Assembly: GCA_963725535.1 (NCBI GenBank) | Contig: CAVRYX010000001.1 | Coordinates: 75,540-139,539 of the forward strand | Direction of reading: 5' to 3' | Length of the DNA stretch: 64,000 nucleotides | Source of the DNA: an uncultured Solirubrobacterales bacterium | GTDB taxonomy: Bacteria > Actinomycetota > Thermoleophilia > Solirubrobacterales > Solirubrobacteraceae | Shown here: positions 1 to 64,000 of the stretch, one piece after another | Position numbering within the stretch: position 1 is the first letter of the stretch | Layout: each line of letters opens with the position of its first letter | Position numbers and translations under genes: made by a program | Notes under the pieces: generated by a model | What the model saw: the letters and a program-made list of their open reading frames with translations, nothing else | Databases searched by the model: none | What the model was told of the DNA's origin: nothing

Positions 1-780
1 CGCCTGGGCGATCGCGAACGCCTGGCCGGGCCCGCCGACGATCGCGTTCGCGGGCAGGCGCACGTCGGTGAAGGAGACCTCGCCGTGCCCGCCGGGGGCG
101 TCGTCGAAACCCATCGTGGAGAGCATCCGCTCGACCTTCACACCCGGGGAGTCGAGCGGGACGAGCACCATCGAGTGCTGGTGGTAGCGGTCGGCTGCGG
201 GGTCGGTGAGACCCATGAAGATCGCCACCCTGCAGCGGGGGTGCCCGACGCCGGTGCTCCACCACTTGCGCCCGTTGACCACGACCTCCTCGCCCTCGAG
301 CGTCGCGGTCGCCTGCATGTTGGTCGCGTCGGAGGAGGCCACGTCGGGCTCGGTCATGCAGAACGCCGAGCGGATCTCCCCGTCGAGCAGCGGCACAAGC
401 CAGCGCTCGTGCTGCTCGGGGGAGCCGAAGTGCAGCAGCACCTCCATGTTGCCGGTGTCTGGGGCGTTGCAGTTGCACACCTCGGAGGCGATCAGCGAGC
501 GGCCCATGCGCTCCGCCAGCGGGGCGTACTCGACGTTCGAGAGCTCCGCGCCCTGGACGCGGCCGCCGAGCACGGGGCTGCCGGGCAGGAACAGGTTCCA
601 GAGGCCCTCCGCGCGGGCCTTCGCCTTGAGCTCCTCGATCGCCGGGTGCACGACCCACGGGTTTGCGCTCGCGAGAATCTCCCGGTGGTAGGGCTCCTCG
701 CGGGGGGTCACCTCGCGCTCGAGGAACGCGCTCAGGCGCTCCAGCAGCTCGCTCGCTCGGGGGGAGTGCTCGAAGTCCAT
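1..780 (-). CDS. acyl-CoA dehydrogenase family protein, N-terminal ~260 aa (3' end runs off window)
   Basis: Own translation of the minus strand from ATG at 778-780: MDFEHSPRASELLERLSAFLEREV...CMTEPDVASSDATNM...NGRKWWSTG, typical ACAD N/middle domain. ATGA overlap with the stop of the upstream qor-like gene. Absent from the ORF track because it is open at the window edge. Confidence 0.8.
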   Translation of the reverse strand, partial: MDFEHSPRASELLERLSAFLEREVTPREEPYHREILASANPWVVHPAIEELKAKARAEGLWNLFLPGSPVLGGRVQGAELSNVEYAPLAERMGRSLIASEVCNCNAPDTGNMEVLLHFGSPEQHERWLVPLLDGEIRSAFCMTEPDVASSDATNMQATATLEGEEVVVNGRKWWSTGVGHPRCRVAIFMGLTDPAADRYHQHSMVLVPLDSPGVKVERMLSTMGFDDAPGGHGEVSFTDVRLPANAIVGGPGQAFAIAQA

Positions 781-1790
781 CACCGCACCTCGAGGACGAC
801 CTTGCCGGTGGCGCGCCGCTCGTCGATCTCCCGCAGCGCCTCGGCGGCGCGCTCCAGCGGGAAGCGCGCACCGACCAGCGGACGCACGAAGCCCCCGTCA
901 ATCAGACGGGCGAGCTGCTCGCCGATCTCGCGGCAGAGCTCTGGGCGAGCGAGCGCGTAGGCGCCCCAGCCAGCGCCGACCACCTCGACGTTGCCGAGCA
1001 GCAGCCGGTTGACGCGCACCTCGGGGATCGAGCCGCCGGTGAACCCGACCACGACGAGGCGCCCATCGGGGCGCAGCGAGCGCAGGCTGTCGGTGAAGCG
1101 CTCGCCGCCGACGGGGTCGAGTACGACGTCCACGCCGCCGCCGGTGAGCGCCTTCGCCTCGTCCTTCCAGGGGCCGTCGCAGCGCAGCACCTCACCGGCG
1201 CCCGCAGCGCGTGCGACCTCCTCCTTCGCGTCGGAGGAGACGACCGCGATCGTGCCCGCACCGAGGCCGGCAGCGACCTGCAGCGCCGCGGTGCCGACCC
1301 CGCCGGCGGCTCCGTGCACGAGCACGGTCTCTCCCTCCCGCAGGCGTCCGCGTAGGGCGAGCGCGAAAAAGGCCGTGTGGTAGTTGAGGATCAGCGCCGC
1401 GCCCTGCGCGAAGTCGAGCACGTCCGGCAGGGGGAAGGTCAGGAAGGGGGGCGCGACGGCGACCTCGGCGAAGCCGCCGAGCGCACAGAACGCGGCTACG
1501 CGCTCACCCACGGCGGGCGTGTGGAAGCCCGATCCCTGCCCGTCCCCGGCGGGCGCGCTGCGCACCACCCCGGCGACCTCGCTGCCCGGGACGAACGGCA
1601 GCGGCGGTTTGAGCTGGTACTCGCCGCGCGTCTGGAGTACCTCCGGGAAGGAGACGCCGGCGGCGTGCACGTCGATCACGACGCCGCCCTTCGGGCTCAG
1701 GGGATTCGACGAGCTCTCGGGCTCGGGCAGGTCGAGTAGTCGCAGCGCGCCTGCCGGGCCGCTGAGCTCCACGATCTGAACCGCTCTCAT
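780..1790 (-). CDS. NADPH:quinone oxidoreductase / zinc-type alcohol dehydrogenase (MDR) family
   Basis: ORF 780..1829; start set at MRAVQIVELSGP (ATG 1788-1790) preceded by AGGAGA. Shows MDR fold motifs (GSEVAGVV, VLVHGAAGGVGTAALQ). Confidence 0.85.
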   Translation of the reverse strand: MRAVQIVELSGPAGALRLLDLPEPESSSNPLSPKGGVVIDVHAAGVSFPEVLQTRGEYQLKPPLPFVPGSEVAGVVRSAPAGDGQGSGFHTPAVGERVAAFCALGGFAEVAVAPPFLTFPLPDVLDFAQGAALILNYHTAFFALALRGRLREGETVLVHGAAGGVGTAALQVAAGLGAGTIAVVSSDAKEEVARAAGAGEVLRCDGPWKDEAKALTGGGVDVVLDPVGGERFTDSLRSLRPDGRLVVVGFTGGSIPEVRVNRLLLGNVEVVGAGWGAYALARPELCREIGEQLARLIDGGFVRPLVGARFPLERAAEALREIDERRATGKVVLEVR

Positions 1791-1861
1791 CGCATCTCCT
1801 CTGTGCCGTCGCGGGAGGGGAGGGCACATTCAACACGCTTGGGACGCGCGGGGGGCTGCCC

Positions 1862-2686
1862 TTACCCTTGCTGTGGGCAGGGCACGGTGGTGTGGGCGGC
1901 GGCGTGGGGGGCGTGCTGGAAGGTGAAGCGGGCGGCGAACTTGAAGCCGCCGGGGGGGCAGGTGCGCGGCAGGACGATGCCGCGGGGGTGGTAGGGGAGG
2001 TAGCGTCCGCGGACGCGTTCGTAGTAGGTGAGGTGCTCGGGGCCGATTGTGGTTGAGAGTTTTACGACGGAGGCATCGGGCGCTCCGGGGAGTGTGGGGA
2101 CGAGCGGGATCGTGGTGGAGAGGTTCCCGCCGTAGGGGTCGGAGGCGGGGAGCACGAGCCCAGGGAAGACGATCTGCGCGGAGACGGGGGTGTAGCCGAC
2201 GGCGTAGAAGACGAGCCCCAGGTGACCGTGGTTGAGGTGGGCCATGAAGACTCTGGTGGTTGTGGTCTCCTGCAGGGTCTCGGGGCCGAAGGGGACCTCC
2301 ACGAGTCCTTCGCCGTAGCCCATCTGGGACTCGGAGGGGCAGCCTTCGGGGCCGAGGTTTTCGAGGGTCGTGGCGGTGCAGGTGGCGAGGCCGAGGCCGC
2401 TGGTGGCGAGGCCGAGGTTCGCGGGGTAGAGCAGTTCGACGCCGGTGAGGGGGGAGGGCACGTGGCCGGTGGGCGTGGAGACGGTGAACGCGAAGGCGAT
2501 CGTGGTGCCCGCGCCGAGCCGCTCAGGCGTGAGCGAGGCGTGGAGCTTGACCGTTTGGGCAGCGCCGGCGGCGGCCGGCAGGCACGCGCAGAAGAGGAGC
2601 ACAAACGCGGCCGGCGCGACGGTGAGGAGCGTTCGGATTTCGAAGACGGTTCTCCTCATACCTGCATAAACATACACCTTCGACAT
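1862..2686 (-). CDS. secreted hypothetical protein (signal peptide)
   Basis: 274-aa ORF with hydrophobic N-terminus (LLTVAPAAFVLLFCACLPAAAGA) and non-repetitive composition. No family recognised. Start may be the internal ATG at 2659. Confidence 0.55.
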   Translation of the reverse strand: MSKVYVYAGMRRTVFEIRTLLTVAPAAFVLLFCACLPAAAGAAQTVKLHASLTPERLGAGTTIAFAFTVSTPTGHVPSPLTGVELLYPANLGLATSGLGLATCTATTLENLGPEGCPSESQMGYGEGLVEVPFGPETLQETTTTRVFMAHLNHGHLGLVFYAVGYTPVSAQIVFPGLVLPASDPYGGNLSTTIPLVPTLPGAPDASVVKLSTTIGPEHLTYYERVRGRYLPYHPRGIVLPRTCPPGGFKFAARFTFQHAPHAAAHTTVPCPQQG

Positions 2687-2809
2687 CCCGTCTAGCAGGT
2701 CTGTTTCTGACTATTGTCTGTTGCTACGCGCCCAGCCGGCGACTCGCGACGCTGGCCGCCCACCGAGCTCGCCCGGGACTACACCAAGGTGGCTGGAGCC
2801 AGTCCCGGC

Positions 2810-3688
2810 TCAGCCTCTGACGATCTGCGGCGTGGGCTGGCCGCGTTCGATGCGGGTCCGCTCGACGGCGGCGACTCCCTCCAACTCGGGCACGCAGGAG
2901 CCCCGCAGCTGCGAGTCGGGCGCCAACGGGCGCACGAGCCGTGCCGCGGCGAGCGCCACGCGGCAGCCCGCCGCGTGCGCGGGGGTGTAGCGCAGGCCGT
3001 ACAGCTCCCGCACCCGCGGTGGCAGCGAGCCGAGCATCACGAGATCGTGGACACGTTTGGCGAGCAGCCGCGAGGGCGCCGTGGGGATCTGGAAGGCCGA
3101 GGCGTGACCCATGTAGCGGGCCTCCTCGGTGAGGAACAGGTCGGGGCCCGCGAGCTGGCGCTCGTACCACGCGCGGAACTCCCGGTAGGTGGGTGGCAGG
3201 CTCTCGCGGGGAGCGCGGAAGAGCTCCGCGAAACGGACGTAGTCCTGCCACAGAGCTTCGCGCTCGCTGTCGGCCAAGGGGCCGACGAGGTGCTCGTAGA
3301 ACCACTGCGCCGAGTCGGCGATCACGGCGACCGTCCACAGCATCAACGCGGGATCGAGCGCCGCGTAGGGAGTGCCGGCCGGGTAGTGGGGGCCCGCGTC
3401 CTCGGGGAGCGAGCCGACCACACGCTCGTGCATGCGGTGGGTGGCCGCAAGCACACGGTCGGCCTCGGCGCGGGGGCCGAAGAAGACCGCCTCGAACATC
3501 GCGCCGGTGTGGGTGATGCGCCGGAAGGGGTTCAGCTTGTTGTGCGTGTGCAGGGAGGTCCCCATGTAGTTGAGGGGCTTCAGCGCGCCGATGCACAGCG
3601 CGCGCTGCCCGTACATGAGGCCCACCGCCTTCTCTTCGTGTACCCGTCGCAGCAGCGAGCGCCCACGCGGGAAGTAGCCGTCGTCCAC
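2810..3688 (-). CDS. DUF2236 / MpaB-type oxygenase family protein
   Basis: ORF 2810..3820. Conserved N-terminal pattern DDGYFPRGRSLLRRVHEE...GQRALCIGALKP typical of DUF2236. Start placed at in-frame GTG 3686-3688. Confidence 0.7.
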   Translation of the reverse strand: MDDGYFPRGRSLLRRVHEEKAVGLMYGQRALCIGALKPLNYMGTSLHTHNKLNPFRRITHTGAMFEAVFFGPRAEADRVLAATHRMHERVVGSLPEDAGPHYPAGTPYAALDPALMLWTVAVIADSAQWFYEHLVGPLADSEREALWQDYVRFAELFRAPRESLPPTYREFRAWYERQLAGPDLFLTEEARYMGHASAFQIPTAPSRLLAKRVHDLVMLGSLPPRVRELYGLRYTPAHAAGCRVALAAARLVRPLAPDSQLRGSCVPELEGVAAVERTRIERGQPTPQIVRG

Positions 3689-3812
3689 GCCCCCAACTCT
3701 AACTACGCCTCGTCGTGACTGGCGGCGGGCCGGAGTCACACTCAGGAGAGGGCGGGAGGCGCCAACGCGCGCGTGGGCAGGCAGCGCCACGGGGGCCAGC
3801 GGAACTCGCGGC

Positions 3813-4625
3813 CTACGCACGCTCCCACGCGGCGAGGCGTACCAGCGTCCCGGCGTTGACGGCCCGCGCGGTGAGGATGCAGGTGTGGCCGGCTTCGCGC
3901 CAGGTCACGACCGTCGGGGCGGCTGCCCTCACGACGTGGAAGCTGACGCCGTGACGCTCGATCGTGGCACTCCCAGCCGGGACCGGCAGCGCGGCGCCGG
4001 AGACGATCGAGTACCAGACGCGCCCCGTACCGCGGTGGGTGTAGAAGACCGTTGTGACGGTGCGCCCGGCGACGGTGTCGGTGCGGGCGCCGGCCGCCTG
4101 CCAACCGAACCGGTCGCCCCAGTAGGGGAAGGCGATCCCCGCGGCGGAGGCCGCGAGCAGGTTGGGGTTGTGGGGGCTCTTCGCTGGGACGGGCTGCGTG
4201 GAGGGACCGAGCCCCGAGCTGGAGGCCTGCAGCAGAGTGGGTGCGGTGGTGGGGGTGCCCGAGCCGCCCGCGGTCAGCGCCAGGACCACCGCCACCACCG
4301 CGGCCGCCGCCAGCGCCACGGCGGCGCCCGCCTGCAGCCGCAGAGGCACGGTGCGCCGCCGGCGGGGAGGGCTCGTGGAGCGGGTGTTCCCAGGTTCCTC
4401 TCCACCGGCCGTCGAAGTCTCGATCGAGCGGCGCAGCAGGGAGGGCGCCTCGACGCTCTCCAGCGAGCGCATGATCGCCACGGCGCGGCGCTGGCGCTCG
4501 AGCTCGGCGGCCAGGTCGGGTGAGTCGGCGAGGAGCGCGAGCAGCTGCTCACGCTGCGCAGCCGGCAGCGTGCCGTCGGCGAGCGCGGCCAGCGCGGCGT
4601 GGGTGTCCTCGGGCTTGCGGCTCAT
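3813..4625 (-). CDS. anti-sigma factor (single TM, extracytoplasmic domain)
   Basis: Real start MSRKPEDTHAALAALADG at ATG 4623-4625, in ATGA overlap with the sigma-factor stop. TM segment AAVALAAAAVVAVVLAL. The rest of the 487-aa track ORF is out-of-frame overlap with the sigma gene. Confidence 0.65.
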   Translation of the reverse strand: MSRKPEDTHAALAALADGTLPAAQREQLLALLADSPDLAAELERQRRAVAIMRSLESVEAPSLLRRSIETSTAGGEEPGNTRSTSPPRRRRTVPLRLQAGAAVALAAAAVVAVVLALTAGGSGTPTTAPTLLQASSSGLGPSTQPVPAKSPHNPNLLAASAAGIAFPYWGDRFGWQAAGARTDTVAGRTVTTVFYTHRGTGRVWYSIVSGAALPVPAGSATIERHGVSFHVVRAAAPTVVTWREAGHTCILTARAVNAGTLVRLAAWERA

Positions 4626-5179
4626 AGGGGCCCTTGTTGAGTAAGACTCCGCGGAGGCGGCTGACCTTCCCGTTGCAGGTCGGTCTCCTCCTCGCCTGTG
4701 AGCCTGCGGGCCACCTGCTCGCGGGCGCGGAAGACTCGCGTGGCGATCGTCGCCTCGCGGGTCTCGAGGACGCCCGCGGCCTCGCGGTAGGAGAGCCCGA
4801 CGACGTCCACAGCGACCAGCGCGAGGCGGTAGCGCTCGGGCAGCGAGGCGATCACGGCGAAGACCTCCTTGGCCTGGAGGGCCTCCTCGGGGCGCGCCCC
4901 GGTGCGAGGGTCCACCGGTTCGAGGTCCTCGAGCGGAGTGGCGCCGGTACGCGGGCGTCGCGCCGCGGTGCGGCGCTCGGTGAGGAAGGTGTTGCGCAGC
5001 ACCGTCATCAGGTAGGCGAGCTCGTCGTGGCCGCGCAGCCGCCGGGGCCGCGCGAGGACGCGCGCGAACGTCTCCTGCACGAGGTCCTCCGCGTCGTGGG
5101 GCGAGCCGCACAGAGCCCACGCCGCGCGGTAGAGACGGTCGAGGTGGCGCGGTAGCGACTGGGGGTCGAGCGCAGGCAC
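4622..5179 (-). CDS. ECF-type RNA polymerase sigma-70 factor
   Basis: 185 aa; region 2 (DAEDLVQETFARVL) and region 4 (LPERYRLALVAVDVVGLSYREAAGVLETREATIATRVFRAR). Confidence 0.9.
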   Translation of the reverse strand: MPALDPQSLPRHLDRLYRAAWALCGSPHDAEDLVQETFARVLARPRRLRGHDELAYLMTVLRNTFLTERRTAARRPRTGATPLEDLEPVDPRTGARPEEALQAKEVFAVIASLPERYRLALVAVDVVGLSYREAAGVLETREATIATRVFRAREQVARRLTGEEETDLQREGQPPPRSLTQQGPL

Positions 5180-5307
5180 CAGGCACGACTGTAGCGGCCA
5201 GTCCGCCGGGTGGTGAAAGGTTTGTTCCGGTTGTGGAGTCTGGAGGTGTGAAGGTGTGAAGCAGCGCCAACGTCAAGTAGCGTCAACCAACGACTCAGGA
5301 GGTCAGG

Positions 5308-5847
5308 GTGCGACACCCGTCCACGTTTGCAGCAGCCACCCTCGCAGCTGCCGGACTCGCCTTCGCAGGCTGCGGCTCGAGTTCGAGCAAAACCGAAGCG
5401 AGCGGCTACTCCTCGGCGGCCACGTCCGCGTCACAGAAGGCGGCCGCCGCGACGTCGAGCGCCAGCGCCTCGGCCGCCACCGGGACGGCGGTGACGACCG
5501 TGCACACAAGCCTCGGCACGATCCTCGCCGCGGGCCCGAAGCGACTGACGGTGTACCTGTTCGCGGCGGACACCGGCGCGGCTTCCACGTGCTCGGGCGC
5601 GTGCGCGCAGGTGTGGCCTCCGGTGACCACCAGCGGCGCCCCAAAGGCCGAAGGCGCTGCGGTGGCGGCGGACCTGGGCACGATCACCCGTGCGGACGGG
5701 ACCAAACAGCTCACCTACAAGGGCCACCCGCTCTACTACTACGTGAGCGACCAGCAGTCGGGTGAAACCACGGGTCAGGGTGTCAACGGCTTCGGCGCAC
5801 TGTGGTACGTACTGTCTCCTCAGGGGAACAAGGTCGAAAACTCCTAG
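5308..5847 (+). CDS. lipoprotein, COG4315-like (Y-x-x-D repeat) family
   Basis: Lipobox LAFAGC; C-terminal motifs TYKGHPLYYYVSD and WYVLSP typical of this secreted-repeat family; AGGAGG upstream of GTG. Confidence 0.75.
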   Translation: MRHPSTFAAATLAAAGLAFAGCGSSSSKTEASGYSSAATSASQKAAAATSSASASAATGTAVTTVHTSLGTILAAGPKRLTVYLFAADTGAASTCSGACAQVWPPVTTSGAPKAEGAAVAADLGTITRADGTKQLTYKGHPLYYYVSDQQSGETTGQGVNGFGALWYVLSPQGNKVENS

Positions 5848-5869
5848 AAGGGCGGGAGGACGAGCAGAG

Positions 5870-6193
5870 ATGCACACCATCAAGATGCGCGCGGTGCTCG
5901 CGGTGCTCGCCGTGAGCGCGATTGTCCTACCGGTGGGCGCGCGCGGCGCGAGCTCACACGAGGTGGTGCTCAAAGGGCTGCGGTTCCACCCGAGCACGAT
6001 CACGGTCAACCCCGGTGAAAGCGTGACGTGGGTGTGGGAGGACGGCGACATCGCGCACAACGTGACCGGCGGCAGCTTCCGCTCGCGCACGCAGGCGCAC
6101 GGCTCGTTCACGGTGCGGTTCACGCACGCGGGGACGTTCAACTACCGCTGCACGATCCACGAAGGGATGGTCGGCAAGGTGGTCGTTCGCTGA
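5870..6193 (+). CDS. cupredoxin (plastocyanin/amicyanin-like blue copper protein)
   Basis: Signal peptide, then HEVVLKGLRFHPSTITVNPGESVTW...H..., and C-terminal ligand motif YRCTIHEGM (Cys-x2-His-x2-Met). Confidence 0.8.
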   Translation: MHTIKMRAVLAVLAVSAIVLPVGARGASSHEVVLKGLRFHPSTITVNPGESVTWVWEDGDIAHNVTGGSFRSRTQAHGSFTVRFTHAGTFNYRCTIHEGMVGKVVVR

Positions 6194-6325
6194 GCGAGGC
6201 CGCCCGCGCACCAGGAGGGCGCCGCCGGCCGTGGGAAGAATCGTGCAGCGCCGGCACGTCGGGAAGAATCGAGCGGCCCTCGGAGTCACAGGTGTCGAAG
6301 GAGCCCCTGTCAGGGCGCAGTACCC

Positions 6326-6360
6326 GGTGAGCGGCCGCCAAGGAACGGCGGCCGCTCACC
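6326..6360. terminator. perfect 14-bp GC hairpin downstream of the cupredoxin gene
   Basis: GGTGAGCGGCCGCC-aaggaac-GGCGGCCGCTCACC. No clear U-tract, so the terminator role is tentative. Confidence 0.35.
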
Positions 6361-6371
6361 GGCCGGACTGA

Positions 6372-6538
6372 GGGTCTATCCCTCTAGGGTCGCACGCCTG
6401 GATACGGCCGATGGCCTTACCCCTCCGGGACCCGTCACCGCGGCCTCGACGTGGGCCCACCACGCCTTCGGCCTTGCGTCCGCGCCTCGCTCGACCCTCG
6501 ACCGCCCCTCCGCACGCCCTATCGAGATAGACCCTTCG
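6372..6538 (-). repeat. family-1 ~165-bp structured repeat, copy A (inverted relative to copies B-D)
   Basis: Near-identical core to 20301-20467, 52171-52303 and 62035-62195. Terminal stem GGTCTATCTC/GGGATAGACC. Supplies the last codons and stop of the ferredoxin gene. Confidence 0.85.
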
Positions 6539-6734
6539 AGCTCTCGACGAGCAGCGCGAAGGTGGGGCAAGCAAGGGCGGCGCGACGGGCGTGGGCGAGT
6601 AGCTCGGGGGGAAGGGGGCTGCCGTCGAGCAGCGGGTAGCCCCACTCGTCGAGGGAGATGCGCTCGGGCAGCAGCTCGGCGCACATCCCGTGCGCCTCGC
6701 AAGCGATGGGGTTGACGCGCAGGCGGTGGCTCAT
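6519..6734 (-). CDS. small ferredoxin (single Fe-S cluster type)
   Basis: 71 aa, MSHRLRVNPIACEAHGMCAELLPE...ACP, typical of actinobacterial Fer4-type ferredoxins. ATGA overlap with the upstream NuoF-like gene. Confidence 0.75.
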   Translation of the reverse strand: MSHRLRVNPIACEAHGMCAELLPERISLDEWGYPLLDGSPLPPELLAHARRAALACPTFALLVESSKGLSR

Positions 6735-8251
6735 CGGCGTGAGGGACTCGCGAGGCGGGGCAGCGGAGCAGACCCAGCCTCTCGCCGCGCGGGCGCGCGA
6801 GTTGCTGAGGAGCGGGCTCGGTCTCCGTTGCCGTCACGGACCGCGGTGCGGGGGCGAGGCAGCTCGGAGGGCCGGGCACAGGCGGCGCAGGGGCCGTGGT
6901 GGGCGTGGTCGGTGAGCTCCTCGGCGAACACGTCGAGGGCGCTCGCGACGAGGCGGGCAGCGCCGTCGGGGTGCGAGCAGGCGCCGCGGCGGTTGACGAG
7001 GCCGGCGAGGGTCGCGATGCGAGTGATGGCACCCCTCCCACCCCGCTCACCGGGGGTACCCCCGCGCACGAGCTGCTCGAACGCGGCGGCGAGGGCGTCG
7101 AGGCCGAACACGCAGGGCCCGCACTGGCGGGCGGACTGCCCGGCGAGCCAGCGCACGAGACGGGCCATCTCGGCGACGGGACAGGCGGTGGCGGAGAGCA
7201 GCACGACGACACCGGCGCCGAGCGTCGCTCCGTGGGGGGCGAGGTGCTCGTCGGAGAGCGCCACGCCGCGCAGCAGCGAGGCGTCGAGCCAGGTGCCGGC
7301 GTAACCGCCGAGCAGCACGGCCCGCAGCGGCGCGGTGGCGCCCTCGGCGGCGTCGAGTAGGGCGGTGAGGGGGGAGCCGTGCTCGAGCTCGTAGACACCG
7401 GGAAAGGCGACTGGCCCGGAGAGCGTGACCAGCGCGGACCCGGGCTGCGCGGGTGTCCCGAGCTCGCGAAACCAGTCCGGCCCGTGCCGCGCGAGCAGCG
7501 CGAGGTGGGCGAGCGTCTCGACGTTTGAGACCAGCGTGGGCCGTCCCCGCACCCCGCGGGCGGAGGGCCGCGGTGGGGTGAAGGTGGGCAGCGGGGCGCC
7601 GCCACCGAGCAAGGAGACGAGCGCGGACTCCTGCCCGGCGACGTAACGAGAGGGCACTGCGACCAACTGAACGGTAGGCACCCCGCGGCGAGGGGCCCCC
7701 CGCTCGGCGAGCGCGAGCGCGCAGGCGTCGAGCGCGGAGGGGGCAGACTCACAGACACCGAGAAGGATCTCGTGCGCTCCCACGGTGGCGGCGGCTAGCA
7801 GGGCGCCGTCGAGCACGAGGTGGGGGAGAGAGCGCAGCAGCGTGCGGTCCTTGGCGCTCGCGGGCTCGCCCTCGGCGCCGTTGACGACCACGACGGGCCG
7901 GCCGCCGAGGGGGGAGCGGGAGGCGCCGGCGACCGCGCGAAGCTTGGTGGCAAGGGGAAAGCCCGCCCCACCACGGCCACACAGCCCGGCGGCCTCAACG
8001 AGCTCGATCAGATCAGGAGACCCGCGCCGCCCACGGGATGGAGGGCTTGCCAACCCCGCGGGCAGTGCCCCGTGCAGGTCGAGGTGGGCGCTGAGGGAGA
8101 GCGCCCCGCGGGTGGGGATCCCGGCGAGCAGCCGCGGTAGCCCGGCCGGCAGACCGTCGGGCCCCGGGCCGTCGGAGCCGGCGGGGACGAGGGAGCGCTC
8201 GGCGAGCCGTCCGTAGCCGCTCACAGCGAATCCCTGGCCGGCCTCGCCCAC
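6731..8251 (-). CDS. NuoF-like NADH dehydrogenase (51-kDa subunit family) protein
   Basis: GRGGAGFPLATKLRAV, VVVVNGAEGEPASAKDRTLL and the Cys motif ARQCGPCVFG, characteristic of the NuoF FMN/NADH/4Fe-4S module. Exact start uncertain. Confidence 0.8.
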   Translation of the reverse strand: MGEAGQGFAVSGYGRLAERSLVPAGSDGPGPDGLPAGLPRLLAGIPTRGALSLSAHLDLHGALPAGLASPPSRGRRGSPDLIELVEAAGLCGRGGAGFPLATKLRAVAGASRSPLGGRPVVVVNGAEGEPASAKDRTLLRSLPHLVLDGALLAAATVGAHEILLGVCESAPSALDACALALAERGAPRRGVPTVQLVAVPSRYVAGQESALVSLLGGGAPLPTFTPPRPSARGVRGRPTLVSNVETLAHLALLARHGPDWFRELGTPAQPGSALVTLSGPVAFPGVYELEHGSPLTALLDAAEGATAPLRAVLLGGYAGTWLDASLLRGVALSDEHLAPHGATLGAGVVVLLSATACPVAEMARLVRWLAGQSARQCGPCVFGLDALAAAFEQLVRGGTPGERGGRGAITRIATLAGLVNRRGACSHPDGAARLVASALDVFAEELTDHAHHGPCAACARPSELPRPRTAVRDGNGDRARSSATRAPARREAGSAPLPRLASPSRR

Positions 8252-8258
8252 CGCCGTC

Positions 8259-9038
8259 TCACGGGCTCACCACGATGCGGGAGGAGGAGCGGGACGCGGA
8301 GGAGCGGCCCAGCAGCGAGGCGGGGGTCCCGGAGCGCCGCGCCCATTCTGTGCCGAGCGGCCCGGAGGGCAACCACAGCAGGAGGCCCACGGTGAAGACG
8401 GCAGTGCCCCCGAGCGCGAGGCCGCGTACGCGCGCGGGCGCCGCGGTCCAGGAGCCGAGCGTGCGCACGACCACGGCAGTGACAACAACCGCCAGGCAGG
8501 CGACAGACAGCACCAGCAGCCACGTGGACCGGACGTCCGAGCCGGTGCCAAGCGTGTGCAGCAGCGCCACCGGCCAGCAGGCGTAGGCCAGCCAGTGCGT
8601 GGCGCGCCAGCCGCGAGCCCCGACGCGGGTGCGCAGCAGGCTCGTGAGGATCACGGCGAGCACCAGGTCGAACGCGACGGCCCCGAGCCCCAGCCAGAAG
8701 GGCCGGTAGGAGCTCACGAACGGCACGAAGGCCGCGAGCAGCGAGATCGGCGCGAACGTGTCGAGCACGGCGGTGAGGATGTGCAGCACGAGGAACACGA
8801 GCGCGAGCAGCGAGACGGAGCGGTGCAGGCCGTCCACGACGAACCGCGGCCAGCGCGGCGAGGACCAGCGCCGCACGTCGGCGACGCCGAGCGCGACAGC
8901 GAGCGTCAGGAGCAGCAACGCGACGGCGCCGGTGGACCGGGTGAGGTACCAGTCGAGCGACGGGCCGACCGAGGCGAGGGGGGAGAGGGGGAGAGGAGGG
9001 GGGTCATAGGGGATCGTCCACGTGTGTGGGTGTCCCAA
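8259..9038 (-). CDS. ferric-reductase-like (MsrQ/YedZ-type) transmembrane heme-b protein
   Basis: Six predicted TM helices with conserved His (LHRSVSLLALVFLVLHIL; THWLAYACWPVALLHTL). The only in-frame start is TTG 9036-9038, which lies inside repeat family 2 copy a. Confidence 0.7.
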   Translation of the reverse strand: MGHPHTWTIPYDPPPLPLSPLASVGPSLDWYLTRSTGAVALLLLTLAVALGVADVRRWSSPRWPRFVVDGLHRSVSLLALVFLVLHILTAVLDTFAPISLLAAFVPFVSSYRPFWLGLGAVAFDLVLAVILTSLLRTRVGARGWRATHWLAYACWPVALLHTLGTGSDVRSTWLLVLSVACLAVVVTAVVVRTLGSWTAAPARVRGLALGGTAVFTVGLLLWLPSGPLGTEWARRSGTPASLLGRSSASRSSSRIVVSP

Positions 9039-10179
9039 CGAGCGGGTGCGCGCTGGCCGAAACGGGGATGCTGGCCGAAACGGGGATGCGCGCCGGAGGC
9101 GCGTGTCTACCGGCTTCGGTCGAAGGCGAGTGTCTCCCGGCTTCGGTCGTCGTGCCCCGCGTCCAGGCCCGGTGTGCCACCGACGCGGCGGGCCAGTCGG
9201 CGAGCGTCAACACAGCGCCGTCGTGGGCGACAAAGCGCGCGGGCAGGCCGAGTTGCTCGAGCCAGGCCGGCGCACGCGCCTGGCGCACGAGCGCGGCGGT
9301 GGCGGCGATGTTGGCATCGGCGCAGGAGGCCGCGGCGACGCTGACGGTGCGCCATGGGCCACGCACGGGAGCGCCGGTGGCGGGGTCGATCAGGTGGTGC
9401 GAGGTGGCGCCGGCGTGGCGCCAGCGGCGCACGGCGGTGGAGGAGGTGGCGAGGCCGCCGGAGGCGATCGTGACCGTCTGCCCGGGAGCGAGGGGGTCGG
9501 CCCGGTGGTCGTCGGTGACGTGGACGCGCCACCCGCACGCGGGGGCGGCGCCGGCGGTGGCGAGGTCCCCGCCGAGGGAGACGAGCACCCCGCAGCCGCA
9601 CGCGGCGTGGATGGCCTGGGCCGCACGGTCGGCAGCCCACGCTTTGGCGGTGGCGCCGAGGTCGAGCACCACGCCGCGGGGAACGCGGACGGTGCGCGCC
9701 GAGGTGTCGAGGGCGACGGTGCGGTGGCCGCTGCGAAGCCCCACGCGCACCACCGGAGGAGCGGGTCGTGAGTGGCACTCCGCGCTGCTCGCCCCGGAGT
9801 CGGCGGGAACCGGCTCAAGCAGCCGCCAGTCGCGGTCGTAGCCGGCGAGGATCAGAGCGGCGCCGACAGTCGGGTCGACGTCGCCGTCGGTCTGCTCCGC
9901 GGCGCGCAGCGCGACCAGGAGCGCCTCGATCAGCAGCGGGGCGACCGGCACGGGTCGCCCCCCGGCACAGGCGTTCACACGAGAGAGGTCAGAGTCGGGA
10001 CGAAAGCGACTGCAGGCCCGGTCGAGCGCGTCGAGTTCGCGCGCGAGGAGTGCGCTCGCACGGGGCAGCCAGAGGGGGTCGAGGACACGCAGCACGACAG
10101 TCGTGCCGAGTGCCTCCCAGCGGGCCGTCGCCGGCGCGGCGGTGGGTGTGGAGGGGTGGGGGTGCGGGTCGGGGCGCAC
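9004..10179 (-). CDS. apbE: FAD:protein FMN transferase (ApbE family)
   Basis: ApbE motifs: SRFRPDSDLSRVN, DPTVGAAL, LDLGATAKAWAADRA, LVSLGGDL, TSSTAVRRW..HHLIDPATG. The C-terminal ~50 aa are encoded by repeat family 2. Confidence 0.85.
   Translation of the reverse strand: MRPDPHPHPSTPTAAPATARWEALGTTVVLRVLDPLWLPRASALLARELDALDRACSRFRPDSDLSRVNACAGGRPVPVAPLLIEALLVALRAAEQTDGDVDPTVGAALILAGYDRDWRLLEPVPADSGASSAECHSRPAPPVVRVGLRSGHRTVALDTSARTVRVPRGVVLDLGATAKAWAADRAAQAIHAACGCGVLVSLGGDLATAGAAPACGWRVHVTDDHRADPLAPGQTVTIASGGLATSSTAVRRWRHAGATSHHLIDPATGAPVRGPWRTVSVAAASCADANIAATAALVRQARAPAWLEQLGLPARFVAHDGAVLTLADWPAASVAHRAWTRGTTTEAGRHSPSTEAGRHAPPARIPVSASIPVSASAHPLVGTPTHVDDPL
9008..9153 (-). repeat. family-2 mosaic palindromic repeat, copy a
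   Basis: Aligns with the reverse complement of 21491-21682. Built from units CCGAA(A/G)CGGGGA... and the inverse TCTCCCGGCTTCGG. Lies in the sense orientation of the minus-strand operon. Confidence 0.85.
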
Positions 10180-10192
10180 GGTGCGGAAACCC

Positions 10193-10708
10193 TCACGATC
10201 CGCCGGAGACGACGGTGCCGCTTGCCTGCGCGGGGGTCGATCCCTGGGTGGTGGTCGAGGATTCCTGGGTAGGCGCAGCTTCCCGAGAGGACGTCGATTC
10301 CTGCGCTGACACTCCTGACGAGGCCTCCCCGGTGCTCGCCGCGGACGAGGCTTCCCCGGAGGGAGTTTCCCCGGAGGGTGTGCCTTCCTGGGCGGCAGTC
10401 GATTCCTGGCTCGGAGTTGTCTCCTGGGTGGTGGTGGACTGCGGAGCCTGTGCGGGGGGCTGCAGCGCCGCGTGCGAGGAGCGCGTGGAGGCCCCTGAGT
10501 GCTGCTGGTGGGAGGCGCGTGTGCGCTGGGCGGCGGTCGAGGCGGGGCCGCCGGTCGTCTTGAGGGTCCTGCCGGGGAAGGCGGAGGCGGCGACCGCGGT
10601 GAGCACCCCGGTCAGAGTCGCGCTGCCCGCGAGCAGCCAACGGTTGGCCCGTGCCAGCCGGCGCAGAGCGGCGTCGCGGGAGCGGGGTGTGTGGCCGGGG
10701 TCGGGCAT
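10193..10708 (-). CDS. membrane-anchored Ser/Thr/Gln/Glu-rich low-complexity protein
   Basis: 171-aa ORF directly upstream of apbE. One TM helix (WLLAGSATLTGVLTAVAASAF) followed by a disordered tail. Coding status uncertain. Confidence 0.4.
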   Translation of the reverse strand: MPDPGHTPRSRDAALRRLARANRWLLAGSATLTGVLTAVAASAFPGRTLKTTGGPASTAAQRTRASHQQHSGASTRSSHAALQPPAQAPQSTTTQETTPSQESTAAQEGTPSGETPSGEASSAASTGEASSGVSAQESTSSREAAPTQESSTTTQGSTPAQASGTVVSGGS

Positions 10709-10999
10709 CGGAACGAGGGTGGGTGGCGAGGCTACGAAGTCAGTCTGCCCGCGTTGCAGAAGCTCGAACTAAAGGACGGGTGAGAAGTTCCACAAGGGTT
10801 CGTGTGCTCGACGTAAGACCTCGAGGGGGAGCATCCAGGCGAGCGTCGGCGCGCCGCCCAGAGAGCCGCGTGGGCGCTCGATGAGAGAGCTCATAGAATC
10901 GTGGTCGCCACCGGGAGCGCCGTACCGGGCGCCCCTATCCTGGGCTGGGTGCAGCGTTCCCCGGAGCCCCCAGTGCAGGCGGCCCCACCGCAGGCGGCG

Positions 11000-11689
11000 A
11001 TGCGACCGTCGATCCTGCTGGTCGAGGACGAGCCGGGAATCGTCGATTTTGTGCGCAGGGGCATGGAGGCGGAGGGCTTCGAAGTCAGGGCCGAGCACGA
11101 CGGGGCCGAGGGGGAGCGCCGTGCGCTGCAGGAGAGCTTCGACGCGGTCGTCCTCGACCTGATGCTCCCGAGCCGCGGCGGCATGGAGGTGCTCGCCACG
11201 CTGCGGGCCGCCAAGCCGACCCTGCCGGTGATCGTGCTGAGCGCCAGAGGCGAGGTGGAGAACCGCGTCGCGGGTCTCGACGCGGGCGCGGTGGACTACC
11301 TGGTCAAGCCCTTCTCCCTGGCGGAGCTGCTGGCGCGGGTGCGCGCCCAGCTGCGCAGCGCCACGCAGGGTGCGCCCACCACGTTGCGGGCGGAGGACAT
11401 CGAGGTGGACCTTCTCACCCGCAGGGTGCGCCGGGCGGGTCAGCCGGTGGCGCTCTCGACGACCGAGTTCGAGCTGCTGGTGTACCTGGCGCGCCACCGC
11501 GGCACGGTGCTCTCGCGCGAGCGGATCCTGAGCGCGGTGTGGGGCTACCAGCACGACCCGGCGACGAACATCGTGGACGTGTACGTCGGGTACCTGCGCC
11601 GCAAGCTGCGCGGGGTGGGCGGGAACCAATCCCCGGCGCCGATCCACACCGTGCGCGCGGTGGGATACCGCCTGGGCCGTGCCGGCTGA
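11000..11689 (+). CDS. OmpR-family response regulator
   Basis: MRPSILLVEDEPGIV... receiver domain plus winged-helix domain (LSTTEFELLVYLARHRGTVLSRERIL...YLRRKL). Confidence 0.9.
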   Translation: MRPSILLVEDEPGIVDFVRRGMEAEGFEVRAEHDGAEGERRALQESFDAVVLDLMLPSRGGMEVLATLRAAKPTLPVIVLSARGEVENRVAGLDAGAVDYLVKPFSLAELLARVRAQLRSATQGAPTTLRAEDIEVDLLTRRVRRAGQPVALSTTEFELLVYLARHRGTVLSRERILSAVWGYQHDPATNIVDVYVGYLRRKLRGVGGNQSPAPIHTVRAVGYRLGRAG

Positions 11690-13592
11690 ACGACGGAAGG
11701 GAGCGAGTCTCCGCTGGCGGCTGGCCGGGTGGGTGGCATTGGTGGTGGTGCTCTCCACGGGGGTCGCCTTCGTGGCGGTCTACCGCGGCACCGGCACCCA
11801 GCTGCACAACCAGATCGACCACGAGATCGCGGGCGACGCCGGCGAGCTCGTCCACGCGCTCTCCTCCTCGGGCGCGCACACCCCCCGCCAGACGCTCTCC
11901 GCGGCCCGCGACTACGTAAGCGGTCAGCCCTTCAACGCGAGCTCCACGCTGCTGTTCGCGCTCGTCCCCGGCGCTGGGACTGCCACCAACACGCCAGAGC
12001 TGTTCGGCAACCCCGCGCCCGACGACGGGGAGAGCGTTGCGGTGCAGGAGCAGGAGAACCGGCTCTCGCACAGGTTGCTCACCGTGGGCGGAGGGTTCTC
12101 GACCATGGACCTGCCGGACGTCGGCTACCTGCGCCTGCTCAAGCGGCAGGTACGCCTCCCCGTCGGCCGCGCGCGCACCGACCGAAGCCGGGGGACACTC
12201 GCCTTTGGCTCGCATCCCCGTTTCGGCCAGCAGCTCGTGACGGTCGGCGTGGGGGAGCCGCTTGCGAGCGTGGCGCGCGCCCAGCGCGGTGTGGCGCGTG
12301 CGTTCATCCTCGCGGGCCTGCTCACGCTCGCCGGGGCGCTACTTGCCTCACTGGCGGTGGGCGCCCGCTTCTCGCGCCCGCTGCGCCGCATGGCAGCGGT
12401 GGCGGCACAGGTGGACGCCGGCGACCTGCACCCCCGCATCCACGACGTCGAGCGCGAGGGTCAGGAGGTGCGGGTGCTCGCGGACGCCTTCAACCACATG
12501 CTCGACCGCCTCACCGACGCGTTCGCGGGCCAGCGCGCGTTCGTCGCTGACGCCTCGCACGAGCTGCGCACGCCGCTGACCGTGATCCGGGGCCAGCTCG
12601 AGGTGCTCGCCGCCCAGCAGGAGCCCTCCGGCGAGGAGGTGCGGTGCGTGGAGCGCCTTGTGCAGGCGGAGATCGCCCGCGTCACCCGCCTCGTGGACGA
12701 CCTCCTAGTGCTCGCCAAGGCCGAGCAGACGCAGTTCCTGCGCCTGGAGCCGATCGAGCTCGAGCGCTTCGTGGAGGAGCTGTGGGGCGGCACCACCCTG
12801 CTCGCGCCGCGGCGCTTCGAGCTCGGGGAGGTGCCCGCAGGCACGCTCCTTGCCGACCCCGACCGGCTCGCACAGGCGCTGCGCAACCTGTTGAGCAACG
12901 CAATCGCTCACACCGGGCGGGTGGGTCACGGGCCTGGGCTCGTGCGCCTGGACGTCGAATGCTCGGACAGTCGCGGTGCGGGGTCGGGGCGTCCCGAGAG
13001 CGAGATCCCGGGAGCCCGGGGTCGGGGATTGGGGTGGGGGCCACCGACTGTCGAGCTGCCCGAGTGCCGGGGGCCGGGGCGCGAGTGGGTGCGCTTCGTC
13101 GTGCAGGACGACGGGCCTGGGATCCCCGAGGCGCAACGCGAGCGCGTGTTCGACCGCTTCCACCGCACCGACGCCGCTCGTGACCGCGCCTCCGGCGGCA
13201 CCGGCTTGGGCCTCGCCATCGTGCGCGCGATCGCCGAGGCCCACGGTGGGCGGGTGTCGGCGTCAGAGAGCTTCGCCGGTGGCGCCCGCGTGGAGCTCGA
13301 GCTACCTGGCTTCAACCATGCACCCCCGCCCAAGGCGAGCGGCCCTGAGTCCGTGCCGAGCGCCCCTGAGTCCGTGCCGAGCGCGCCCGAGTCCGTGCCG
13401 AGCGCCCCTGAGTCCGTGCCGAGCGCGCCCGAGTCCGTGCCGAGCGCCCCTGAGTCCGTGCCGAGCGCGCCCGAGTCCGTGCCGAGCGCCCCTGAGTCCG
13501 TGCCGAGCGCCCCTGAGTCCGTGCCGAGCGCGCCCGAGTCCGTGCCGAGCGCCCCCGGGATAGTGCGGAGCACCGCTCGGTCCGCGCCGTAG
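11679..13592 (+). CDS. sensor histidine kinase (HAMP-HisKA-HATPase) with three in-frame insertions/expansions
   Basis: H-box FVADASHELRTPLT, N-box LLSNAIAHT, G-boxes DDGPGI and GTGLGLAIV. Overlaps the regulator gene by 11 nt. Confidence 0.85.
   Translation: MPAERRKGASLRWRLAGWVALVVVLSTGVAFVAVYRGTGTQLHNQIDHEIAGDAGELVHALSSSGAHTPRQTLSAARDYVSGQPFNASSTLLFALVPGAGTATNTPELFGNPAPDDGESVAVQEQENRLSHRLLTVGGGFSTMDLPDVGYLRLLKRQVRLPVGRARTDRSRGTLAFGSHPRFGQQLVTVGVGEPLASVARAQRGVARAFILAGLLTLAGALLASLAVGARFSRPLRRMAAVAAQVDAGDLHPRIHDVEREGQEVRVLADAFNHMLDRLTDAFAGQRAFVADASHELRTPLTVIRGQLEVLAAQQEPSGEEVRCVERLVQAEIARVTRLVDDLLVLAKAEQTQFLRLEPIELERFVEELWGGTTLLAPRRFELGEVPAGTLLADPDRLAQALRNLLSNAIAHTGRVGHGPGLVRLDVECSDSRGAGSGRPESEIPGARGRGLGWGPPTVELPECRGPGREWVRFVVQDDGPGIPEAQRERVFDRFHRTDAARDRASGGTGLGLAIVRAIAEAHGGRVSASESFAGGARVELELPGFNHAPPPKASGPESVPSAPESVPSAPESVPSAPESVPSAPESVPSAPESVPSAPESVPSAPESVPSAPESVPSAPESVPSAPGIVRSTARSAP
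12177..12230 (+). repeat. family-2 repeat unit, copy d, in frame inside the kinase sensor domain
   Basis: ACCGACCGAAGCCGGGGGACACTCGCCTTTGGCTCGCATCCCCGTTTCGGCCAG, translated as TDRSRGTLAFGSHPRFGQ. Confidence 0.8.
12961..13056 (+). repeat. palindrome-bounded ~95-bp insertion inside the kinase ATPase domain
   Basis: Arms GCTCGGACAGTCG / CGACTGTCGAGC; internal direct repeat CGGGGTCGGGG. Encodes roughly SDSRGAGSGRPESEIPGARGRGLGWGPPTVE, part of the extra ECSDS...ECRGPG segment between conserved HATPase strands. Confidence 0.7.
13344..13553 (+). repeat. 21-bp tandem repeat, about 10 copies, encoding (PESVPSA)n at the kinase C-terminus
   Basis: Two alternating variants: CCTGAGTCCGTGCCGAGCGCC and CCCGAGTCCGTGCCGAGCGCG. 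Head-to-tail, in frame, no spacers. Confidence 0.9.
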
Positions 13593-13749
13593 GCAAGCGG
13601 CTTGGCTGGTCGGTCGCCACCTTGCTCGCCGTCGTCGCACTCCCCATAGCCGGCACTGCTCGCCTGCGGACTCTCGCTTACCGTTGGGTGTCTGCGCCGG
13701 CGCAACTCTGCGCGCAGGTCTTAAAATCCCTTCCCGCAGCGCACCGTGG

Positions 13750-15495
13750 ATGTGTGCGCGTTGTTTCGGAGTCTCAGTGGTGCCTCTCGACCAGACCGAC
13801 ACTCGAGCTACCAGCGACCGCCGCACCTTCCTCAAGCAGGGGGTGCTCGCCGCCGGCTCGCTCGCGCTCGGCTCCAGGGGCGGCAGCGCTCCCGGGCGGC
13901 CCGGCGGGCGAACGGGTTCCTCGGGGTCACGCCCGCGGGCCCGTAGGGCGCCGAACATCCTCGTGATCGTTGTCGACCAGCTGCGCACGCCGGTGTGGCT
14001 GCCGCCCGCCGTCCAGTCCGCCGCGCTCACCCCCAACCTAGCCGCGCTGCGCGCCGGGGCTGTGAGCTTCGAACGCCACTACACCGCCGCCAACGACTGC
14101 ACCCCCTCGCGCAGCGCGCTCGTGACCGGCCTGTACTCCCAGCAGACTGGCTGCCTGATCACCGGCGACAGCCGCCTGGACCCCGGCTTTCCCACATGGG
14201 GAACACTGCTGCGCGAGCTCGGCTACCACACCACGTGGTGGGGCAAGTGGCACCTGAACCCCAACCCCGACGCCTCGCTCGAGCCCTACGGCTTCTCCGG
14301 GGGCACCTACCCCTCGCCCAACGGAGCTCCCGGGCAGGGCACTGAAGTCGACCCCGCGATCGCCGCGCAGTTCGCCGAATGGCTGCGCGAAGAGGGGGGC
14401 GCCGAGCCGTGGTGCACGACCGTCTCGTTCGTCAACCCGCACGACATCGCGTGGTGGTACCGCTTCACCAGCCAGGTGCCCGCTGAGAGCTCGCCGTCGG
14501 GGCTCGCTGAAGCGCTGCCCCCCAACTACGAGACCCCGGAAGCGCTCGAAGCGCAGCGCAAGCCGCGGCTGCAGCGCTCGTTGCAGGACACCGCGGCGCG
14601 CTCCTTCGGGCCCGTCCCGTTCGAGGGCGCCGAAGCGCTGCAGGCGTGGACCGGGCTGATGGACACCTACCTGATGTTGCAAAGCTACGTCGACGCGCAG
14701 GTCGGCGCCGTGCTCGCCGCGCTCGCCGCCCAACCCGCCGTGCACGCGAACACGGTGGTGCTCTTCACCTCCGACCACGGCGAGTACGGCGGCTCCCACG
14801 GGCTGCGCGGCAAGGGCGCGTCCGCCTATGAGGAGGCGATCCGCGTGCCGCTGTACGTGCGCGACTTCCGCGGCCTCGCCACCGCCGCGCCCGCGGTCGG
14901 GCGCACCCAGCTCACCTCCTCGGTGGACGTCGCCGCGCTGCTGCTCACGCTTGCCACCGGCTCCTCCACGTGGCGACGGGAGAGCCGCTACCGCCACCTG
15001 GCTGCTCGCCACGACCTCGCCGCGATCTGCGCTCACCCCGGCGCTCCGGGGCGCCCCTGGGTGCTGCACGCCACCGACGAGGACGTCACCGAGTTCGCCA
15101 CCGAACCGTACGCGGCCGAAGCGCCCCGCCACGTGGTCGCGCTGCGTACCCCCCGCGGCAAGCTCGCGCTCTACTCCAACTGGAGCTCCGGCTCGGTCGC
15201 GGTCGAACCGGCCGGTGCGGAATTCGAGCTCTACGACTACTCCTCCCAGACTGGGCGCGCCGAGCTCGAAAACGCCGCGGGCGCCGCCGGCGCGTTGGAA
15301 GAGGAACTGTGGGTGACCCTCGAAGAAGTCGCGGTCCCGGACGAGCTGCGCGCGCCGCTGCCCTACGCGCTGCGCGCCGCCCAGCGTCGCGGCATGGCCG
15401 ACTACCAGGCGGTCGAGGAACTCCAGGACCTCAGGGTCTACGCCAACCAGCACTCCTCCCCGACGGCCTCCGAACCGGCTGCCACACCTGAGTAA
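13750..15495 (+). CDS. sulfatase (formylglycine-dependent arylsulfatase family), Tat-exported
   Basis: Twin-arginine-like DRRTFLKQGVLAAGSLALG; NILVIVVDQLR; sulfatase signature CTPSRSALVTG; TSDHGEYGG. Start could be ATG 13750 or GTG 13777. Confidence 0.85.
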   Translation: MCARCFGVSVVPLDQTDTRATSDRRTFLKQGVLAAGSLALGSRGGSAPGRPGGRTGSSGSRPRARRAPNILVIVVDQLRTPVWLPPAVQSAALTPNLAALRAGAVSFERHYTAANDCTPSRSALVTGLYSQQTGCLITGDSRLDPGFPTWGTLLRELGYHTTWWGKWHLNPNPDASLEPYGFSGGTYPSPNGAPGQGTEVDPAIAAQFAEWLREEGGAEPWCTTVSFVNPHDIAWWYRFTSQVPAESSPSGLAEALPPNYETPEALEAQRKPRLQRSLQDTAARSFGPVPFEGAEALQAWTGLMDTYLMLQSYVDAQVGAVLAALAAQPAVHANTVVLFTSDHGEYGGSHGLRGKGASAYEEAIRVPLYVRDFRGLATAAPAVGRTQLTSSVDVAALLLTLATGSSTWRRESRYRHLAARHDLAAICAHPGAPGRPWVLHATDEDVTEFATEPYAAEAPRHVVALRTPRGKLALYSNWSSGSVAVEPAGAEFELYDYSSQTGRAELENAAGAAGALEEELWVTLEEVAVPDELRAPLPYALRAAQRRGMADYQAVEELQDLRVYANQHSSPTASEPAATPE

Positions 15496-15588
15496 CCCGT
15501 CCCTCTACGGACGTGGCAAAGGTTCGCTTTGTTTCCCCTACCCCGTTCTTGGGTAGCATTCGATCAACCGGATTAAGGGAGGGAATCA

Positions 15589-16443
15589 GTGCCACGAACG
15601 CTGCCGCCTGAGAACGAGTGGACGATTCCGAGTCTGCGCGAGCCGCGTTACTCGCAGTCGCTGGAGCGCGGCCTGGCGATTCTCGGCTGCTTCACGCCCG
15701 ACCGCCCCGTGCTCGGGATCGCCGAGATCGCCGATTCGCTCGGTATGAGCCGCTCGACCACCCACCGCTATGTGATCACCCTGGTCGCGCTGGGCTACCT
15801 GGAGCAGGACGCCTCACGCAAGTACCGCCTCGGGCTGCACGTCACCGACCTCGGGATGTCCGCGCTGAACTCCACGTCCCTGCGTGAGCACGCCCAGCCG
15901 TACCTGGACGAACTGCGCCGGCGGACGGGGTACACGATCAACGTCGCGGTGCTCGACGGCCCCGAGATCGTCTACATCGCGCGCTCCCGCTCCCACCGCC
16001 GTGCCCAGCAGCGGATCGACCTGGGGCTCGCCCTCGGCTCGCGCCTGCCGGTGTACTGCACCTCGATGGGCAAGCTGCTGCTCGCGCATCTCCCCGACCG
16101 CGAGCGGCGCGAGCTGCTCTCGGAAATCCGCCTGGAGCGACGCGCTCCCAACACGATCACCAACAAGCGGCTGCTGCAGATCGAGCTGGACCGCATCCGC
16201 GAGGACGGCTTTGCGATCAACGACGAAGAGCTCACGCCCGGCCTGCACTCGATCGCCGCGCCGATCCGCTCGGACTCCCGCGAAGTCGTCGCCGCCGCCA
16301 ACATGGCGGCGCACAGCTCGATGATCGTGCTGCAGGATCTCATCGACCACCTCGGCCCCCACCTGATCGCCACGGCCGACCGCATCTCCGCGCGCCTGGG
16401 CTACCGCCGCGACGACGAGCTCGCAACGACAGACGTCCGCTGA
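15589..16443 (+). CDS. IclR-family transcriptional regulator
   Basis: YSQSLERGLAILGCF...IAEIADSLGMSRSTTHRYVITLVALGYL, plus an effector domain. GGGAGGGA upstream of GTG. Confidence 0.9.
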   Translation: MPRTLPPENEWTIPSLREPRYSQSLERGLAILGCFTPDRPVLGIAEIADSLGMSRSTTHRYVITLVALGYLEQDASRKYRLGLHVTDLGMSALNSTSLREHAQPYLDELRRRTGYTINVAVLDGPEIVYIARSRSHRRAQQRIDLGLALGSRLPVYCTSMGKLLLAHLPDRERRELLSEIRLERRAPNTITNKRLLQIELDRIREDGFAINDEELTPGLHSIAAPIRSDSREVVAAANMAAHSSMIVLQDLIDHLGPHLIATADRISARLGYRRDDELATTDVR

Positions 16444-16540
16444 TCGAAGCCCGGGAGACAGGGGCCTCCGACCGAAGCGGGGGACACTCGCCTCCGGCGA
16501 GCATTCCCCGTTCGGCCAGCATCCCCGCTTCGGCCAGCGC
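16444..16540 (+). repeat. family-2 mosaic palindromic repeat, copy c (directly after the IclR stop)
   Basis: CGAAGCCCGGGAGACAGG...CCGAAGCGGGGGACACTCGCCTCCGGCGAGCATTCCCCGTTCGGCCAGCATCCCCGCTTCGGCCAGCGCG; same orientation as copy b. Confidence 0.8.
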
Positions 16541-16744
16541 GATGCGGCGTCCTCGGTCGCTCGTGTACCGATCGTCGATCAGGTGCGATCGACTGGTCGG
16601 CCAGCACACTTCGCGGGGTGGGCGGGCCTTCCAATCCTTGCCTCGCTTGCTCAGCGAACGCCTGTCGGAGGTCGCGACCGTGCCCTTCTGGGTGTACTTT
16701 TGTCTCTTCAGTCGGTTGGCAGCGCGGGCGGACGCGGCGTGGCG

Positions 16745-18223
16745 TCAGGCGCGGCGTTTGGGGTTGGGGCTGGCGCGTAGGGCCTGCGCTGCCGTGGAGA
16801 CGCGCAGCAGCACCGTCGAGTCCGCGGGCACGCTCGCTGCGATCGCGCCCGTCGTGCTGGTGACCGCGCCGGTCCACAGGTTGTGCACGTCGTAGCCGCT
16901 GCTCTTCGGCATTCCCACGGCGGCGGCGCTGGTCGCGATCTCGATCGACTTTCCCGAGCGGTTCAACAGCGCCACCGCGCGGGTGCCGTCGCTGAGCGGC
17001 TTGACCCACACCTCTCCCGAACCGCTAGAGGAGAGCAGCCGCGCCTGCACGCCCGCGGGGTCCTGGTCGATCGCGACCGCTTCGCGGTTGGAGACGGTGG
17101 TCTGGGTGGCGCTCGACATCGACACGAGGTCCTCGCTGATCATCAGCGGGGCCGCGAGCATCGCCCACATGCTGAACTGCGTGCGGAACTGGGCGGCCGA
17201 CATGCCCTGGTCGGGGCCGAGGTAGTCGGGGTCGTTCCAGTGGCCCGGCCCCGCCGCCTGCGGCTGGGCGGCATCCGCATCGAGGTTGCGCAGCACCGCG
17301 GTGAATTCCACGTCCCCTGGGACTCCGACGTCGGTGTCCGTGCGCCAGCTGTTGCCCACGCTCGGCCCGAATGTGTACGAGGCGAAGTTCGAGCCCGCGA
17401 GCGTCGGGACTTCGCTTTCGTACTGGCCCGGCTGCAGGAAGTTGCAGATCGACAGCAGCACCGGGCGGTGGCTTGCGTTGTGCACGATCGCTTCGTGGAA
17501 GGCTCCGTACGCCGCCGCCGGTTCAAGGTGCTGTTCGATACCTCCGCAGTAGTCCACCTTCACAGCGTCGAAGCCCCACGCCGCGAACGTGTTCACGTCC
17601 TGCTGGTAGTGCCCGTAGCTGCCCTGCCCCTTCCCGCCGCAGCCGTTTGTGCCCGCGTCGGTGTACAGGCCCACCTTCAGCCCCGCCGCGTGCAGCACGC
17701 TCGTCAGCCACGCCATCCCGTGCGGCCACTGCGTGGGGCTGACGACGATTTCCCCGGCGGCGTTGCGCTGGCCCTGCCACCAGCCCACGTCCAGCCACAC
17801 GTAGTTGTAGCCGTCCCGCGCCAGGCCGCGCGTGATGAGCTGGCTGGCCTGCTCGAGCACCGTCGCCTCGTCGTAGTGGGAGCCGAACGCGAAGTAGCTG
17901 TCCCAGCCCATGTACGGGGTCGGCGCCAACACACCGGCTGGGGTAGCGCCCCCACTGGCCTTGTTGGCGGCCTGCTGGTGCGCTCGCGCATCGGCGCTCG
18001 GTGCCGTCCCCAGCGCAACGATTACCACGCAGACACCACAGATCGCAGCCTGGATCCACCGATAACGGGCTGAGCATCCGGTGCCGGTGACCGAGCCAGG
18101 GGCAATCGACCGAACCTCCGTAGGGTGACCCCTCGGAGGGAGGGCGATTGATCCTGGCGATGCGTCATCCGGTGCCGGTGCGACCCCGGGATCGGAGGAT
18201 TCAGGCTTAGTGATGGCGCTCAT
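16745..18223 (-). CDS. alpha-galactosidase, glycoside hydrolase family 27
   Basis: PYMGWDSYFAFG, YNYVWLDVGWW, GLKVGLYTDAG, AWGFDAVKVDYCG, GHWNDPDYL. Start ATG 18221-18223 in ATGA overlap with the upstream gene. The remainder of the 856-aa track ORF is spurious. Confidence 0.85.
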   Translation of the reverse strand: MSAITKPESSDPGVAPAPDDASPGSIALPPRGHPTEVRSIAPGSVTGTGCSARYRWIQAAICGVCVVIVALGTAPSADARAHQQAANKASGGATPAGVLAPTPYMGWDSYFAFGSHYDEATVLEQASQLITRGLARDGYNYVWLDVGWWQGQRNAAGEIVVSPTQWPHGMAWLTSVLHAAGLKVGLYTDAGTNGCGGKGQGSYGHYQQDVNTFAAWGFDAVKVDYCGGIEQHLEPAAAYGAFHEAIVHNASHRPVLLSICNFLQPGQYESEVPTLAGSNFASYTFGPSVGNSWRTDTDVGVPGDVEFTAVLRNLDADAAQPQAAGPGHWNDPDYLGPDQGMSAAQFRTQFSMWAMLAAPLMISEDLVSMSSATQTTVSNREAVAIDQDPAGVQARLLSSSGSGEVWVKPLSDGTRAVALLNRSGKSIEIATSAAAVGMPKSSGYDVHNLWTGAVTSTTGAIAASVPADSTVLLRVSTAAQALRASPNPKRRA

Positions 18224-20241
18224 CGCCTGTGGTGAGATGACGCCCTTCCCCCTTTGCTCAGCGTGAGCGTAGCCGTCCTCAGAGTGGCGCTGAGCGCGCC
18301 CACCACCGTGCCGCTCACCGCGAGCCTCACCGGCACCTGTCGCAGGTGTGCGAGCAGGCGCCTGCCCGTGGCGTTCAGGGTGAGGTTGACCGTCAGCTGC
18401 TGGCTGGGTTTCAGGTGCACGGTGCTCGCGCTGACCGTCACCGTCGCGCGCCGAGCGCGCGCCGCCGCCACGGCCACCACGCGGGTGCCGTGGAGCGTCT
18501 CCACCACGGTGAGGCGCAGCGTGATCGTGCAGCTCCCCGCGGCCTGCGCCGAGCACCTCAGCGGCACGCTCACCGTGGCGCCCACCACCCGTGGGGTCCC
18601 GACCTGGGTCTCCGAGATCGCCCCGAGGCCGCCGGCGGGCACGGTCACGAACGAGCTCGTCGCGCTCTCGCTGCCGCCCGCGTTGGTCGCGGTCACGCGG
18701 CACTGCAGGTGGTGGGTCACGTCTGCGCTCGAGACGGTGTACGTGGAACTGCTCGCGCCGGCGACGGCGTTCGTGTCGCGCAGCCACGCGTAGCTCAGTG
18801 TCGCGCTCGCACTCCCGCTCCCGCTCACGCCGGACTTGCACGTGAGCCGCTGCCCGAGCGCGGGGATGCCACCGATCGAGGGGTGCGGCTGGACGAGCGG
18901 GGGGGCGAGCGTCTTGAACGTCTCGCCCAGACCCATCGACGTGCCACTCGCGCTGCTCGCCACCAGCCGGTAGTGGTAGGTCGTTCCGGCCGCGAGGGGG
19001 CCCAGCGTCGCGGTCACCGCCTGCGTCGCGCCACCCGCCGGGAGTGGAGTCGCGCAGGGCGCGCTCTGCCCGTACGCTTCGCTCGTGCCGTATTCGAAGG
19101 TGCAGCTCGTGAGCGTCGCGTCGTCGGGGTTCACCGTGCCGGAGACGTTCGCCGCGGTTTCGCTGAGGGCGGTCGGCGTGCCGGTGGCGGCGGTCGGCGG
19201 GGGGACGCGCGTGACGAACACCTGGCCGGCGCTGTCCACGGCTGCGCAGAGCCCTTCGGCCACGCACGAGACTCCCGACAGCGCCCTGCCGGGGTCGATG
19301 CCGTCGAAAATCCACGGGGGCGGCGTAGCGGTGGGGTTATCGCCGGCGTAGGCGCCCCCGCCGCTGTCCACGGACACGCACAGGCCGGAGGCAGCGCACG
19401 AAACGGCCGTGGGCGCGCCGGGTGCTCCGAGTGCGGGCGCGAACGCCGGCGTCCAGTTCCAGGTGGGCGCTTCGTCGGTTGGGTCCCCGTTCGCCAGCAC
19501 GTTGCCTTCGCCGTCGACCGCCACACACACTCCGGCAGGAGCAGGGGCACAGGAGACCGAGACGAGGTTCGGGCTCAGGTCGATCGGGCTCGGGTGCCAC
19601 GCGCCCCCGGCCGGTTCGCGGCTCACGAGCGCCTGGCCGGCGTTGTCCACCGCCACACACAACGCCGTGGAGGCGCACGAGACCGAGCTCAACGCGTGCC
19701 CGGAGTCGATCGGCACACGGCTCCACCCCGCACCCGCGCCGGCGGTGGGGTTGGTGCTGAGGTACGCGTCACCGGCCTTGTCGACGGCTACGCACAACGC
19801 GCTTGACGCGCAGGAGACCCCGGTGAACGCCGGGGCTCCCTCGATCGCCACACCGCTCCACCCCGCGCCCGCCCCGGCGGTGGGGTTGGTGCTGATGAGC
19901 ACGCGGCCTGCTCCGTCGACGGCCACACAGAGCGCGTTGGCGGCGCAGGAGACCCCGGTGAGGGCCGTTTTGTCGTCGATTTCGTGCTGGCTCCACGTCG
20001 CACTGGCACCGCTGTCCGGGTTGGTGCCGATCAGCGCGTGGCCTTCCTTGTTGACAGCCACGCAGAGGGTCTCCGAGGCGCAGGAGACTCCGGTGAGGCC
20101 GGCGCCGTCGACTTTGACCGTGCTCCACCCGAGGGTGGGCGCCGCTCCGGCGGGCGCAGCCGCCAAGCAGGCGCACGCGACGGCGCACAGCAGCGCCGTG
20201 AGCGTTGCGGGGATGGTGGCCGTGGGACGGTCCAAACGCAC
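18220..20241 (-). CDS. secreted repeat protein: ~8 Cys-pair propeller-like repeats + FN3-like + Ig-like domains
   Basis: Signal peptide LTALLCAVACACLAAAPAGA. Repeats of the form LTGVSCAs..LCVAVD..G..l.stNPt about every 45 aa. TYHYRLVA and LTCKSG...LQCRVTATNAGG modules. GTG start at 20241 after GGGGAGG. Confidence 0.7.
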   Translation of the reverse strand: MRLDRPTATIPATLTALLCAVACACLAAAPAGAAPTLGWSTVKVDGAGLTGVSCASETLCVAVNKEGHALIGTNPDSGASATWSQHEIDDKTALTGVSCAANALCVAVDGAGRVLISTNPTAGAGAGWSGVAIEGAPAFTGVSCASSALCVAVDKAGDAYLSTNPTAGAGAGWSRVPIDSGHALSSVSCASTALCVAVDNAGQALVSREPAGGAWHPSPIDLSPNLVSVSCAPAPAGVCVAVDGEGNVLANGDPTDEAPTWNWTPAFAPALGAPGAPTAVSCAASGLCVSVDSGGGAYAGDNPTATPPPWIFDGIDPGRALSGVSCVAEGLCAAVDSAGQVFVTRVPPPTAATGTPTALSETAANVSGTVNPDDATLTSCTFEYGTSEAYGQSAPCATPLPAGGATQAVTATLGPLAAGTTYHYRLVASSASGTSMGLGETFKTLAPPLVQPHPSIGGIPALGQRLTCKSGVSGSGSASATLSYAWLRDTNAVAGASSSTYTVSSADVTHHLQCRVTATNAGGSESATSSFVTVPAGGLGAISETQVGTPRVVGATVSVPLRCSAQAAGSCTITLRLTVVETLHGTRVVAVAAARARRATVTVSASTVHLKPSQQLTVNLTLNATGRRLLAHLRQVPVRLAVSGTVVGALSATLRTATLTLSKGGRASSHHRR

Positions 20242-20300
20242 GCCTCCCCGTAACACGGGCCGCGACCCACGGTTGCGCTGTGCTCTGGCCCCACCGCTTA

Positions 20301-20467
20301 AGGGCCTATCCCGATTGGGGCGTGCGGCTGAGGCGGTCGAGGGTCGAGCGAGGCGCGGACGCAAGGCCGAAGGCGTGGTGGGCCCACGTTGAGGCCGCGG
20401 TGACGGGTCCCGGAGGGGTAAGGCCATCGGCCGTATCCAGACGTGCGAGCCAAGAGGGATAGGCCCT
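20301..20467 (+). repeat. family-1 structured repeat, copy B (full length)
   Basis: AGGGCCTATCCCGATTGGGGCGTGCGGCTG...CCAAGAGGGATAGGCCCT, with a 10-bp terminal stem plus a second 4-bp helix. Confidence 0.85.
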
Positions 20468-20767
20468 AAGGCTGCGCCGCGTCCACATCGAGGGACCGTC
20501 CAGCGGCGCGCACGGGAGCGCGGTGGCGGTGGGGGGGACGCCGGGGATCTTGTGTGCTGGCGTTCGAGCTTCAGACGCCGGAGGTTAGCGAGCCCTTCAG
20601 TCGTCACGCGCTGGTGGCAGGGGAGGACCCGGGTCGCAGAGACATTAGTCTACAATCCTCTGTGAGCCACCGAAGCTCCGTCTGGTTCCTGTCTCTCAAA
20701 TGACCTGCTTGTAAAAACCATTCGACCCACGTGACCTGTACGCCCGAGTTTTGGTGTACGGTCTCTT

Positions 20768-21685
20768 GTGTATATGCCACGGAAACGACTGGTTGGCTTA
20801 TCGGCCGGGGAGGCTGTACTGGGGCTCGTGATCGAGCAGCCCGACTCCGCCTCGCGACTCGGCGCTCGCCTAGTCGAGCGCTTCCGCTCCGCGCAGTTCA
20901 CCCGCTCCACCGCCCACAACGCGCTGAGCCGCCTCGCCCGGCAGGGACTCGTGCAGGTTCTCGCCGAGGAGGACGGGGCGCAGGAGCACCGCTACGAAGC
21001 CACGCCGCTGGGTGTCGAGCACTTCCGCGCGTGGTTGCGCGCCTGCACCACCGCGGCCCCGGCCCTGCGCGAGGAGCTGCACGCGAAGGTCGAGTTCTGC
21101 ACCTCCGCCGACCTGCCGCGGTTGATCGAGGCGATCTGCGCCGAGGAACGGGCCTGCGCGAGCATGTTCGCGGCCGCCCAGGGGCGTCTGTCGGAGGCCG
21201 AGCTCGTCGCCCCGCGGTGCTCCACCGTGCAGGAGCGGTGGTCGGCGCTCGCGCGCCGCGCGGTCCTGCGCGACGAAGCGGCGCTGTGGGGCACGCGGTT
21301 CAAGCGCCTGGAGCGCCTGCGGGCGCGCCTGGAGGAGTTGGGCGAGGTCGCAGAGGAGCCGGTGCGCGGGGCCGTCGCGGGGCCGGACGAGGAGCCGGCG
21401 CGCCATGAAGCGCCGCGCGGGGTTGCCGGCGAGCGGGCGCGCGAACTCGCCGAGGAGCCGCTGTTGGGGCGCGGCGCGCCGTCGCTGGGCACGACGACCG
21501 AAGCAGGTAGACACTCGCCTTCGACCGAAGCCGGGGGACACGCGCCTCCGGCGCTGGCCGATTTGGGGATGCGAGCGGAGCGAGCGTCTCCCCAATCGGT
21601 CCCCGGTTCGGCCAGAATCGCCGGTTCGGCCAGCGCACACGCGCTCGGTGGGTACCCCACACACGTGGACGATCTCCCCCGATGA
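20768..21685 (+). CDS. PadR-family transcriptional regulator with long C-terminal extension
   Basis: Winged-helix GEAVLGLVIEQPDSASRLGARLVERF...STAHNALSRLARQGLV...RYEATPLG. The last ~65 aa are encoded by family-2 repeat copy b. Start 20768 or 20774. Confidence 0.75.
   Translation: MYMPRKRLVGLSAGEAVLGLVIEQPDSASRLGARLVERFRSAQFTRSTAHNALSRLARQGLVQVLAEEDGAQEHRYEATPLGVEHFRAWLRACTTAAPALREELHAKVEFCTSADLPRLIEAICAEERACASMFAAAQGRLSEAELVAPRCSTVQERWSALARRAVLRDEAALWGTRFKRLERLRARLEELGEVAEEPVRGAVAGPDEEPARHEAPRGVAGERARELAEEPLLGRGAPSLGTTTEAGRHSPSTEAGGHAPPALADLGMRAERASPQSVPGSARIAGSASAHALGGYPTHVDDLPR
21491..21682 (+). repeat. family-2 mosaic palindromic repeat, copy b (longest)
   Basis: Reverse complement aligns with 9008-9153, plus a ~45-bp extra module. 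Ends 1 nt before the ATGA junction of the PadR and ABC genes. Confidence 0.85.
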
Positions 21686-22440
21686 CCGTCCTGTCTCTTC
21701 AGGGTATCGGCCTGCGCTACCGGCGCGGGGACCTGGCCAGGTGGCTGCTGCGGTCGGTCTGGCTCGACGTCGCGCCCGGGGAGGTCGTCTCGGTGGTCGC
21801 GCTGCGCTCCCAGGGCAAGACCACGCTGCTGCGGCTCGCCGCCGGCATGGTGGCGCCGGACGAGGGGCGCGTGCTGCTCGGGCGGACGGACCTCGGCGGC
21901 CTCTCCGACGCCGCCCACGCGCGCGTGCTGCGCGAGCAACTCGGCTGGGCGGGCCGCCTCGGTCCTGGCCTCGGCGTGCAGATGCTCGACTACGTCGCGC
22001 TGCGCCTGGCGCTCGGCGGGCGGGCCCACCGCTGCGCCGTGCGGTCGGTTGCGCTTCAGGCGCTCGAGCGGTTGGGCGTCGAGCACTGCGCCGAACGGCG
22101 CTGGGGTGAGCTCTCCGACTGGGAGCGCGTGCTCGTGGAGCTCGCCCAGGCGCTCGCGGGCACTCCGCGGCTGCTGCTGGTTGACGACCTCCTCGACGGA
22201 CTCGGGGCGCGCGAGACCGAGGAGGTCTCGGTGCTGGTGCGCGCACTCGCCGAGGAGCTTCGCCTGGGCGTGCTGATGACCGTCTCCGACCCCGAGGCGG
22301 CGCTCTGCTCGCACCGCGTCCTCTCGCTCGCCGGCGGTCGCCTGACGGCGCTCTCAGGCGGGGGCGCTTCCGAGCCCGGTGTCGTGATCGACTTTCCGCA
22401 CGGGCGCCCTCCAGGCCTGCGCGACGCACGTTGGGGGTGA
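21682..22440 (+). CDS. ABC transporter ATP-binding protein with degenerate catalytic motifs
   Basis: ABC fold alignment. Walker A reads ALRSQGKTT, signature reads LSDWER, and Walker B reads LLLVDDLLDG with no catalytic Glu. Confidence 0.7.
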   Translation: MTVLSLQGIGLRYRRGDLARWLLRSVWLDVAPGEVVSVVALRSQGKTTLLRLAAGMVAPDEGRVLLGRTDLGGLSDAAHARVLREQLGWAGRLGPGLGVQMLDYVALRLALGGRAHRCAVRSVALQALERLGVEHCAERRWGELSDWERVLVELAQALAGTPRLLLVDDLLDGLGARETEEVSVLVRALAEELRLGVLMTVSDPEAALCSHRVLSLAGGRLTALSGGGASEPGVVIDFPHGRPPGLRDARWG

Positions 22441-22443
22441 GGC

Positions 22444-25002
22444 GTGGGGGAGCTGCGCCTGCTGGCTCCGTGGGAGCTCCTCTACATCTACCGCGCCCGC
22501 CTGCGCGCACGGCTCGTGCTCGTCCAGGAGCTGCTCGCGGTGCTGGGGCTCTCTGTAGGGGTGGCGCTGCTGTTCGCCTCGCAGGTTGCCTCCACGAGCC
22601 TCGCCGGTTCGATCCAGCAGCTGACCGCCGGGGTCGTGGGCCGCGCGAGCCTGCAACTGGTGGCGCGTGCACCCGCCGGCTTCGACGAGCGGCTGCTGGG
22701 CCGGGTGGGTCGGCTGCCCGGAGTGCAGGGGGCCGAGCCAGTGCTCGAGCAGCGCGCCACCGTCCTCGGCCCGCTCGGGCAGCGCTCGGTCGACCTGCTC
22801 GCGGGCGAACCCCGCTACCTGCTGGCCGATCTCCGATCGGTCGGCGGCTCCCTGCCGCAGGGCTTCACCGCCACGCAGCTCGCGTCGCTGCACGCGCTCG
22901 CGCTGCCCACGCCGGTGGCGGAAGCGATCGGAGTCGACTCGCTGCAGACCCTCACGCTGGAGGTCGGCGCGACCCGGCTCACTGCGCTGATGGGAGCGAA
23001 GCTCGACGCCGGCTCCCTCGGCGCGCTCGTCGACAGCCCCCTCGCGATCGCTCCCCTCGTCTACGCGCAGACCGTGACCGGCCTGCGCGGCCGCCTGACA
23101 CGCATCCTCGTCCGTACCCTCCCCGGGCGCCAGCGCGAGGTGCGCCGCGAGCTCGGCGCGCTCGCTGCGGGGCGGCCCGTGAACGTCGAGGCGGCGGACT
23201 ACGACTCGCGGCTGTTCGACACCGCCGCCGCGCCCGCCGACGTGAGCACCAGCCTGTTCTCGGCGATCTCCGCGCTGGTGGGCTTTCTGTTCGCGTTCAA
23301 CGCGATCCTCATGACGCTGCCCCTGCGCCGCACTCTGATCGAGGCGCTGCGCACCCGCGGCGCGACCCGCGCGATGACGGTGCAGGTGCTGCTGTTCGAC
23401 GCGCTTGTGCTCGGCGGGCTGGGCTCGCTGTTCGGGCTGGTCCTCGGCGAGGCGCTCTCGCTCGTGGTGTTTCGCGCGAATCCCGGCTACCTCTCGTTTG
23501 CGTTCCCGGTCGGCTCGCAGCGGATCGTGACCTGGCAGTCCGTTGCGCTCTCGGTGACCGCGGGGTTGGCGGCTGCGGGCTTCGGCGTGCTGGTTCCGCT
23601 CAGGGGGACCCTCGCCGGCCCCGTGCGGAGCGGCGGCGGACGGTTGCGCCGGCACCCGGGCGCGAGGACCCTGAGCCTGGCGGCCGGGGTCGCCTGCCTG
23701 GCGGGCACCACGTTCGTCTTGCTCGCCCGCCCGCAGGCCGCCGTGCTCGGCAGCCTCGCGCTCGCCGCGGCGCTGCTGCTGATCCTGCCCTCCGCCTTCG
23801 ACGTAGGTCTCGCCGCCTCCGAGTGGTTGCAGCGCCCGCTCTACGCAGCCTCCACCCGCCTTGCCCTCGTCGAGCTGCGGACGCCCGCGACCCGTGTGCG
23901 TTCGCTCGCGATCGCCGCGACGGCGGCGCTCGCGGTATTCGGCAGCGTCGCCATCCAGGGGGCGCAGGGCAACCTCCAGAGCGGTCTGGACCGCACGGCG
24001 GCGCAGGTCAACCGCCTTGCCGCCCTGTGGGTCTCGCCGGCGGGCTCGGGCAACACACTTGCGACAACCCCCTTCCCGAGCGCGGGCGCCGGCCCACTCG
24101 CACGCCTGCCCGGGATCGCGGCGGTCGGCGTCTACCGCGGCGGCTTCCTGGACGTGGGCCCCCGCCGGGTGTGGGTGCTGGCCCCGCCGGCCGCCTCGCC
24201 CGACCCGATCCCGCCGAGCCAGCTCGTCAGCGGCGAGGAGGCCGTGGCGAGCGCGCGCCTGCGCGGTCATGGGTGGGCAGTGCTCTCACAGGTCCTCGCC
24301 GCCGAACTGCACCTGCGCCTCGGCCAGCCCTTCACGCTCCCCGCGCCGCGCCCGACGGTGTTCCGAGTCGCGGCGTTGTCCACCAACCTGGGCTGGCCGC
24401 CCGGCGCGATCATCCTGGGCGCCGCGGACTACGCGCGGGCCTGGGACAGCGACGCAGCCAGCGCCTACCTCGTCACGCTGGCGCCCGGTGTGTCGCCTGC
24501 GCGCGCCAGCCGTGAGATCCGCCGTTTGCTCGGGCCGAGCTCGGGGCTGGCCGTCCAGACCGCCGTCCAGCGCACCCGCCAGTGGGAGACCACCGGTAGC
24601 CAGGGGCTCACGCGTCTGACGCAGATCGCGGCGCTCGTGCTGATCGCCGCGATCCTCGCGACGGCCGGGGCGATCGGCTCGATGATCTGGCAGCGCCGAC
24701 CCCAGCTCGCCTACATCAAGCGCCAGGGGTACAAGCGAGGCGTGCTGTGGCGCTCGCTGCTGTGCGAGAGCGCTCTGCTGCTCGGCTGCGGCTGCTCGCT
24801 CGGCGCCGTCTTCGGACTGTACGGTCAGCTGCTGCTGAGCCACGCGCTGGCGAGCGTCACCGGCTTTCCGATCGTGGTCTCGGTCGCCGGCGCCGTCGCG
24901 CTCTTCAGCTTCGCGCTCGTGTCCGCAGTGGCACTGGCGATCCTCGCCCTTCCAGGGTATCTTGCAGTGCGTGTACACCCGACAACTGTCAGCACAGCCT
25001 GA
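22444..25002 (+). CDS. FtsX/MacB-type ABC transporter permease (duplicated FtsX domain)
   Basis: 852 aa with two blocks of 4 TM helices (e.g. LFSAISALVGFLFAFNAILMTL; LTQIAALVLIAAILATAGAIGSMIWQR) and large extracytoplasmic loops. Confidence 0.8.
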   Translation: MGELRLLAPWELLYIYRARLRARLVLVQELLAVLGLSVGVALLFASQVASTSLAGSIQQLTAGVVGRASLQLVARAPAGFDERLLGRVGRLPGVQGAEPVLEQRATVLGPLGQRSVDLLAGEPRYLLADLRSVGGSLPQGFTATQLASLHALALPTPVAEAIGVDSLQTLTLEVGATRLTALMGAKLDAGSLGALVDSPLAIAPLVYAQTVTGLRGRLTRILVRTLPGRQREVRRELGALAAGRPVNVEAADYDSRLFDTAAAPADVSTSLFSAISALVGFLFAFNAILMTLPLRRTLIEALRTRGATRAMTVQVLLFDALVLGGLGSLFGLVLGEALSLVVFRANPGYLSFAFPVGSQRIVTWQSVALSVTAGLAAAGFGVLVPLRGTLAGPVRSGGGRLRRHPGARTLSLAAGVACLAGTTFVLLARPQAAVLGSLALAAALLLILPSAFDVGLAASEWLQRPLYAASTRLALVELRTPATRVRSLAIAATAALAVFGSVAIQGAQGNLQSGLDRTAAQVNRLAALWVSPAGSGNTLATTPFPSAGAGPLARLPGIAAVGVYRGGFLDVGPRRVWVLAPPAASPDPIPPSQLVSGEEAVASARLRGHGWAVLSQVLAAELHLRLGQPFTLPAPRPTVFRVAALSTNLGWPPGAIILGAADYARAWDSDAASAYLVTLAPGVSPARASREIRRLLGPSSGLAVQTAVQRTRQWETTGSQGLTRLTQIAALVLIAAILATAGAIGSMIWQRRPQLAYIKRQGYKRGVLWRSLLCESALLLGCGCSLGAVFGLYGQLLLSHALASVTGFPIVVSVAGAVALFSFALVSAVALAILALPGYLAVRVHPTTVSTA

Positions 25003-25058
25003 CTCTGAGTGCTCACGCCGGCACGCCTCCTGGCGCGTGGCCCGCGCGTCCCAGCGGA

Positions 25059-26159
25059 GTGGCCGGGCCGCGCGATCTGCTCCCGCCGTCCACCGTCCAG
25101 GCGCTGTCGCTCCTGCGCGTCGCTGCCCGCCAGCTGCTCTGGGGCCTGCCGGCGGTCGCGCGGGAGGTGCGGTGCTGGCGGGCGCGAGCGCGGGCGATCC
25201 CAGACCGCACGCTGCGTGCTGACGGGCTCGGCTCGTTGGCCTGCAAGCGTGCCAGCACCGACGGAGCGGCGCTGTTCTGGACGCTGCCCCGCGCGCGCTC
25301 CGCCCACCTGCTGCGTCTGCTCGTGGCCTACGAGGTGATGGCCGACTTCCTCGACTCCGTCAACGAGCGAGCGGCGCGCGCCGGCACGCTCAACGGCCGC
25401 CAGCTGCACCTCGCCCTCAGCGAGGCGCTCGCTCCCGGCACCCCGGCCTCCGACTACTACCGCCACAACCCGCGTCGCGCCGACGGCGGCTACCTGGGAG
25501 CGCTGCTCGGCGCCTGCCGCACAGGCTGTGCGCTGCTCCCGTCCTACCGCACCGTCCGGCCCCTCGCGATTCGGGCCGCGACGCTGACCCAGGTGCTCGG
25601 GCTCAACCACGAGCTCGACCCCGTGGCGCGCGAGCAGGCGCTCCGGGAGTGGGCCGCGTCGCACTTCGACGCGCCTGACGGGTTGGTCTGGTTTGAGCTG
25701 ACGGCGGCGGCGAGTGCGTGGCTTACGATTCTCGCGCTGCTAGCGCTGGCGGCCGCGCGGGGGCTGGAGGACCGTCGCGTGCTCGACACCTACACCGCCT
25801 ACCTGCCCTGGATCTCGCTGGTGGGCACGATGCTCGACAGCTACGCCGACTCCGCGCAGGACGCGGCTGATGGGGAGCACAGCTACATCGCGCACTACCC
25901 GTGCGCCGAGGAGGCGGTGGAGCGTCTGGGGGTGCTGGTGCGCGAGGCGGCGCTGCGGGCCCGGGCACTGCCGGACGGCCCCCGGCACGCGGTCCTGGTG
26001 GCCTGCATGGTCTCGATGTACCTCTCGAAGGACTCCGTGCGCACGCCGGAGCTGCGCGCGAGCACGCTGCACCTCGCCCGCGCCTGCGGCTCGCTGGCGA
26101 GAGTGCTTTTGCCGGTGCTGCGCGTGTGGCGCGTGCTCTACGCGCAGCGCGACGAGTAG
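25059..26159 (+). CDS. DUF2600 (YtpB tetraprenyl-beta-curcumene synthase-like) family protein
   Basis: LLWGLPAVAREVRCWRARA..., LLVAYEVMADFLDSVNE, LDSYADSAQDAADGEHSY (Asp-rich). Start set at the first in-frame GTG after the FtsX stop. Confidence 0.65.
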   Translation: MAGPRDLLPPSTVQALSLLRVAARQLLWGLPAVAREVRCWRARARAIPDRTLRADGLGSLACKRASTDGAALFWTLPRARSAHLLRLLVAYEVMADFLDSVNERAARAGTLNGRQLHLALSEALAPGTPASDYYRHNPRRADGGYLGALLGACRTGCALLPSYRTVRPLAIRAATLTQVLGLNHELDPVAREQALREWAASHFDAPDGLVWFELTAAASAWLTILALLALAAARGLEDRRVLDTYTAYLPWISLVGTMLDSYADSAQDAADGEHSYIAHYPCAEEAVERLGVLVREAALRARALPDGPRHAVLVACMVSMYLSKDSVRTPELRASTLHLARACGSLARVLLPVLRVWRVLYAQRDE

Positions 26160-26236
26160 CCGACGAGTGGCGGCCTGCCCCGGTGGCGCTCACCGACCCC
26201 CGAGCACAGCTTTTTGTCTGCGCATTTCTCGTTTTA

Positions 26237-26255
26237 TGAAAACACGCTGAGCGCT
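26237..26255. promoter_or_regulatory. solo copy of the family-3 terminal arm upstream of the second IclR gene
   Basis: TGAAAACACGCTGAGCGCT against TCAAAACACGTTCTGAGCGCT, the reverse complement of the left arm of repeat 3A. Confidence 0.3.
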
Positions 26256-26349
26256 CGGGTGCTGCCGTTTGCGCAACGATCGGCCGCGTGGGTCACCAGG
26301 AACGCAGCTCCGCTCGGCCGGCCGGCGTCGGGTGGGCGCCTGAGGAGAG

Positions 26350-27351
26350 GTGCGGTGGGGGAGAGCCGCGGTCGCGGCCGTGAGCGGGTTGCGTGACCGA
26401 GGCGTGGGCCGTGCGTCGCCGGGGGCGCGCGGCCCACGCGCGGGTGCGGAGGCGTCCGGGCCGTCGGCGCCGGTTTCGCGCGGCCGGCCGCCTCGCGCGA
26501 CGGCGGTTCGCAGCCCCGGCGGCGAGTGGCGCGAGCCCGTTCCCCACCTGCTCGAGTCGCGCTACTCCCAATCGCTGGAGCGCGGCCTCGCGATCCTCGA
26601 GTGCTTCACCCCGGAGCGTCCGGTGTGGGGGATCGCGGAGCTCGCCGACGAGCTGGGGATGAGCCGCTCCACCACGCACCGCTACGCGCTCACGCTGACG
26701 GAGCTCGGCCACCTCGTTCGGGCCCCGCACCGCCGCTACCGGCTGGGTTTGGGGGTCACCCGGTTGGGGCTCTCGACACTGAGCTCGACGAGCCTGCGCA
26801 CGCACGCCCAGCCGCACCTGGAGGAGTTGAGCAGGAGGGTCCCCCACACGCTCGCGATCGCGGTGCTGGACGGTCCCGAGGTCCTGTACGTGGACTGCGT
26901 TCGCGGCAGCCGCCGGGGGCGCCACCCGGTCGATCTCGGGTTGGGCGAGGGTACGCGCCTGCCGGCGCACTGCACGGCCATCGGCAAGCTGCTGTTGGCG
27001 AACCTCCCGCCGGCTGTGAAGCACGATCTGATCGCCGAACTCAAGCTGGCGCGGCGGGGACCGTGCACGATCACGAGCCGGGCCGTGCTGCGCCGAGAGC
27101 TCGCCCAGATTCTCGAGGTTGGTCTCGCCACGGGCGAGGAAGAGCTCGCGCCGGAGCTGTTGGAGATCGCGGCGCCGGTGCGCTCGCAGGCACGGGAGCT
27201 GCTTGCGGCGGTGAGCCTGGTGGCGCACCGCTCGACGATCTCCCTCGAGCACCTCGTCGAGCACCTCGGTCCCCACCTGATCTCCACCGCCGACCGCATC
27301 TCCGCGCAGGTCGGCTTTCGTCGCGAGGACGAGCGTGTGGTCGGAGGGTAG
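26350..27351 (+). CDS. IclR-family transcriptional regulator (paralog of 15589..16443)
   Basis: YSQSLERGLAILECFTPERPVWGIAELADELGMSRSTTHRYALTL...; roughly half the residues are identical to the first IclR by eye. True start probably well downstream of 26350 (the conserved core begins near 26540). Confidence 0.8.
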   Translation: MRWGRAAVAAVSGLRDRGVGRASPGARGPRAGAEASGPSAPVSRGRPPRATAVRSPGGEWREPVPHLLESRYSQSLERGLAILECFTPERPVWGIAELADELGMSRSTTHRYALTLTELGHLVRAPHRRYRLGLGVTRLGLSTLSSTSLRTHAQPHLEELSRRVPHTLAIAVLDGPEVLYVDCVRGSRRGRHPVDLGLGEGTRLPAHCTAIGKLLLANLPPAVKHDLIAELKLARRGPCTITSRAVLRRELAQILEVGLATGEEELAPELLEIAAPVRSQARELLAAVSLVAHRSTISLEHLVEHLGPHLISTADRISAQVGFRREDERVVGG

Positions 27352-27405
27352 GGGGAGGCGAGGAGGGTGGCTAGGGGCAGGATCAGAGGGAGGGGTGGGA
27401 GAGCC

Positions 27406-28518
<1,113 letters not shown>

Positions 28519-28545
28519 TCAGCAGATTAGTATACCTGGTACACA

Positions 28546-29727
28546 ATGGTCACCGGCCGGCCGTCAATCTGCCTGTGCATGATCGTCAAGGACGAGGTCG
28601 CGTCCCTGAAGCGCTGCTTGGACTCCTGCTGTGAGCTGATCGACCACTGGGTGATCTGTGACACGGGGTCCACCGACGGCACGCAGGATCTGATTCGCCA
28701 CGAGCTCGCGGGAATCCCAGGTGAGCTCCACGAGCGCCGCTGGATCGACTTCGGCCACAACCGCAGCGAGCTGATGCGACTGGCCCGCGGCAGGGGAGAG
28801 TACCTGCTGCTCCTCGACGCCGACTGGACGATCGAGGTCAGTCCCGACGCGCTGGGTTGTCTGGTGGCCGACTCCTACCTGATCCGCCACGCCGGGGAGG
28901 TCGAGTTTCACAACAAGCGGCTGGTCAACGGTCGTCTGGAGTGGCGCTACACCGGAGCCACACACGAGTACATCTCGAGCGACGCCGAGCGCACCTGCGA
29001 GCGCCTGGAGGGGGTGGTGATCCACGTGCACTCGGTTGGCGGGTCGCGCACCGGTCGCTGGCAGCGCGACGCCGAGTTGCTGGAGGCGGAGCTCGAGCGG
29101 GACCCCGCCGACGCTCGCGCAGTGTTCTACCTCGCGCAGACCTACCGTGACCTCGGCGCCGAGAGTGACGACCGAGCCCTGCTTGGACTTGCGCTCGAGC
29201 ACTACCGGCGCCGCGCGGGGTTGGGCGGCTGGGCGGAGGAGACGTACTACGCCCACTACCAGGTCGGTGTCCTCAGCGCCCGACTGGGCGACTGGTCCGG
29301 GGCCGTCGATGCCTTTCTTACAGCGTGGGAGCAGCGCCATGCCCGGCTGGAGGCGGTGCACGATCTCGCGGTCGGCCTGCGCGAGCGCGGCCTGTACCAC
29401 GCAGCACACCGCTTCACGAGCCTGGCTGCGGACCTGCGCCCGCTGACGGTGCCTGAGGACATCCTGTTCGTGGCACCCTGGATCTACGAGTGGGGGATGC
29501 TGTTCGAGTACTCGATCACCGCTTACTGGTGTGGGGAGTTCAGCGCCTCGATCCTCGCCTGCAAGCGACTGCTAGAGATCGATTCGCTGCCTGAGCCCCA
29601 CCGCCGCCAGACTCGCGCCAACCTGCAGCACGCCTTCAGAGGGGGGGTTCGCCGGGCGGCCGAGCAACCGCCTCTGCCACCGCGCAGGCTGCCGCACACC
29701 GGAACCTCAACGCACGGGCGCTCTTAG
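28546..29727 (+). CDS. family-2 glycosyltransferase with C-terminal TPR-like helical region
   Basis: ICLCMIVKDEVASLKRCLDS...IDHWVICDTGSTDGT...LLLLDADW (the DxD region of TPR-linked GT2 enzymes). AVFYLAQTYRDLG is TPR-like. Confidence 0.8.
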   Translation: MVTGRPSICLCMIVKDEVASLKRCLDSCCELIDHWVICDTGSTDGTQDLIRHELAGIPGELHERRWIDFGHNRSELMRLARGRGEYLLLLDADWTIEVSPDALGCLVADSYLIRHAGEVEFHNKRLVNGRLEWRYTGATHEYISSDAERTCERLEGVVIHVHSVGGSRTGRWQRDAELLEAELERDPADARAVFYLAQTYRDLGAESDDRALLGLALEHYRRRAGLGGWAEETYYAHYQVGVLSARLGDWSGAVDAFLTAWEQRHARLEAVHDLAVGLRERGLYHAAHRFTSLAADLRPLTVPEDILFVAPWIYEWGMLFEYSITAYWCGEFSASILACKRLLEIDSLPEPHRRQTRANLQHAFRGGVRRAAEQPPLPPRRLPHTGTSTHGRS

Positions 29728-29775
29728 GTACGACTTTCAAGACCAGCTAACCACCGAGTCAAGACCGGCTTAACC

Positions 29776-29806
29776 ACCGAGGGCCCGCACTGGGCGGGCC
29801 CTCGGT
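29776..29806. terminator. 13-bp-stem hairpin between convergent genes (candidate bidirectional terminator)
   Basis: ACCGAGGGCCCGC-actgg-GCGGGCCCTCGGT followed by TCTCACTT. Preceded by a ~20-bp direct repeat (AAGACCAGCTAACCACCGAG / AAGACCGGCTTAACCACCGAG). Confidence 0.5.
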
Positions 29807-29825
29807 TCTCACTTGGCGCGATGTC

Positions 29826-32276
29826 CTACTTCTTGCTCTTCTTGCCCTTCTTGCCACCCTTCTTCTTCTTGGCGGCTACATGCGCCTTCTTGCCCTTGAC
29901 CTTGACCTGCGCCTTGGGCGGGTCGGTGAGCGCCCCGGGGAGCGTCGTCACCAGCTTGGTCAGTGCACCAACTTCTTCTTCGTGCTTCTTGAGTTCTGCT
30001 TCGCGCCTTGCCTTTTCGGCTGCGGCTTCCGATTCGCGCCTTGCCTTTTCAGCGGCTTCTGCCGCTTCGCGCTTTTCGGTGTTGACCTTGATTTCTTCGG
30101 CGGTTGCTTTTTCTTTTTCTTCTTTCGCCTTTTCTTTTTCGTTCTGCCGCTTTTCGGCTTCTTCTTCCTTCGTGTTCTGCCGTTCTTCAGCGGCCTGTTC
30201 CTTTTCGTGCTGGGCTTTTTCGGCGGCTACTTCCTTTTCGCCCTGAGCCTTTTCAGCGGCTTTCTTTTCTGCGGCCGCTTTTTCTTCAGCGGCTTTCTTT
30301 TCTTCTGCTGCTTTTTCTTCGGCCGCTTTCTTTTCTTCTGCTGCTTTTTCTTCAGCGGCTTTCTTTTCTTTCGCCCCGATGTTCGTCGAGAAGTCGACGA
30401 GGTGGTCGCGGACGATCTCCTCGCCTTCATACCTGGCGGTCAGATCGACCGATGAGGTCGTGCTGTTGACCAAGTCGATCGCGGCCAGGCCCAGGTCGTT
30501 GGTCGTCACACAGAGGTGATCGGAGCCTTCGTCTGAGGGATCCCTCACATAGCTGCCGCCCAGGTAGACCACGCTCCCCTTGCCCAGCAAGTCACTGGGA
30601 TCTTCCAGCTCATCTTCGTTTGTGGGGTTGGTGAACTGGTAGAGCCCGGTTTCCTGCTGTGCGTGGAAGCACACGGTCTCACCGACGATCGGCCGTCCGT
30701 CGATGTCCTGCGCCTTGGCGACGACGATCCGAACGTTCTGTTCTTCTTTGCCGTTGCCCTTGGGGAACTCAAAGAATTCCTTTTCCCACAGCGACCTGAC
30801 TTTCTTGGTCAGCGATCCTTCCGAGTTCTGCGAGCTGTAATCGACCGACTGGTACGGATACACAGCAGTGGCAGAGATCGACGATTCGCCGATGACTTCT
30901 TTGTACAGGCCTTTCAGATCGCAGCCACCGTCGGCGTTCTTGACGATCTTGCCCGCTTCGCTTTCGCCTTCGGCTCCACCGAAGACCGGGATGTGGTTGA
31001 AGTAGAACCCGTCGCCCGGCGTGTACTTCACGAGCACTTCGCCCCGCTCATCCGTGTAGAACGTTTCATTCAACGAACCACTCGGAGTCTGGTAGTAGCT
31101 GGGGCCCTCGCCTTCGGTGCGCTGCAGGCATCCCGTCGATCCCGCGACGCGTTCTCCGCTGCTGTGAACCGAAGTCCAGAACGTATACGGTTCGGGGTGT
31201 TTGTTCAGGAACGCCGGGAAGTCCCCGCCGGGGCTCGGTCCGTCGATCCCAGACGCCTGGGGAACGGGACGATCGGTGGCGGGGATGTACGCGCCGTAGT
31301 AGGGGTTGGCCGAGTAGATTTCAGCCTTGTCCGCGCCTGAGATCTGACCCACGCCGCCAAGGCCGCCTTCGTTCGGCGCGAGATGCACGTCGATGCGAAT
31401 CGCGGGCATCGGGGCGTCGTCAGCGTTGAGAATGCCATTGCTGATGAGCGTTTCGGGGGCCTCCGGATCGTACGGTCCGAATACGCTTGTGTTCAGGCTG
31501 TCTTCCGGGCTTCCGTGGATGTCCCACAGGTCCGGGTTGGTGCCCTCCGGTTCCAGTTCTTCGGAGCTGGTCGCCAGCGTATCGGCCAGGGTCGGCCAGC
31601 TTGCAGGCAGCGTGTAGCTCGTTTCGGGGAGGAGGTTGTGCAGCGCTGAGCCCGGTTCGACCGGGAAGCTGCCCGTCACCTTGACCTGAACGAGACCCTT
31701 GTCCGCGTTGGTTTCTGGTTCCGAGAACGGCGACGGCACGAATTCACCGTTGCCCGAGGGGTCGCCCCCGTAGGGGAGCTCGGCCAGCGACGGCTTGTTG
31801 ACCGTCAGCCAGATCACGAGGAACTGATGCGAGAACACGATCTTGCCTTCTGCGTTCGTGACGACCGCCCTGATCCGGGCGAGGCCTGGATTCAGCGACT
31901 TGTAGTCGATCTTCACGCACCCGGCTTTGATCGATTCCTGGGGGCTGCCTTCGCTCGGAGCGAAGAACGCAGAGGACCCGGCATCAGGGGCTGGGAGCTC
32001 GGCCGCTTCCGGCCGGCCGGACCAGTCCTCGAGCTGGAAGTTGACGAGCTGGCCGCTTTCTTCGCTGGTTGCGATGGCCGGGTCGCACGCCACGAGGCGC
32101 ACGTGCTCGCCCACCCACGCCACATACGGGACGTTGGCGCTCTGCGGGCCGTCACCTGCCGGCCCCGGATTGGGAGCGGCAACGGCGCCTGCCGTGAGCG
32201 AGCCCAGGGCCAGCACCGCCGCTCCTGCCGCGGAAGCGAGTCCCGCGATCATTTTCCTTTTGCTTTGTGGTCGCAT
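29826..32276 (-). CDS. large secreted protein of unknown function with Glu/Lys/Ala helical stalk and polybasic C-terminus
   Basis: 816 aa. Signal peptide MIAGLASAAGAAVLALGSLTAGAVA, ~620-aa globular region with no family recognised, ~150 aa of KAAEEK-type repeats, ending KKKKGGKKGKKSKK. AGGAGGAGG upstream. Lower GC than the flanks. Confidence 0.8.
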   Translation of the reverse strand: MRPQSKRKMIAGLASAAGAAVLALGSLTAGAVAAPNPGPAGDGPQSANVPYVAWVGEHVRLVACDPAIATSEESGQLVNFQLEDWSGRPEAAELPAPDAGSSAFFAPSEGSPQESIKAGCVKIDYKSLNPGLARIRAVVTNAEGKIVFSHQFLVIWLTVNKPSLAELPYGGDPSGNGEFVPSPFSEPETNADKGLVQVKVTGSFPVEPGSALHNLLPETSYTLPASWPTLADTLATSSEELEPEGTNPDLWDIHGSPEDSLNTSVFGPYDPEAPETLISNGILNADDAPMPAIRIDVHLAPNEGGLGGVGQISGADKAEIYSANPYYGAYIPATDRPVPQASGIDGPSPGGDFPAFLNKHPEPYTFWTSVHSSGERVAGSTGCLQRTEGEGPSYYQTPSGSLNETFYTDERGEVLVKYTPGDGFYFNHIPVFGGAEGESEAGKIVKNADGGCDLKGLYKEVIGESSISATAVYPYQSVDYSSQNSEGSLTKKVRSLWEKEFFEFPKGNGKEEQNVRIVVAKAQDIDGRPIVGETVCFHAQQETGLYQFTNPTNEDELEDPSDLLGKGSVVYLGGSYVRDPSDEGSDHLCVTTNDLGLAAIDLVNSTTSSVDLTARYEGEEIVRDHLVDFSTNIGAKEKKAAEEKAAEEKKAAEEKAAEEKKAAEEKAAAEKKAAEKAQGEKEVAAEKAQHEKEQAAEERQNTKEEEAEKRQNEKEKAKEEKEKATAEEIKVNTEKREAAEAAEKARRESEAAAEKARREAELKKHEEEVGALTKLVTTLPGALTDPPKAQVKVKGKKAHVAAKKKKGGKKGKKSKK

Positions 32277-32313
32277 TTGTGTGCGGCCTCCTCCTTGAAT
32301 GAGAGTGGACTGA

Positions 32314-32352
32314 GTGCCTTCCGATTGGCAGGACGGTGCCTTCCAATCGACA
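32314..32352. promoter_or_regulatory. 17-bp direct repeat pair upstream of the 816-aa protein gene
   Basis: GTGCCTTCCGATTGGCA and GTGCCTTCCAATCGACA, 5 bp apart, 38-76 bp upstream of ATG 32276. Candidate binding sites for the adjacent LuxR-type regulators. Confidence 0.3.
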
Positions 32353-32546
32353 CGACAGGCGCATGACAGACCGCTACCGGCCTATCAGCGGGCCGGATAC
32401 TATGGGCACCGCAAGTTCTCCACAATCATCAGGTGGGATAGTCTTTTACCCCCTGTCAAATGGGTAGGTAGTCCCCACCCCAAGCGACACACCGGGTGAG
32501 AATCATTACTGCTGGAGCTAAAAACTCCGTGGCAGGGAGGTGGTGA

Positions 32547-33242
32547 TCAGCGTGTGTGGAGCTGACCTGACGGAGTTGCCGGCTCGTCGCTGCCGGACAT
32601 ATTCGAGCTTTCAGCGCTGTCTTCCTGCTGGCGACTGACGGCCTGCATCGCCTGTACGCGGTTGCGCACGCCCAGCTTGGAGTAGATCGTGCGCAGATGG
32701 AACTTGACCGTGTTGGAGGAGATTGTCAGCTGCGCGGCGATCTCCTTGTTGCTCATCCCGTGGGTCAGCAGCTCGAGCACCTCGCGCTCGCGCGCGCTCA
32801 ACACGGCAAGCGGGGCGTCCGGCTGCAGCGATGCCGCCTGCCAGCCGACGGGCATCACCGCGCGGCCCTCGAGCACGTGGCGCAGGGCGAAGGTCATCTC
32901 CTCGACCGTGTCGGAGGTGAGCACGACGCCCTCCGCCTGCTCGTCGATCGCGCAGCGCACCACAGCCGGCGTGGCGACCTCGCAGAGCAGCAGGATCTTC
33001 AGCTCTGGATGCGCGCGCTTGATCTCGGCCACCGCCTCCGGACCGGCCTCGGGATCGTCGGTGTAGACGATCGCTGCCTGCAGGTTCAGCTCGTCTGCGC
33101 GCGATCCCGTCTCCAGCTCGCGGCAGCTCGAGTAGGCGCCCACCACGCGGTTGCCGCTTTTCGTGAGCATCCATGCGAGCGCCTCGGTGGCGAGCGCTCC
33201 AGCTCCACCGACGATCGCAATCCTGGGCTCAAGTGCCGCCAC
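32547..33242 (-). CDS. LuxR/NarL-family regulator with atypical receiver domain
   Basis: C-terminal HTH LSAREREVLELLTHGMSNKEIAAQLTISSNTVKFHLRTIYSKLGV. In the receiver-like N-terminus the acidic DD pair is replaced (IAIVGGAG). Confidence 0.8.
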   Translation of the reverse strand: MAALEPRIAIVGGAGALATEALAWMLTKSGNRVVGAYSSCRELETGSRADELNLQAAIVYTDDPEAGPEAVAEIKRAHPELKILLLCEVATPAVVRCAIDEQAEGVVLTSDTVEEMTFALRHVLEGRAVMPVGWQAASLQPDAPLAVLSAREREVLELLTHGMSNKEIAAQLTISSNTVKFHLRTIYSKLGVRNRVQAMQAVSRQQEDSAESSNMSGSDEPATPSGQLHTR

Positions 33243-33999
33243 TGGTCATCTGCGCATACTGGTTGGCGGCCTCGACGCGATTGCGCACCCCCATCCGTGC
33301 GTACATGGCGCGGACGTGGAACTTGATCGTGTTTGGGCTGAGGTTGAGATCCCTGGCGATCTCATCGTTGCGCCGCCCTTGTGCGATCAGCGCGAGTATC
33401 TGCCGATGACGCGGGCTCAACCCTCCCTGCGTTCCTGGGTGCGCGGCGACCACCCGCTGCCAGCCGGCTGGCATGACGGTACGTCCGGTGGCCGTGTATC
33501 TGATCGCGGCCCGTATGTCCTCAGTCGAGTAGCTCTTGAGGAGCACCCCGCTCACCCGGTGGTCGATCGCGCAGCGCACCACCTCTTCGCAGAGCCCCCG
33601 GCAGAGCATCACGATTCTGGTCTTCACGTGCGATGAGCGCAGCGCGCCGACTGCACTCTGGCAATCGCCGGGCTCGCCTCCATCACAGTCGAGCAGGAGC
33701 ACCGCCGGTAGGCTCTTCACGTCGGCGGACTGGAAGTGCGCGGCGGACTCGAACGTCCCCAGCACATTGAGCCCGTCCTGCGCCGTCAGCAGGCTCGCGG
33801 TGGCTTCCCGCAGTAGACGCTGCCCGCCGATCAGCGCGAGCGTGATAGTCGGGTTGGGGCGGAGGAGGGGGGAGGAGGGCGACCAGCCGCCCCACTCGGC
33901 CGGTCCGCTCGCTACGCTGGCGGCGCCTGGCGGCGCGTAGACAAGGGCGCCTAAACCCTTGTCTGTGTCACGGCGCGACTCGTTGGTCTCCGACGGCAT
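33229..33999 (-). CDS. LuxR/NarL-family regulator with atypical receiver domain (tandem paralog)
   Basis: HTH LSPRHRQILALIAQGRRNDEIARDLNLSPNTIKFHVRAMYARMGV. The receiver reads LALIGGQR instead of DD. 14-nt overlap with the downstream paralog. Confidence 0.75.
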   Translation of the reverse strand: MPSETNESRRDTDKGLGALVYAPPGAASVASGPAEWGGWSPSSPLLRPNPTITLALIGGQRLLREATASLLTAQDGLNVLGTFESAAHFQSADVKSLPAVLLLDCDGGEPGDCQSAVGALRSSHVKTRIVMLCRGLCEEVVRCAIDHRVSGVLLKSYSTEDIRAAIRYTATGRTVMPAGWQRVVAAHPGTQGGLSPRHRQILALIAQGRRNDEIARDLNLSPNTIKFHVRAMYARMGVRNRVEAANQYAQMTSGGT

Positions 34000-34221
34000 T
34001 TATTCACCATTTCTGTGCGCTATGCGCTGGTCACTGCTTGGCATGCAGGGCTGCCACCTGCCCGGAGCGGCGCGCATGGGGGCTGGGGGACATGGGCCAT
34101 CGGCCTCTAGCGCAGGTCTGGACAGTTGTGTCAGTCGGAACCATACCAGGGATCGTCGGTTCGCGGTGTAAGGCGTGTTTACGCCAACCTGGTTGAGTAG
34201 TTCTGTCTGCTCGGAGAGCCT

Positions 34222-34986
34222 TTAGTGTCGCTCGGTGTCGAACATCGCCAGCGCGTGGGCGCCGGCGGGATGGGCGCGCAGCTCGCGCACGACCCCAGCG
34301 GCGTAGGCGGGCAGCTCGTCGGGCCGCGGCAGCGTGACCCCGTAGCCGGAGGGCATCAGCATGGGCGCGGCCAGCGCCGAGAACGTCAGGTCGGCGGCTG
34401 TGAACGCCTCGCCGCAGATGTAGGGCCGACCGTCGGCCAAGCGCTTGCCGACCGCCTCGAACGTGTCTCGCACCTCGGCCTCGGCTGCAACCGCCGTGGC
34501 AGGCGTGACCTCGAGGACACGCGCGAGGAGCGCCCGCATCGCGGGGTAGCCGACGCGCAGGCTCGCCCGCTCCCAGGCCGGGACGCCGGCGCAGCCGTAG
34601 GAGAGCGCGAGGTCGCGGCGCTCACGCAACTGCTGGTACATCCAGCACCGCGAACTGGGGCCCAGGCGTGCATTGAAGTCGGCCTCGCACAGCCGAACCT
34701 CCGCAGCGCGATCAGGGTCCACTGGGTACAGCTTGCGGCCCGGCGGGGTCTGCCTGTCGGCCCACGCGAGGATGTCTCCGGAATCGGCCAACACGCCGTC
34801 AGGGCCCACGAACACGGGTGCGGTGAGGCCACCGCCGGCGCGCAGCGTCGCGGCACGATGGAACGCCTGGACATGAGCGCGCTCCCGATACGCCACGCCG
34901 GCGCGCTCGAGCGCCCACCTCGCCTTCTCACAGTAGTGGCTGATCGGGATCGTGACGAGCGTGTTCGTGGTCTTCTGCGTGGGCAT
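34222..34986 (-). CDS. glutathione S-transferase family protein
   Basis: N-terminal thioredoxin-like LVTIPISHYCEKARWALERAGVAY...P.F plus a helical C-domain. Confidence 0.75.
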   Translation of the reverse strand: MPTQKTTNTLVTIPISHYCEKARWALERAGVAYRERAHVQAFHRAATLRAGGGLTAPVFVGPDGVLADSGDILAWADRQTPPGRKLYPVDPDRAAEVRLCEADFNARLGPSSRCWMYQQLRERRDLALSYGCAGVPAWERASLRVGYPAMRALLARVLEVTPATAVAAEAEVRDTFEAVGKRLADGRPYICGEAFTAADLTFSALAAPMLMPSGYGVTLPRPDELPAYAAGVVRELRAHPAGAHALAMFDTERH

Positions 34987-35111
34987 GGCTCCCGCTCCAG
35001 GTTACGTCATCGCAGCAGACACAATCGGGCAAAACCGAGGAGTTCACAGGAGCCCGTGCGGCGCCTCGCCGATAAGATCGTCGTCTCCCCGTCCGTTTCA
35101 GGCGGGGCCAC

Positions 35112-35474
35112 TCACCGGTCTTGAAGCAGCCCGAGAACGTTGCCGTCGGGGTCGGTGAAGGTAGCCACGGTGCGGCCTGGACCGACCTCGTGCGCGGGCT
35201 CCTTCACGGTGGCGCCCGCGGCTGTCACCTCGGCGAGCTTTGCCTCGATGTCCGGCACTTGCCAGTAGGCCACCGGTGAGCTCATGCCCTGCGGTCCGCC
35301 GCCCGGCACCAGCCCGATGTGCTGGCCCTCGGCGTCGAAGCCGACGTAGTAGGACGAGTCGTGCTGCGGGGGCATGCCGAGCAGGGCTGTGTACACCGCC
35401 TTGGACGTCGCCAGGTCGGAGACGGGATGCAGCACGGTCTTGATTCCCTGGGTGGAAGAGCCGGTCATGGTCAC
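35112..35474 (-). CDS. VOC/glyoxalase-family protein
   Basis: 120 aa; ends FTDPDGNVLGLLQ, typical of the VOC fold. Confidence 0.8.
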   Translation of the reverse strand: MTMTGSSTQGIKTVLHPVSDLATSKAVYTALLGMPPQHDSSYYVGFDAEGQHIGLVPGGGPQGMSSPVAYWQVPDIEAKLAEVTAAGATVKEPAHEVGPGRTVATFTDPDGNVLGLLQDR

Positions 35475-35574
35475 TCCTGAGGTCGTGGGTCACATCGACC
35501 CGATGGCTGGCTATGGATGCCCAGCAGCGTAGCCGGGCTCGGTGGATGTGGCCTCACGAGCAGAGCCCATGTCG

Positions 35575-35886
35575 TTATGTCCTGGTCTGGGCTGCGGCCA
35601 CGGCGGCCTGAACGGTCGGGTAGAAGTGGGTGATCGCGGGGCTGTCGATGACGCTGCGGAGGATGTCACGGACCTGCCCGATGTCGCGTGCGAGGAGCAA
35701 CTGCACGTCGCGCTGGGCCAGGTCTTCTGCGAGCGTGGCGAGCATCCGAGCGGCGGTTACGTTGACGAAGGGGATCGTCTCGGCGTCGAGGATGACGGCG
35801 GTGATGCCCTCGGCCTCGGCGGCGTGCACGACCCGGGTCCGCACGGCGTCGGCGTTGGCGAAGTACAGGCTGCTCTCGATCCGCAG
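35575..35886 (-). pseudogene. remnant: C-terminal STAS domain of a SulP-type anion transporter
   Basis: Translation LRIESSLYFANADAVRTRVVHAAEAEGITAVILDAETIPFVNVTAARMLATL... is a STAS domain. All transmembrane parts are missing and homology stops abruptly near 35886. Confidence 0.6.
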
Positions 35887-35888
35887 AC

Positions 35889-36698
35889 GCCCTCACCGCC
35901 GCCGGGGCGGAGGTGCAGCGCGGCACTCTCGACGACCTCGACGTTCTGCGAGATGCGGCTGACGCCTCAGATGGAGTGATCCACCTCGCGTTCAAGCACG
36001 AGCTCGCGTTCTCGGGTGACTTCCAGGCGGCCGCCGACGCTGATCGCCGCGCCGTCGAGACGTTCGGCGAGGCGCTCGCGGGCTCCGACCGACCGCTCCT
36101 GATCGCCTCGGGGATCCTCGGGCTGGCCCCGGGGCACGTGGTGACCGAGCAGGACGGTCATGGTTCCCACGCGGCCATCTCGGCCTTTGGCGGTGGTCCC
36201 CAGACTCGGTGGGAGACCGCGGAGCTCACGCTGTCCCTCGCCTCCCGCAGCGTCCGCTCGTCGATCATGCGACTCCCTCCGACGAATCACGGCGACGGAG
36301 ACAATGGCTTCATCGCGACCCTCGTCGGCATCGCCCGCGAGAAGGGGGTCTCCGGGTACATCGGCGACGGCACCAACCGCTGGCCCGCCGTGCACCGGCT
36401 CGACTCGGCGCACCTGTTCCGTCTCGGGCTGGAAGAGGCACCAGCAGGGACGACGCTGCACGCAGTCGCCGACGAGGGCGTGCCGGTCAGGGAGATCGCC
36501 GAGGTCATCGGGCGGCATCTGGACGTCCCGGTCGTCTCCGTGTCTACCGAGGACGCGGAGGAGCACTTCACTTGGCTGGGGGGGTTCCTTGGGCTCGATG
36601 CTCCAGCTTCCGGCGCGTGGTCGCGGAAGCTACTGGGGTGGGAGCCGACCCACCCCGGGCTCATCGCAGACCTCGACCAAGGGCATTATTTTCATTAG
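35889..36698 (+). pseudogene. N-terminally truncated NAD-dependent epimerase/SDR-family gene
   Basis: Homology starts at ALTAAGAEVQRGTLDDLDVLR... The Rossmann GxxGxxG segment (about 50-70 aa expected) is absent. The gene abuts the STAS remnant head-to-head. Confidence 0.55.
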
Positions 36699-36747
36699 GC
36701 GCGGGCGAGGCTCTGCATCTTTATGCGGTAGCGCTACACTAATATGC

Positions 36748-36993
36748 GTGCGCACGACCATTCAGCTCGATGACGAAGTGTTCCGTGCTTTCAAGCAGCG
36801 CGCCGCGGAGCGCGGAACGTCGCTGGCCCACGAGATTGAGGAGGCGTTGCGCTCGGAACTGGCCGCATGTGTCGAGGCGGCAAAGTCTGAGCTCTACCGA
36901 GTCCCGACCTTTCGTGGTAAGGCACCAGTGCCCGGCGTTGACCTGAACAGCAATGCGGCGCTGGCCGACATCCTCGAGAACGCCGGCGGGTGA
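36748..36993 (+). CDS. vapB: type II antitoxin, VapB-like
   Basis: GTG start; VRTTIQLDDEVFRAFKQRAAERGTSLAHEIEEAL; stop overlaps the vapC start (GTGA). Confidence 0.75.
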   Translation: MRTTIQLDDEVFRAFKQRAAERGTSLAHEIEEALRSELAACVEAAKSELYRVPTFRGKAPVPGVDLNSNAALADILENAGG

Positions 36994-37418
36994 TCCTCTT
37001 TGACGTCAACGTGCTGCTCAACGCCCATCGGGTCGAGCAGCCTGATCACGAGGTCGCACGCGATTTGCTCGAACGCACCGCTGGGGCGGTACACCCCTTC
37101 GCTCTCTCCGAGTTCATCCTCAGCTCCTTCGTGCGCATCGCCACGCACCGTCGCGCACTGAACCCGCCGACCCCTCTCGGTGATGCTCTCGACTTCTGTG
37201 ACGGTCTTCGCGCCCGGCCCAACGCACGTATCGTCGCTCCCGGTCGCCGCCACTGGACGCTGTTCGCTGACCTCTGCCGGCGAGTCGACGCCGTCGGCAA
37301 TCTGGCGGCCGACGCGTACCTAGCAGCGCTCGCGATCGAGTCTGGCTGCGAATGGATCAGTTTCGACCGCGACTTCGCGCGCTTCTCCGGGCTCAACTGG
37401 CGCTCGCCCGCAGACTGA
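36990..37418 (+). CDS. vapC: type II toxin, PIN-domain ribonuclease VapC
   Basis: MILFDVNVLLNAH...; conserved acidic residues (D5, E41 region, D98, D117-like FDRDF). Confidence 0.85.
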   Translation: MILFDVNVLLNAHRVEQPDHEVARDLLERTAGAVHPFALSEFILSSFVRIATHRRALNPPTPLGDALDFCDGLRARPNARIVAPGRRHWTLFADLCRRVDAVGNLAADAYLAALAIESGCEWISFDRDFARFSGLNWRSPAD

Positions 37419-37463
37419 GCCGCGTGCGGGCGTCTCACCGAGATCGGGTACGTTCGCTGAGGC

Positions 37464-37982
37464 ATGGAGCTCGAGCACGCAATCCGAACGAGGCGCACCC
37501 ACAAGGTGTTCGCCCCAGAGCCGGTGGCGCCGGAGCTGCTGCAACAACTGTTCGAGCTGGCCCGCTGGGCTCCGAACCACCACCTCACCAACCCTTGGCG
37601 CTTTCGGGTGCTCGGCCCAAGCACCGTCGAACGGCTCAAGGGGATCGCCGAGGACGCCGCCCCCGGTTCGGCGAGCAAGCTCGATCGCGCCCCCACCCTT
37701 GTTGTTGCATCGGTTTGCACGCAGGGTGACAGCGCTCAGCAGAGAGAGGATCTGCTCGCGAGCGCGGTCGCCGCCTATCTGGTGCTACTCGCCGCCCACG
37801 GGGCAGGGCTCGCCGGCTACTGGCGGACTCTGCCGCTCCTCGACTCACCGGCCGGCCGGGAGGTGCTCGCACTCGACGCCCTCGAGACCCCAATTGGGCT
37901 ACTCCACCTCGGCCGCCCTCGCCAGGACCAGCATGTGCCCGAGCGGGCACCCGCCGCCGACTTCGTGCGCCACCTGCCCTAG
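37464..37982 (+). CDS. nitroreductase family protein
   Basis: IRTRRTHKVFAPEPV...LFELARWAPNHHLTNPWRF, typical nitroreductase N-terminus. Confidence 0.85.
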   Translation: MELEHAIRTRRTHKVFAPEPVAPELLQQLFELARWAPNHHLTNPWRFRVLGPSTVERLKGIAEDAAPGSASKLDRAPTLVVASVCTQGDSAQQREDLLASAVAAYLVLLAAHGAGLAGYWRTLPLLDSPAGREVLALDALETPIGLLHLGRPRQDQHVPERAPAADFVRHLP

Positions 37983-38137
37983 AAACCGGTGGCGTCTCAT
38001 CGTCTGAGACTGATGGCTGACTGGAGTTCTGGGATCGAGACTCGCGACGGATCTCGCTCGCCGAAGCGGGTGCCTGATGGAATCCCGTCCCAGGCGTCTC
38101 CCAAGACTGGCGAGGCGGCTGGTGGCGGGCGGACCGG

Positions 38138-38593
38138 TCAGTCAATCCGCTCCGCCAGCTCGACGATGATCCCCTCGGGGCCGCGGACATAGCAGAGTAT
38201 GTAGCTGTCCTGGTAGCGCCCCAGCTCGCCGACGAGCTCTGCGCCGCGGGCTCGGAGGCGAGCGAGGACGGCGTCGATATCCTCGACGGCGAACGCGACG
38301 TGGCGGATACCCGAACCGTTCGCCGGCGCGCGCTGGTCGCCGCCGTCGGTCAACGGCGTGTGAAACTTCGTCAGCTCGAGCCGTCCGTGCCCGTCTGGAG
38401 TCCGCAGCATGGCGATCTGCGCCCGGACGCCCTCGAGCCCGATGATGCGGTCCACCCAATCGCCCTCGACCGGCGCTTCGCCCTGCAGCTCGAGTCCGAG
38501 CTCAACGAAGAACGCCACCGCGTCCGCGAGATCGTCGACAACTATGCCCACGTGGTCCATCCGCTGGATTGTCATATGCTCGATGGTAGGCAC
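38138..38593 (-). CDS. VOC/glyoxalase-family protein
   Basis: MDHVGIVVDDLADAVAFFVELG...IRHVAFAVEDIDAVLARLRARG...GPEGIIVEL. Confidence 0.85.
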   Translation of the reverse strand: MPTIEHMTIQRMDHVGIVVDDLADAVAFFVELGLELQGEAPVEGDWVDRIIGLEGVRAQIAMLRTPDGHGRLELTKFHTPLTDGGDQRAPANGSGIRHVAFAVEDIDAVLARLRARGAELVGELGRYQDSYILCYVRGPEGIIVELAERID

Positions 38594-38739
38594 GCGACTG
38601 AGCCCCAGTGCGGCAGCTCATCGATTCGAGATAGGCCAATCTCATCCATGTGAGACAGTAGGCGTCTCATTCATGTGAGACAGCCAGCCAGCCAAACGGA
38701 CGCCATGCACCCGATCACCAAGAGCTACGGGACCTGCTC

Positions 38740-39786
38740 ATGATCGACCTCTGGAGCGCCGTCAAGGACCTGCCGATCGCGATTGAGTCGTCCTCGTTCG
38801 AGGCACTTGTGCCGAGCGGCGCGACCGGGCTCGAGGACCACTCGACGACGCAGCTGCGACTGCAGGGCCGTGGCGAGGAGGGCGTCGGCGAGCAGGTCGG
38901 CATGGGGGATGCCCAAGAGAGCCTGCGCGCGAGCGACTTCCCGCTGACCGGCGAGTGGGCTACGCTCGCCGGCTTCCTCGTCCATGTCGACGCGATCGAC
39001 ATGTGGCCCGAGCCGCCCGAGTACGAGCTGCAGCGCAACTGGCGGCGCTGGACGTTCGAGTCTGCGGCGCTCGATCTCGCGCTGCGCCAGTCGGCCACGA
39101 GCCTGCCCGAGGTCCTCGGCCGTACGCCCCAGCGGGTGAGGTTCGTCAACTCGTTCGGGCTCGGCGATCCACCGGACATCGACAAGGTCGCCGACCGGCG
39201 GACGCTGCATCCGACGGTCGGCTTCAAGCTCGACGTCGCGCCGTCGTGGACGCAGGAGATCATGGATCGCGTCGCGGCGGTCGAGGGTGTCGCGACGATC
39301 GACTTCAAGGGCCAGTACGGCCTCGAGGTCGAGGACGAGACGGCGCTGCTGGCGATGTACGAACGCACGCTGGCCACGTTCACCGAGGTCATCTTCGAGG
39401 ACCCGCACGACCACCCTGCGGTGCTTGAGCTGCTCAAGCCGATCGCGGATCGCGTCTCCTACGACGCGCCGATCACGAGCGTAGCGTCGATCGGCGCGAC
39501 CCCCATCAGGGTACGGATCGTCAACGTCAAGCCCTGTCGCGTCGGCCGCCTGGAGGAGCTCAGCCGCTTGTACGCGCACTGCGAGTCCGCCGGCATTCAG
39601 ATGTACAACGGTGGCATGGGCGAGCTCGGCGTCGGCCGCGGGCAGGCCCAGCTGCTCGCGTCGCTCTTCCATCCCCGCGCGCCCAACGACATTGCGCCTT
39701 CGGGTTACAACCTCAAGGATCCACCGCCCGGTCTGCCGCCGAGCCCGCTCGATCCCACGCCGGACCGCGGCTTTCGCCGCCGGTAA
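38740..39786 (+). CDS. enolase-superfamily-like (MR/MLE-type barrel) hypothetical enzyme
   Basis: Order of putative catalytic motifs: FKLDV, IDFKGQY, FEDP, SYDAP, VNVKPCRVG. Assignment is by motif pattern only. Confidence 0.55.
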   Translation: MIDLWSAVKDLPIAIESSSFEALVPSGATGLEDHSTTQLRLQGRGEEGVGEQVGMGDAQESLRASDFPLTGEWATLAGFLVHVDAIDMWPEPPEYELQRNWRRWTFESAALDLALRQSATSLPEVLGRTPQRVRFVNSFGLGDPPDIDKVADRRTLHPTVGFKLDVAPSWTQEIMDRVAAVEGVATIDFKGQYGLEVEDETALLAMYERTLATFTEVIFEDPHDHPAVLELLKPIADRVSYDAPITSVASIGATPIRVRIVNVKPCRVGRLEELSRLYAHCESAGIQMYNGGMGELGVGRGQAQLLASLFHPRAPNDIAPSGYNLKDPPPGLPPSPLDPTPDRGFRRR

Positions 39787-39965
39787 CCCGCAACGCCCAT
39801 GGTGCGGCGTCCCGCCACATACGTGCGGCGTCCCGCCAATCTGAGACAGCCGAGTCCCATTCATCTGAGACCTTGACGTCCCGTCCATGTGAGACTGGGT
39901 CGCCGGAGCGGCTGTGTTCGGGGCACGGACCCGCGAGTAGAGCGGGGGACGTCCTGGAGCCTTGG

Positions 39966-40664
39966 TTAGGCCGTTTTCTTCGGTGTCGAGGTGAGGGCTG
40001 GTGCCGGCTGCAGAGCGAGGCCCCAGCCGGCGGCCATGTTTTCGAGGGCGTGGGGAGGAGGGTCGGTCAACGGGACCGGGGCGTCGATGGCTTCGAGGCT
40101 TGCGCGACCCTCGAACAGTGCGTAGCAGGGCAGGCCGTCGAGTCGCGAGGGGAAGCGAATCCCAGCGTATCCGAGCGCATCGTAAGCATCCGTGGCGATC
40201 CCGCGGGTCACGGCGCGGCGCCGGAATGTGACCTCCGCGATGTCGAAGTGGGCCATCCCATGAGCAGCGAGCAGGGCGGCATGGCGTTGCTCGATATCGT
40301 GGCGAACAGCGGTGTCGGTGAGATCGAGGATCTCGCCGTCGCTGTCGATCCGGCAGGAGGCGAGCACGTTCTGTCGCCGCCAGTCGGCAGAGATCTCCTC
40401 AGCCGGCAGGTCGGCCCTTGCCTGCTCGCCGAACGCTTCGAGATAGCGTGCCACCTCGTGGGTGTTGCGGCGCAGGTCGGCGAGCACCTCACGCAGAGCC
40501 GTTTCTGGGCGGATAGCGCAGTAGAGCGTGCGGAAGCGCTGCATGGCGTCATCGAAGCGATGGTTCCAGGAGCATCGCTCCCACGGGACGAACCCGATCG
40601 GGTCAGAGATGTGGCCGACCCGCCAGCGGACGTCGCCCGGCGCCTCGAGACCGGGGGTGCTCAC
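39966..40664 (-). CDS. RES-domain toxin (NAD-targeting type II toxin family)
   Basis: NHRFDD..RTLYCA, TALREV, IRFPSRLDG..CYALFE (the R-E-S signature order). 4-nt overlap with the upstream antitoxin gene. Confidence 0.85.
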   Translation of the reverse strand: MSTPGLEAPGDVRWRVGHISDPIGFVPWERCSWNHRFDDAMQRFRTLYCAIRPETALREVLADLRRNTHEVARYLEAFGEQARADLPAEEISADWRRQNVLASCRIDSDGEILDLTDTAVRHDIEQRHAALLAAHGMAHFDIAEVTFRRRAVTRGIATDAYDALGYAGIRFPSRLDGLPCYALFEGRASLEAIDAPVPLTDPPPHALENMAAGWGLALQPAPALTSTPKKTA

Positions 40665-41053
40665 ACGTCTGCGCTGGCGAACTGCCGCGCGGCACGGACG
40701 ACAGCGACGAAGTCCTCGGGTACCGCGCCGTTGCGCAGCACCCCGATCGGTGCCTGATCATCGAGGCGGCTGTTCGTGCCGAACAGCCAGTTGCGGGTCG
40801 TGGCCTCGTCGTAGCAGTCGAGGAGCATGCGCACGACCTTGTAGCCCTCGCGCAGTCGCAACTCGACCTGCGGGGTTGGCGTGGGCCCGCCGGGCTTGCG
40901 GTAGCGACCGATCTGCTTGATGTCGTTGAGACCCGCAAGGTAGGCGGTCATCCGCTGCCCCAGGGCGTTCTGCAAGCAGTCGGCGATCACGGCGATCGAT
41001 TTCGTAGCTGCGTCATGCTCAAGCTGCTCCGCGGTGCTGAGAACGAGTGGCAT
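40661..41053 (-). CDS. Xre/MbcA/ParS-type antitoxin (DUF2384 toxin-binding domain)
   Basis: C-terminal NWLFGTNSRLDDQAPIGVLRNG....VVRAARQ motif; AGGAGGAG upstream. Confidence 0.8.
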   Translation of the reverse strand: MPLVLSTAEQLEHDAATKSIAVIADCLQNALGQRMTAYLAGLNDIKQIGRYRKPGGPTPTPQVELRLREGYKVVRMLLDCYDEATTRNWLFGTNSRLDDQAPIGVLRNGAVPEDFVAVVRAARQFASADV

Positions 41054-41208
41054 CGGGCTCCTCCTTTTCGTCGTGGATCACACACTACCATGTTATCGAC
41101 CCTAAAACAACCGTCTAAACACACCTAATGCGATCTCGTTCGACAGGCTTGCGCCGCCTACGTGTGCGCCGCCGGATCCACTGAGGGGGAGCACTGGTCC
41201 CAAGCGCC

Positions 41209-41345
41209 TCACTCCAGGTCGAGCAGGCCCGGCAGCTCATCGAGCGAACGCAGCACTCCCGCTCCGGCGTCCAGCAGCGCCTGCTCGTTGCTGTCCGCCA
41301 CGTAGCCAAGAGCACGCATGCCGGCGTGGACCGCGGCGGCCGTAA
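41209..41345 (-). pseudogene. possible remnant of the C-terminus of a HAD-family hydrolase
   Basis: AAVHAGMRALGYVADSNEQALLDAGAGVLRSLDELPGLL resembles the last HAD motif and tail. Nothing upstream matches. Confidence 0.3.
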
Positions 41346-41428
41346 CCCGCCTCGTCCGACGGGTGTAGTTCTGTCCTAGCGATGACCTTGACTGTCCACA
41401 TCTCCCTTCTCGCAACGAGCGTCTGAAC

Positions 41429-42289
41429 ATGGCACGCGGCGATCACATCTACGTCGAGCGCTTCCAGGGCGTCTACTCCCACCACGGCTTGGATCGCGGC
41501 GACGGCACTGTGGTCCATCTGTGCGCTGACGAGGGTGCTGGGAAGCTCACCTCGGCGGTTCGCTGTTCCAAGATGGTGGACTTCGCTCAGGGAGCCGAAG
41601 TGAAAGTGATGCGCTACGGCGAGAGGCTCTCTGGCGAGGAGGCGGTCGCGCGCGCGGAATCGCTCCTCGGATCCTCGGGCTATGACCTCTTCAGCAACAA
41701 CTGCGAGCATTTTGCGTGCTGGTGCGTGACTGGGGAGCGGCTAAGCGAACAGGTGCGCGCGGCGGGGGCTGGGGCTGGGCTGCTCGGCACCGCGGCGCTG
41801 GGTCCGCGAGCCGGAGTGGGTCTGGTGGCCGGGGTGGGGGAGACGCCGGCGTTAAGCGCGCCGAACCTGATGTCGGGTCTGCGTAAGGTTGGTGGCGGCA
41901 ACGCAGTCGGCGGCCTCGCGGTGCTCGCTGGTGCCGGTGCGGTTCTCGGCGGCGGCGCTGTATGTCTAGCGTTCAGGGATAGGTCTTGCCTGCCAGACGA
42001 GGAGCGAGATGCGCGTCGCGCTGCACGCGCGGCCACTGTCGCCGGCGGCGCGATCGGTACGGTCGGAGTTGTCTACGCCGTCGGTCGCCTGGGCGTCCCA
42101 GGCTACGGAGCGGCAGGGATCAGCTCGGGGCTCAGTGCACTGGGCGCGCCGCTCGGCGGCGGGATGGTGGCTGGAATGACGGTCTCAGTGCTCGCGCCTG
42201 CATTGCTGGCCGCAGCGCTCGCGGTGTTGCTCTACGCGCTCGTCCGCTACATACGACCACGTCGCGCACCCGTTTGTCCAAACGGGTAG
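41429..42289 (+). CDS. LRAT/NlpC-P60-superfamily domain protein with Gly-rich membrane C-terminus
   Basis: GDHIYVERFQGVYSHHGL (His box) and NNCEHFACWC (catalytic Cys), then ~170 aa Gly/Ala-rich with hydrophobic helices. Confidence 0.8.
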   Translation: MARGDHIYVERFQGVYSHHGLDRGDGTVVHLCADEGAGKLTSAVRCSKMVDFAQGAEVKVMRYGERLSGEEAVARAESLLGSSGYDLFSNNCEHFACWCVTGERLSEQVRAAGAGAGLLGTAALGPRAGVGLVAGVGETPALSAPNLMSGLRKVGGGNAVGGLAVLAGAGAVLGGGAVCLAFRDRSCLPDEERDARRAARAATVAGGAIGTVGVVYAVGRLGVPGYGAAGISSGLSALGAPLGGGMVAGMTVSVLAPALLAAALAVLLYALVRYIRPRRAPVCPNG

Positions 42290-42420
42290 TGGGTCAGTTT
42301 CAGGATCGGCCCCATAGGGGCCATCGCAGGGTTTAGGCTCGTCCGATCCCATCCAAGAGTTGCCCCCCGCGCTGCGCAAACAGCCGGGGGGCGTGGCACA
42401 GGAAAGGACGGACCTTCCCC

Positions 42421-42589
42421 ATGCAGGACCCATCCAATCAGGACGGGGGGACTGGTAGCCCCCTGGTCGAAGAGCTGATCGTCCTCCAGGTGCTCCGCGA
42501 CGATCGCCCGGACGGCTGCTCAATCAACGAGCTGCACAAGGAGATCGGCTTCGAGCGGGAGGACATCACCGACGCGGTTGACAGCCTGA
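42421..42589 (+). pseudogene. small winged-helix-like gene truncated by the IS256-like element
   Basis: LVEELIVLQVLRDDRPDGCSINELHKEIGFEREDITDAVDSLRS, then the frame runs into the IS inverted repeat and stops after 7 codons. Confidence 0.45.
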
Positions 42590-42677
42590 GGTCGCGTCCC
42601 GTGAGCCGGGGGAATTGAGGTTGCGGGCGTAGCCTCCGCTTTGACCCTGAACAAGTCGAAGATGGAGGTACGCCCGC

Positions 42678-43532
42678 ATGGAGAAGGTAGCCCCGAGCGA
42701 GAGGTTTCGCCTAGAGCTGGATGAGGTGTTGGCCGGTGTTGACCGGGAGCAGGACCCGGTGGAGGTGGTCGGCCGGCTGGGAGCCCGTTTGATCTTGCAG
42801 CAGGCGCTGGAGGACGAGGTTACGGAGTTCCTCGGCCGTCGTCGCTATCAGCGTGCCGAGGAGACGGTCAGCCACCGCAACGGGCACGAACCGAAGACGA
42901 TCAAGACGACGAGCGGCTCGATGAACGTGGAGCGCCCGCGAGTCCGCGACGCGGGGAAGCTGGGGTTCGTGAGCAAGATTCTCGGTAAGGGCGTAGCTCG
43001 CACGCACGCGTTGGAGTCGCTGGTGATCAGCAGCTTCCTGCGTGGCCTGTTGACGAGGGATGTGGAGGCGACGTTGGAGGAGGTCTTCGAGGAGCCGATC
43101 GCGTCCAAGAGCACGGTCTCGCGGATTTGCGAGGACACCCGGGAGCGATACCGCCGCTGGTGCGAGTGGCGCCTTGAGGAGCACGACATCGTGTACTTGT
43201 TCCTCGACGCGATTTACCTGAAGCTGCGCCCCGAGGATCAGCCCGCGGAGGGCGTCCTTGTGTGCTGGGGCATCACCCTGGAGGGCCGCAAGGTCCTGCT
43301 CGGGCTGGCCCTGGGGAGCCGTGAGAGCTACGACAGCTGGCTCGCGTTCGCCCGGGACATGATCGCCCGCGGTCTGCGGCCACCGGCGCTCGTGATCGCC
43401 GATGGAGCACCCGGGATCTGGAAGGCCGTCCGGGAGATCTGGCCCGACGCTCTCGAGCAGCGCTGCACAGTCCACGCGTTGCGCAACGTGACGAGCAAGC
43501 TGCCCGAGCGCCATCACCAAGAGATCAAGTAG
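42678..43532 (+). pseudogene. IS256-family transposase, N-terminal 284 aa (interrupted)
   Basis: LEDEVTEFLGRRRYQR...HRNGH, YLFLDAIYLKLR, LVIADGAPGIWKAV: the mutator-type DDE transposase pattern. Confidence 0.85.
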
Positions 43533-43608
43533 TGCTTTGTTAGTTTTGTTGTAGGAGTTTGCTTGGGTTGCGGCGAATCCTTCTCGCGTTTGGTTGTCAA
43601 CGTGAGGA

Positions 43609-44240
43609 GTGATGATGGTCGCGGTGAGCGAAGCGAATTCGGGTGTGAGCGGAAGGGTTGATGTGCCGTCGGTCGTGTTGGGTCGGCTGGAGGCGTTCGG
43701 GGTTGAGGTGCTGGCGCCAGCGATGAACCGGTCGGTGCAGGTGCTCAACGGCGGGGTGTATCTGCGTGGGTTGATCGAGCAGGGGGCTCGCAAGTCGCTT
43801 GAGCCGATGGTTCATCGCCTCGGCGGGGAGGCTGACTATCAGAGCTTGCAGCAGTTTCTGGCTGACAGTCCGTGGGATCCTGGGCTGGTTGTGCGTGCGG
43901 TCGCTGAGCGGGTCGCGCCGCGGATTGGTGTTGAGGCGTGGGTGTTGGACGACACTGGGTTTCCGAAGGACGGGAAGGACTCGCCGGGGGTCAAGCATCA
44001 GTACTCGGGGACGTTGGGGAAGACGGGGAACTGTCAGATCGGTGTGTCGGTCCACGCGGTCGGAAGACGGGGGACGGTTCCTTTGGGGTGGGCGCTGTAT
44101 CTACCGGAGGACTGGTGCGAGAACGCGGAGCGGCGACGCAAGGCGAAGATCCCGGATGAGGTGATGTTCAAGACCAAGCCGGAGCTCGGGGTCGAACTGG
44201 TCCAGCGCGCCGCCAGTTGGGATGTGCCGAAGGCGCCCGG
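43609..44240 (+). pseudogene. IS701-family (DDE) transposase, N-terminal part (interrupted)
   Basis: SLQQFLADSPWDPGLV, WVLDDTGFPKDGKDSPGVKHQYSGTLGKTGNCQIGV: the IS701/ISRso17-type pattern. Confidence 0.8.
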
Positions 44241-44284
44241 GTAGGCGTCGCACTACTCATGTTGTTGATCCTTTGCCGGAGCGG

Positions 44285-44713
44285 GTGCGGCTGGTGGGGG
44301 CTCCGGGAGAGCTGCGGGATGTTGAGCTCGAGGTGCGTGGGTGGACATCGGAGACGGGCGAGACCGCCCTGATCTGTCGGCTGGTGGATGGCAGTACCGG
44401 GGCGATCCCGGCGCGGTGGACGGATCTGCCGTGGCGAGCCCAGCCTGAGCCTGCGGTTGGTGGGTTGGCCTCGCCGGCGGGGTGGCGGTTATTGCTGGCG
44501 CGGGCGGAGCGGGTGCGAGCGCGTCGTCCGGGTCGCGGTCGAGCCTCCAGCGAAAACGGAGGCGATGATGTCGGGACAGCTCGCGCTGGTGATGAGCGAG
44601 GAGGTGCTGGTCGCGGCGGCGGTATGGGAGACGCTGCCACCGGAGCATCGGGTGCAGTTGACGCGCAGGCTCGCGCGGCTGCTGGCACGGCTGATGGAGG
44701 CCGAGCGCGATGA
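44285..44713 (+). CDS. small ORF A of the recombinase element (extent uncertain)
   Basis: VRLVGAPGELRDVELEVRGWTSETGETALICRLVDGSTGAIPARWTDLPW looks protein-like, but the distal half is Gly/Arg-rich and probably not coding. Confidence 0.3.
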   Translation: MRLVGAPGELRDVELEVRGWTSETGETALICRLVDGSTGAIPARWTDLPWRAQPEPAVGGLASPAGWRLLLARAERVRARRPGRGRASSENGGDDVGTARAGDERGGAGRGGGMGDAATGASGAVDAQARAAAGTADGGRAR

Positions 44714-44717
44714 GTGA
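44565..44717 (+). CDS. small ORF B (50 aa, helical), translationally coupled to the recombinase
   Basis: GGAGG then ATGATG; MMSGQLALVMSEEVLVAAAVWETLPPEHRVQLTRRLARLLARLMEAERDE. Its 3' end overlaps the recombinase start: recombinase ATG at 44710, ORF B stop at 44715-44717. Confidence 0.45.
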   Translation: MMSGQLALVMSEEVLVAAAVWETLPPEHRVQLTRRLARLLARLMEAERDE

Positions 44718-46902
44718 CCGTCAGAAGATCACCGAGACGCATCTGCGTCGGCGCGCGGTCGTCTATGTGCGCCAGTCGACGGTCACACAGTTGGAGCGCA
44801 ACCATGAGTCGCGGGCGCGTCAGTACGCGTTGCGTGAGCGCGCAGTCGAGCTCGGGTGGCTGGCTGGGTCGGTCACGGTCGTTGATGAGGATCTCGGTCG
44901 TTCGGGTGCCTCGACAGAGGGGCGGGTCGGCTTTAAGGATCTCGTCGCGGAGGTCGGACTCGGCCAGGTCGGGCTCGTGTTAGCGCTCGAGGTTTCGCGT
45001 TTCGCTCGCCGCTCAGCTGACTGGCATCAGCTGCTCGATCTGTGCGCGCTGACCGGCACGCTGATCGCTGACCAGGACGGGATCTACTCGCCGAGTGACT
45101 TCAACGACCGTTTGCTGCTGGGGTTGAAGGGCACGATGAGCGAGGCGGAGCTTCACTTGATCCGCGCACGGCTGAACGGCGGGCTGCGCAACAAGGCAGA
45201 GCGCGGCGAGCTTGAGCAGAACCTTCCGGTTGGCCTTGACCGCGAGGAGGACGGCGGGATCGTACTCGCCGCGGATGAGCAGGTACGTCACGCGATTGCC
45301 CGGGTGTTTGAGCTGTGGCGGCGCGTCGGCTCGGCACGGCAGGTCGTTGTTTGCTTGATCGAGGAGGCGCAGCGGCTGCCGCGGCGCACGGTCGGCTCGC
45401 GGAGGGTGCGCTGGGCGCCAGCGAATTATCCCGCAGTGCATGATTTTCTCACCAATCCGGCGTATGCGGGGGCGTTTGTGTTCGGCCGTACCCACCAGCA
45501 GAAGTCACTGGACGAGCACGGCCAGGTGCGCTGCCGTACCGTGGAGCTGCCGGTCGAGCAGTGGTCCGTCTGCCTGCCCGAGCACCATCCAGGCTATGTC
45601 AATTGGGATGAGTACCTGGCCACCCGTGCGCGGCTGCGAGCGAACGTGAGACCACGCGGGCAGGGCGGTGGCGCCGCGAGGGAGGGCGGCGGGCTGCTGC
45701 AGGGCATCCTGCGCTGCGGTCGCTGCGGTCGGCGGATGCAGGTCACCTACTCAGGTAACGATGGCCGCACGCCTCGTTATGCGTGTGTGCGCGCCAACAA
45801 CTTCCACGGCGGGCAACGCTGCCAGTCCCTCGGCGGACTACGGCTCGAGAAGGCGATCGCCGCCGCGTTCCTGGAGGCGATCACACCCGCCGGCGTGTGC
45901 GCGTGCGCCGAGGCGATCGGTGAGATCGAGCGCCAACACGAGGAGCGCCTCGCCGGCCAGCGACTCGCGCTCGAGCGCGCGCAGTTCGAGGCCGGCCGCG
46001 CGCGCCGCAAGTTCGACGCGTGCGAGCCGGAGAACCGCCTCGTCGGCCGCACGCTGGAGCGGACGCTGGAGGAAGCCCTCGGCGAGTCCGAGCGTGAGCA
46101 GCGCAAGCTCGCCGAACTCGAACACCGCCGGCCAGAGCCGCTCACGAGCACCGAGCGTCAAGCACTCACGCGCCTGGGCCGCGAACTCCCACGACTATGG
46201 ACGGCCGAGACGACAACCCCGCGTGATCGCAAGGAACTGCTGCGGACCCTCATCAGCGAGATCATCGTCACCGTGAGAGAGGACCCCCGGCGCGCTGAGA
46301 TCGAGATCGTCTGGGAGGGCGGCGCCCATACCGAGCTGCTGGTCCCGCTCATTCGCCGCGGCCCCGAGACGACGCGCACCAGCGAGGACACGATCGAGCT
46401 GATCCGCCAGCTCGCCGCGCACCACCCCGACCACCAGATCGCCGCGATCCTGAACAAGCAGGGACGCCTGACCGGCACCGGCCTGCCGTTCACCGAGCCA
46501 CGCGTCAAGCGCGCTCGAAAACAGCACCAGATCCCCGCGGCGCCACCACCAGACCCCGACAGCGGCATCTTCTCGATCGCCCAAGCAGCCGACGAGCTCG
46601 GCGTCGCGCACACCACGATCTACCGGTGGCTGCAGGCCGGGCTGCTACCCGGCGAGCAGACGACCCCGCACGCCCCCTGGAGGATCCGGCTCACCAACGA
46701 GATCCGCGCCCGGTTCGTGCCCGACGTGCCCGACGACTATGTGCCGCTCGCCGAGGCCGCCAAACGCCTCGGGGTCGCCCGCCAGACCGTTTTGCACAAG
46801 GTCCAACGCGGCGAGCTTCACGCCATCCAGGTCACAACCGGACGACGAAAGGGCCTGAGAATCCACGTCAACGGCGCCACGACTGGACTATTTGACCAAT
46901 GA
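44710..46902 (+). CDS. large serine recombinase (resolvase domain + recombinase domain + zinc ribbon + coiled coil + two C-terminal HTH)
   Basis: AVVYVRQSTVTQ (catalytic Ser region), LEVSRFARRSADWHQLLDLC, CGRCGRRMQV...YACV, and HTH motifs IAQAADELGVAHTTIYRWLQAG and LAEAAKRLGVARQTVLHKVQRG. Confidence 0.9.
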   Translation: MSDRQKITETHLRRRAVVYVRQSTVTQLERNHESRARQYALRERAVELGWLAGSVTVVDEDLGRSGASTEGRVGFKDLVAEVGLGQVGLVLALEVSRFARRSADWHQLLDLCALTGTLIADQDGIYSPSDFNDRLLLGLKGTMSEAELHLIRARLNGGLRNKAERGELEQNLPVGLDREEDGGIVLAADEQVRHAIARVFELWRRVGSARQVVVCLIEEAQRLPRRTVGSRRVRWAPANYPAVHDFLTNPAYAGAFVFGRTHQQKSLDEHGQVRCRTVELPVEQWSVCLPEHHPGYVNWDEYLATRARLRANVRPRGQGGGAAREGGGLLQGILRCGRCGRRMQVTYSGNDGRTPRYACVRANNFHGGQRCQSLGGLRLEKAIAAAFLEAITPAGVCACAEAIGEIERQHEERLAGQRLALERAQFEAGRARRKFDACEPENRLVGRTLERTLEEALGESEREQRKLAELEHRRPEPLTSTERQALTRLGRELPRLWTAETTTPRDRKELLRTLISEIIVTVREDPRRAEIEIVWEGGAHTELLVPLIRRGPETTRTSEDTIELIRQLAAHHPDHQIAAILNKQGRLTGTGLPFTEPRVKRARKQHQIPAAPPPDPDSGIFSIAQAADELGVAHTTIYRWLQAGLLPGEQTTPHAPWRIRLTNEIRARFVPDVPDDYVPLAEAAKRLGVARQTVLHKVQRGELHAIQVTTGRRKGLRIHVNGATTGLFDQ

Positions 46903-46931
46903 CGATCACGAGGAGGGCAGTATGAACCAGG

Positions 46932-47595
46932 ACCGCTGGTGCTCGGCGATCACGCGTACGGTGAGAACACCAGGCTGCGAGACCGTCTCGATCAGGCCGG
47001 GTGCGAGTATGTGCTGTCGGTTGGACCGACCACGAAGGTGTTCGAGCACGGCACCGCCTTTGCGGTGCCAACCCCAAAGGGCAACGACGGTCGCGTGCCG
47101 TTCAGGCCGCGGCCGGACCGCAAGCCTGAGCCAATCGGCGATCTGATCGGCGGGCTCGGAGCAGACACCGCCCAGACGGTCGCCTTCCGCGACGGACCCG
47201 ACGGCGAACCGGTCTCCTCCAGGTTCATCTTCGCGCGCGTTTACGCCGCTCACGGCTGGCGCGACGATCAGCACCGCAGCGGATGGCGCGAGGGCGCCGA
47301 GGTTTCCCCGCGCGAGGAGTGGCTGATCGCTGAATGGCCCGAGGGCGAGAACGGACCGACCGACTACTGGATCTCAAACCTCCCCGCCGACACCCCGCTC
47401 GAGCGGCTCGCGCGGCTCGCCAGGATGCGCTGGAAGATCGAGCTCGACTACAAACAACTCAAGGGCGAGCTCGGCCTCGACCACTACGAGGGCCGCTCAT
47501 GGCTCGGGTGGTATCACCACACCGCGCTGGTGACCGCCGCTCACGGATTCCTGACCCTGGAGCGGCAGTACCCAAATCACCCACGGCCGGCCTGA
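46932..47595 (+). pseudogene. IS701-family transposase, C-terminal part
   Basis: VLGDHAYGENTRLRDRLDQAGCEYVLSV...RMRWKIELDYKQLKGELGLDHYEGRSWLGWYHHTAL. Confidence 0.8.
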
Positions 47596-47719
47596 CCCTC
47601 CCTCAGGCAATCCTCCTGCTCCAGCCGCTGTTCAAGTGCTGGACCGGTCGCTGCCAAACCTGCTCCCAGCCCGTCGAACTCGACCGGCTCACCCTCAACA
47701 ACCCACCCCGACAAGATGA

Positions 47720-48169
47720 GTGAACCTAACAAAGCACTACAAGGCGCGCTGGTGGAAGACCTTCGATGAGGCCCGCTCCCCGGGCGAGGCCCGCCGGGAA
47801 CTGCAGGGCATCATCGAGGACTACAAGGCCGCGTACCCCTCCGCGATGGCCGTCATCGAGAACGACCTGCCCGCGCTGATCACCCATCTGCGGTTCCCCT
47901 CCCAGCACCGCAAGCGGATCAGGACCACGAACCTGCTGGAGAGAACGTTCGTGGAGGTCCGCCGACGTACCAAGGTGATCGGACGGTTCCCCGGAGAGAC
48001 CTCCGCCCTGTCACTCATCTGGGCCGTCCTGGAGCTCACAAGCCGCGGCTGGCGCGGCGTGAAGATGAACCCCAAGACCCTCGCCGAGATAGAGCGCCTA
48101 CGCCGCGAGCTGCGCACCACACCCGCACAACCCCCGGCCGAGAGCACCCAGGAGGTGATCGCCGCATAA
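47720..48169 (+). pseudogene. IS256-family transposase, C-terminal part
   Basis: Homologous part starts after CAAG at 47744 (ARWWKTF...). LRFPSQHRKRIRTTNLLERTFVEVRRRTKVIGRFP is the conserved IS256 C-terminal motif. Confidence 0.85.
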
Positions 48170-48226
48170 CATCCCACCCCAGCGGGGGCTACACCCAGCC
48201 AATTCCCCCGGCACCTGGGACGCGAC

Positions 48227-48354
48227 CGCTTCTCGTCTCCGCCCTGGCAACTATCGAGCGTCATCACGTCCTCAAGCTCGTTGAGCGCCAAGACCAGCGA
48301 CGCTATGCCCTCATCGACCCAGGCCGTGACCTTGACGGGAACCTCGTGATGCAT
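48227..48354 (-). pseudogene. 5' fragment of an unknown small gene truncated by the IS256-like element
   Basis: GGAGG, 7 nt, then ATG 48352-48354; MHHEVPVKVTAWVDEGIASLVLALNELEDVMTLDSCQGGDEK, after which the frame enters the IS end. Confidence 0.4.
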
Positions 48355-48520
48355 GATTGACCTCCGCTGTACATCTGCCCGGTCCGCCGCGTGCTCAAAC
48401 TGACCCACTACCTCCAAACGCTCGATAATGGATGTTATGTAAACCTATAAGGGTGATGGAGTCGGCACCTCGCCCTCCAAGCATTCGGCCGGCGGGTACC
48501 GTCCTCCCGGCCGGAGCGGC

Positions 48521-49072
48521 TCAGCCCAGTTCGTAGACCAACGCGATCTGCGTCGAGAGTATGCACGGCGGTTCTGCCTCGGACTTCTTGGCTGAGTGTC
48601 GCCTGTGATGCTTGACGGGCGGTTTCGCGGCGGGTGTCTTGTGGACGGTTGGGGTTGCCCGGCCCGCAGCCACGGGCGGACTTGCGACCCCAACCAGCTC
48701 ACCGATGGCGGAGCCGAAGTCGGGCTGGGCGCCCTGGTATTCATCGTTTTCGGGGCACTGGATGTCGCCGCCGCCTTCGCCGATGCTGTGCACCTGCCCG
48801 AGCGTGGTGCCCGCCTTTTCGGCGAGGAACTGGGCCTTGGCCTGGCCGTCGGTGATCGCGGCGGCCATTGCCTGGCGATAGACCGTGGTCGCCGCTTCGG
48901 CGCTCGCCGCCGAGTCGATTGGCTCGTTCGCGACACCCTGGACGCTCACGGTGCGCACCGGCGCGCTCGCCGGCGGCGTCGGGGTCGTTTCGGCTCCTGC
49001 CGTCATCACGATCACCCCTCCGGCCACCAGAACGGTTGCCGCCAAGCCCGCTACTACGAACGCGATCCTCAT
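48521..49072 (-). CDS. SIMPL/DUF541-like secreted protein
   Basis: MRIAFVVAGLAATVLVAGGVIV signal/anchor. VSVQGVANEPIDSAASAEAATTVYRQAMAAAITDGQAKAQFLAEKAG matches the SIMPL pattern. GGAGA upstream. Confidence 0.65.
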   Translation of the reverse strand: MRIAFVVAGLAATVLVAGGVIVMTAGAETTPTPPASAPVRTVSVQGVANEPIDSAASAEAATTVYRQAMAAAITDGQAKAQFLAEKAGTTLGQVHSIGEGGGDIQCPENDEYQGAQPDFGSAIGELVGVASPPVAAGRATPTVHKTPAAKPPVKHHRRHSAKKSEAEPPCILSTQIALVYELG

Positions 49073-49153
49073 AGGGTCTCCCTGCCGCGGTTTGTTCTGC
49101 CGCACACAGCGTAGCGCCACGCCAAGCGGCCGCGTCGCACTGCGCTGTGTGGC

Positions 49154-50302
<1,149 letters not shown>

Positions 50303-50388
50303 TGCCCGGACACTACGCCCTCTGGGCCTGGCTCTGAACCCACCGTCTCGTGCGGTCGTTCTCGCTGCGCCGTAGTAGCATCGGATCG

Positions 50389-50733
50389 ATGCACGGGTGG
50401 ATCTGGTTGGTGCTCCTGGCGTTCGGGTTGATCAAACTCCCGATCGCGGCACTCATGCTCTGGATCCCCTTTCGATCTGACGCCGCGGTCTCGTCGCTTC
50501 CGCTCTACGACGCCGGCGAGTCAGACCAGGAGGACGAAGGAGGCAGCAAAGTTGTTCTCCCCGGCGGAGTGGATGGTCCTCGGGTGAGCCCTCACCCCCA
50601 CCCGCGTACGCCGCTCGGCGGCCGCGGGCCCCGTCGCGGACCTCACGGTGGCGCGGCGGGTGGACGGCCCGCATCGCCGGCGCGGGTTCGTGGCGCGCGT
50701 CGCCGCGCCACACGCGTCAGGGCTCGCCAGTAA
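50389..50733 (+). CDS. hypothetical small membrane protein
   Basis: MHGWIWLVLLAFGLIKLPIAALMLWIPF followed by an acidic then a basic tail. Weak support. Confidence 0.35.
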   Translation: MHGWIWLVLLAFGLIKLPIAALMLWIPFRSDAAVSSLPLYDAGESDQEDEGGSKVVLPGGVDGPRVSPHPHPRTPLGGRGPRRGPHGGAAGGRPASPARVRGARRRATRVRARQ

Positions 50734-50774
50734 AGGCCCAGTAACGCGGAGCTCTGTTCCTCTGAGCTCTGTTC

Positions 50775-51335
50775 CTATCTCTTGCGGTGGCGCTTGCGCT
50801 GGAGCCGCGCCGCCTTGGCTCGCGCGCGGCGCTTGCGCAGACGTCCCTCCGGGTTGCGCGTGCCGCCGGTCGCCAGGCCCTCTGTCACCGGCGCGACCGA
50901 ACGCGCGTCGCGCAGGATCATGTACGCGATCCCCACCAGCAGTGCGCCGCCCGCGATCAGTGCCAGGATCTCCGATGTGTTCGTCCCCGAGCTCGATTCC
51001 TGCGTACTCGTGCTGGTGTTCGCAGTCGTCGTCGTTTTTTTCGCAGCCGCCACCTGCGAAGGGAGGATCGCGCCCTTCGGGGCGGTGGCTGTCGAGGCTT
51101 TTCGCACGCCCGCAGCTCGCGCCGCCGTCTTGCCTGCGCTCGACGCCGACGTCGGAGACGTGCTTGCCGCCTTGCCCGCGCCACTCGCCTGTTTTGCCGC
51201 CGACGGAGCGGCCGGCGCGGCCGGCGCGAACGGGTTGGCCGCTTCGCTCGCTGCAGCCACGGCAACGGGCACCATGAGCAGGAGCGCCACTGTCAGCGCC
51301 GCAATCCGACTCACCTTGATCTGAAGTGGACGCAT
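50775..51335 (-). CDS. secreted/anchored Ala/Ser/Thr-rich protein with C-terminal TM and basic tail
   Basis: Signal peptide IAALTVALLLMVPVAVAAA; C-terminal helix ILALIAGGALLVGIAYMIL; GAGGAAA upstream. Confidence 0.5.
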   Translation of the reverse strand: MRPLQIKVSRIAALTVALLLMVPVAVAAASEAANPFAPAAPAAPSAAKQASGAGKAASTSPTSASSAGKTAARAAGVRKASTATAPKGAILPSQVAAAKKTTTTANTSTSTQESSSGTNTSEILALIAGGALLVGIAYMILRDARSVAPVTEGLATGGTRNPEGRLRKRRARAKAARLQRKRHRKR

Positions 51336-51354
51336 CGAGTCGTTTCCTCGCCGC

Positions 51355-51550
51355 GAGCATAGCGCTCAGAACGTGTTTTGAAGTAGGAGGTGCGACCGGG
51401 ACGTTCCTGGACCAAGCTGGGCGACGCAGGGCGGCGAAGCTCATGCTGGTGGCACGTGCGAGCCGTCATGTGGCGATCCAGCGCAGTGTCCAGGGATGTA
51501 TCCGGGCGTGCCGGTCTCTTCAAAACACGTTCTCAGACCGTAGAATGCTC
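51355..51550 (+). repeat. family-3 ~170-195-bp repeat with long terminal inverted arms, copy A
   Basis: Arms GAGCAT..CTCAGAACGTGTTTTGAAG / CTTCAAAACACGTTCTCAG..ATGCTC. Fills the entire divergent intergenic region between starts at 51335 (-) and 51556 (+). Confidence 0.85.
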
Positions 51551-51555
51551 AACCG

Positions 51556-51966
51556 ATGCCCCCCAAGCAGCGTCAGATCAAGATCGAACAGCGCGGCGCC
51601 ATGGAGGCGATCCAGGCGCTCGAGCAGCGCACCGACGAGGAGCTCGAGGCCGAGACCAAGTTCAAGTCGGCCGCCCTCTCGATCCTCGGAGCCCGTGCGG
51701 CCGAGCGCTTTGACGCCGATCAGGCCCGCGCCTACTTCCAGCGCTCGATCGCGGCCGCCCGCCCCCAGGAGCGCATGCAGATCCGGCGCATGGCCGACGC
51801 CTCGCTCGCGCTCGCCGAGCGCCGCCCCGGCGATCTGCGCGAGGCCGTGCAGCGGCTCGGTCAGGAGCCCCCGTCCGGCCGGCAGATGCTCGCGCTGCGC
51901 GCGATGGGGCTGCTGATTCCCCAGCCTCGGCTGGCATCCTCGCGCGCGTGCGCGGCATTCTTCTGA
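51556..51966 (+). CDS. hypothetical helical protein
   Basis: 136-aa ORF, charged/helical (EELEAETKFKSAALSILGARAAERFDADQARAYFQRSIAAA). Overlaps the next ORF by 19 nt. Confidence 0.5.
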   Translation: MPPKQRQIKIEQRGAMEAIQALEQRTDEELEAETKFKSAALSILGARAAERFDADQARAYFQRSIAAARPQERMQIRRMADASLALAERRPGDLREAVQRLGQEPPSGRQMLALRAMGLLIPQPRLASSRACAAFF

Positions 51967-52169
51967 TCGTCCTGTTGGTGATCGTCCTGCTCGCCCTTGG
52001 CCTCGGCGTGGTCGAGCTGATCTCGCTCCCCTTCGGCGGCCTCGGCCTCGCCCCCGGCGTTCTGCTCGGGCTGTTCCTCGTGATCGCTGTGCTCGCCGTC
52101 GTCGCGCTCATCGGGCGCCGCCGGCGCGACCGCGCTCGTGAGGCCGCGCGCGGGGCGCCGCCCGGCTGA
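51948..52169 (+). CDS. hypothetical two-TM membrane protein
   Basis: GILLIVLLVIVLLALGLGVV and GVLLGLFLVIAVLAVVALIG. May be fused to the preceding ORF by a frameshift. Confidence 0.45.
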   Translation: MRGILLIVLLVIVLLALGLGVVELISLPFGGLGLAPGVLLGLFLVIAVLAVVALIGRRRRDRAREAARGAPPG

Positions 52170-52170
52170 C

Positions 52171-52303
52171 GGGGCCTCTCCGGATAGTGGTGTGCGGCTG
52201 GGGCGGTCGAGGGTCGAGCGAGGCGCGGACGCAAGGCCGAAGGCGTGGTGGGCCCACGTCGAGGCCGCGGTGACGGGTCCCGGAGGGGTAAGGCCATCGG
52301 CCG
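52171..52303 (+). repeat. family-1 structured repeat, copy C (diverged left end, right end truncated)
   Basis: Core GTGCGGCTGGGGCGGTCGAGGGTCGAGCGAGGCGCGGACGCAAGGCCGAAGGCGTGGTGGGCCCACG... is near-identical to copies B and D. Confidence 0.8.
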
Positions 52304-52311
52304 CCCCAAGC

Positions 52312-53010
52312 TCAGCTTTCCGAGAGGCTCGCCCTGCTGATCACAACTGGATGAATCGGCTCCCCGTCCTGCGGCGGAATCGTCGGGAGCGCGGCGATCG
52401 CGTTCACCCCCGCCATCGTCCCCACCACTTTTCCCACCAGTGCGTACTGCGGTGGCAGTTCCGCTTCCTGCTCGGTGACGATGAAGAACTGGCTCCCCGA
52501 CGCTCCCGCTGGGTCGGTGCCCGTCTTTGCCATCGCCACCGTCCCGCGCGTGTAGCGCAGGTTCGCCGGGGGGCGCTCGACGATCGTGTAGCCCGGTCCC
52601 CCCGAGCCGTCGCCGTTGGGGTCTCCCCCCTGGATCACGAAGTTAGCGGCCACCCGGTGGAAGGTGAGATCGTTGTAGAAGCCGCGCTTCACCAGGTAGG
52701 CGAACGACGATGTCGTCCTCGGCGCCTGCTTCACGTCCAGCTGGATCGCGATCTGTCCGCAGTTCGTCCTCAGCGCCACCACGTAGCGCTTCGCCGGGCT
52801 CAGCCTCTGCGTCGGCGGCGGCACGTGCTGTGCCCCCTTCGGCACCGGCGCGCTCACGCGCCGGCAGGCTTCGTGCGAACCGCCCGAGGAGGTGGAGGCC
52901 ACGTCGCTGCTCGAGTTCGCCGAAGCACTCGCGTGGCTCGAGCTCGTGCCGCACGCCGCCAGTCCGAGCGCGATCGGGGAGACCGCTGCGATGGGACCGA
53001 CAATGCGCAT
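52312..53010 (-). CDS. cyclophilin-type peptidyl-prolyl cis-trans isomerase lipoprotein
   Basis: Lipobox LGLAAC; FHRVAANFVIQGGDP.GDGSGGPGY; GTVAMAKTG.DPAGASGSQFFI. Start at MRIVGPIAAV (ATG 53008-53010). Confidence 0.9.
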   Translation of the reverse strand: MRIVGPIAAVSPIALGLAACGTSSSHASASANSSSDVASTSSGGSHEACRRVSAPVPKGAQHVPPPTQRLSPAKRYVVALRTNCGQIAIQLDVKQAPRTTSSFAYLVKRGFYNDLTFHRVAANFVIQGGDPNGDGSGGPGYTIVERPPANLRYTRGTVAMAKTGTDPAGASGSQFFIVTEQEAELPPQYALVGKVVGTMAGVNAIAALPTIPPQDGEPIHPVVISRASLSES

Positions 53011-53028
53011 GGCTCTAGCAATGCGTGA

Positions 53029-53193
53029 GGACGTGTTTTGAAACAGGCGGTGTGTCCGGGGCGTTCCTGGACCAAGCTGGGCGACACGGGACGGTGAAGC
53101 TCGTGCTGGTGGCACGGGCAAGCCGGCACGTGGCGATCCAGCGCGGTGTACCAGGGGCGCATCCGGACGTGCCGATCGTTTCAAAACACGTCC
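53029..53193 (+). repeat. family-3 repeat, copy B
   Basis: Arms GGACGTGTTTTGAAA / TTTCAAAACACGTCC, same orientation as copy A. Again sits in a divergent intergenic region (starts at 53010 - and about 53301 +). Confidence 0.85.
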
Positions 53194-53300
53194 CAAGGCT
53201 CGAGGTCGGGCGACGAGCATTTCGCCAGCTTAGACGCGAGATCCCTCACAAATGCGCGCTCTTCGCGCGATCTTAAGAAACTCTTATCCGGGGGTCTGCA

Positions 53301-54353
53301 TTGGAACTGTCACACCTCGACCCACAGCTCGCGACCCGCTCCGGCGCCACCGCGCACGGTGGGGCGGGGCCCACTCAATACGCTAGCGCGGTGTCCGCTC
53401 CCATCTGCCTGATCGTCAACCCCGCCGCGGGAGGTGGGCGCGCGGGGCGCGCCGCGCCTGCGGTAATGGACGCGCTGCGCGGGCACGGGCTCGAGGTGCG
53501 GCGTGCCGACACCCGCGACCTCCCCCACGCCCGCGAGTTGGCGCTCGAGGCCGCGCGCACCGGTGAGACCGCTGTGACGCTCGGCGGCGACGGGCTCGCA
53601 GGCGCTGTCGCTGACGCGCTGCGCGATGTGCCCAGCGCGCTGCTGGGGGTGTTGCCCGGCGGGCGCGGCAACGACCTCGCGCGCGTGCTCGGCCTCCCCC
53701 GGGATCCGGTGGCCGCGTGCGCGGTGATCGCACACGGAGTGCCGCGGGCGCTCGACCTCGGTGTGGTCAGCGAGGCGCTCGGCGACGCGGGTGGCCGGGC
53801 GTTTGTCGGGATCGCCTCCGTCGGCTTCGACAGCGACGCCAACCGCATCGCCAACGAGGCTCCCGCGTGGCTCGGGGGGCTCGTGTACGTCTACGGGGCG
53901 CTGCGTGCCCTCTGGTCTTGGCATCCCGCTCGTTTTGAGATCGAGCTCGATCCGCCGGGCGCGCGCCACAGCTTCACCGCCTACACAATCGGAGCCTGCA
54001 ACTCGAAGACCTACGGCGGTGGAATGCGCGCGGCGCCGGACGCGCTGCTCGACGACGGCCTGCTCGATGTGGTGGTCCTCGAAAGCGTCCCCAAGCTCAC
54101 CTTCCTGCGCAAGATCCTGCCGAAGGTGTTCAGCGGGACGCACGTCCGCGAGCCCTGTGTGCACGTCTTCCGCGCGCGCGAGGTCCTCGTCAGCGCAGAC
54201 CGGCCGTTCGCCATGTACGCCGACGGCGACCCCATCGGCGAGCTGCCGGTGCGCGTGTGCGCCGTTCCCGGTGCCGTGCGGGTGCTGGTCCCCGTCGGCG
54301 TGCGCCCCGACTCTCCGTTCTCGAACCCCGCGCCTGAGCTGCCCGGCGCCTGA
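53301..54353 (+). CDS. diacylglycerol/lipid kinase family protein (YegS/DagK-like)
   Basis: LIVNPAAGGGRA, TLGGDGLAGAVADAL, LGVLPGGRGNDLARVLG. Start uncertain (could be near 53391). Confidence 0.8.
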   Translation: MELSHLDPQLATRSGATAHGGAGPTQYASAVSAPICLIVNPAAGGGRAGRAAPAVMDALRGHGLEVRRADTRDLPHARELALEAARTGETAVTLGGDGLAGAVADALRDVPSALLGVLPGGRGNDLARVLGLPRDPVAACAVIAHGVPRALDLGVVSEALGDAGGRAFVGIASVGFDSDANRIANEAPAWLGGLVYVYGALRALWSWHPARFEIELDPPGARHSFTAYTIGACNSKTYGGGMRAAPDALLDDGLLDVVVLESVPKLTFLRKILPKVFSGTHVREPCVHVFRAREVLVSADRPFAMYADGDPIGELPVRVCAVPGAVRVLVPVGVRPDSPFSNPAPELPGA

Positions 54354-55783
54354 TGGCCGGCCCGCTCGCACCCACGGGCGCGCGGGGCCTTGGTCCGAAG
54401 CTCGCGCTCGCCCGGGCCGCCGGCGCGCTCTCGCGGCTGCGCGGCGGCGGCGCCACCTCTGTGCCCGGCAAGGTGCTCTTGCGCTTGGAGCCCAGCGCGA
54501 TCGGTCTACTTGGCGCGCGGCTGCGACATGGCAGCGTTTTGATCTCCGCGACCAACGGCAAGACGACCACCGCGGCGATGGCCGCCGCGATCTTCGCGCA
54601 GGATGGTGTGGAGCTTGTTCACAACCGCGCGGGGGCCAACATGGCCGGCGGCATCGCCTCCACGCTGCTTGCCTGCGCTCATGGGCGCAATTCGATCGCC
54701 GGCGAGCTCGGCCTGTTCGAGGTGGACGAGTTCTGGCTCGACCGGCTCGCCTCCCAGCTTCGCCCCCGCGCGATCCTGCTCGGCAACCTCTTCCGCGACC
54801 AGCTTGACCGCTACGGCGAGCTCGATTTGATCGCCGAGCGCTGGGCGCACACGGTCCGCGACGGCGCCGGCCGCGACGCCCGATTGGTTCTCAACGCCGA
54901 CGACCCCCTGGTCGCCGACCTCGGCCGCGAGCGCGTCGGGGCGGCGGGCGTCCTGTACTTCGGGGTCGCCGACGACTCGCTCGCGCTCCCCCGCATGGCG
55001 CACGCCGCCGACGCCAAGCACTGCCGCAACTGCGGCGCCCCTTACGTCTTCGACGCCGTCTACCTCGGCCACCTTGGCCGCTACCACTGCCCCGCTTGCT
55101 GTCAGACCCGTCCGACGCCGGAGGTCTTCGCGACAGCTGTGCGGCTGGACGGGGTTCGTGCCGCGCGCTTCACACTGCACACCCCCGGCGGCGAGGCCGA
55201 TGTCGCACTGCCTCTTCCCGGCCTCTACAACATCTACAACGCGCTCGCCGCCGCGGCGCTCGCCCATACGCTCGACGTTTCGCTGGAGGGCACCGTCTCC
55301 GGCCTGCAGAGCACGCGGGCGGCCTTCGGCCGCGCGGAGATCGTGCTGCTCGGGGAGCCCGCCCACCCCCGCACTATGCGCATCCTGCTCGTCAAGAACC
55401 CCGCCGGGGCCAACGAGGTGCTGCGCACGCTCGCGCTGGAGCCGGGCGAGCACGACCTGCTCGGGGTTCTCAACGACAACACCGCCGACGGGCACGACGT
55501 CTCCTGGATCTGGGACGCCGACTTCGAGCTGCTCGCGGGGCGCGTTCGGCGTGCCACCTGTAGCGGCACCCGCGCCGCCGAGCTCGCGGTGCGCCTGAAG
55601 TACGCAGGCGTGGAGCCCGAGCGCATCCACGTACTTCCCGACCTCGCCGCTGCCTTGGCTGACGCGCAGGCCGATGAGCCGCCCGATGGTGCGTCTCTAT
55701 ATGCGCTTCCCACCTACACCGCGATGCTCTCGCTGCGCGAGCTTCTGAGCGCCGACGGCCACACCCGGAGCGCGCTCTCATGA
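54353..55783 (+). CDS. murT: lipid II isoglutaminyl synthase subunit MurT (Mur-ligase family with DUF1727)
   Basis: ISATNGKTTTAAM, Cys4 ribbon CRNCGAPY...YHCPACC, DGHDVSWIWDADFE. Translationally coupled to gatD. Confidence 0.85.
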   Translation: MAGPLAPTGARGLGPKLALARAAGALSRLRGGGATSVPGKVLLRLEPSAIGLLGARLRHGSVLISATNGKTTTAAMAAAIFAQDGVELVHNRAGANMAGGIASTLLACAHGRNSIAGELGLFEVDEFWLDRLASQLRPRAILLGNLFRDQLDRYGELDLIAERWAHTVRDGAGRDARLVLNADDPLVADLGRERVGAAGVLYFGVADDSLALPRMAHAADAKHCRNCGAPYVFDAVYLGHLGRYHCPACCQTRPTPEVFATAVRLDGVRAARFTLHTPGGEADVALPLPGLYNIYNALAAAALAHTLDVSLEGTVSGLQSTRAAFGRAEIVLLGEPAHPRTMRILLVKNPAGANEVLRTLALEPGEHDLLGVLNDNTADGHDVSWIWDADFELLAGRVRRATCSGTRAAELAVRLKYAGVEPERIHVLPDLAAALADAQADEPPDGASLYALPTYTAMLSLRELLSADGHTRSALS

Positions 55784-56514
55784 GCACCCTTCGGGCCTGC
55801 GCGCTTTACCCCGACCTGATGAACATCTACGCCGATCGCGGCAACCTGCTCGTGCTGGAGCGCCGCTGCGCCTGGCGCGGGCTCGGCTTCGAGCTCACCT
55901 CGGCCGGTCTAGGGGAGCCGCTGGACGGAAGTACCCACGACCTCTTTTATCTGGGCGGCGGGCAGGACCGCGACCAGCGGCTCTGCGCCGAGGACCTGCT
56001 CGTTACCAAGCGCGATGCGCTGCACGCCGCCGCGGCGCGCGGCGCTGTCGTTCTGGGTGTGTGCGGTGGCTACCAGCTTCTGGGGCGCTCCTACGAGCTC
56101 GGCCCCGGCGAGGAGCTGCCGGGTGTTGGGCTGCTGGACGTTCGCACAGTGCGCGATGACGACTCACGCCTGATCGGCAACGTCGGGATCGAGGTCTCGC
56201 TCGACAGCGGCGACGACCGCGTCCTTGCTGGTTTCGAGAATCACGGCGGGCGCACATACCTCGGCGTGGGCCAGGATCCGCTAGGGCGTGTTTTGAAGGG
56301 TTACGGCAACGACGGGCGCAGCGGCTTCGAGGGCGCGCGTTTTGGCAACGTGATTGGCACCTACCTGCACGGACCGCTACTCCCTAAGAACGTCTGGTTT
56401 GCCGACTGGTTGATCGCGACCGCGTTGGGGGTCGATTCCGCGGAGCTCGCGCCACTCGACGACGCACTCGAGGAGGAGGCCCACCGTGGCGCGCGCCAGG
56501 CTGCCGGGGTCTGA
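55780..56514 (+). CDS. gatD: glutamine amidotransferase subunit GatD (CobQ-type GATase)
   Basis: LYPDLMNIYADRGNLLVL, GVCGGYQLLG, GTYLHGPLLPKN. Confidence 0.85.
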   Translation: MSTLRACALYPDLMNIYADRGNLLVLERRCAWRGLGFELTSAGLGEPLDGSTHDLFYLGGGQDRDQRLCAEDLLVTKRDALHAAAARGAVVLGVCGGYQLLGRSYELGPGEELPGVGLLDVRTVRDDDSRLIGNVGIEVSLDSGDDRVLAGFENHGGRTYLGVGQDPLGRVLKGYGNDGRSGFEGARFGNVIGTYLHGPLLPKNVWFADWLIATALGVDSAELAPLDDALEEEAHRGARQAAGV

Positions 56515-56596
56515 GCCACGCTGATCGTGGTTGTCAGTCGTTTGGAGGTAGCTCCTCCTACACCCGCACCCGACCCGCTCCGGCGGGTCGAGATCT

Positions 56597-57883
56597 TCAA
56601 GCCACCGCGAACCGCGCGAAGCGCGCCGCCGTACGGGCGGGTACAAGTGCTCTGACGCGGACGCCCTCGGGGGTGTCGAGGCGGGCGAGGTCGCCTGCCA
56701 GCTCGTGCAACTCGGCGAGGCTCGACCCGTTGGCGTACGGGACCAGCAGCTCCACCGGACACAGCGTGTGGCGCAGCTCGCGCTCGATTCGTGCAACCAG
56801 GTCCTCCAGGCCCTCTCCTCTCGCCCCGCTGACGAGCACCGCGTCGGGGTGGCGCAACCGCAGCTCTTGGCGCGCGGGCTCGTCGAGCAGGTCCACCTTG
56901 TTGAGGACCAGCACCCGGGGGTTGGAGTCTGCGCCGATCTCCTCCAGCACCTCCTCGACCGCGCGGCGCATCGCCTCCCCCTCCTCCTCCGGCGCGGAGG
57001 CGTCGAGCGCGTGCAGCAGCAGGTCCGCGCGGATCGTCTCCTCGAGCGTCGCCCCGAATGCGTCCACAAGCTGATGGGGCAGCTTGCGGATGAAGCCCAC
57101 CGTGTCGGTCAGCAGGTGCGGGCGCCCGCCGAGGCGGATCGTGCGGGTCGTCGGGTCGAGTGTGTGAAATAGGCGGTCGCGCACCTCCACCTCAGGGCCC
57201 GCGTCGGCGCCCGCGCGGCGGCCGTGCGCTGCGGTCAGCGCGTTGAGCAGCGTCGACTTGCCCGCGTTGGTGTAGCCGGCGAGCGCGATCGTCGGCAGCG
57301 CCGCGCGCTCGCGCTCAGCGCGCCCCGTTGCGCGCGAGCTGCGCACGTGCTCCAGGCGCCGGCGCAGCGCCGCGATCCGGTCGCGCGCGAGGCGGCGGTC
57401 GGTCTCGATCTGGCTCTCGCCCGGTCCGCGGGTGCCGATCCCGCCGCCGAGGCGCTCGAGGTGGCTCCACAATCCGCGCATCCGCGCGAGGTTGTACTCC
57501 AGCTGCGCGAGCTCCACCTGGAGCTTGCCCTCCGCGCTGGCCGCGTGCGCGGCGAAGATGTCGAGTATCACGGTGGTGCGATCGACCACCGGCAGGCCCA
57601 TCTCCTGCTCGAGGTTGCGCTCCTGGCGCGGGCTTAGTTCGTCGTCGCAGGCGACCACGTTGGCGTCGCACTCCTGCGCGGCGCGCTTGGCCTCCGCGAC
57701 CTTGCCCGGCCCGAGGTACGTGTTGGGATGAGGCTGCTCGCGGCGCTGCACCACTTCCCCCACGCTCGCCACCCCCGCGGTGAGCAGCAGCTCCTTGAGC
57801 TCCCGCACGCTGCTGTCGTCGCCGTCGGGGAGCGCGGCGATACAGAGGGCGCGCTGACGGGCGCGAGGCGTCGCTTGCATCAT
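56597..57883 (-). CDS. hflX: GTPase HflX
   Basis: GTRGPGESQIETDRR, G1 motif AGYTNAGKSTLLNAL, DTVGFI, NKVD. Confidence 0.9.
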   Translation of the reverse strand: MMQATPRARQRALCIAALPDGDDSSVRELKELLLTAGVASVGEVVQRREQPHPNTYLGPGKVAEAKRAAQECDANVVACDDELSPRQERNLEQEMGLPVVDRTTVILDIFAAHAASAEGKLQVELAQLEYNLARMRGLWSHLERLGGGIGTRGPGESQIETDRRLARDRIAALRRRLEHVRSSRATGRAERERAALPTIALAGYTNAGKSTLLNALTAAHGRRAGADAGPEVEVRDRLFHTLDPTTRTIRLGGRPHLLTDTVGFIRKLPHQLVDAFGATLEETIRADLLLHALDASAPEEEGEAMRRAVEEVLEEIGADSNPRVLVLNKVDLLDEPARQELRLRHPDAVLVSGARGEGLEDLVARIERELRHTLCPVELLVPYANGSSLAELHELAGDLARLDTPEGVRVRALVPARTAARFARFAVA

Positions 57884-58013
57884 TCACCCCAGTGTAGGTG
57901 GCGCGCGGGCCCGCCAGGTGGACGCCCGGCGCGCAGACGCGGGGCACGGAGGCCCCTGCGCACACGCCCGCGGTGAACGCACCCACCCGCGCGGACGATC
58001 CCCCCAAATCAGC

Positions 58014-59177
58014 TCAGGTCATCGAGGCCAACCGCTCGACGGCCTCCGCCAGGCGGTCGTCCGGGGTGGTCAAGGAGATGCGAAACCACCCCTCGCCGCT
58101 GGGGCCGTACGCGCTGCCGGGGGAGATCACCACGGCGGTGCGCTCGAGCACGTGCTCGCAGTACGCGACGGAGCTCTCGAAGCCCGCGGGGACGGGCGCC
58201 CACACGTAGATCGTGCCCTTCGGCGGGGTCACGTGCACGCCGGCCTTCGCGAGCGCCTCGCACACGAGGTCGCGGCGCATTCGGTACAGCTCGTTCATCG
58301 AGGCGACCTCGACGTCGGCGTCCGGGGAGAGCGCCGCCACGCCCGCGAGCTGCACCGCCTCGAACAGCCCGGAGTCGATGTTCGTCTTCAGCCGCCAGTA
58401 CGTCTCGATCGCCTGCGCGTTTCCGACCACCGCCGCGCAGCGCCAGCCGGTCATGTTGTAGCCCTTGGAGAGCGAGTACACCTCGATCCCCACCTCCTTC
58501 GCACCGGGGGTCGCCAGGAACGAGGGCGGGCGGTGGCCTTCGAAGGCGATCTCCGAGTAGGAGTTGTCGTGCACGACGAGCACCTCGTGCTCACGCGCGA
58601 ACGCCACGACCCGCTCGAAGAAGCCCTCGGGGGCGAGCGCGCCGGTCGGGTTGTTGGGGTAGTTGAGGTACACCACCTTCGCGCGCGCGCTGTCCGCCGG
58701 GGCCACCGCGTCGAGATCGGGCACGAAGCCCAGCTCGGGCACGAGCGGCAGCGGGACGGCGTCGGCGCCGGCGAGCAGCGGCCCGCCGGTGTACACGGGG
58801 TACCCGGGGTCCGCCGCGAGCGCCGCGTCGCCGGGGTCGAGGAACGCGAGGTTGAGGTTGAAGATCGCCTCCTTGGCGCCGATCGCGGGGATGACCTCGC
58901 TCTCGGGGTCCACCCGCACGTCGAAGCGGCGCGCGTAGTAGTCGCTGACGGCCTCGCGGAAGTCCTTACGGCCGCGGTTGGACGGGTACTGATGGGTCTC
59001 GGGCTCGGTCACGGCCTCGCGCATCGCCTCCACCACCAGCGCCGGCGTCGGCCGGTCGGGATCGCCGATGCCGAGGCTGATCACATCGACCCCTTCGGCC
59101 TTCTTCGCGGAGATCTTGCGCTCCAGTTCGGCGAAGAGGTACGGCGGTATGCGATCCAGGCGCTTACTTGGCTTCAT
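58014..59177 (-). CDS. dapL: LL-diaminopimelate aminotransferase-type class I aminotransferase
   Basis: IPPYLFAEL...ISLGIGDPD, NYPNNPTG, YSLSKGYNMTGWR (PLP Lys). Lies next to dapF. Confidence 0.8.
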   Translation of the reverse strand: MKPSKRLDRIPPYLFAELERKISAKKAEGVDVISLGIGDPDRPTPALVVEAMREAVTEPETHQYPSNRGRKDFREAVSDYYARRFDVRVDPESEVIPAIGAKEAIFNLNLAFLDPGDAALAADPGYPVYTGGPLLAGADAVPLPLVPELGFVPDLDAVAPADSARAKVVYLNYPNNPTGALAPEGFFERVVAFAREHEVLVVHDNSYSEIAFEGHRPPSFLATPGAKEVGIEVYSLSKGYNMTGWRCAAVVGNAQAIETYWRLKTNIDSGLFEAVQLAGVAALSPDADVEVASMNELYRMRRDLVCEALAKAGVHVTPPKGTIYVWAPVPAGFESSVAYCEHVLERTAVVISPGSAYGPSGEGWFRISLTTPDDRLAEAVERLASMT

Positions 59178-59275
59178 GATCTCCGTCCGTTGTCAAACGC
59201 TTTTTGTGGGAGGGAGGGCCCGCCCTTCCCCAGCTGGCTGATGCGGTCCAGGCGCTTACTTGGTCTCGGTGTCAT
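59174..59275 (-). CDS. 33-codon upstream ORF created by partial duplication of the dapL 5' end
   Basis: AAGGAG, 5 nt, then ATG. MTPRPSKRLDRISQLGKGGPSLPQKAFDNGRRS. Its TGA overlaps the dapL ATG (ATGA). Residues PSKRLDRI duplicate dapL residues 3-10. Confidence 0.3.
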   Translation of the reverse strand: MTPRPSKRLDRISQLGKGGPSLPQKAFDNGRRS

Positions 59276-59320
59276 CGGTCTCCTTGAGGTGGTCTCGCGG
59301 GGGGATACGGCCTGGGCGCT

Positions 59321-60328
59321 TCACTCGGTCTCGTGCAGCTCCCTGAGGAAGTCCTCGCTCAGCTGGCCGTCGAACACGGGTCGCGCCCAGCCGGTCAGGT
59401 GCACGCGCAGATCCTCCCCCACCTCCACGTGCAACTCGCCGCCGTCGAGGGCGACGGTTACCGTGCCGGCAGGTTGCGCGGGGCTGGCGCCCGGAGGGTG
59501 GTTGGCGTCGTTCGCGTCGGCGCGCGGCGCGCGGCGCTGGGCCAGGATGTGGGCTACCGCGGCGCCTGTGGCGCCGGTCCCCGAGGCGAGCGTCTCCCCC
59601 ACCCCGCGCTCGAAGATCCGCGCGCGCAGCCGGCACGGTTCGGTCTCGGTGTACCACGAGACGTTGGTGCGGTGGGGGAACAGCTCGTGGCCTTCGATCG
59701 CGGGGCCCACCGCAGGCAAGTCCAGCGCCAGCAGCGCGCCGAGGTCCTCGACGTGGATCGCGCACTGCGGGTTGCCGATCGAGACGTGCTGGAAGCGCCA
59801 CCGGCGCCCACCTGCGCTCAATTCGCCGCGGCCGTCGGGCGGGCCACTCGGGAAACTCGGCGACGTCAGCGTGGCGACACCCATGTCGATGCGGCAGCTG
59901 TGGGGGCTGAGGATCGTCGGGGCGATCGGTCCCGCGGCCGTCTCGATCGAGAACACGTCCTCCTCGGTCCACCCGTGGCGGCGTAGGTACAGCACGGCCT
60001 CGCGCGCGCCGTTGCCGGAGAGCTCGGCCTCCGACCCGTCGGGGTTGTAGATCTCAAGGCGCGCGACGTGCCGCGGGTCCTCGCAGTGGCTGAGCAGCAA
60101 CACCCCGTCTGCCCCCACGCCGAAGTGCGGGGCGCACAGCTTGCGCACACGCGGTGGGGTGAGCTCGAGCGGCAGTTGCTCGCGCTCCACGATCAGGTAG
60201 TCGTTGCCGAGCGCCTGCCACTTCTCAAACAGAAACGGGGGGTGGTCGGGAGGGGGGCCTGCCCCCCTCCCGCTCAGCGTCTGCCACTTCTCGAACCGCA
60301 GCGGGTGGGTGTCCTCGTCGGTGCTCAT
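59321..60328 (-). CDS. dapF: diaminopimelate epimerase with ~22-codon N-terminal insertion
   Basis: FEKWQALGNDYLIV, SGNGAREAVLYL, ERGVGETLASGTGATGAAVA. ATG 60326-60328 in ATGA overlap with the miaA stop. Confidence 0.85.
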   Translation of the reverse strand: MSTDEDTHPLRFEKWQTLSGRGAGPPPDHPPFLFEKWQALGNDYLIVEREQLPLELTPPRVRKLCAPHFGVGADGVLLLSHCEDPRHVARLEIYNPDGSEAELSGNGAREAVLYLRRHGWTEEDVFSIETAAGPIAPTILSPHSCRIDMGVATLTSPSFPSGPPDGRGELSAGGRRWRFQHVSIGNPQCAIHVEDLGALLALDLPAVGPAIEGHELFPHRTNVSWYTETEPCRLRARIFERGVGETLASGTGATGAAVAHILAQRRAPRADANDANHPPGASPAQPAGTVTVALDGGELHVEVGEDLRVHLTGWARPVFDGQLSEDFLRELHETE

Positions 60329-61224
60329 GCGCCGCCGGAGTTTACGATCTCCACGGCGACCTCCTCCGGCGTGCGGTCGGTCACGTCGATCACGTGCACG
60401 CCCGCGAGCTTGCGCATCCACGTGAGCTGGCGACGCGCGTAGTTGCGGGTGCGGCGCTGCCACGCCTCGACGTCGCCGGCGAGCAGCTCCTCGAAGCCGA
60501 GCGCCTGACGCGCGCCGGCGGAGGCCCCGGCGGCGTGCGCGCGCAGCACCTCCTCGCGGACCCCCGCGTCGCGCATCCCCCGCACGCGCGCGTCGATCCG
60601 CTCGTAGAGCGCCTCGCGCTCCATCGTCAGCCCCACGAGCAGCGTCGGGCGGCGCACCTCGGCGGTCCACAGCTGGGAGGGGCCCTCGGGTGGCTCGAGC
60701 TCACCGGCCTCGAGCGACTCCAGCGCGCGGACGATCCGCTGGCGGTCCGCCGGGTCGATGCCCTCGGCTGCCCACGGGGCGCGCTGGGCGAGGCGGGCGT
60801 GTAGCGCGCCCGGCCCGTGGCGTTCGAGCTCGACGGTCAGCCGCTCGCGCACGCCCTCGGGGGGCGGGGGGCGCAGGCGCAGCTCGGTGAGCGCGGCGCG
60901 CAGGTACAACCCCGTGCCGCCGACGACGATCGGCCGGCGCCCCGCGGCGAGCAACCCATCGATCTCGGCGTGCGCGAGCTCGGCGTACTGGCCGGCGCTG
61001 AAGCTCACATCGAGCGGCAGGAACGCGACGAGGCGGTGCTCCAGCTGCGCGCGCTCCGCGACGGAGGCGACCCCCGTGAGCGTCTCCAAGCCGTCGTACA
61101 CCTGCAGGGCGTCGGCGGACACGGCCACCGGGTCCTCCCCGGCTGCCCGCAGCCGCACGGCGAGCGCGACCGCCACCGCGGTCTTGCCGACGCCGGTGGG
61201 GCCGAAAAGCGCGAACACCTCCAC
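60325..61224 (-). CDS. miaA: tRNA dimethylallyltransferase
   Basis: LFGPTGVGKTAVAVALA (P-loop), DALQVYDGLETLTG, VVGGTGLYLRAAL, YARRQLTWMRK. GTG start at 61224. Confidence 0.9.
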   Translation of the reverse strand: MEVFALFGPTGVGKTAVAVALAVRLRAAGEDPVAVSADALQVYDGLETLTGVASVAERAQLEHRLVAFLPLDVSFSAGQYAELAHAEIDGLLAAGRRPIVVGGTGLYLRAALTELRLRPPPPEGVRERLTVELERHGPGALHARLAQRAPWAAEGIDPADRQRIVRALESLEAGELEPPEGPSQLWTAEVRRPTLLVGLTMEREALYERIDARVRGMRDAGVREEVLRAHAAGASAGARQALGFEELLAGDVEAWQRRTRNYARRQLTWMRKLAGVHVIDVTDRTPEEVAVEIVNSGGA

Positions 61225-61243
61225 TGACGTAGCCTTGCACCTG

Positions 61244-62035
61244 GTGAAGATCCCGGGGTCAACCGTGCTGCTCACCGGTGCCACGGGCGGCATCGGCCAC
61301 GCTATCGCGCGCGAGCTGCACGGGCGCGGCGCGCGTCTGATCCTCACCGGCCGGCGCGTACAGGTGCTCGAGGAGTTGGCGGCGGAGCTCGACGCCCAGG
61401 TGCTGGCAGCGGACCTGGCCGACCGCGCGCAGGTCGATCGCCTACTGGGAGAGGCGGGCGCGGTGGACATCCTCGTGGCGAACGCCGGCCTACCCGGGTC
61501 AGGGCTGCTGGAGGACTACTCCATCGAGGAGCTCGACCGGGTGCTCGACGTGAACCTGCGCGCCCCGATCGTGCTGGCGCGCGCGCTGGCGCCGGCGATG
61601 GCGGCCCGCGGCGTAGGGCATCTGCTGTTCGTCTCCTCGCTGTCGGGGAGGGCGGCGTCTGCGCGATCGGCGATGTACTGCGCTACGAAGTTCGGTCTGC
61701 GCGGCTTCGCGCTGGCGCTGCGTACGGACCTGCGCGCGCAGCACGTGGGCGTCTCGCTGGTGTACCCGGGCTTCATCCGCGAGGCGGGCATGTTCGCCGA
61801 CTCCGGCGCGAAGCTCCCGCCGGGCGTGGGCACGCGCAGCCCGCGGGACGTGGCGCGCGCGTCGGCGGAGGCGATCGAGCGCAACCGCGCCGAGGTGGAC
61901 GTCGCCCCCCTTCCGCTGCGGGCGGGCGCCATCATCGCGAGTGTCGCCCCCGGCCTCGCGGCGAGCGTCACCCGCTTGACGGGCGCCGACAAGCTCGCCG
62001 ACTCCTTCGTGGCGGGCCAGCGCGACAAGCGCTGA
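61244..62035 (+). CDS. short-chain dehydrogenase/reductase (SDR)
   Basis: LLTGATGGIGHAIA, NAG, SSLSGR...YCATKFGLRGF (YxxxK). Confidence 0.85.
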   Translation: MKIPGSTVLLTGATGGIGHAIARELHGRGARLILTGRRVQVLEELAAELDAQVLAADLADRAQVDRLLGEAGAVDILVANAGLPGSGLLEDYSIEELDRVLDVNLRAPIVLARALAPAMAARGVGHLLFVSSLSGRAASARSAMYCATKFGLRGFALALRTDLRAQHVGVSLVYPGFIREAGMFADSGAKLPPGVGTRSPRDVARASAEAIERNRAEVDVAPLPLRAGAIIASVAPGLAASVTRLTGADKLADSFVAGQRDKR

Positions 62036-62195
62036 GGGCCTATCCCGATTGGGGCGTGCGGCTGGGGCGGTCGAGGGTCGAGCGAGGCGCGGACGCAAGG
62101 GCGAAGGCGTGGTGGGCCCACGTCGAGCCCGAGGACAAAGCCTTGCGAAGGCCATCGGCCGTATCCAGGCGTGCGAGCCAAGAGGGATAGGCCCT
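62035..62195 (+). repeat. family-1 structured repeat, copy D (full ends, variant centre)
   Basis: Starts on the last base of the SDR stop codon. The ends are identical to copy B, but a central ~30-nt segment is replaced (GCCCGAGGACAAAGCCTTGCGAAGGCC). Confidence 0.85.
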
Positions 62196-62328
62196 AAGGG
62201 CCAAGGCCCGTAAGAGCACTCCTACACACTCCTTCGGGGGGGTTTAGCGGCCCGTTGCGGTCCGCTTAGCGGCAGCGCGCAGACTGGCTGGCGTAAAGGA
62301 AGAGCCCTCACGACCACAGGAGGTTCGC

Positions 62329-62661
62329 ATGAGCAAAGCAAGCACCATCAGGGCAGTGCTCGTGGTGGGCGCGCTGGCAACGGGAGGCGCGGTGGCCGGC
62401 ATCGCCGGTGCGGCCGCGGCTCCGAGTGGATCGAGCACGGCGACGGGCACCACCCAGACCCAGTCGACGCCGAGCACGACGACCACTCCGTCCACCCCGT
62501 CGAAAACGACCCCGGCGCCGAACACGACGACGCCGTCGGGCCACCACTGCCCGCACATGGGTTCGGGGTCGAGCTCGGGTTCGAACTCGGAATCCGAATC
62601 GGGCACGAGCTCCGGCAGCTTCTCTGGCGGACCCCCGGGGCCTGCTCCCACCAACCAGTAG
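62329..62661 (+). CDS. small secreted Ser/Thr-rich protein with HHCPHM motif
   Basis: GGAGG upstream. Signal peptide AVLVVGALATGGAVAGIAGAAA. Low-complexity T/S/P region, and the single Cys sits between His residues. Confidence 0.45.
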   Translation: MSKASTIRAVLVVGALATGGAVAGIAGAAAAPSGSSTATGTTQTQSTPSTTTTPSTPSKTTPAPNTTTPSGHHCPHMGSGSSSGSNSESESGTSSGSFSGGPPGPAPTNQ

Positions 62662-62964
62662 TCCAAGGCGAGGTTCACGCCTGGCGTGGGCCTCGAGTGC
62701 AGAGACGGCGGGCCGTCGCTCGGTCGGGACGGCCCGCCGTGTTCCAGGGGATCGGAAACACCGCCGGCGCATTGCAGTCGAACGCGCCGGTGGCACGCTC
62801 GCAGCGCTCCAACGGTCCGCGGTCCAGCGGTGGTGGGGAATTCCGGCCGGGCGCACGCGACTTAGAACCCGCGAGCCCTCGCGGCGGGAGCCGAGGATCG
62901 CCAGGAGGTGTGGTTTCGGCGCGGATAATCGGTGCGCAACCCGACGAGCCACGAAGGAGCGCCC

Positions 62965-63606
62965 ATGCCCCGCAAGAGCAGCAGGAACCGCAGACCGACG
63001 ACGATCGCGCTGGTGCTCGCCGCGCTCGCCTGCCTTGGTTTGGCGGCGTGCGGGAGCTCCTCCGGTGGGTCGTCGTCCAGCGCGTCTACCCCGACGGCCG
63101 CCAAAACGACGGCGGAAGCGACGACCCCCACTAGCAGCACTCCCACCACACCCACGAGCACGACCTCCGAACCAACCATCACCACCCGCGCGCAGTTCGT
63201 CGCGGTGTTCGAATGCCTGCGCCACAACGGGATCAAGCTGCCCCCGCTCAAGGAACTGGGAGGCAAGAACAAGGTCAACGCGAACACTCCGCAGTTCAAG
63301 GCGGCCAGGACAAAGTGCCTGCACGCCGTGCTCGGCGCCAACACGACCGCAGAAGCGACTCCCACGACCCCGACGACCACGACGCCGACGACCACGACCG
63401 CTGAAGCCAGCAGGGCTCATCGCCGTCAGCTGGCGGCGACGGTGGCGAAATGCCTGCGCAGCAACGGCGCCCAGGTGGCCGAACCGAGCGCGGAAGGCTT
63501 CCTGAAAATCGAAGGACCGGCGTCGCACACTCCCCAGTTCCACGCGGCCGTGACGAAGTGCCACTCGGTCATCGCCAAAGCGTTCGCGGAAGCGTCCAAG
63601 AAGTAG
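62965..63606 (+). CDS. lipoprotein with two copies of a Cys-pair helical module
   Basis: Lipobox LGLAAC. Repeated F..CLR.NG...P.F.AA..KC pattern (FECLRHNGIKL...FKAARTKC and AKCLRSNGAQV...FHAAVTKC) separated by Thr/Pro linkers. Confidence 0.6.
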   Translation: MPRKSSRNRRPTTIALVLAALACLGLAACGSSSGGSSSSASTPTAAKTTAEATTPTSSTPTTPTSTTSEPTITTRAQFVAVFECLRHNGIKLPPLKELGGKNKVNANTPQFKAARTKCLHAVLGANTTAEATPTTPTTTTPTTTTAEASRAHRRQLAATVAKCLRSNGAQVAEPSAEGFLKIEGPASHTPQFHAAVTKCHSVIAKAFAEASKK

Positions 63607-63609
63607 CGT

Positions 63610-64000
63610 TCAGAGCGCCCGGACCAGCAACTGCTCCTCGCCGGCGAGCGTCTGGCTGGTGGCGGAGTCGATCCGCACGTGGGTGAGCTCACCGGGGGCG
63701 GCGAGGCCTGTGAAGTTGACGACCTTGTTGTGGCGGGTGCGCCCGCGCAGCCGCTCCGGGTCGGTGCGGGAGGGGCCCTCCACGAGCACCTCCACGGTGC
63801 GCCCGACGTAGCGCTGGGCGCGCTCGCGGGCGTGGCGCTGGACGGCCTCCACGAGGCGCTCCATGCGCTCCACCTTCACCGGGTGCGGGACGAGGCCGTC
63901 GGTGAGCTCTGCCGCCTCGGTGCCGCGACGGGGCGAGAACAGGAACGTGAAAGCGCCGTCGTAGCGGACCTGCTCGACGAGCGAGAGCGTCTGCTCGAAG
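63610..64000 (-). CDS. miaB: MiaB/RimO-family methylthiotransferase, C-terminal part incl. TRAM domain (5' end outside window)
   Basis: Own translation upstream of the track ORF: FEQTLSLVEQVRYDGAFTFLFSPRRGTEAA...; then VGRTVEVLVEG...GRTRHNKVVNF...G..V.V.I..A. Confidence 0.75.
   Translation of the reverse strand, partial: FEQTLSLVEQVRYDGAFTFLFSPRRGTEAAELTDGLVPHPVKVERMERLVEAVQRHARERAQRYVGRTVEVLVEGPSRTDPERLRGRTRHNKVVNFTGLAAPGELTHVRIDSATSQTLAGEEQLLVRAL

Follow-up and report, generated by a model that had tools for sequence, protein, structure and literature searches.

The 64-kb window, i.e., the whole stretch of DNA that was analysed, contains two co-directional gene pairs with short repeats at their junctions. 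The genes of these pairs are:

8259–9038, minus strand: ferric-reductase-like membrane protein gene; start uncertain, with TTG 9038 as the sole in-frame canonical start
9004–10179, minus strand: ApbE-family gene; 391 residues, with residue 314 the last of the Pfam domain
20768–21685, plus strand: PadR-like winged-helix regulator gene; the conserved core ends ...RLRARLEEL and is followed by a variable tail
21682–22440, plus strand: ABC ATPase gene; the start is the ATG of ATGA

The PadR label stems from a sub-threshold Pfam match (E = 0.0075), and the best orthologue of this regulator was 91% identical. An earlier note on this DNA had placed copies of one mosaic palindromic repeat, built from a unit and its inverse, at four places. 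Shuffle counts and a covariance model confirmed repeat copies at all four, far beyond chance expectation: the motifs CGACCGAAGCCGGGGGACAC, CATCCCCGTTTCGGCCAGC, and CCCACACACGTGGACGATC matched the window 5, 7, and 3 times, compared with 0.03, 0.05, and 0 matches expected from shuffled sequence. The significant copies of the hairpin element found in the window by the covariance model were these four loci only; a further candidate at 7664–7712 gave a weak match and was unconvincing. The repeat is palindromic as claimed, and the unit and its inverse proved to be two arms, imperfect inverses of each other, that fold as one hairpin. The single family, however, did not stand, as two unrelated families appear to be stacked, a hairpin element (family A) and a T module (family B). 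They occupy the following positions, together with a third repeat family:

9004–9051, minus strand: 3′ part of a T module (GCGCACCCGCTCGTTGGGACACCCACACACGTGGACGATCCCCTATGA); L066 and L209 have this module too, but free of the hairpin element
9052–9149, minus strand: hairpin element of two nested layers, 98 nt; in-frame part of the ApbE tail (TEAGRHSPSTEAGRHAPPARIPVSASIPVSAS)
9150–9160, minus strand: 5′ arm and loop of the T-module hairpin (GCGGGGCACGA)
12179–12231, plus strand: single hairpin element, 53 nt, in frame inside a histidine-kinase gene; 78.3 bits
12799–12808, no strand assigned: empty site in the histidine-kinase gene, 8 nt GCTCGCGC (GCGCGAGC on the element strand)
16441–16538, plus strand: hairpin element of two layers, directly 3′ of an IclR gene
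16539–16650 (end approximate), plus strand: third repeat family, of a kind that occurs after stop codons, GCGATGCnGCGTCCTCGGTCGCTCG-TGTGC..GCACA-CTTCGC..
21484–21494, plus strand: 5′ arm and loop of the T-module hairpin (GCTGGGCACGA)
21495–21634, plus strand: hairpin element of three nested layers, 140 nt, with the innermost layer (21553–21602) inverted
21635–21685, plus strand: T module, 3′ part, with a terminal ATGA (21682–21685)
57937–58005 (start approximate), plus strand: third, diverged T module without hairpin element and without ATGA

The copies had been described as sitting at operon gene junctions, which is true of two of the four. At the ApbE junction, the inner hairpin (9070–9122) scored 78.8 bits in the covariance model. 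The orthologue L066 has no hairpin element matching 9052–9149; in the window, this element replaces the 3′ arm of the T-module hairpin (CGCCCCGC in L066). At the PadR-like junction, the element adds 44 in-frame residues to the tail, and 8 nt are found in its place at eight orthologous loci. The parts on either side of the two elements (3′ parts 9004–9051 and 21635–21685, 5′ pieces 9150–9160 and 21484–21494) belong to the T module, a separate family.

The kinase copy lies just 5′ of TM2/HAMP and encodes the peptide DRSRGTLAFGSHPRFGQ in a frame other than that of the ApbE and PadR-like tails. The orthologous kinase L062 is 12 residues shorter at this site and carries a three-layer antisense insertion (45 residues) opposite the empty site of the window at 12799–12808. 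In this one kinase gene, the insertions of the window, of L062, and of L066 differ from each other and sit at separate places. The first three bases of the copy at 16441–16538 are the IclR stop codon TGA, where the consensus has CGA, and its inner hairpin (16469–16520) scored 69.4 bits. The L166 orthologue has 8 nt (TGAGCTGC) in place of this element, and the position of the IclR stop is unchanged in the orthologue without the element. This copy is neither intragenic nor at an operon junction; the next gene is a convergent alpha-galactosidase. The adjoining third repeat family is itself split at 16567–16605 by a shorter variant hairpin (ACCGATCG...GGTCGGCCAGC).

Structure, distribution, and insertion of the hairpin element

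The family A unit of 53 nt consists of CGA, a 45-nt imperfect hairpin, and CCAGC. The 16 pairs of its stem were 93.6% paired, with both-side changes at 7 pairs, compared with 2–6 such pairs in slid controls; none of 500 shuffles was as good. The hairpin fold was calculated at −28 kcal/mol (z = −4), and the antisense RNA folded better (−33.7 kcal/mol). A UNCG tetraloop was considered for the loops TTCG, TCCG, and TGCG, but this reading was dropped because the stem register gives a 3-nt loop, or one of 5 nt with the closing C-G pair unpaired. The consensus contains no stop codon in any of the six frames. No known RNA family was detected at Rfam gathering thresholds in the window and three related loci, and 8900–9300 gave no Rfam match even at E ≤ 10.

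When 185,579 species genomes were scanned with the unit, more than 117 stretches matched, nearly all of them in Solirubrobacterales MAGs, of which there were dozens. Among the matches listed, those outside Solirubrobacterales proved on checking to lack the element, as did two viral contigs and all plasmids examined. The density was about one site per 16–36 kb, and a genome has roughly 100–250 sites. Family A was found inside three other repeat families, namely the T module, the GCGTCCTCGGTCGCTCG module, and the GAGGGGCC...CTGCGCCACCCTC module. Eighteen copies with similar near flanks were considered as one orthologous locus or RNA gene, and were recognized as a composite repeat at different loci. 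Among 240 fetched loci, no gene flanked by inverted element copies (a RAYT-like arrangement) stood out, and no transposase or recombinase was linked to family A. The loci were collected by exact match to one arm, which biases them toward young, well-kept copies; genes were called with our own codon-usage caller, and Pfam checks covered ten hosts.

In 44 of ~51 filled/empty pairs (at least 20 independent sites), the empty orthologous site comprised 8 nt. Insertion of family A thus replaces 8 nt with 53 nt, for a net gain of 45 nt (15 codons), and target-site duplication is absent. The empty state was common to up to 7 species, and the filled state is therefore derived. Nested copies obeyed the same 53-for-8 arithmetic, including one inverted inner copy worked out by hand (L048). 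The rule applied to coding and intergenic DNA alike. The target is only loosely similar to the element ends, and presence or absence of the element differed between close species at the same gene. No mechanism for the replacement of a fixed 8-nt stretch is known to us. It is conceivable, although we hold this only tentatively, that the 53-in/8-out rule without duplication marks an undescribed DNA insertion mechanism, possibly a structure-guided exchange of a hairpin for 8 nt. The base of the folded 45-nt hairpin (CGA^CCAGC) would then be swapped for the 8-nt target stretch by a recombinase or repair pathway. If this is true, a free-living bacterial order could remodel hundreds of proteins in frame, since each event adds exactly 15 codons. 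The fixed replacement and the exact gain provide a sharp, testable handle on the insertion mechanism.

Of 119 independent family A sites in relatives, 71 fall inside genes and 40 between genes, with a further 8 at gene edges. The intragenic share is thus 60%, and the insertions were often mid-gene: Pfam domains were detected on both insertion flanks in ten hosts, e.g., aconitase, SMC, methylmalonyl-CoA mutase, RecG, and FtsK, which confirms these ten as genuine genes. The frame was kept in all 71 genic copies; among the intergenic ones, the figure was 33 of 40 (Fisher p = 0.0005). The earlier note had taken the sense orientation of all four window copies as an argument for selection at the RNA or protein level. 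This orientation does not extend to the 119 sites, where genic copies were divided into 45 sense and 26 antisense (p = 0.03; 25 and 14 in the high-confidence subset, p = 0.11) and intergenic copies showed no orientation bias. At a sense rate of 63%, four of four sense copies have a probability of 0.16. Of the six possible frames, family A uses five or more. Two reading phases were preferred in the high-confidence set (16/25 sense, 11/14 antisense; peptides DRSRETRASGANPRFGQ and LAETGIRAGGACLPASV); these are the phases with the least bad codon usage, and the codon usage of the inserts as such is non-coding-like.

The T module and the protein tails at the junctions

The T module is ~80 nt long and is composed of a covarying hairpin, a spacer, and CACACGTGGACGATCCCC; it is located upstream of co-directional genes. 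Thirty-four independent hairpin-bearing copies were found, and 24 of 32 point toward the next gene. In a subset, an ATG follows 1–4 nt past CACACGTGGACGATCCCC, usually as ATGA, which lies within 4 nt in 7 of the 34 independent copies. In 25 of 27 ATGA-bearing modules, a GTG within the motif is in frame with TGA, most of them with one common spacing. The upstream gene stops before the module in most copies. The diverged copy at 57937–58005 (plus strand) has a minus-strand gene on either side. Scans of three copies for promoter and terminator consensus sequences revealed nothing relevant and no terminator-like tail. A leaderless-mRNA promoter with GACGAT as the −10 box was considered and not favoured, as a possible −35 box is not at a suitable distance.

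The T part at 9004–9051 (minus strand) holds the ApbE stop codon TGA (9004–9006), the ATGA (9004–9007), and the TTG (9036–9038). At the other junction, the ATGA at 21682–21685 provides the PadR-like stop overlapping the ABC start. The claim that two unrelated proteins end in a near-identical repeat-encoded tail was borne out for ApbE and the PadR-like regulator (..AHxLxGxPTHVDD..). Coding potential per codon was −0.20 in the tails, compared with +0.20 to +0.32 in the cores, and was negative over the last ~56 codons of ApbE; GC3 dropped from 0.89–0.91 in the cores to 0.69–0.75 in the tails.

The palindromic element had been credited with donating the tails, stops, and start codon. However, seven PadR orthologues and the L066 ApbE have the T-encoded tail and ATGA without family A. 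The tails, stops, and start are therefore derived from the T module. In eight species, the PadR-like ORF continues through to the same TGA. In L209, the ApbE stop precedes the T module. Distant PadR orthologues have no T module, yet show a GTGA or ATGA overlap. The repeat-borne TTG at 9038, previously read as the ferric-reductase start, is not conserved, and the orthologues start at the ATG of ATGA. In the window, this ATG is out of frame due to 8 extra bases in a C/T-rich run just past ATGA. Searched against 5.8 billion proteins, the ApbE tail had one short match (47 residues), so this search gives no measure of its spread.

Origin of the repeats and comparison with known systems

We consider it probable that two unrelated GC-rich short-repeat families, a selfish mobile hairpin and the T module, are stacked at these loci, and that the tails are read-through products. 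Family A is best read as selfish mobile hairpin DNA that is tolerated only where it is in frame. It would be non-autonomous and would spread within Solirubrobacterales chromosomes. As all six frames are stop-free, a genic insertion adds a short peptide instead of breaking the gene, and insertions would survive where the protein tolerates them, i.e., in linkers, loops, and tails. The element may favour other hairpins as targets, among them its own apical stem and the hairpin of the T module, a preference that would lead to the nested U1-U1-U2-U2 forms. Conservation of the hairpin would reflect the need of the moving enzyme for the DNA structure, not a role in host mRNA. At both junctions, the upstream ORF would read through the T module to the TGA of ATGA, and ApbE and the PadR-like protein would share their tail end because neither ORF stops before the module. 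Family A would later have inserted into the T-module hairpin, lengthening both tails. We infer that the tails are read-through by-products and not functional domains. The T module itself is probably a MIRU-like start-codon cassette that keeps the downstream gene translated via the −4 overlap, an analogy in which we place low confidence.

Alternatively, the host could retain the hairpin as a cis-acting RNA element that serves as an mRNA stabiliser, a processing site, or a transcription attenuator in or between the genes of an operon, like enterobacterial REP. Its stable fold (−28 kcal/mol, z = −4), covariation-backed structure, and presence at two co-directional junctions in the window would suit such a role, and the modest genic sense excess (45 versus 26) may stem from RNA-level selection rather than from replication-strand bias. 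We nevertheless regard this explanation as unlikely. Most sites (60%) are within ORFs, often mid-gene, 37% of the genic copies are antisense, intergenic orientation is unbiased, and presence varies at the same gene in close species; no terminator-like tail was found either. Moreover, the antisense RNA folds better (−33.7 kcal/mol), and the wobble-pair strand test yielded 11 G-U compared with 20 A-C pairs in the stem. Since A-C pairs correspond to G-U on the opposite strand, sense RNA is not marked as the selected form, and the suggestion of RNA-level selection made in the earlier note is not supported on this count.

A functional peptide module (tail or linker), common to different proteins and under protein-level selection, is a still weaker candidate and in our view very improbable. 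It would explain why every genic copy is in frame and why the ApbE and PadR-like tail ends are nearly identical, and the strong preference for the DRSRETRASGANPRFGQ and LAETGIRAGGACLPASV phases could mean that the encoded peptide matters. Protein-level selection, likewise suggested earlier, is not supported, given the use of at least five of six frames, with different frames in the window tails and the kinase insert. In addition, the preferred phases are simply the least bad in codon usage, the inserts are non-coding-like in this respect, the identical sequence is frequent in intergenic DNA, tails are variable or missing in orthologues, and the ApbE tail had one short match among 5.8 billion proteins. 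It is scarcely credible that GC-rich hairpins in long-read MAGs produced the copies, or the ORFs through them, as artefacts of assembly or sequencing. Many related genomes are nanopore MAGs, and the 8 extra bases past ATGA that put the ferric-reductase ATG out of frame would fit such an error. However, the same length and boundaries recur in dozens of independent short-read and long-read assemblies, the frame is intact in 71/71 genic copies, and eight species share the PadR-like read-through to the same TGA. For the hairpin family as a whole, an artefact is already refuted.

Family A can be compared with several known systems. Rickettsia palindromic elements (RPEs) were reportedly described by Ogata et al. 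in 2000, and to our knowledge, palindromic repeats that invade coding genes in frame on a large scale are a textbook case essentially of Rickettsia. According to two papers, RPEs are ~105–150 bp palindromic repeats located in frame in many genes of Rickettsia, i.e., reduced intracellular alphaproteobacteria, with one conserved peptide per family (PMC10969869, PMC3184786). Family A is similarly in frame in many unrelated housekeeping genes, adding a peptide and leaving the gene intact; copies also occur in intergenic DNA, and no transposase is known. In contrast to RPEs, it measures 53 nt per layer instead of about 105–150 bp, resides in a free-living soil actinobacterial order with 72% G+C, uses both orientations and several frames rather than one peptide per family, nests, and replaces a fixed 8 nt of target. 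Given its 53-nt length and its restriction to Solirubrobacterales MAGs among the matches listed, it is outside the described Rickettsia RPE families. A like invasion is thus now seen in abundant free-living high-G+C soil Actinomycetota, with hosts including aconitase, SMC, RecG, and FtsK. This bears on the origin of new peptide segments, and on MAG gene annotation and orthologue alignment, where what looks like a tail, a signature indel, or a start codon may be a repeat artefact.

REP sequences are extragenic by definition, whereas 60% of family A sites are intragenic. Family A shares with REP/REPIN/BIME elements the form of a short, high-copy, GC-rich imperfect palindrome with a stable hairpin. 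As in BIMEs, it occurs in mosaic clusters with other short motifs, and hairpins serve as insertion targets for other elements with no target duplication reported. It differs from REPs in lacking a GTAG-type 5′ tetranucleotide, in its greater length, and in being a single hairpin rather than a REP doublet. The earlier view of a lineage-specific palindromic repeat translated within host proteins holds, with RPE and REP/BIME as apt comparisons, and, as that view had anticipated, no description of such a repeat for this lineage was found in the literature searched. MITE-like repeats (Correia/NEMIS, ERIC, Nezha) are also small, non-autonomous elements with inverted ends that can fuse in frame with host ORFs and extend 3′ or 5′ gene ends. 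Unlike these, family A causes no target-site duplication and loses 8 nt, is far smaller than most MITEs, and has no known parent IS.

For the T module, the nearest counterparts are mycobacterial interspersed repetitive units (MIRUs), reportedly described by Supply et al. in 1997; the module would be a second actinobacterial case, besides MIRUs, of start-codon repeats with an ATGA overlap. Two papers describe MIRUs as 40–100-bp actinobacterial repeats between co-directional genes, with an ORF running through the repeat and a −4 (ATGA) overlap (PMC12548453, PMC3184786). Compared by description, the T module differs in that about a fifth of the independent copies abut an ATG, the upstream gene mostly ends before the module, and no tandem arrays occur among the listed copies. 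Like MIRUs, it can lie between co-directional genes, at a start codon, and oriented with the flanking genes. An ORF that runs through it with a 4-nt overlap was observed at both window junctions and in the orthologues of these, and 7 of the 34 independent copies have an ATGA within 4 nt.

Repeat copies in the window and their two components

The earlier note described a single mosaic palindromic repeat, present in four copies on gene junctions and donating tails, stop codons and a start codon. The four copies exist. The window (72% G+C) contained 5 matches to the left-arm motif U1 (CGACCGAAGCCGGGGGACAC; 0.03 expected from shuffled sequence), 7 to the right-arm motif U2 (CATCCCCGTTTCGGCCAGC; 0.05 expected) and 3 to the T motif (CCCACACACGTGGACGATC; 0 expected). 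The repeat finder linked the four places mutually, and the significant covariance-model copies in the window scan were confined to them.

Repeats and tail-bearing ORFs in the window
9004-10179, minus strand: ApbE ORF, C-terminus ...TTTEAGRHSPSTEAGRHAPPARIPVSASIPVSASAHPLVGTPTHVDDPL
9052-9149: family A tail copy, inside a T module
12179-12231: family A, single unit, in frame in the sensor region of a histidine kinase
16441-16538: family A, two layers, after IclR
16539-16650: post-stop-codon repeat, interrupted by a shorter variant hairpin
20768-21685: PadR-like ORF, C-terminus ...TTTEAGRHSPSTEAGGHAPP...SASAHALGGYPTHVDDLPR
21495-21634: family A tail copy, inside a T module
near 57982: diverged third T-module copy
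6368-6508, 20296-20472, 52172-52303 and 62029-62201: 'family 1' repeat (~140-175 nt), a separate family

The translations confirmed that the ApbE and PadR-like ORFs end in repeat-encoded tails. Pfam confirmed ApbE, whose domain reaches residue 314 of the 391 residues, together with the ferric-reductase-like protein, response regulator, histidine kinase, IclR and ABC ATPase. For the 'PadR' label the match covers the full length but is below threshold (E = 0.0075). The tails had a coding potential of -0.20 per codon vs +0.20 to +0.32 in the cores, and a GC3 of 0.69-0.75 vs 0.89-0.91. The sequence common to both tail ends is part of a separate repeat of ~80 nt, the T module (family B), and the described repeat is not a single family.

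The T-module hairpin reads GCkGGG-(TAGGAGG / CACGACG / CACGGAGG)-CCCmGC and is followed 3' by CGCsCACnCGC... and then CACACGTGGACGATCCCC. Its stem covaries (GCTGGG/CCCAGC, GCCGGG/CCCGGC, GCGGGG/CCCCGC, GGCGGG/CCCGCC, GTCGGA/TCCGAC). Many copies of the T motif were found in one group of Solirubrobacterales MAGs, single genomes having at least 10; at chance matches in other taxa the remainder of the module was absent. Among 34 independent hairpin-bearing copies, the next gene was co-directional in 24 and on the opposite strand in 8. A called gene start lay within 6 nt in 6 copies and 7-120 nt away in 12, and ATGA lay within 4 nt in 7. The same-strand upstream gene stopped before the module in 17 copies, and an upstream ORF entered it in 6. 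In ATGA-bearing copies, 1 or 4 nt follow CCCC before the ATGA, and a GTG within the T motif was then in frame with the TGA (25/27 copies); because most of these copies share one spacing, this mini-ORF is only a lead.

Family A: fold, insertion rule and position in genes

Family A is a hairpin of 53 nt that can nest; by taking the place of 8 nt it contributes exactly 15 codons, mostly within genes, across a whole soil order, and we consider this wider phenomenon more interesting than the gene-junction story. A scan with CGACCGAAGCNGGNNGACAC of species representatives (one genome for each prokaryotic species) gave more than 117 stretches. Among the matches listed, nearly all were Solirubrobacterales/Solirubrobacteraceae MAGs; on inspection, family A was absent from the few other-phylum matches, two viral contigs and all plasmids. 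The single unit is the commonest form (73/152 clusters), with the consensus CGACCGAAGCCGGGAGACAC-nnGCC-TyC-GGCnn-mATCCCCGTTTCGGCCAGC. Multi-layer forms consist of n left arms followed by n right arms, with a length of 53 + 45(n-1), and in some forms the inner copy is inverted.

The unit folds into one hairpin (pairs 4-8/44-48, 11-14/39-42, 16-17/37-38 and 21-25/29-33), in which 93.6% of stem cells were paired and 7 pairs carried two-sided changes. This level of covariation was matched by 0/500 shuffles, and slid controls gave 2-6 two-sided pairs. The note's proposal of selection at the RNA level was not borne out: G-U cells (11) did not exceed A-C cells (20), and folding of the antisense RNA was at least as good, so the sense RNA is not singled out.

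The insertion rule was derived from ~51 pairs of filled and orthologous empty sites. In 44 of these, from no fewer than 20 independent sites, exactly 8 nt occupied the empty site and 53, 98, 95, 140 or 143 nt the filled one, and the net gain is therefore 45, 90, 87, 132 or 135 nt. Since the empty state is common to up to seven species, the filled state is derived. No target-site duplication was found in these pairs. Target 8-mers were only ~55% identical to the element ends (CGA...CCAGC; 12 pairs, compared by hand), favored G at position 2 and C at position 8 (17/24 each, hand count), and at times kept their own bases in the element's first one to three positions. Nesting follows the same 53-for-8 rule, with the inner unit in place of CGGCGAGC, which forms the 3' half of the apical stem of the outer unit; where the inner copy is inverted, as worked out by hand for L048 (L-numbers denote loci fetched from related genomes), the inner unit replaced GGATTCGC. 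We know of no mechanism that could be named for this fixed replacement.

Gene calls in the fetched loci came from a log-odds model of codon usage, for which long ORFs served as the training set, and orthologous duplicates were dropped by far-flank comparison, which left 119 independent sites: 71 genic, 40 intergenic and 8 at gene edges. The view of a lineage-specific palindromic repeat within host ORFs held. Strong coding signal flanked many genic copies on both sides. In all ten host proteins checked by Pfam (aconitase, SMC, methylmalonyl-CoA mutase, an acyl-CoA synthetase, RecG, FtsK, an MMPL transporter, a PMT_2 glycosyltransferase, a Wzy_C protein with two insertions and a relaxase-like protein), the insert split a domain or had domains on both sides. 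The in-frame length class comprised 71/71 genic vs 33/40 intergenic sites (Fisher p = 0.0005), and out-of-frame variants (51, 55 or 92 nt) were found outside genes only. The argument for selection drawn from the sense orientation of all four copies was not supported by this tabulation: genic sites were 45 sense vs 26 antisense (p = 0.03), the high-confidence genic subset 25 vs 14 (p = 0.11), and intergenic sites between co-directional genes 14 vs 12. Two reading phases were favored, sense giving DRSRETRASGANPRFGQ and antisense LAETGIRAGGACLPASV, and these are the two frames with the least unfavorable codon usage. The consensus is open in all six frames, which is not remarkable in itself, as the estimated chance is ~18% at such G+C. 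Loci chosen independently of family A had ~1 site per 36 kb, and the window 1 per 16 kb.

Within the window, the L062 orthologue of the histidine kinase is 12 residues shorter at 12179-12231. Further on, at 12799-12808, the window has an empty 8-mer where the L062 kinase carries a 45-residue antisense three-layer insert; L066 has its own family A copy nearby. At 13336-13589, ~12 copies of a 21-nt tandem repeat give the kinase C-terminus its PESVPSA repeats; the array is absent from the L062 orthologue. The window also has a second empty site (8-mer CGTCCCGT, element strand), corresponding to a 53-nt element at L081 1509-1561.

Origin of tails, stops and starts at gene junctions

The observation is real and its earlier interpretation was right in part. 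Location on operon junctions applies to ApbE/ferric-reductase and PadR-like/ABC, but not to 12179-12231, within the kinase, nor to 16441-16538, where the next gene is a convergent alpha-galactosidase and hence there is no operon junction. At the latter site, L166 reads CGC|TGAGCTGC|GCGATGC vs CGC|TGATCGAAG...GGCCAGC|GCGATGC in the window; the IclR stop codon has the same position in L166 without the element, so it was kept, not donated.

Comparison of apbE and padR orthologues indicated that the family A part of the tails is inserted and that the T-encoded tail end was already present. At the L066 ApbE/ferric-reductase junction the T module is present and family A absent, and both the tail end (..AHPLVGTPTHVDDPL*) and the ATGA are as in the window; in L209 the ApbE stop precedes the T module. 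Seven PadR orthologues, which have the T module, end in ...AHALGGxPTHVDDPPR* plus ATGA, likewise without family A; one has a decayed copy. Donation of the tails and stops by family A is not supported. Five more distant PadR orthologues lack the T module and keep a GTGA or ATGA overlap with the ABC start. The likely order is an overlapping junction, then the T module, then family A layers. A stop/start overlap would have been the starting state; arrival of a T module with its own ATGA would have lengthened the upstream ORF through the module; and in the window's lineage, family A would have invaded the T-module hairpin, with two layers in ApbE and three in the PadR-like gene. The hairpin bases lost to family A are CGCCCCGC (ApbE) and CGCCCAGC/AGCCCCGC (PadR-like). 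Other T modules (L003, L141, L175) were hit independently at this position, which shows the hairpin to be a hot spot.

The TTG start attributed to the repeat is not a gift of family A either. TTG 9038 lies in the T module, where L066 has TGTCGGG, and the ferric reductases of L066 and L209 are in frame with the ATG of ATGA (MTTPLSPLA...). Relative to L066 4546-4600 and L209 1394-1450, the C/T-rich run that follows ATGA is 8 bases longer in the window (8975-9007, minus strand). The extra bases put the ATG out of frame and leave TTG 9038 as the sole in-frame canonical start; either the start has moved there or the C/T run is mis-assembled (homopolymer-type error).

PadR-like proteins vary from 198 to 352 residues among species, and tandem peptide repeats (EAPRDVAVESAYEAVVGTVE...) occur in the L119 and L123 tails, 5' of the T module.

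Relation to known repeats and mosaic context

Rickettsia palindromic elements, which insert in frame into many genes and for which no transposase is known (PMC10969869, PMC3184786), are functionally the closest case, and the note's comparison was apt; family A differs from them in taxon, sequence, size and the one-peptide rule. Its size class and hairpin recall REP/REPIN, but family A is not confined to extragenic positions, and unlike MITEs it shows no target duplication. The T module may act in the manner of MIRUs, which 'insert themselves at start codons' with a -4 overlap (PMC12548453). Within the paper library searched, no relevant description of such repeats was found for Solirubrobacterales, Thermoleophilia, Conexibacter or Actinobacteria.

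Two further repeat families also host family A, and this recurrence in other repeats is a BIME-like aspect. The post-stop-codon repeat (~90 nt; ...GCGTCCTCGGTCGCTCG-TGTGC(n)GCACA-CTTCGC..., right part also written CTTCGCTCnCTGCGTCCTTGCC..) also occurs in L166, L133, L154, L179, L216, L011, L014, L081 and L113; family A has a further insertion hot spot in the small hairpin of this repeat, in either orientation. The composite module GAGGGGCC-[53-nt hairpin]-CGGCCnnnGGCCGGCTGCGCCACCCTC has ~18 copies at different, unrelated loci (L009 3950, L033 665, L102 6617, L045 5170, L115 6298, L107 613 and ~12 more). It often lies ~20 nt upstream of an opposite-strand start codon; L102 has an additional copy without the 53-nt unit, and in L010 the composite is in frame within methylmalonyl-CoA mutase.

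Identity among the 'family 1' copies is 80-100%, and inverted ends of ~35 nt (GCTTAAGGGCCTATCCC...GGGATAGGCCCTAAGGC) give them a MITE-like look. One lies just upstream of the gene at 18220-20256 (minus strand), whose large product is probably a beta-propeller surface protein: it has internal repeats of 135 nt (45 residues) and matches Tectonin weakly. An 808-residue ORF at 29826-32252 (minus strand), with 15/18/33-nt repeats and no Pfam match, lies within the only low-G+C stretch of the window (28-32 kb, 60-67%).

Follow-up and report, generated by a model that had tools for sequence, protein, structure and literature searches.

In the window, a stretch of 64,000 nucleotides from an uncultured Solirubrobacterales bacterium (contig CAVRYX010000001.1, positions 75,540 to 139,539 of the forward strand), an IS701-like transposase gene is interrupted by some 2.7 kb of DNA encoding a large serine recombinase (LSR) and little else. 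The locus raises the question of whether so small a unit is a mobile element in its own right and, if so, what directs it to its insertion sites.

Limits of the element

The insertion is the innermost layer of a nest of insertion sequences, which is arranged as follows.

42678-43532, + strand: IS256-like (Mutator family) transposase, N-terminal part, outermost layer of the nest (Pfam Transposase_mut, profile 30-273, E 5e-55)
43529-44235, + strand: IS701-like element (1,512 bp), left part, with the N-terminal part of the DDE_5 transposase in ORF 43609-44244 (Pfam DDE_5, profile 3-177; limits from intact copies)
44236-44237, no strand: attL crossover dinucleotide CC, equal to that of the empty IS701 site
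44238-46935, + strand: LSR element proper, 2,698 bp, CGGGTAGGCG...GAACCAGGACCG; limits from the empty sites of three targets
44238-44272, + strand: left end of the element, the P' arm of attP, CGrrTAGgcGTCGCACTACTCATGTTGT (consensus of 36 distinct attP reconstructions)
46903-46935, + strand: right end of the element, the P arm of attP, ...GGGCAGTATGAACCAGGACCG (conserved across the 36 attP reconstructions)
46936-46937, no strand: attR crossover dinucleotide CT, the donor's dinucleotide, unlike attL
46938-47740, + strand: IS701-like element, right part, with the C-terminal part of the DDE_5 transposase in ORF 46939-47595 (Pfam DDE_5, profile 182-268; limits from intact copies)
47720-48169, + strand: IS256-like transposase, C-terminal part (Pfam Transposase_mut, profile 283-376)

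The DDE_5 transposase is split cleanly, its Pfam profile breaking off at position 177 and resuming at 182 across the element, in agreement with the sequence-only reading, which had placed the integration in the DDE region of an IS701 transposase. That reading had set the limits at 44241-46931 and proposed a GG crossover. Both are ruled out by the empty IS701 site, GAAGGCG-CC-GGTGCTC, read from four intact IS701 copies in the same genome: the inserted DNA is 44238-46937, that is 2,700 bp made up of the 2,698-bp element and one additional crossover dinucleotide, and the dinucleotides are CC in attL and in the empty site, and CT in attR. One copy of the crossover dinucleotide lies on either side of the element, and comparison of empty with occupied sites reveals no target duplication. 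A 2-bp crossover dinucleotide flanking both sides is the signature of serine-recombinase strand exchange, and a conservative 2-bp exchange without target duplication fits all four comparisons of empty and occupied sites. Empty sites are on hand for three of the four distinct targets of the element in this genome, namely the IS701 (four copies), a 1.49-kb IS (at least 12 empty copies) and an IS21-like element. A further genome contains the predicted istB attB twice, with no mismatches. The istB attB predicted for locus L050 was not found intact in that locus's own genome. Among the 36 attP reconstructions the left end (44238-44272) is very highly conserved at the DNA level.

The recombinase and its small partners

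The element holds three genes.

44273-44530, + strand: orfA, conserved core, starting at TTG 44273 or GTG 44285 (alignment, AF2, hhalign, stop positions)
44567-44717, + strand: orfB, 50 aa, helical, with a GGAGG Shine-Dalgarno sequence before its ATG and a stop codon overlapping the recombinase ATG (ATGAGTGA)
44710-46902, + strand: LSR, 730 aa (Pfam, NCBIfam, PHROGs; alignment to PDB 3guv)

The LSR consists of a catalytic domain (PF00239, residues 16-167, E 4.5e-20), a recombinase domain (PF07508, residues 194-311) and a zinc ribbon (PF13408, Zn_ribbon_recom, residues 329-386), the latter two both over their cut-offs, followed by two C-terminal helix-turn-helix (HTH) stretches of the excisionase/MerR type (HTH_17, residues 621-660 and 681-713); a 730-aa recombinase with two extra C-terminal HTH motifs had been recognized from the sequence already. 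In an alignment to PDB 3guv, R21-x-S23 coincides with the active-site region, and the catalytic serine is intact. PHROGs assigns the protein as an integrase, and its best NCBIfam match, XisF, falls far under the cut-off. The last HTH (residues 682-714) resembles that of IS607 TnpA (NF033518), at 23.8 bits against a cut-off of 110. Between the LSR stop codon and the end of the element we count 33 bp (46903-46935), close to the 30 bp or so originally estimated.

The upstream ORF containing IPARWTDLPW, earlier considered merely possible, is a conserved gene, orfA, with at least 140 homologues. Its predicted architecture is a divergent DUF5372-like SH3-type beta-barrel followed by a C-terminal helix (AF2 pLDDT 76). 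In a Pfam profile search it scores 12.8 bits against DUF5372 (PF17342; cut-off 25, E 0.13), and alignment against alignment the two are matched by hhalign with an E value of 2.6e-5 and a probability of 75%; the nearest ESM Atlas clusters are DUF5372 (0.92), and at 18 of 22 loci with related LSRs a genuine DUF5372 gene is found upstream of the recombinase gene. The fold search yields no function, since the matches are generic SH3/Tudor/KOW barrels (Foldseek E 0.015 or higher, VIA Z at most 6.3). The orfA frame stays open to 44713 in the 2.7-kb form of the element; a 146-aa product reaching that point was rejected because the GC pattern of its tail is anti-coding and because that tail overlaps orfB, which shows the coding pattern in its own frame. 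Per-codon-position entropy was uninformative in this GC-rich region.

As the sequence-only reading had it, orfB is a small helical ORF joined to the recombinase gene, the overlap with the LSR start being 8 nt. In 49 distinct sequences its frame is uninterrupted and ends at the same stop; no other frame agrees with the GC content by codon position (0.79/0.45/0.90); and paralogues of 50% identity have the ORF too, as do proteobacterial relatives. No match to it was found in Pfam, NCBIfam or PHROGs. Judged by their sequences, orfA and orfB are conserved partners of the LSR, predicted to be translationally coupled to it, and would most likely act as directionality or accessory factors.

Relatives and their target

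With orfA alone as the query, 76 related loci were collected, mostly from Solirubrobacterales genome bins, and these represent 44 unique insertion sites. The LSR lies ca. 440 bp downstream of orfA in 71 of the 76.

An in-frame GxxxxGK[ST] motif, expected by chance at 3.5e-5 per position, is rebuilt at a fixed register in 34 of the 44 unique sites (33 of relatives, plus the sister copy C7:2364457 in this genome). It is invariably the third codon of the motif (G-x-[x]-G-x-G-K-T/S) that is hit, with the crossover on its bases 1-2, and at these sites the element is always antisense to the target gene. The family's preferred attB is the DNA of a Walker A motif, or P-loop, which on the element's strand reads GTCTTGCCGGnnCCG-NN-CGGnCC. 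The target halves match four P-loop families in Pfam: IstB_IS21, AAA_16, T4SS-DNA_transf/TraG and AAA. Most hits fall in IS21 istB, the remainder in AAA_16, T4SS coupling-protein and AAA genes.

The site in the window

The window site lies in a DDE_5 gene and contains no P-loop. Since IstB homology led to overfitting of a wide site matrix, sites were scored with a narrow one. With it the window site ranks in the top 1.2% of genome positions; the left half-site is in the top 0.4%, while the right half-site scores no better than background. The window copy is an off-target insertion at a weak Walker-A pseudo-site in the IS701 transposase gene. Site-specific targeting of IS701, which had been raised as a possibility, is not borne out: of the five IS701 copies a single one carries the element, whose remaining five copies lie elsewhere. 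The broader idea of one mobile element aiming at others holds in spirit, in that the family prefers Walker-A DNA, mostly of IS21 istB; the IS701 site itself is a weak look-alike.

One might instead regard the IS701 site as a true secondary target, with the element recognizing catalytic-motif DNA in the genes of several mobile elements. The crossover lies four codons ahead of the catalytic-Asp motif LGDHAYG, the left half-site ranks high, and proteobacterial relatives interrupt an IS1380 transposase (DIDDT|FD) and a group II intron reverse transcriptase (DLEKF|FDRV). We nevertheless consider this unlikely: the four other IS701 copies in the genome are intact, identical at the site and empty, no other family member among the 44 sites has hit a DDE_5 gene, and the right half-site contributes nothing above background. 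Of the four distinct sites in this genome, three fall outside Walker A motifs and rank only in the top 1-7% by the site matrix, while about 50 good Walker A sites are still empty; the specificity of this lineage may therefore be looser than that of the family.

Crossover and proposed mechanism

The same dinucleotide is found at both junctions in 35 of the 44 unique sites. By sequence comparison, attL and attR are unequal at sites where attB is known (CC/CT, CT/AC, CT/CG and GG/CT), and where they differ in this way one of the two is the target's dinucleotide and the other the donor's CT. This pattern suggests integration in spite of non-complementary overhangs. To our knowledge, the LSRs that have been characterised (phiC31, Bxb1) fail to join mismatched overhangs, and this reading therefore requires an unusual enzyme or host repair.

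A crossover at the invariant CG that opens the left end, in place of the variable dinucleotide, would make mismatched exchange unnecessary. At locus L042 both attP (..TCG-CT-CG-AGTAG) and attB (..CCC-GG-CG-GACC) contain this CG, and in that register the junctions are obtained without mismatch. The register fails, however, against the known empty sites of the C4 and C7:1676536 copies, and it explains neither the equal variable dinucleotides at so many paired junctions nor why the variable dinucleotide differs among copies that are 100% identical. On the strength of the two empty sites and the equal junction dinucleotides we reject this register, and we give the idea little credence.

With the crossover at the variable dinucleotide, the LSR would excise the element as a circle, in which the junction right end-NN-left end constitutes attP, and would recombine this attP with a chromosomal attB. 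A head-to-tail right-end/left-end junction occurs on one metagenome contig, where a tandem copy or an assembly path is also possible. Since the exchange is conservative, excision should restore the target gene exactly. For the window copy (CC/CT), a CT-bearing circle would have recombined with a CC site and the mismatched heteroduplex would then have been resolved by replication; the likely donor is the C7:2364457 copy, which sits inside the Walker A motif of istB and has CT at both junctions. Excision of a copy whose attL and attR cores differ is probably difficult, which may explain the accumulation of off-consensus copies here.

Copies and mobility

Six copies of the element are present in this genome, 99.96-100% identical and each in a different flank, which is far beyond chance and bears out the description of the ca. 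2.7-kb LSR element as a discrete unit. They occupy four unrelated contexts: the IS701, the 1.49-kb IS, an IS21 junction region and the istB Walker A. The element is genuine and has moved recently.

The copies could have been carried about passively, by transposition or duplication of host insertion sequences, with a recombinase that is now inactive. Three of them (C4, C9 and C7:809296) do lie at one position of the same 1.49-kb IS, the C9 and C7:809296 copies having identical junctions (CG/CG), and some relatives have a frameshifted LSR. The contexts are unrelated to one another, however; the ORFs are intact in all six copies; and the C4 copy has CT at attL where the others at that site have CG, which calls for at least two insertion events there. 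We regard passive spread as very unlikely.

That the unit is a piece of a larger prophage, ICE or transposon whose integrase is the recombinase, as LSRs usually serve phages and ICEs and as the PHROGs assignment might suggest, is already refuted: the six copies have exactly 2,698 bp in common and nothing beyond, the empty sites close perfectly over the 2.7 kb, the sequence holds orfA, orfB and the LSR and no phage or conjugation genes, and other genomes contain a repeat unit of equal size (2.70-2.75 kb) as well as stand-alone contigs of 2.7-3.0 kb in short-read assemblies.

The copies and the recurring unit size likewise uphold the view of an insertion-sequence-like, autonomous, LSR-driven element with small conserved ORFs as its sole cargo. 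We conclude with good confidence that 44238-46935 is such an element, that the preferred address of its family is Walker-A DNA, and that in the window it occupies a weak pseudo-site, probably entered by mismatched exchange.

Comparison with known systems

The clostridial transposons Tn4451/Tn4453 (TnpX) and Tn5397 (TndX) are moved by LSRs and pass through a circular intermediate; they cross over at 2 bp, use several targets and do not duplicate them. They are 6-21 kb long, carry resistance or conjugation genes and insert at sequences that look like their own ends around a GA. By description the present element is like them in being a transposon-like LSR unit that exchanges at 2 bp, leaves its targets unduplicated and uses several sites; it differs in its 2.7-kb size, the absence of cargo, the two C-terminal HTH motifs, the orfA/orfB partners and a preferred target that is protein-motif-coding sequence. 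The IS607 family shares with it the size of an insertion sequence, a serine recombinase, the lack of target duplication and the resemblance in the last HTH. IS607 TnpA is a protein of about 200 aa with its HTH N-terminal to the catalytic domain, shows little target choice and often accompanies TnpB, whereas here a 730-aa LSR has recombinase and zinc-ribbon domains and a C-terminal HTH whose score lies well under the IS607 cut-off.

To the same enzyme class belong phiC31, Bxb1, SPbeta SprA (spsM), skin SpoIVCA (sigK) and XisF of the fdxN element. Phage and developmental elements of this kind integrate conservatively in a gene, like the present one, and restore it exactly on excision, as the present one would; in those systems direction is often set by small partner proteins. 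They are single-copy, tens of kb long and have one attB per genome; the element described here is multi-copy, 2.7 kb long and has a degenerate, motif-type attB in many genes.

A similar arrangement is a module of pNGR234a (33989-37258, which we take to be y4bD-y4bA by the old names), where a DUF5372 gene, an HTH gene, a small ORF and a recombinase gene follow in the same order. Its LSR is 40% identical to ours over 652 aa, its DUF5372 protein shares the WTD motif with orfA, and its small ORF overlaps the LSR start as orfB does, with no detectable similarity between the two small ORFs. Variants of 3.0 kb in the present family have a small winged-helix-like ORF between orfA and orfB, comparable to the HTH of pNGR234a. 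As far as we found, the genes of the module are annotated only as hypothetical, transposase or recombinase, and neither mobility nor a target has been described for it. Among plasmid records, 476 contain full-length relatives. We found no paper on this Walker-A/istB insertion habit of LSR elements, and a literature search on DUF5372, y4bA or a new serine-recombinase IS family gave nothing relevant.

Inteins, homing endonucleases and group II introns likewise use as an address DNA that is held constant by selection on a protein motif, and for that reason have targets in every host. The mechanism is entirely different: with no splicing, the gene interrupted by the present element is inactive until excision.

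We are somewhat inclined to see here an undescribed and widespread class of cargo-free LSR elements that use protein-motif DNA as their address, mostly the Walker A of mobile-element ATPases, act as reversible parasites of parasites, and re-tune their core at each site by non-complementary exchange.

Significance

Alongside IS607, the element provides a second way for a serine recombinase to sustain insertion-sequence-like behaviour, and in its conserved orfA and orfB it offers candidate directionality or accessory factors of a new type. Tolerance of mismatched cores, if real, would be unusual for LSRs and would bear on LSR-based genome-integration tools, in which core mismatch counts as a safeguard. 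With an address that encodes a protein motif found in every genome, targets are never lacking; insertions seem to survive only in genes that can be spared, chiefly the genes of other mobile elements. Through conservative excision the element would act as a reversible switch of IS21 and related elements.

Limits and surroundings of the element

The large serine recombinase (LSR) element is a discrete mobile unit. The genome to which the window belongs (G000) contains six copies which are 99.96-100% identical and have different flanks. Four intact IS701 copies in this genome provide the empty site, GAAGGCG-CC-GGTGCTC, while the occupied site reads GAAGGCG-CC-[CGGGTAGG...GGACCG]-CT-GGTGCTC. Comparison of the two defines the exact anatomy of the window copy, which lacks a target duplication:

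44236-37, dinucleotide of the left junction (attL)
44238-46935, element proper, 2,698 bp
46936-37, dinucleotide of the right junction (attR)

By this comparison the limits proposed in the sequence-only reading (44241-46931) were off by 3-6 bp, and the junction dinucleotides are CC and CT instead of the GG crossover which it had assigned. Two further hosts close over the element just as the IS701 site does: a 1.49-kb IS with at least 12 empty copies (core of the empty site, attB, CG) and three occupied by the LSR element, and an IS21-like element with an empty copy at C7:1720924/1720923 (core AC). In the 1.49-kb IS (C9:154706-158988 and at least 12 further locations, e.g. C7:1058297-1056810) the insertion point is identical for the three of the six LSR-element copies that it carries. 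A ~90-bp insert, part of a MITE-like repeat of ~100 bp found in about a dozen further places in G000, is also present in its copies on contigs C9 and C4.

In the window the LSR insert is the innermost part of a three-level nest:

42678-43532 and 47720-48169, split IS256-like transposase of the Mutator family (outermost)
43529-47740, insert included, IS701-like element of 1,512 bp interrupting the IS256-like transposase

The DDE_5 transposase of the IS701-like element is cleanly split, its left part ending at profile position 177 and its right part resuming at 182. In several copies (window 43529-47740; C7:2645295-2646806, C9:30632-32143 and C7:221012-223213 in G000) the IS701-like element is found at one constant position within the IS256-like element, and in two such composites it is in reverse orientation with an overlap of ~15-19 bp at each junction. 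This points to either a site preference of IS701 itself within IS256 or a duplication of the composite. Just upstream of the nest, a 286-aa protein (41429-42289, + strand) combines an N-terminal LRAT/NlpC-P60-like domain with a glycine/alanine-rich, membrane-like tail.

Coding content

The innermost insert encodes the recombinase, preceded by two small ORFs:

44273-44530, conserved core of orfA
44567-44717, orfB, with a GGAGG ribosome site and a stop overlapping the LSR ATG (ATGAGTGA)
44710-46902, LSR, 730 aa

The LSR possesses Resolvase (residues 16-167), Recombinase (194-311) and Zn_ribbon_recom (329-386) domains followed by two HTH_17 stretches of the excisionase/MerR type (621-660 and 681-713). 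In alignment its catalytic R21-x-S23 is in register with PDB 3guv.

Both small ORFs noticed in the sequence-only reading are conserved genes, and both are kept in paralogous G000 elements despite LSR identities of only about 50%. Database homologues of orfA number at least 140, with lengths of about 90-100 aa and a mean column identity of 64% in the alignment, and the orfB frame is open, with an identical stop, in 49 distinct sequences. The GC content of orfB by codon position (0.79/0.45/0.90) fits its frame and no other. In the 2.7-kb form the orfA frame continues to the LSR start, its tail being anti-coding in composition; in 3.0-kb variants orfA stops at about 96 aa and one extra small ORF stands ahead of orfB. 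AlphaFold models orfA (pLDDT 76) as a small barrel of SH3/Tudor/KOW-like type with an added helix, for which the structural matches are only generic. From profile comparisons orfA is a putative divergent relative of DUF5372 (Pfam E 0.13; hhalign E 2.6e-5; ESM Atlas score 0.92). A genuine DUF5372 gene is found upstream of related actinobacterial LSRs in 18 of 22 loci, and the association is also present in pNGR234a.

Wider family

Full-length LSR relatives (48-50% identity, HTH tail included) were located in 476 plasmid records, most of them rhizobial. The two inspected, from Mesorhizobium huakuii plasmid p_3 and a Pseudomonas mandelii JR-1 plasmid, retain both the order orfA-like, orfB, LSR and the 8-nt overlap. 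Their respective targets are an IS1380-family transposase split between DIDDT and FD and a group II intron reverse transcriptase split between DLEKF and FDRV; GTCG-AA is common to both, and AA is found at attL and attR alike. A literature search did not find a description of such elements.

Two further LSR element types in G000 (LSRs 52% and 42% identical) form a convergent pair, each with its own DUF5372-like upstream ORF, and recur at least three times, several copies lying at contig ends (C9:242983-248800; also C5:278149-281745, C7:242822-245441 and C6:1-2300). One metagenome contig (Ga0213876_10025179, 3029-3071) runs from flank through element to a right end-GG-left end junction, continuing 99 bp into the left end; such a junction may stem from a circle, from a tandem copy or from the path of the assembly. 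The LSR of this contig is broken in frame at residue 137/138, as is that of another locus (L103). In two other genomes (L090 and L100) the first ~25 bp of the left end are replaced by one common foreign sequence (..CCTAAAACCCCATCTGGAGCTAACCGGATACGCATCACTCATG), suggestive of either a variant end that recurs or a second insertion.

Target site

A profile scan with the orfA alignment yielded 76 loci, mostly in Solirubrobacterales genome bins, in 71 of which about 440 bp separate the orfA start from the LSR start downstream; the repeat unit within genomes is 2.70-2.75 kb. The left flanks are the reverse complement of P-loop codons. Once the element ends were fixed, 44 unique insertion sites were obtained, with identical left and right junction dinucleotides at 35. 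Joining left flank, dinucleotide and right flank rebuilt an in-frame Walker A motif (GxxxxGK[ST]) at 34 of the 44, invariably antisense to the LSR and with the crossover at bases 1-2 of the third motif codon; the background of this motif in G000 is 3.5e-5 of positions. The target halves have Pfam matches to IstB_IS21 (21 sites when counted by motif type), AAA_16 (9 sites), T4SS coupling protein (2) and AAA (2), and the predicted istB attB occurs intact twice, with 0 mismatches, in another genome. The family address is therefore Walker-A-coding DNA itself (GTCTTGCCGGnnCCG-NN-CGGnCC), not IstB alone. There is a single non-P-loop mimic, LGVTKTH in an rve_3 transposase.

Of the four distinct element sites in G000 only the one at C7:2364457, in an istB, is a Walker A site, and both of its junctions read CT. 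The genome still has about 50 unoccupied strong Walker A sites, many of whose sequences are typical of housekeeping ATPases. Scored on a narrow site matrix, the IS701 site ranks among the best 1.2% of positions in the genome; its left half reaches the best 0.4%, and the right half scores at background level. Site-specific targeting of IS701, which had been raised as a possibility, does not agree with so weak a match or with the four intact IS701 copies being empty, and the most plausible reading of the window insertion is a pseudo-site event rather than IS701 homing.

Unequal junctions

In copies with differing junctions and a known empty site, one junction carries the dinucleotide of the target and the other CT.

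Copies with unequal junctions (attB core; attL / attR)
Window copy: CC; CC / CT
C7:1676536 copy: AC; CT / AC
C4 copy: CG; CT / CG
L042, in another genome: GG; GG / CT

A crossover at the invariant CG suits L042 but fails for two other copies, and leaves the usual equality of the junction dinucleotides without explanation. We infer instead that mismatched exchange may be the source: a circle bearing CT would meet a non-matching site, and a 2-nt staggered exchange would leave a heteroduplex then separated by replication into unequal junctions. Characterised LSRs are not known to ligate mismatched overhangs. If mismatched exchange is indeed the source, copies with unequal junctions would be expected to excise poorly.
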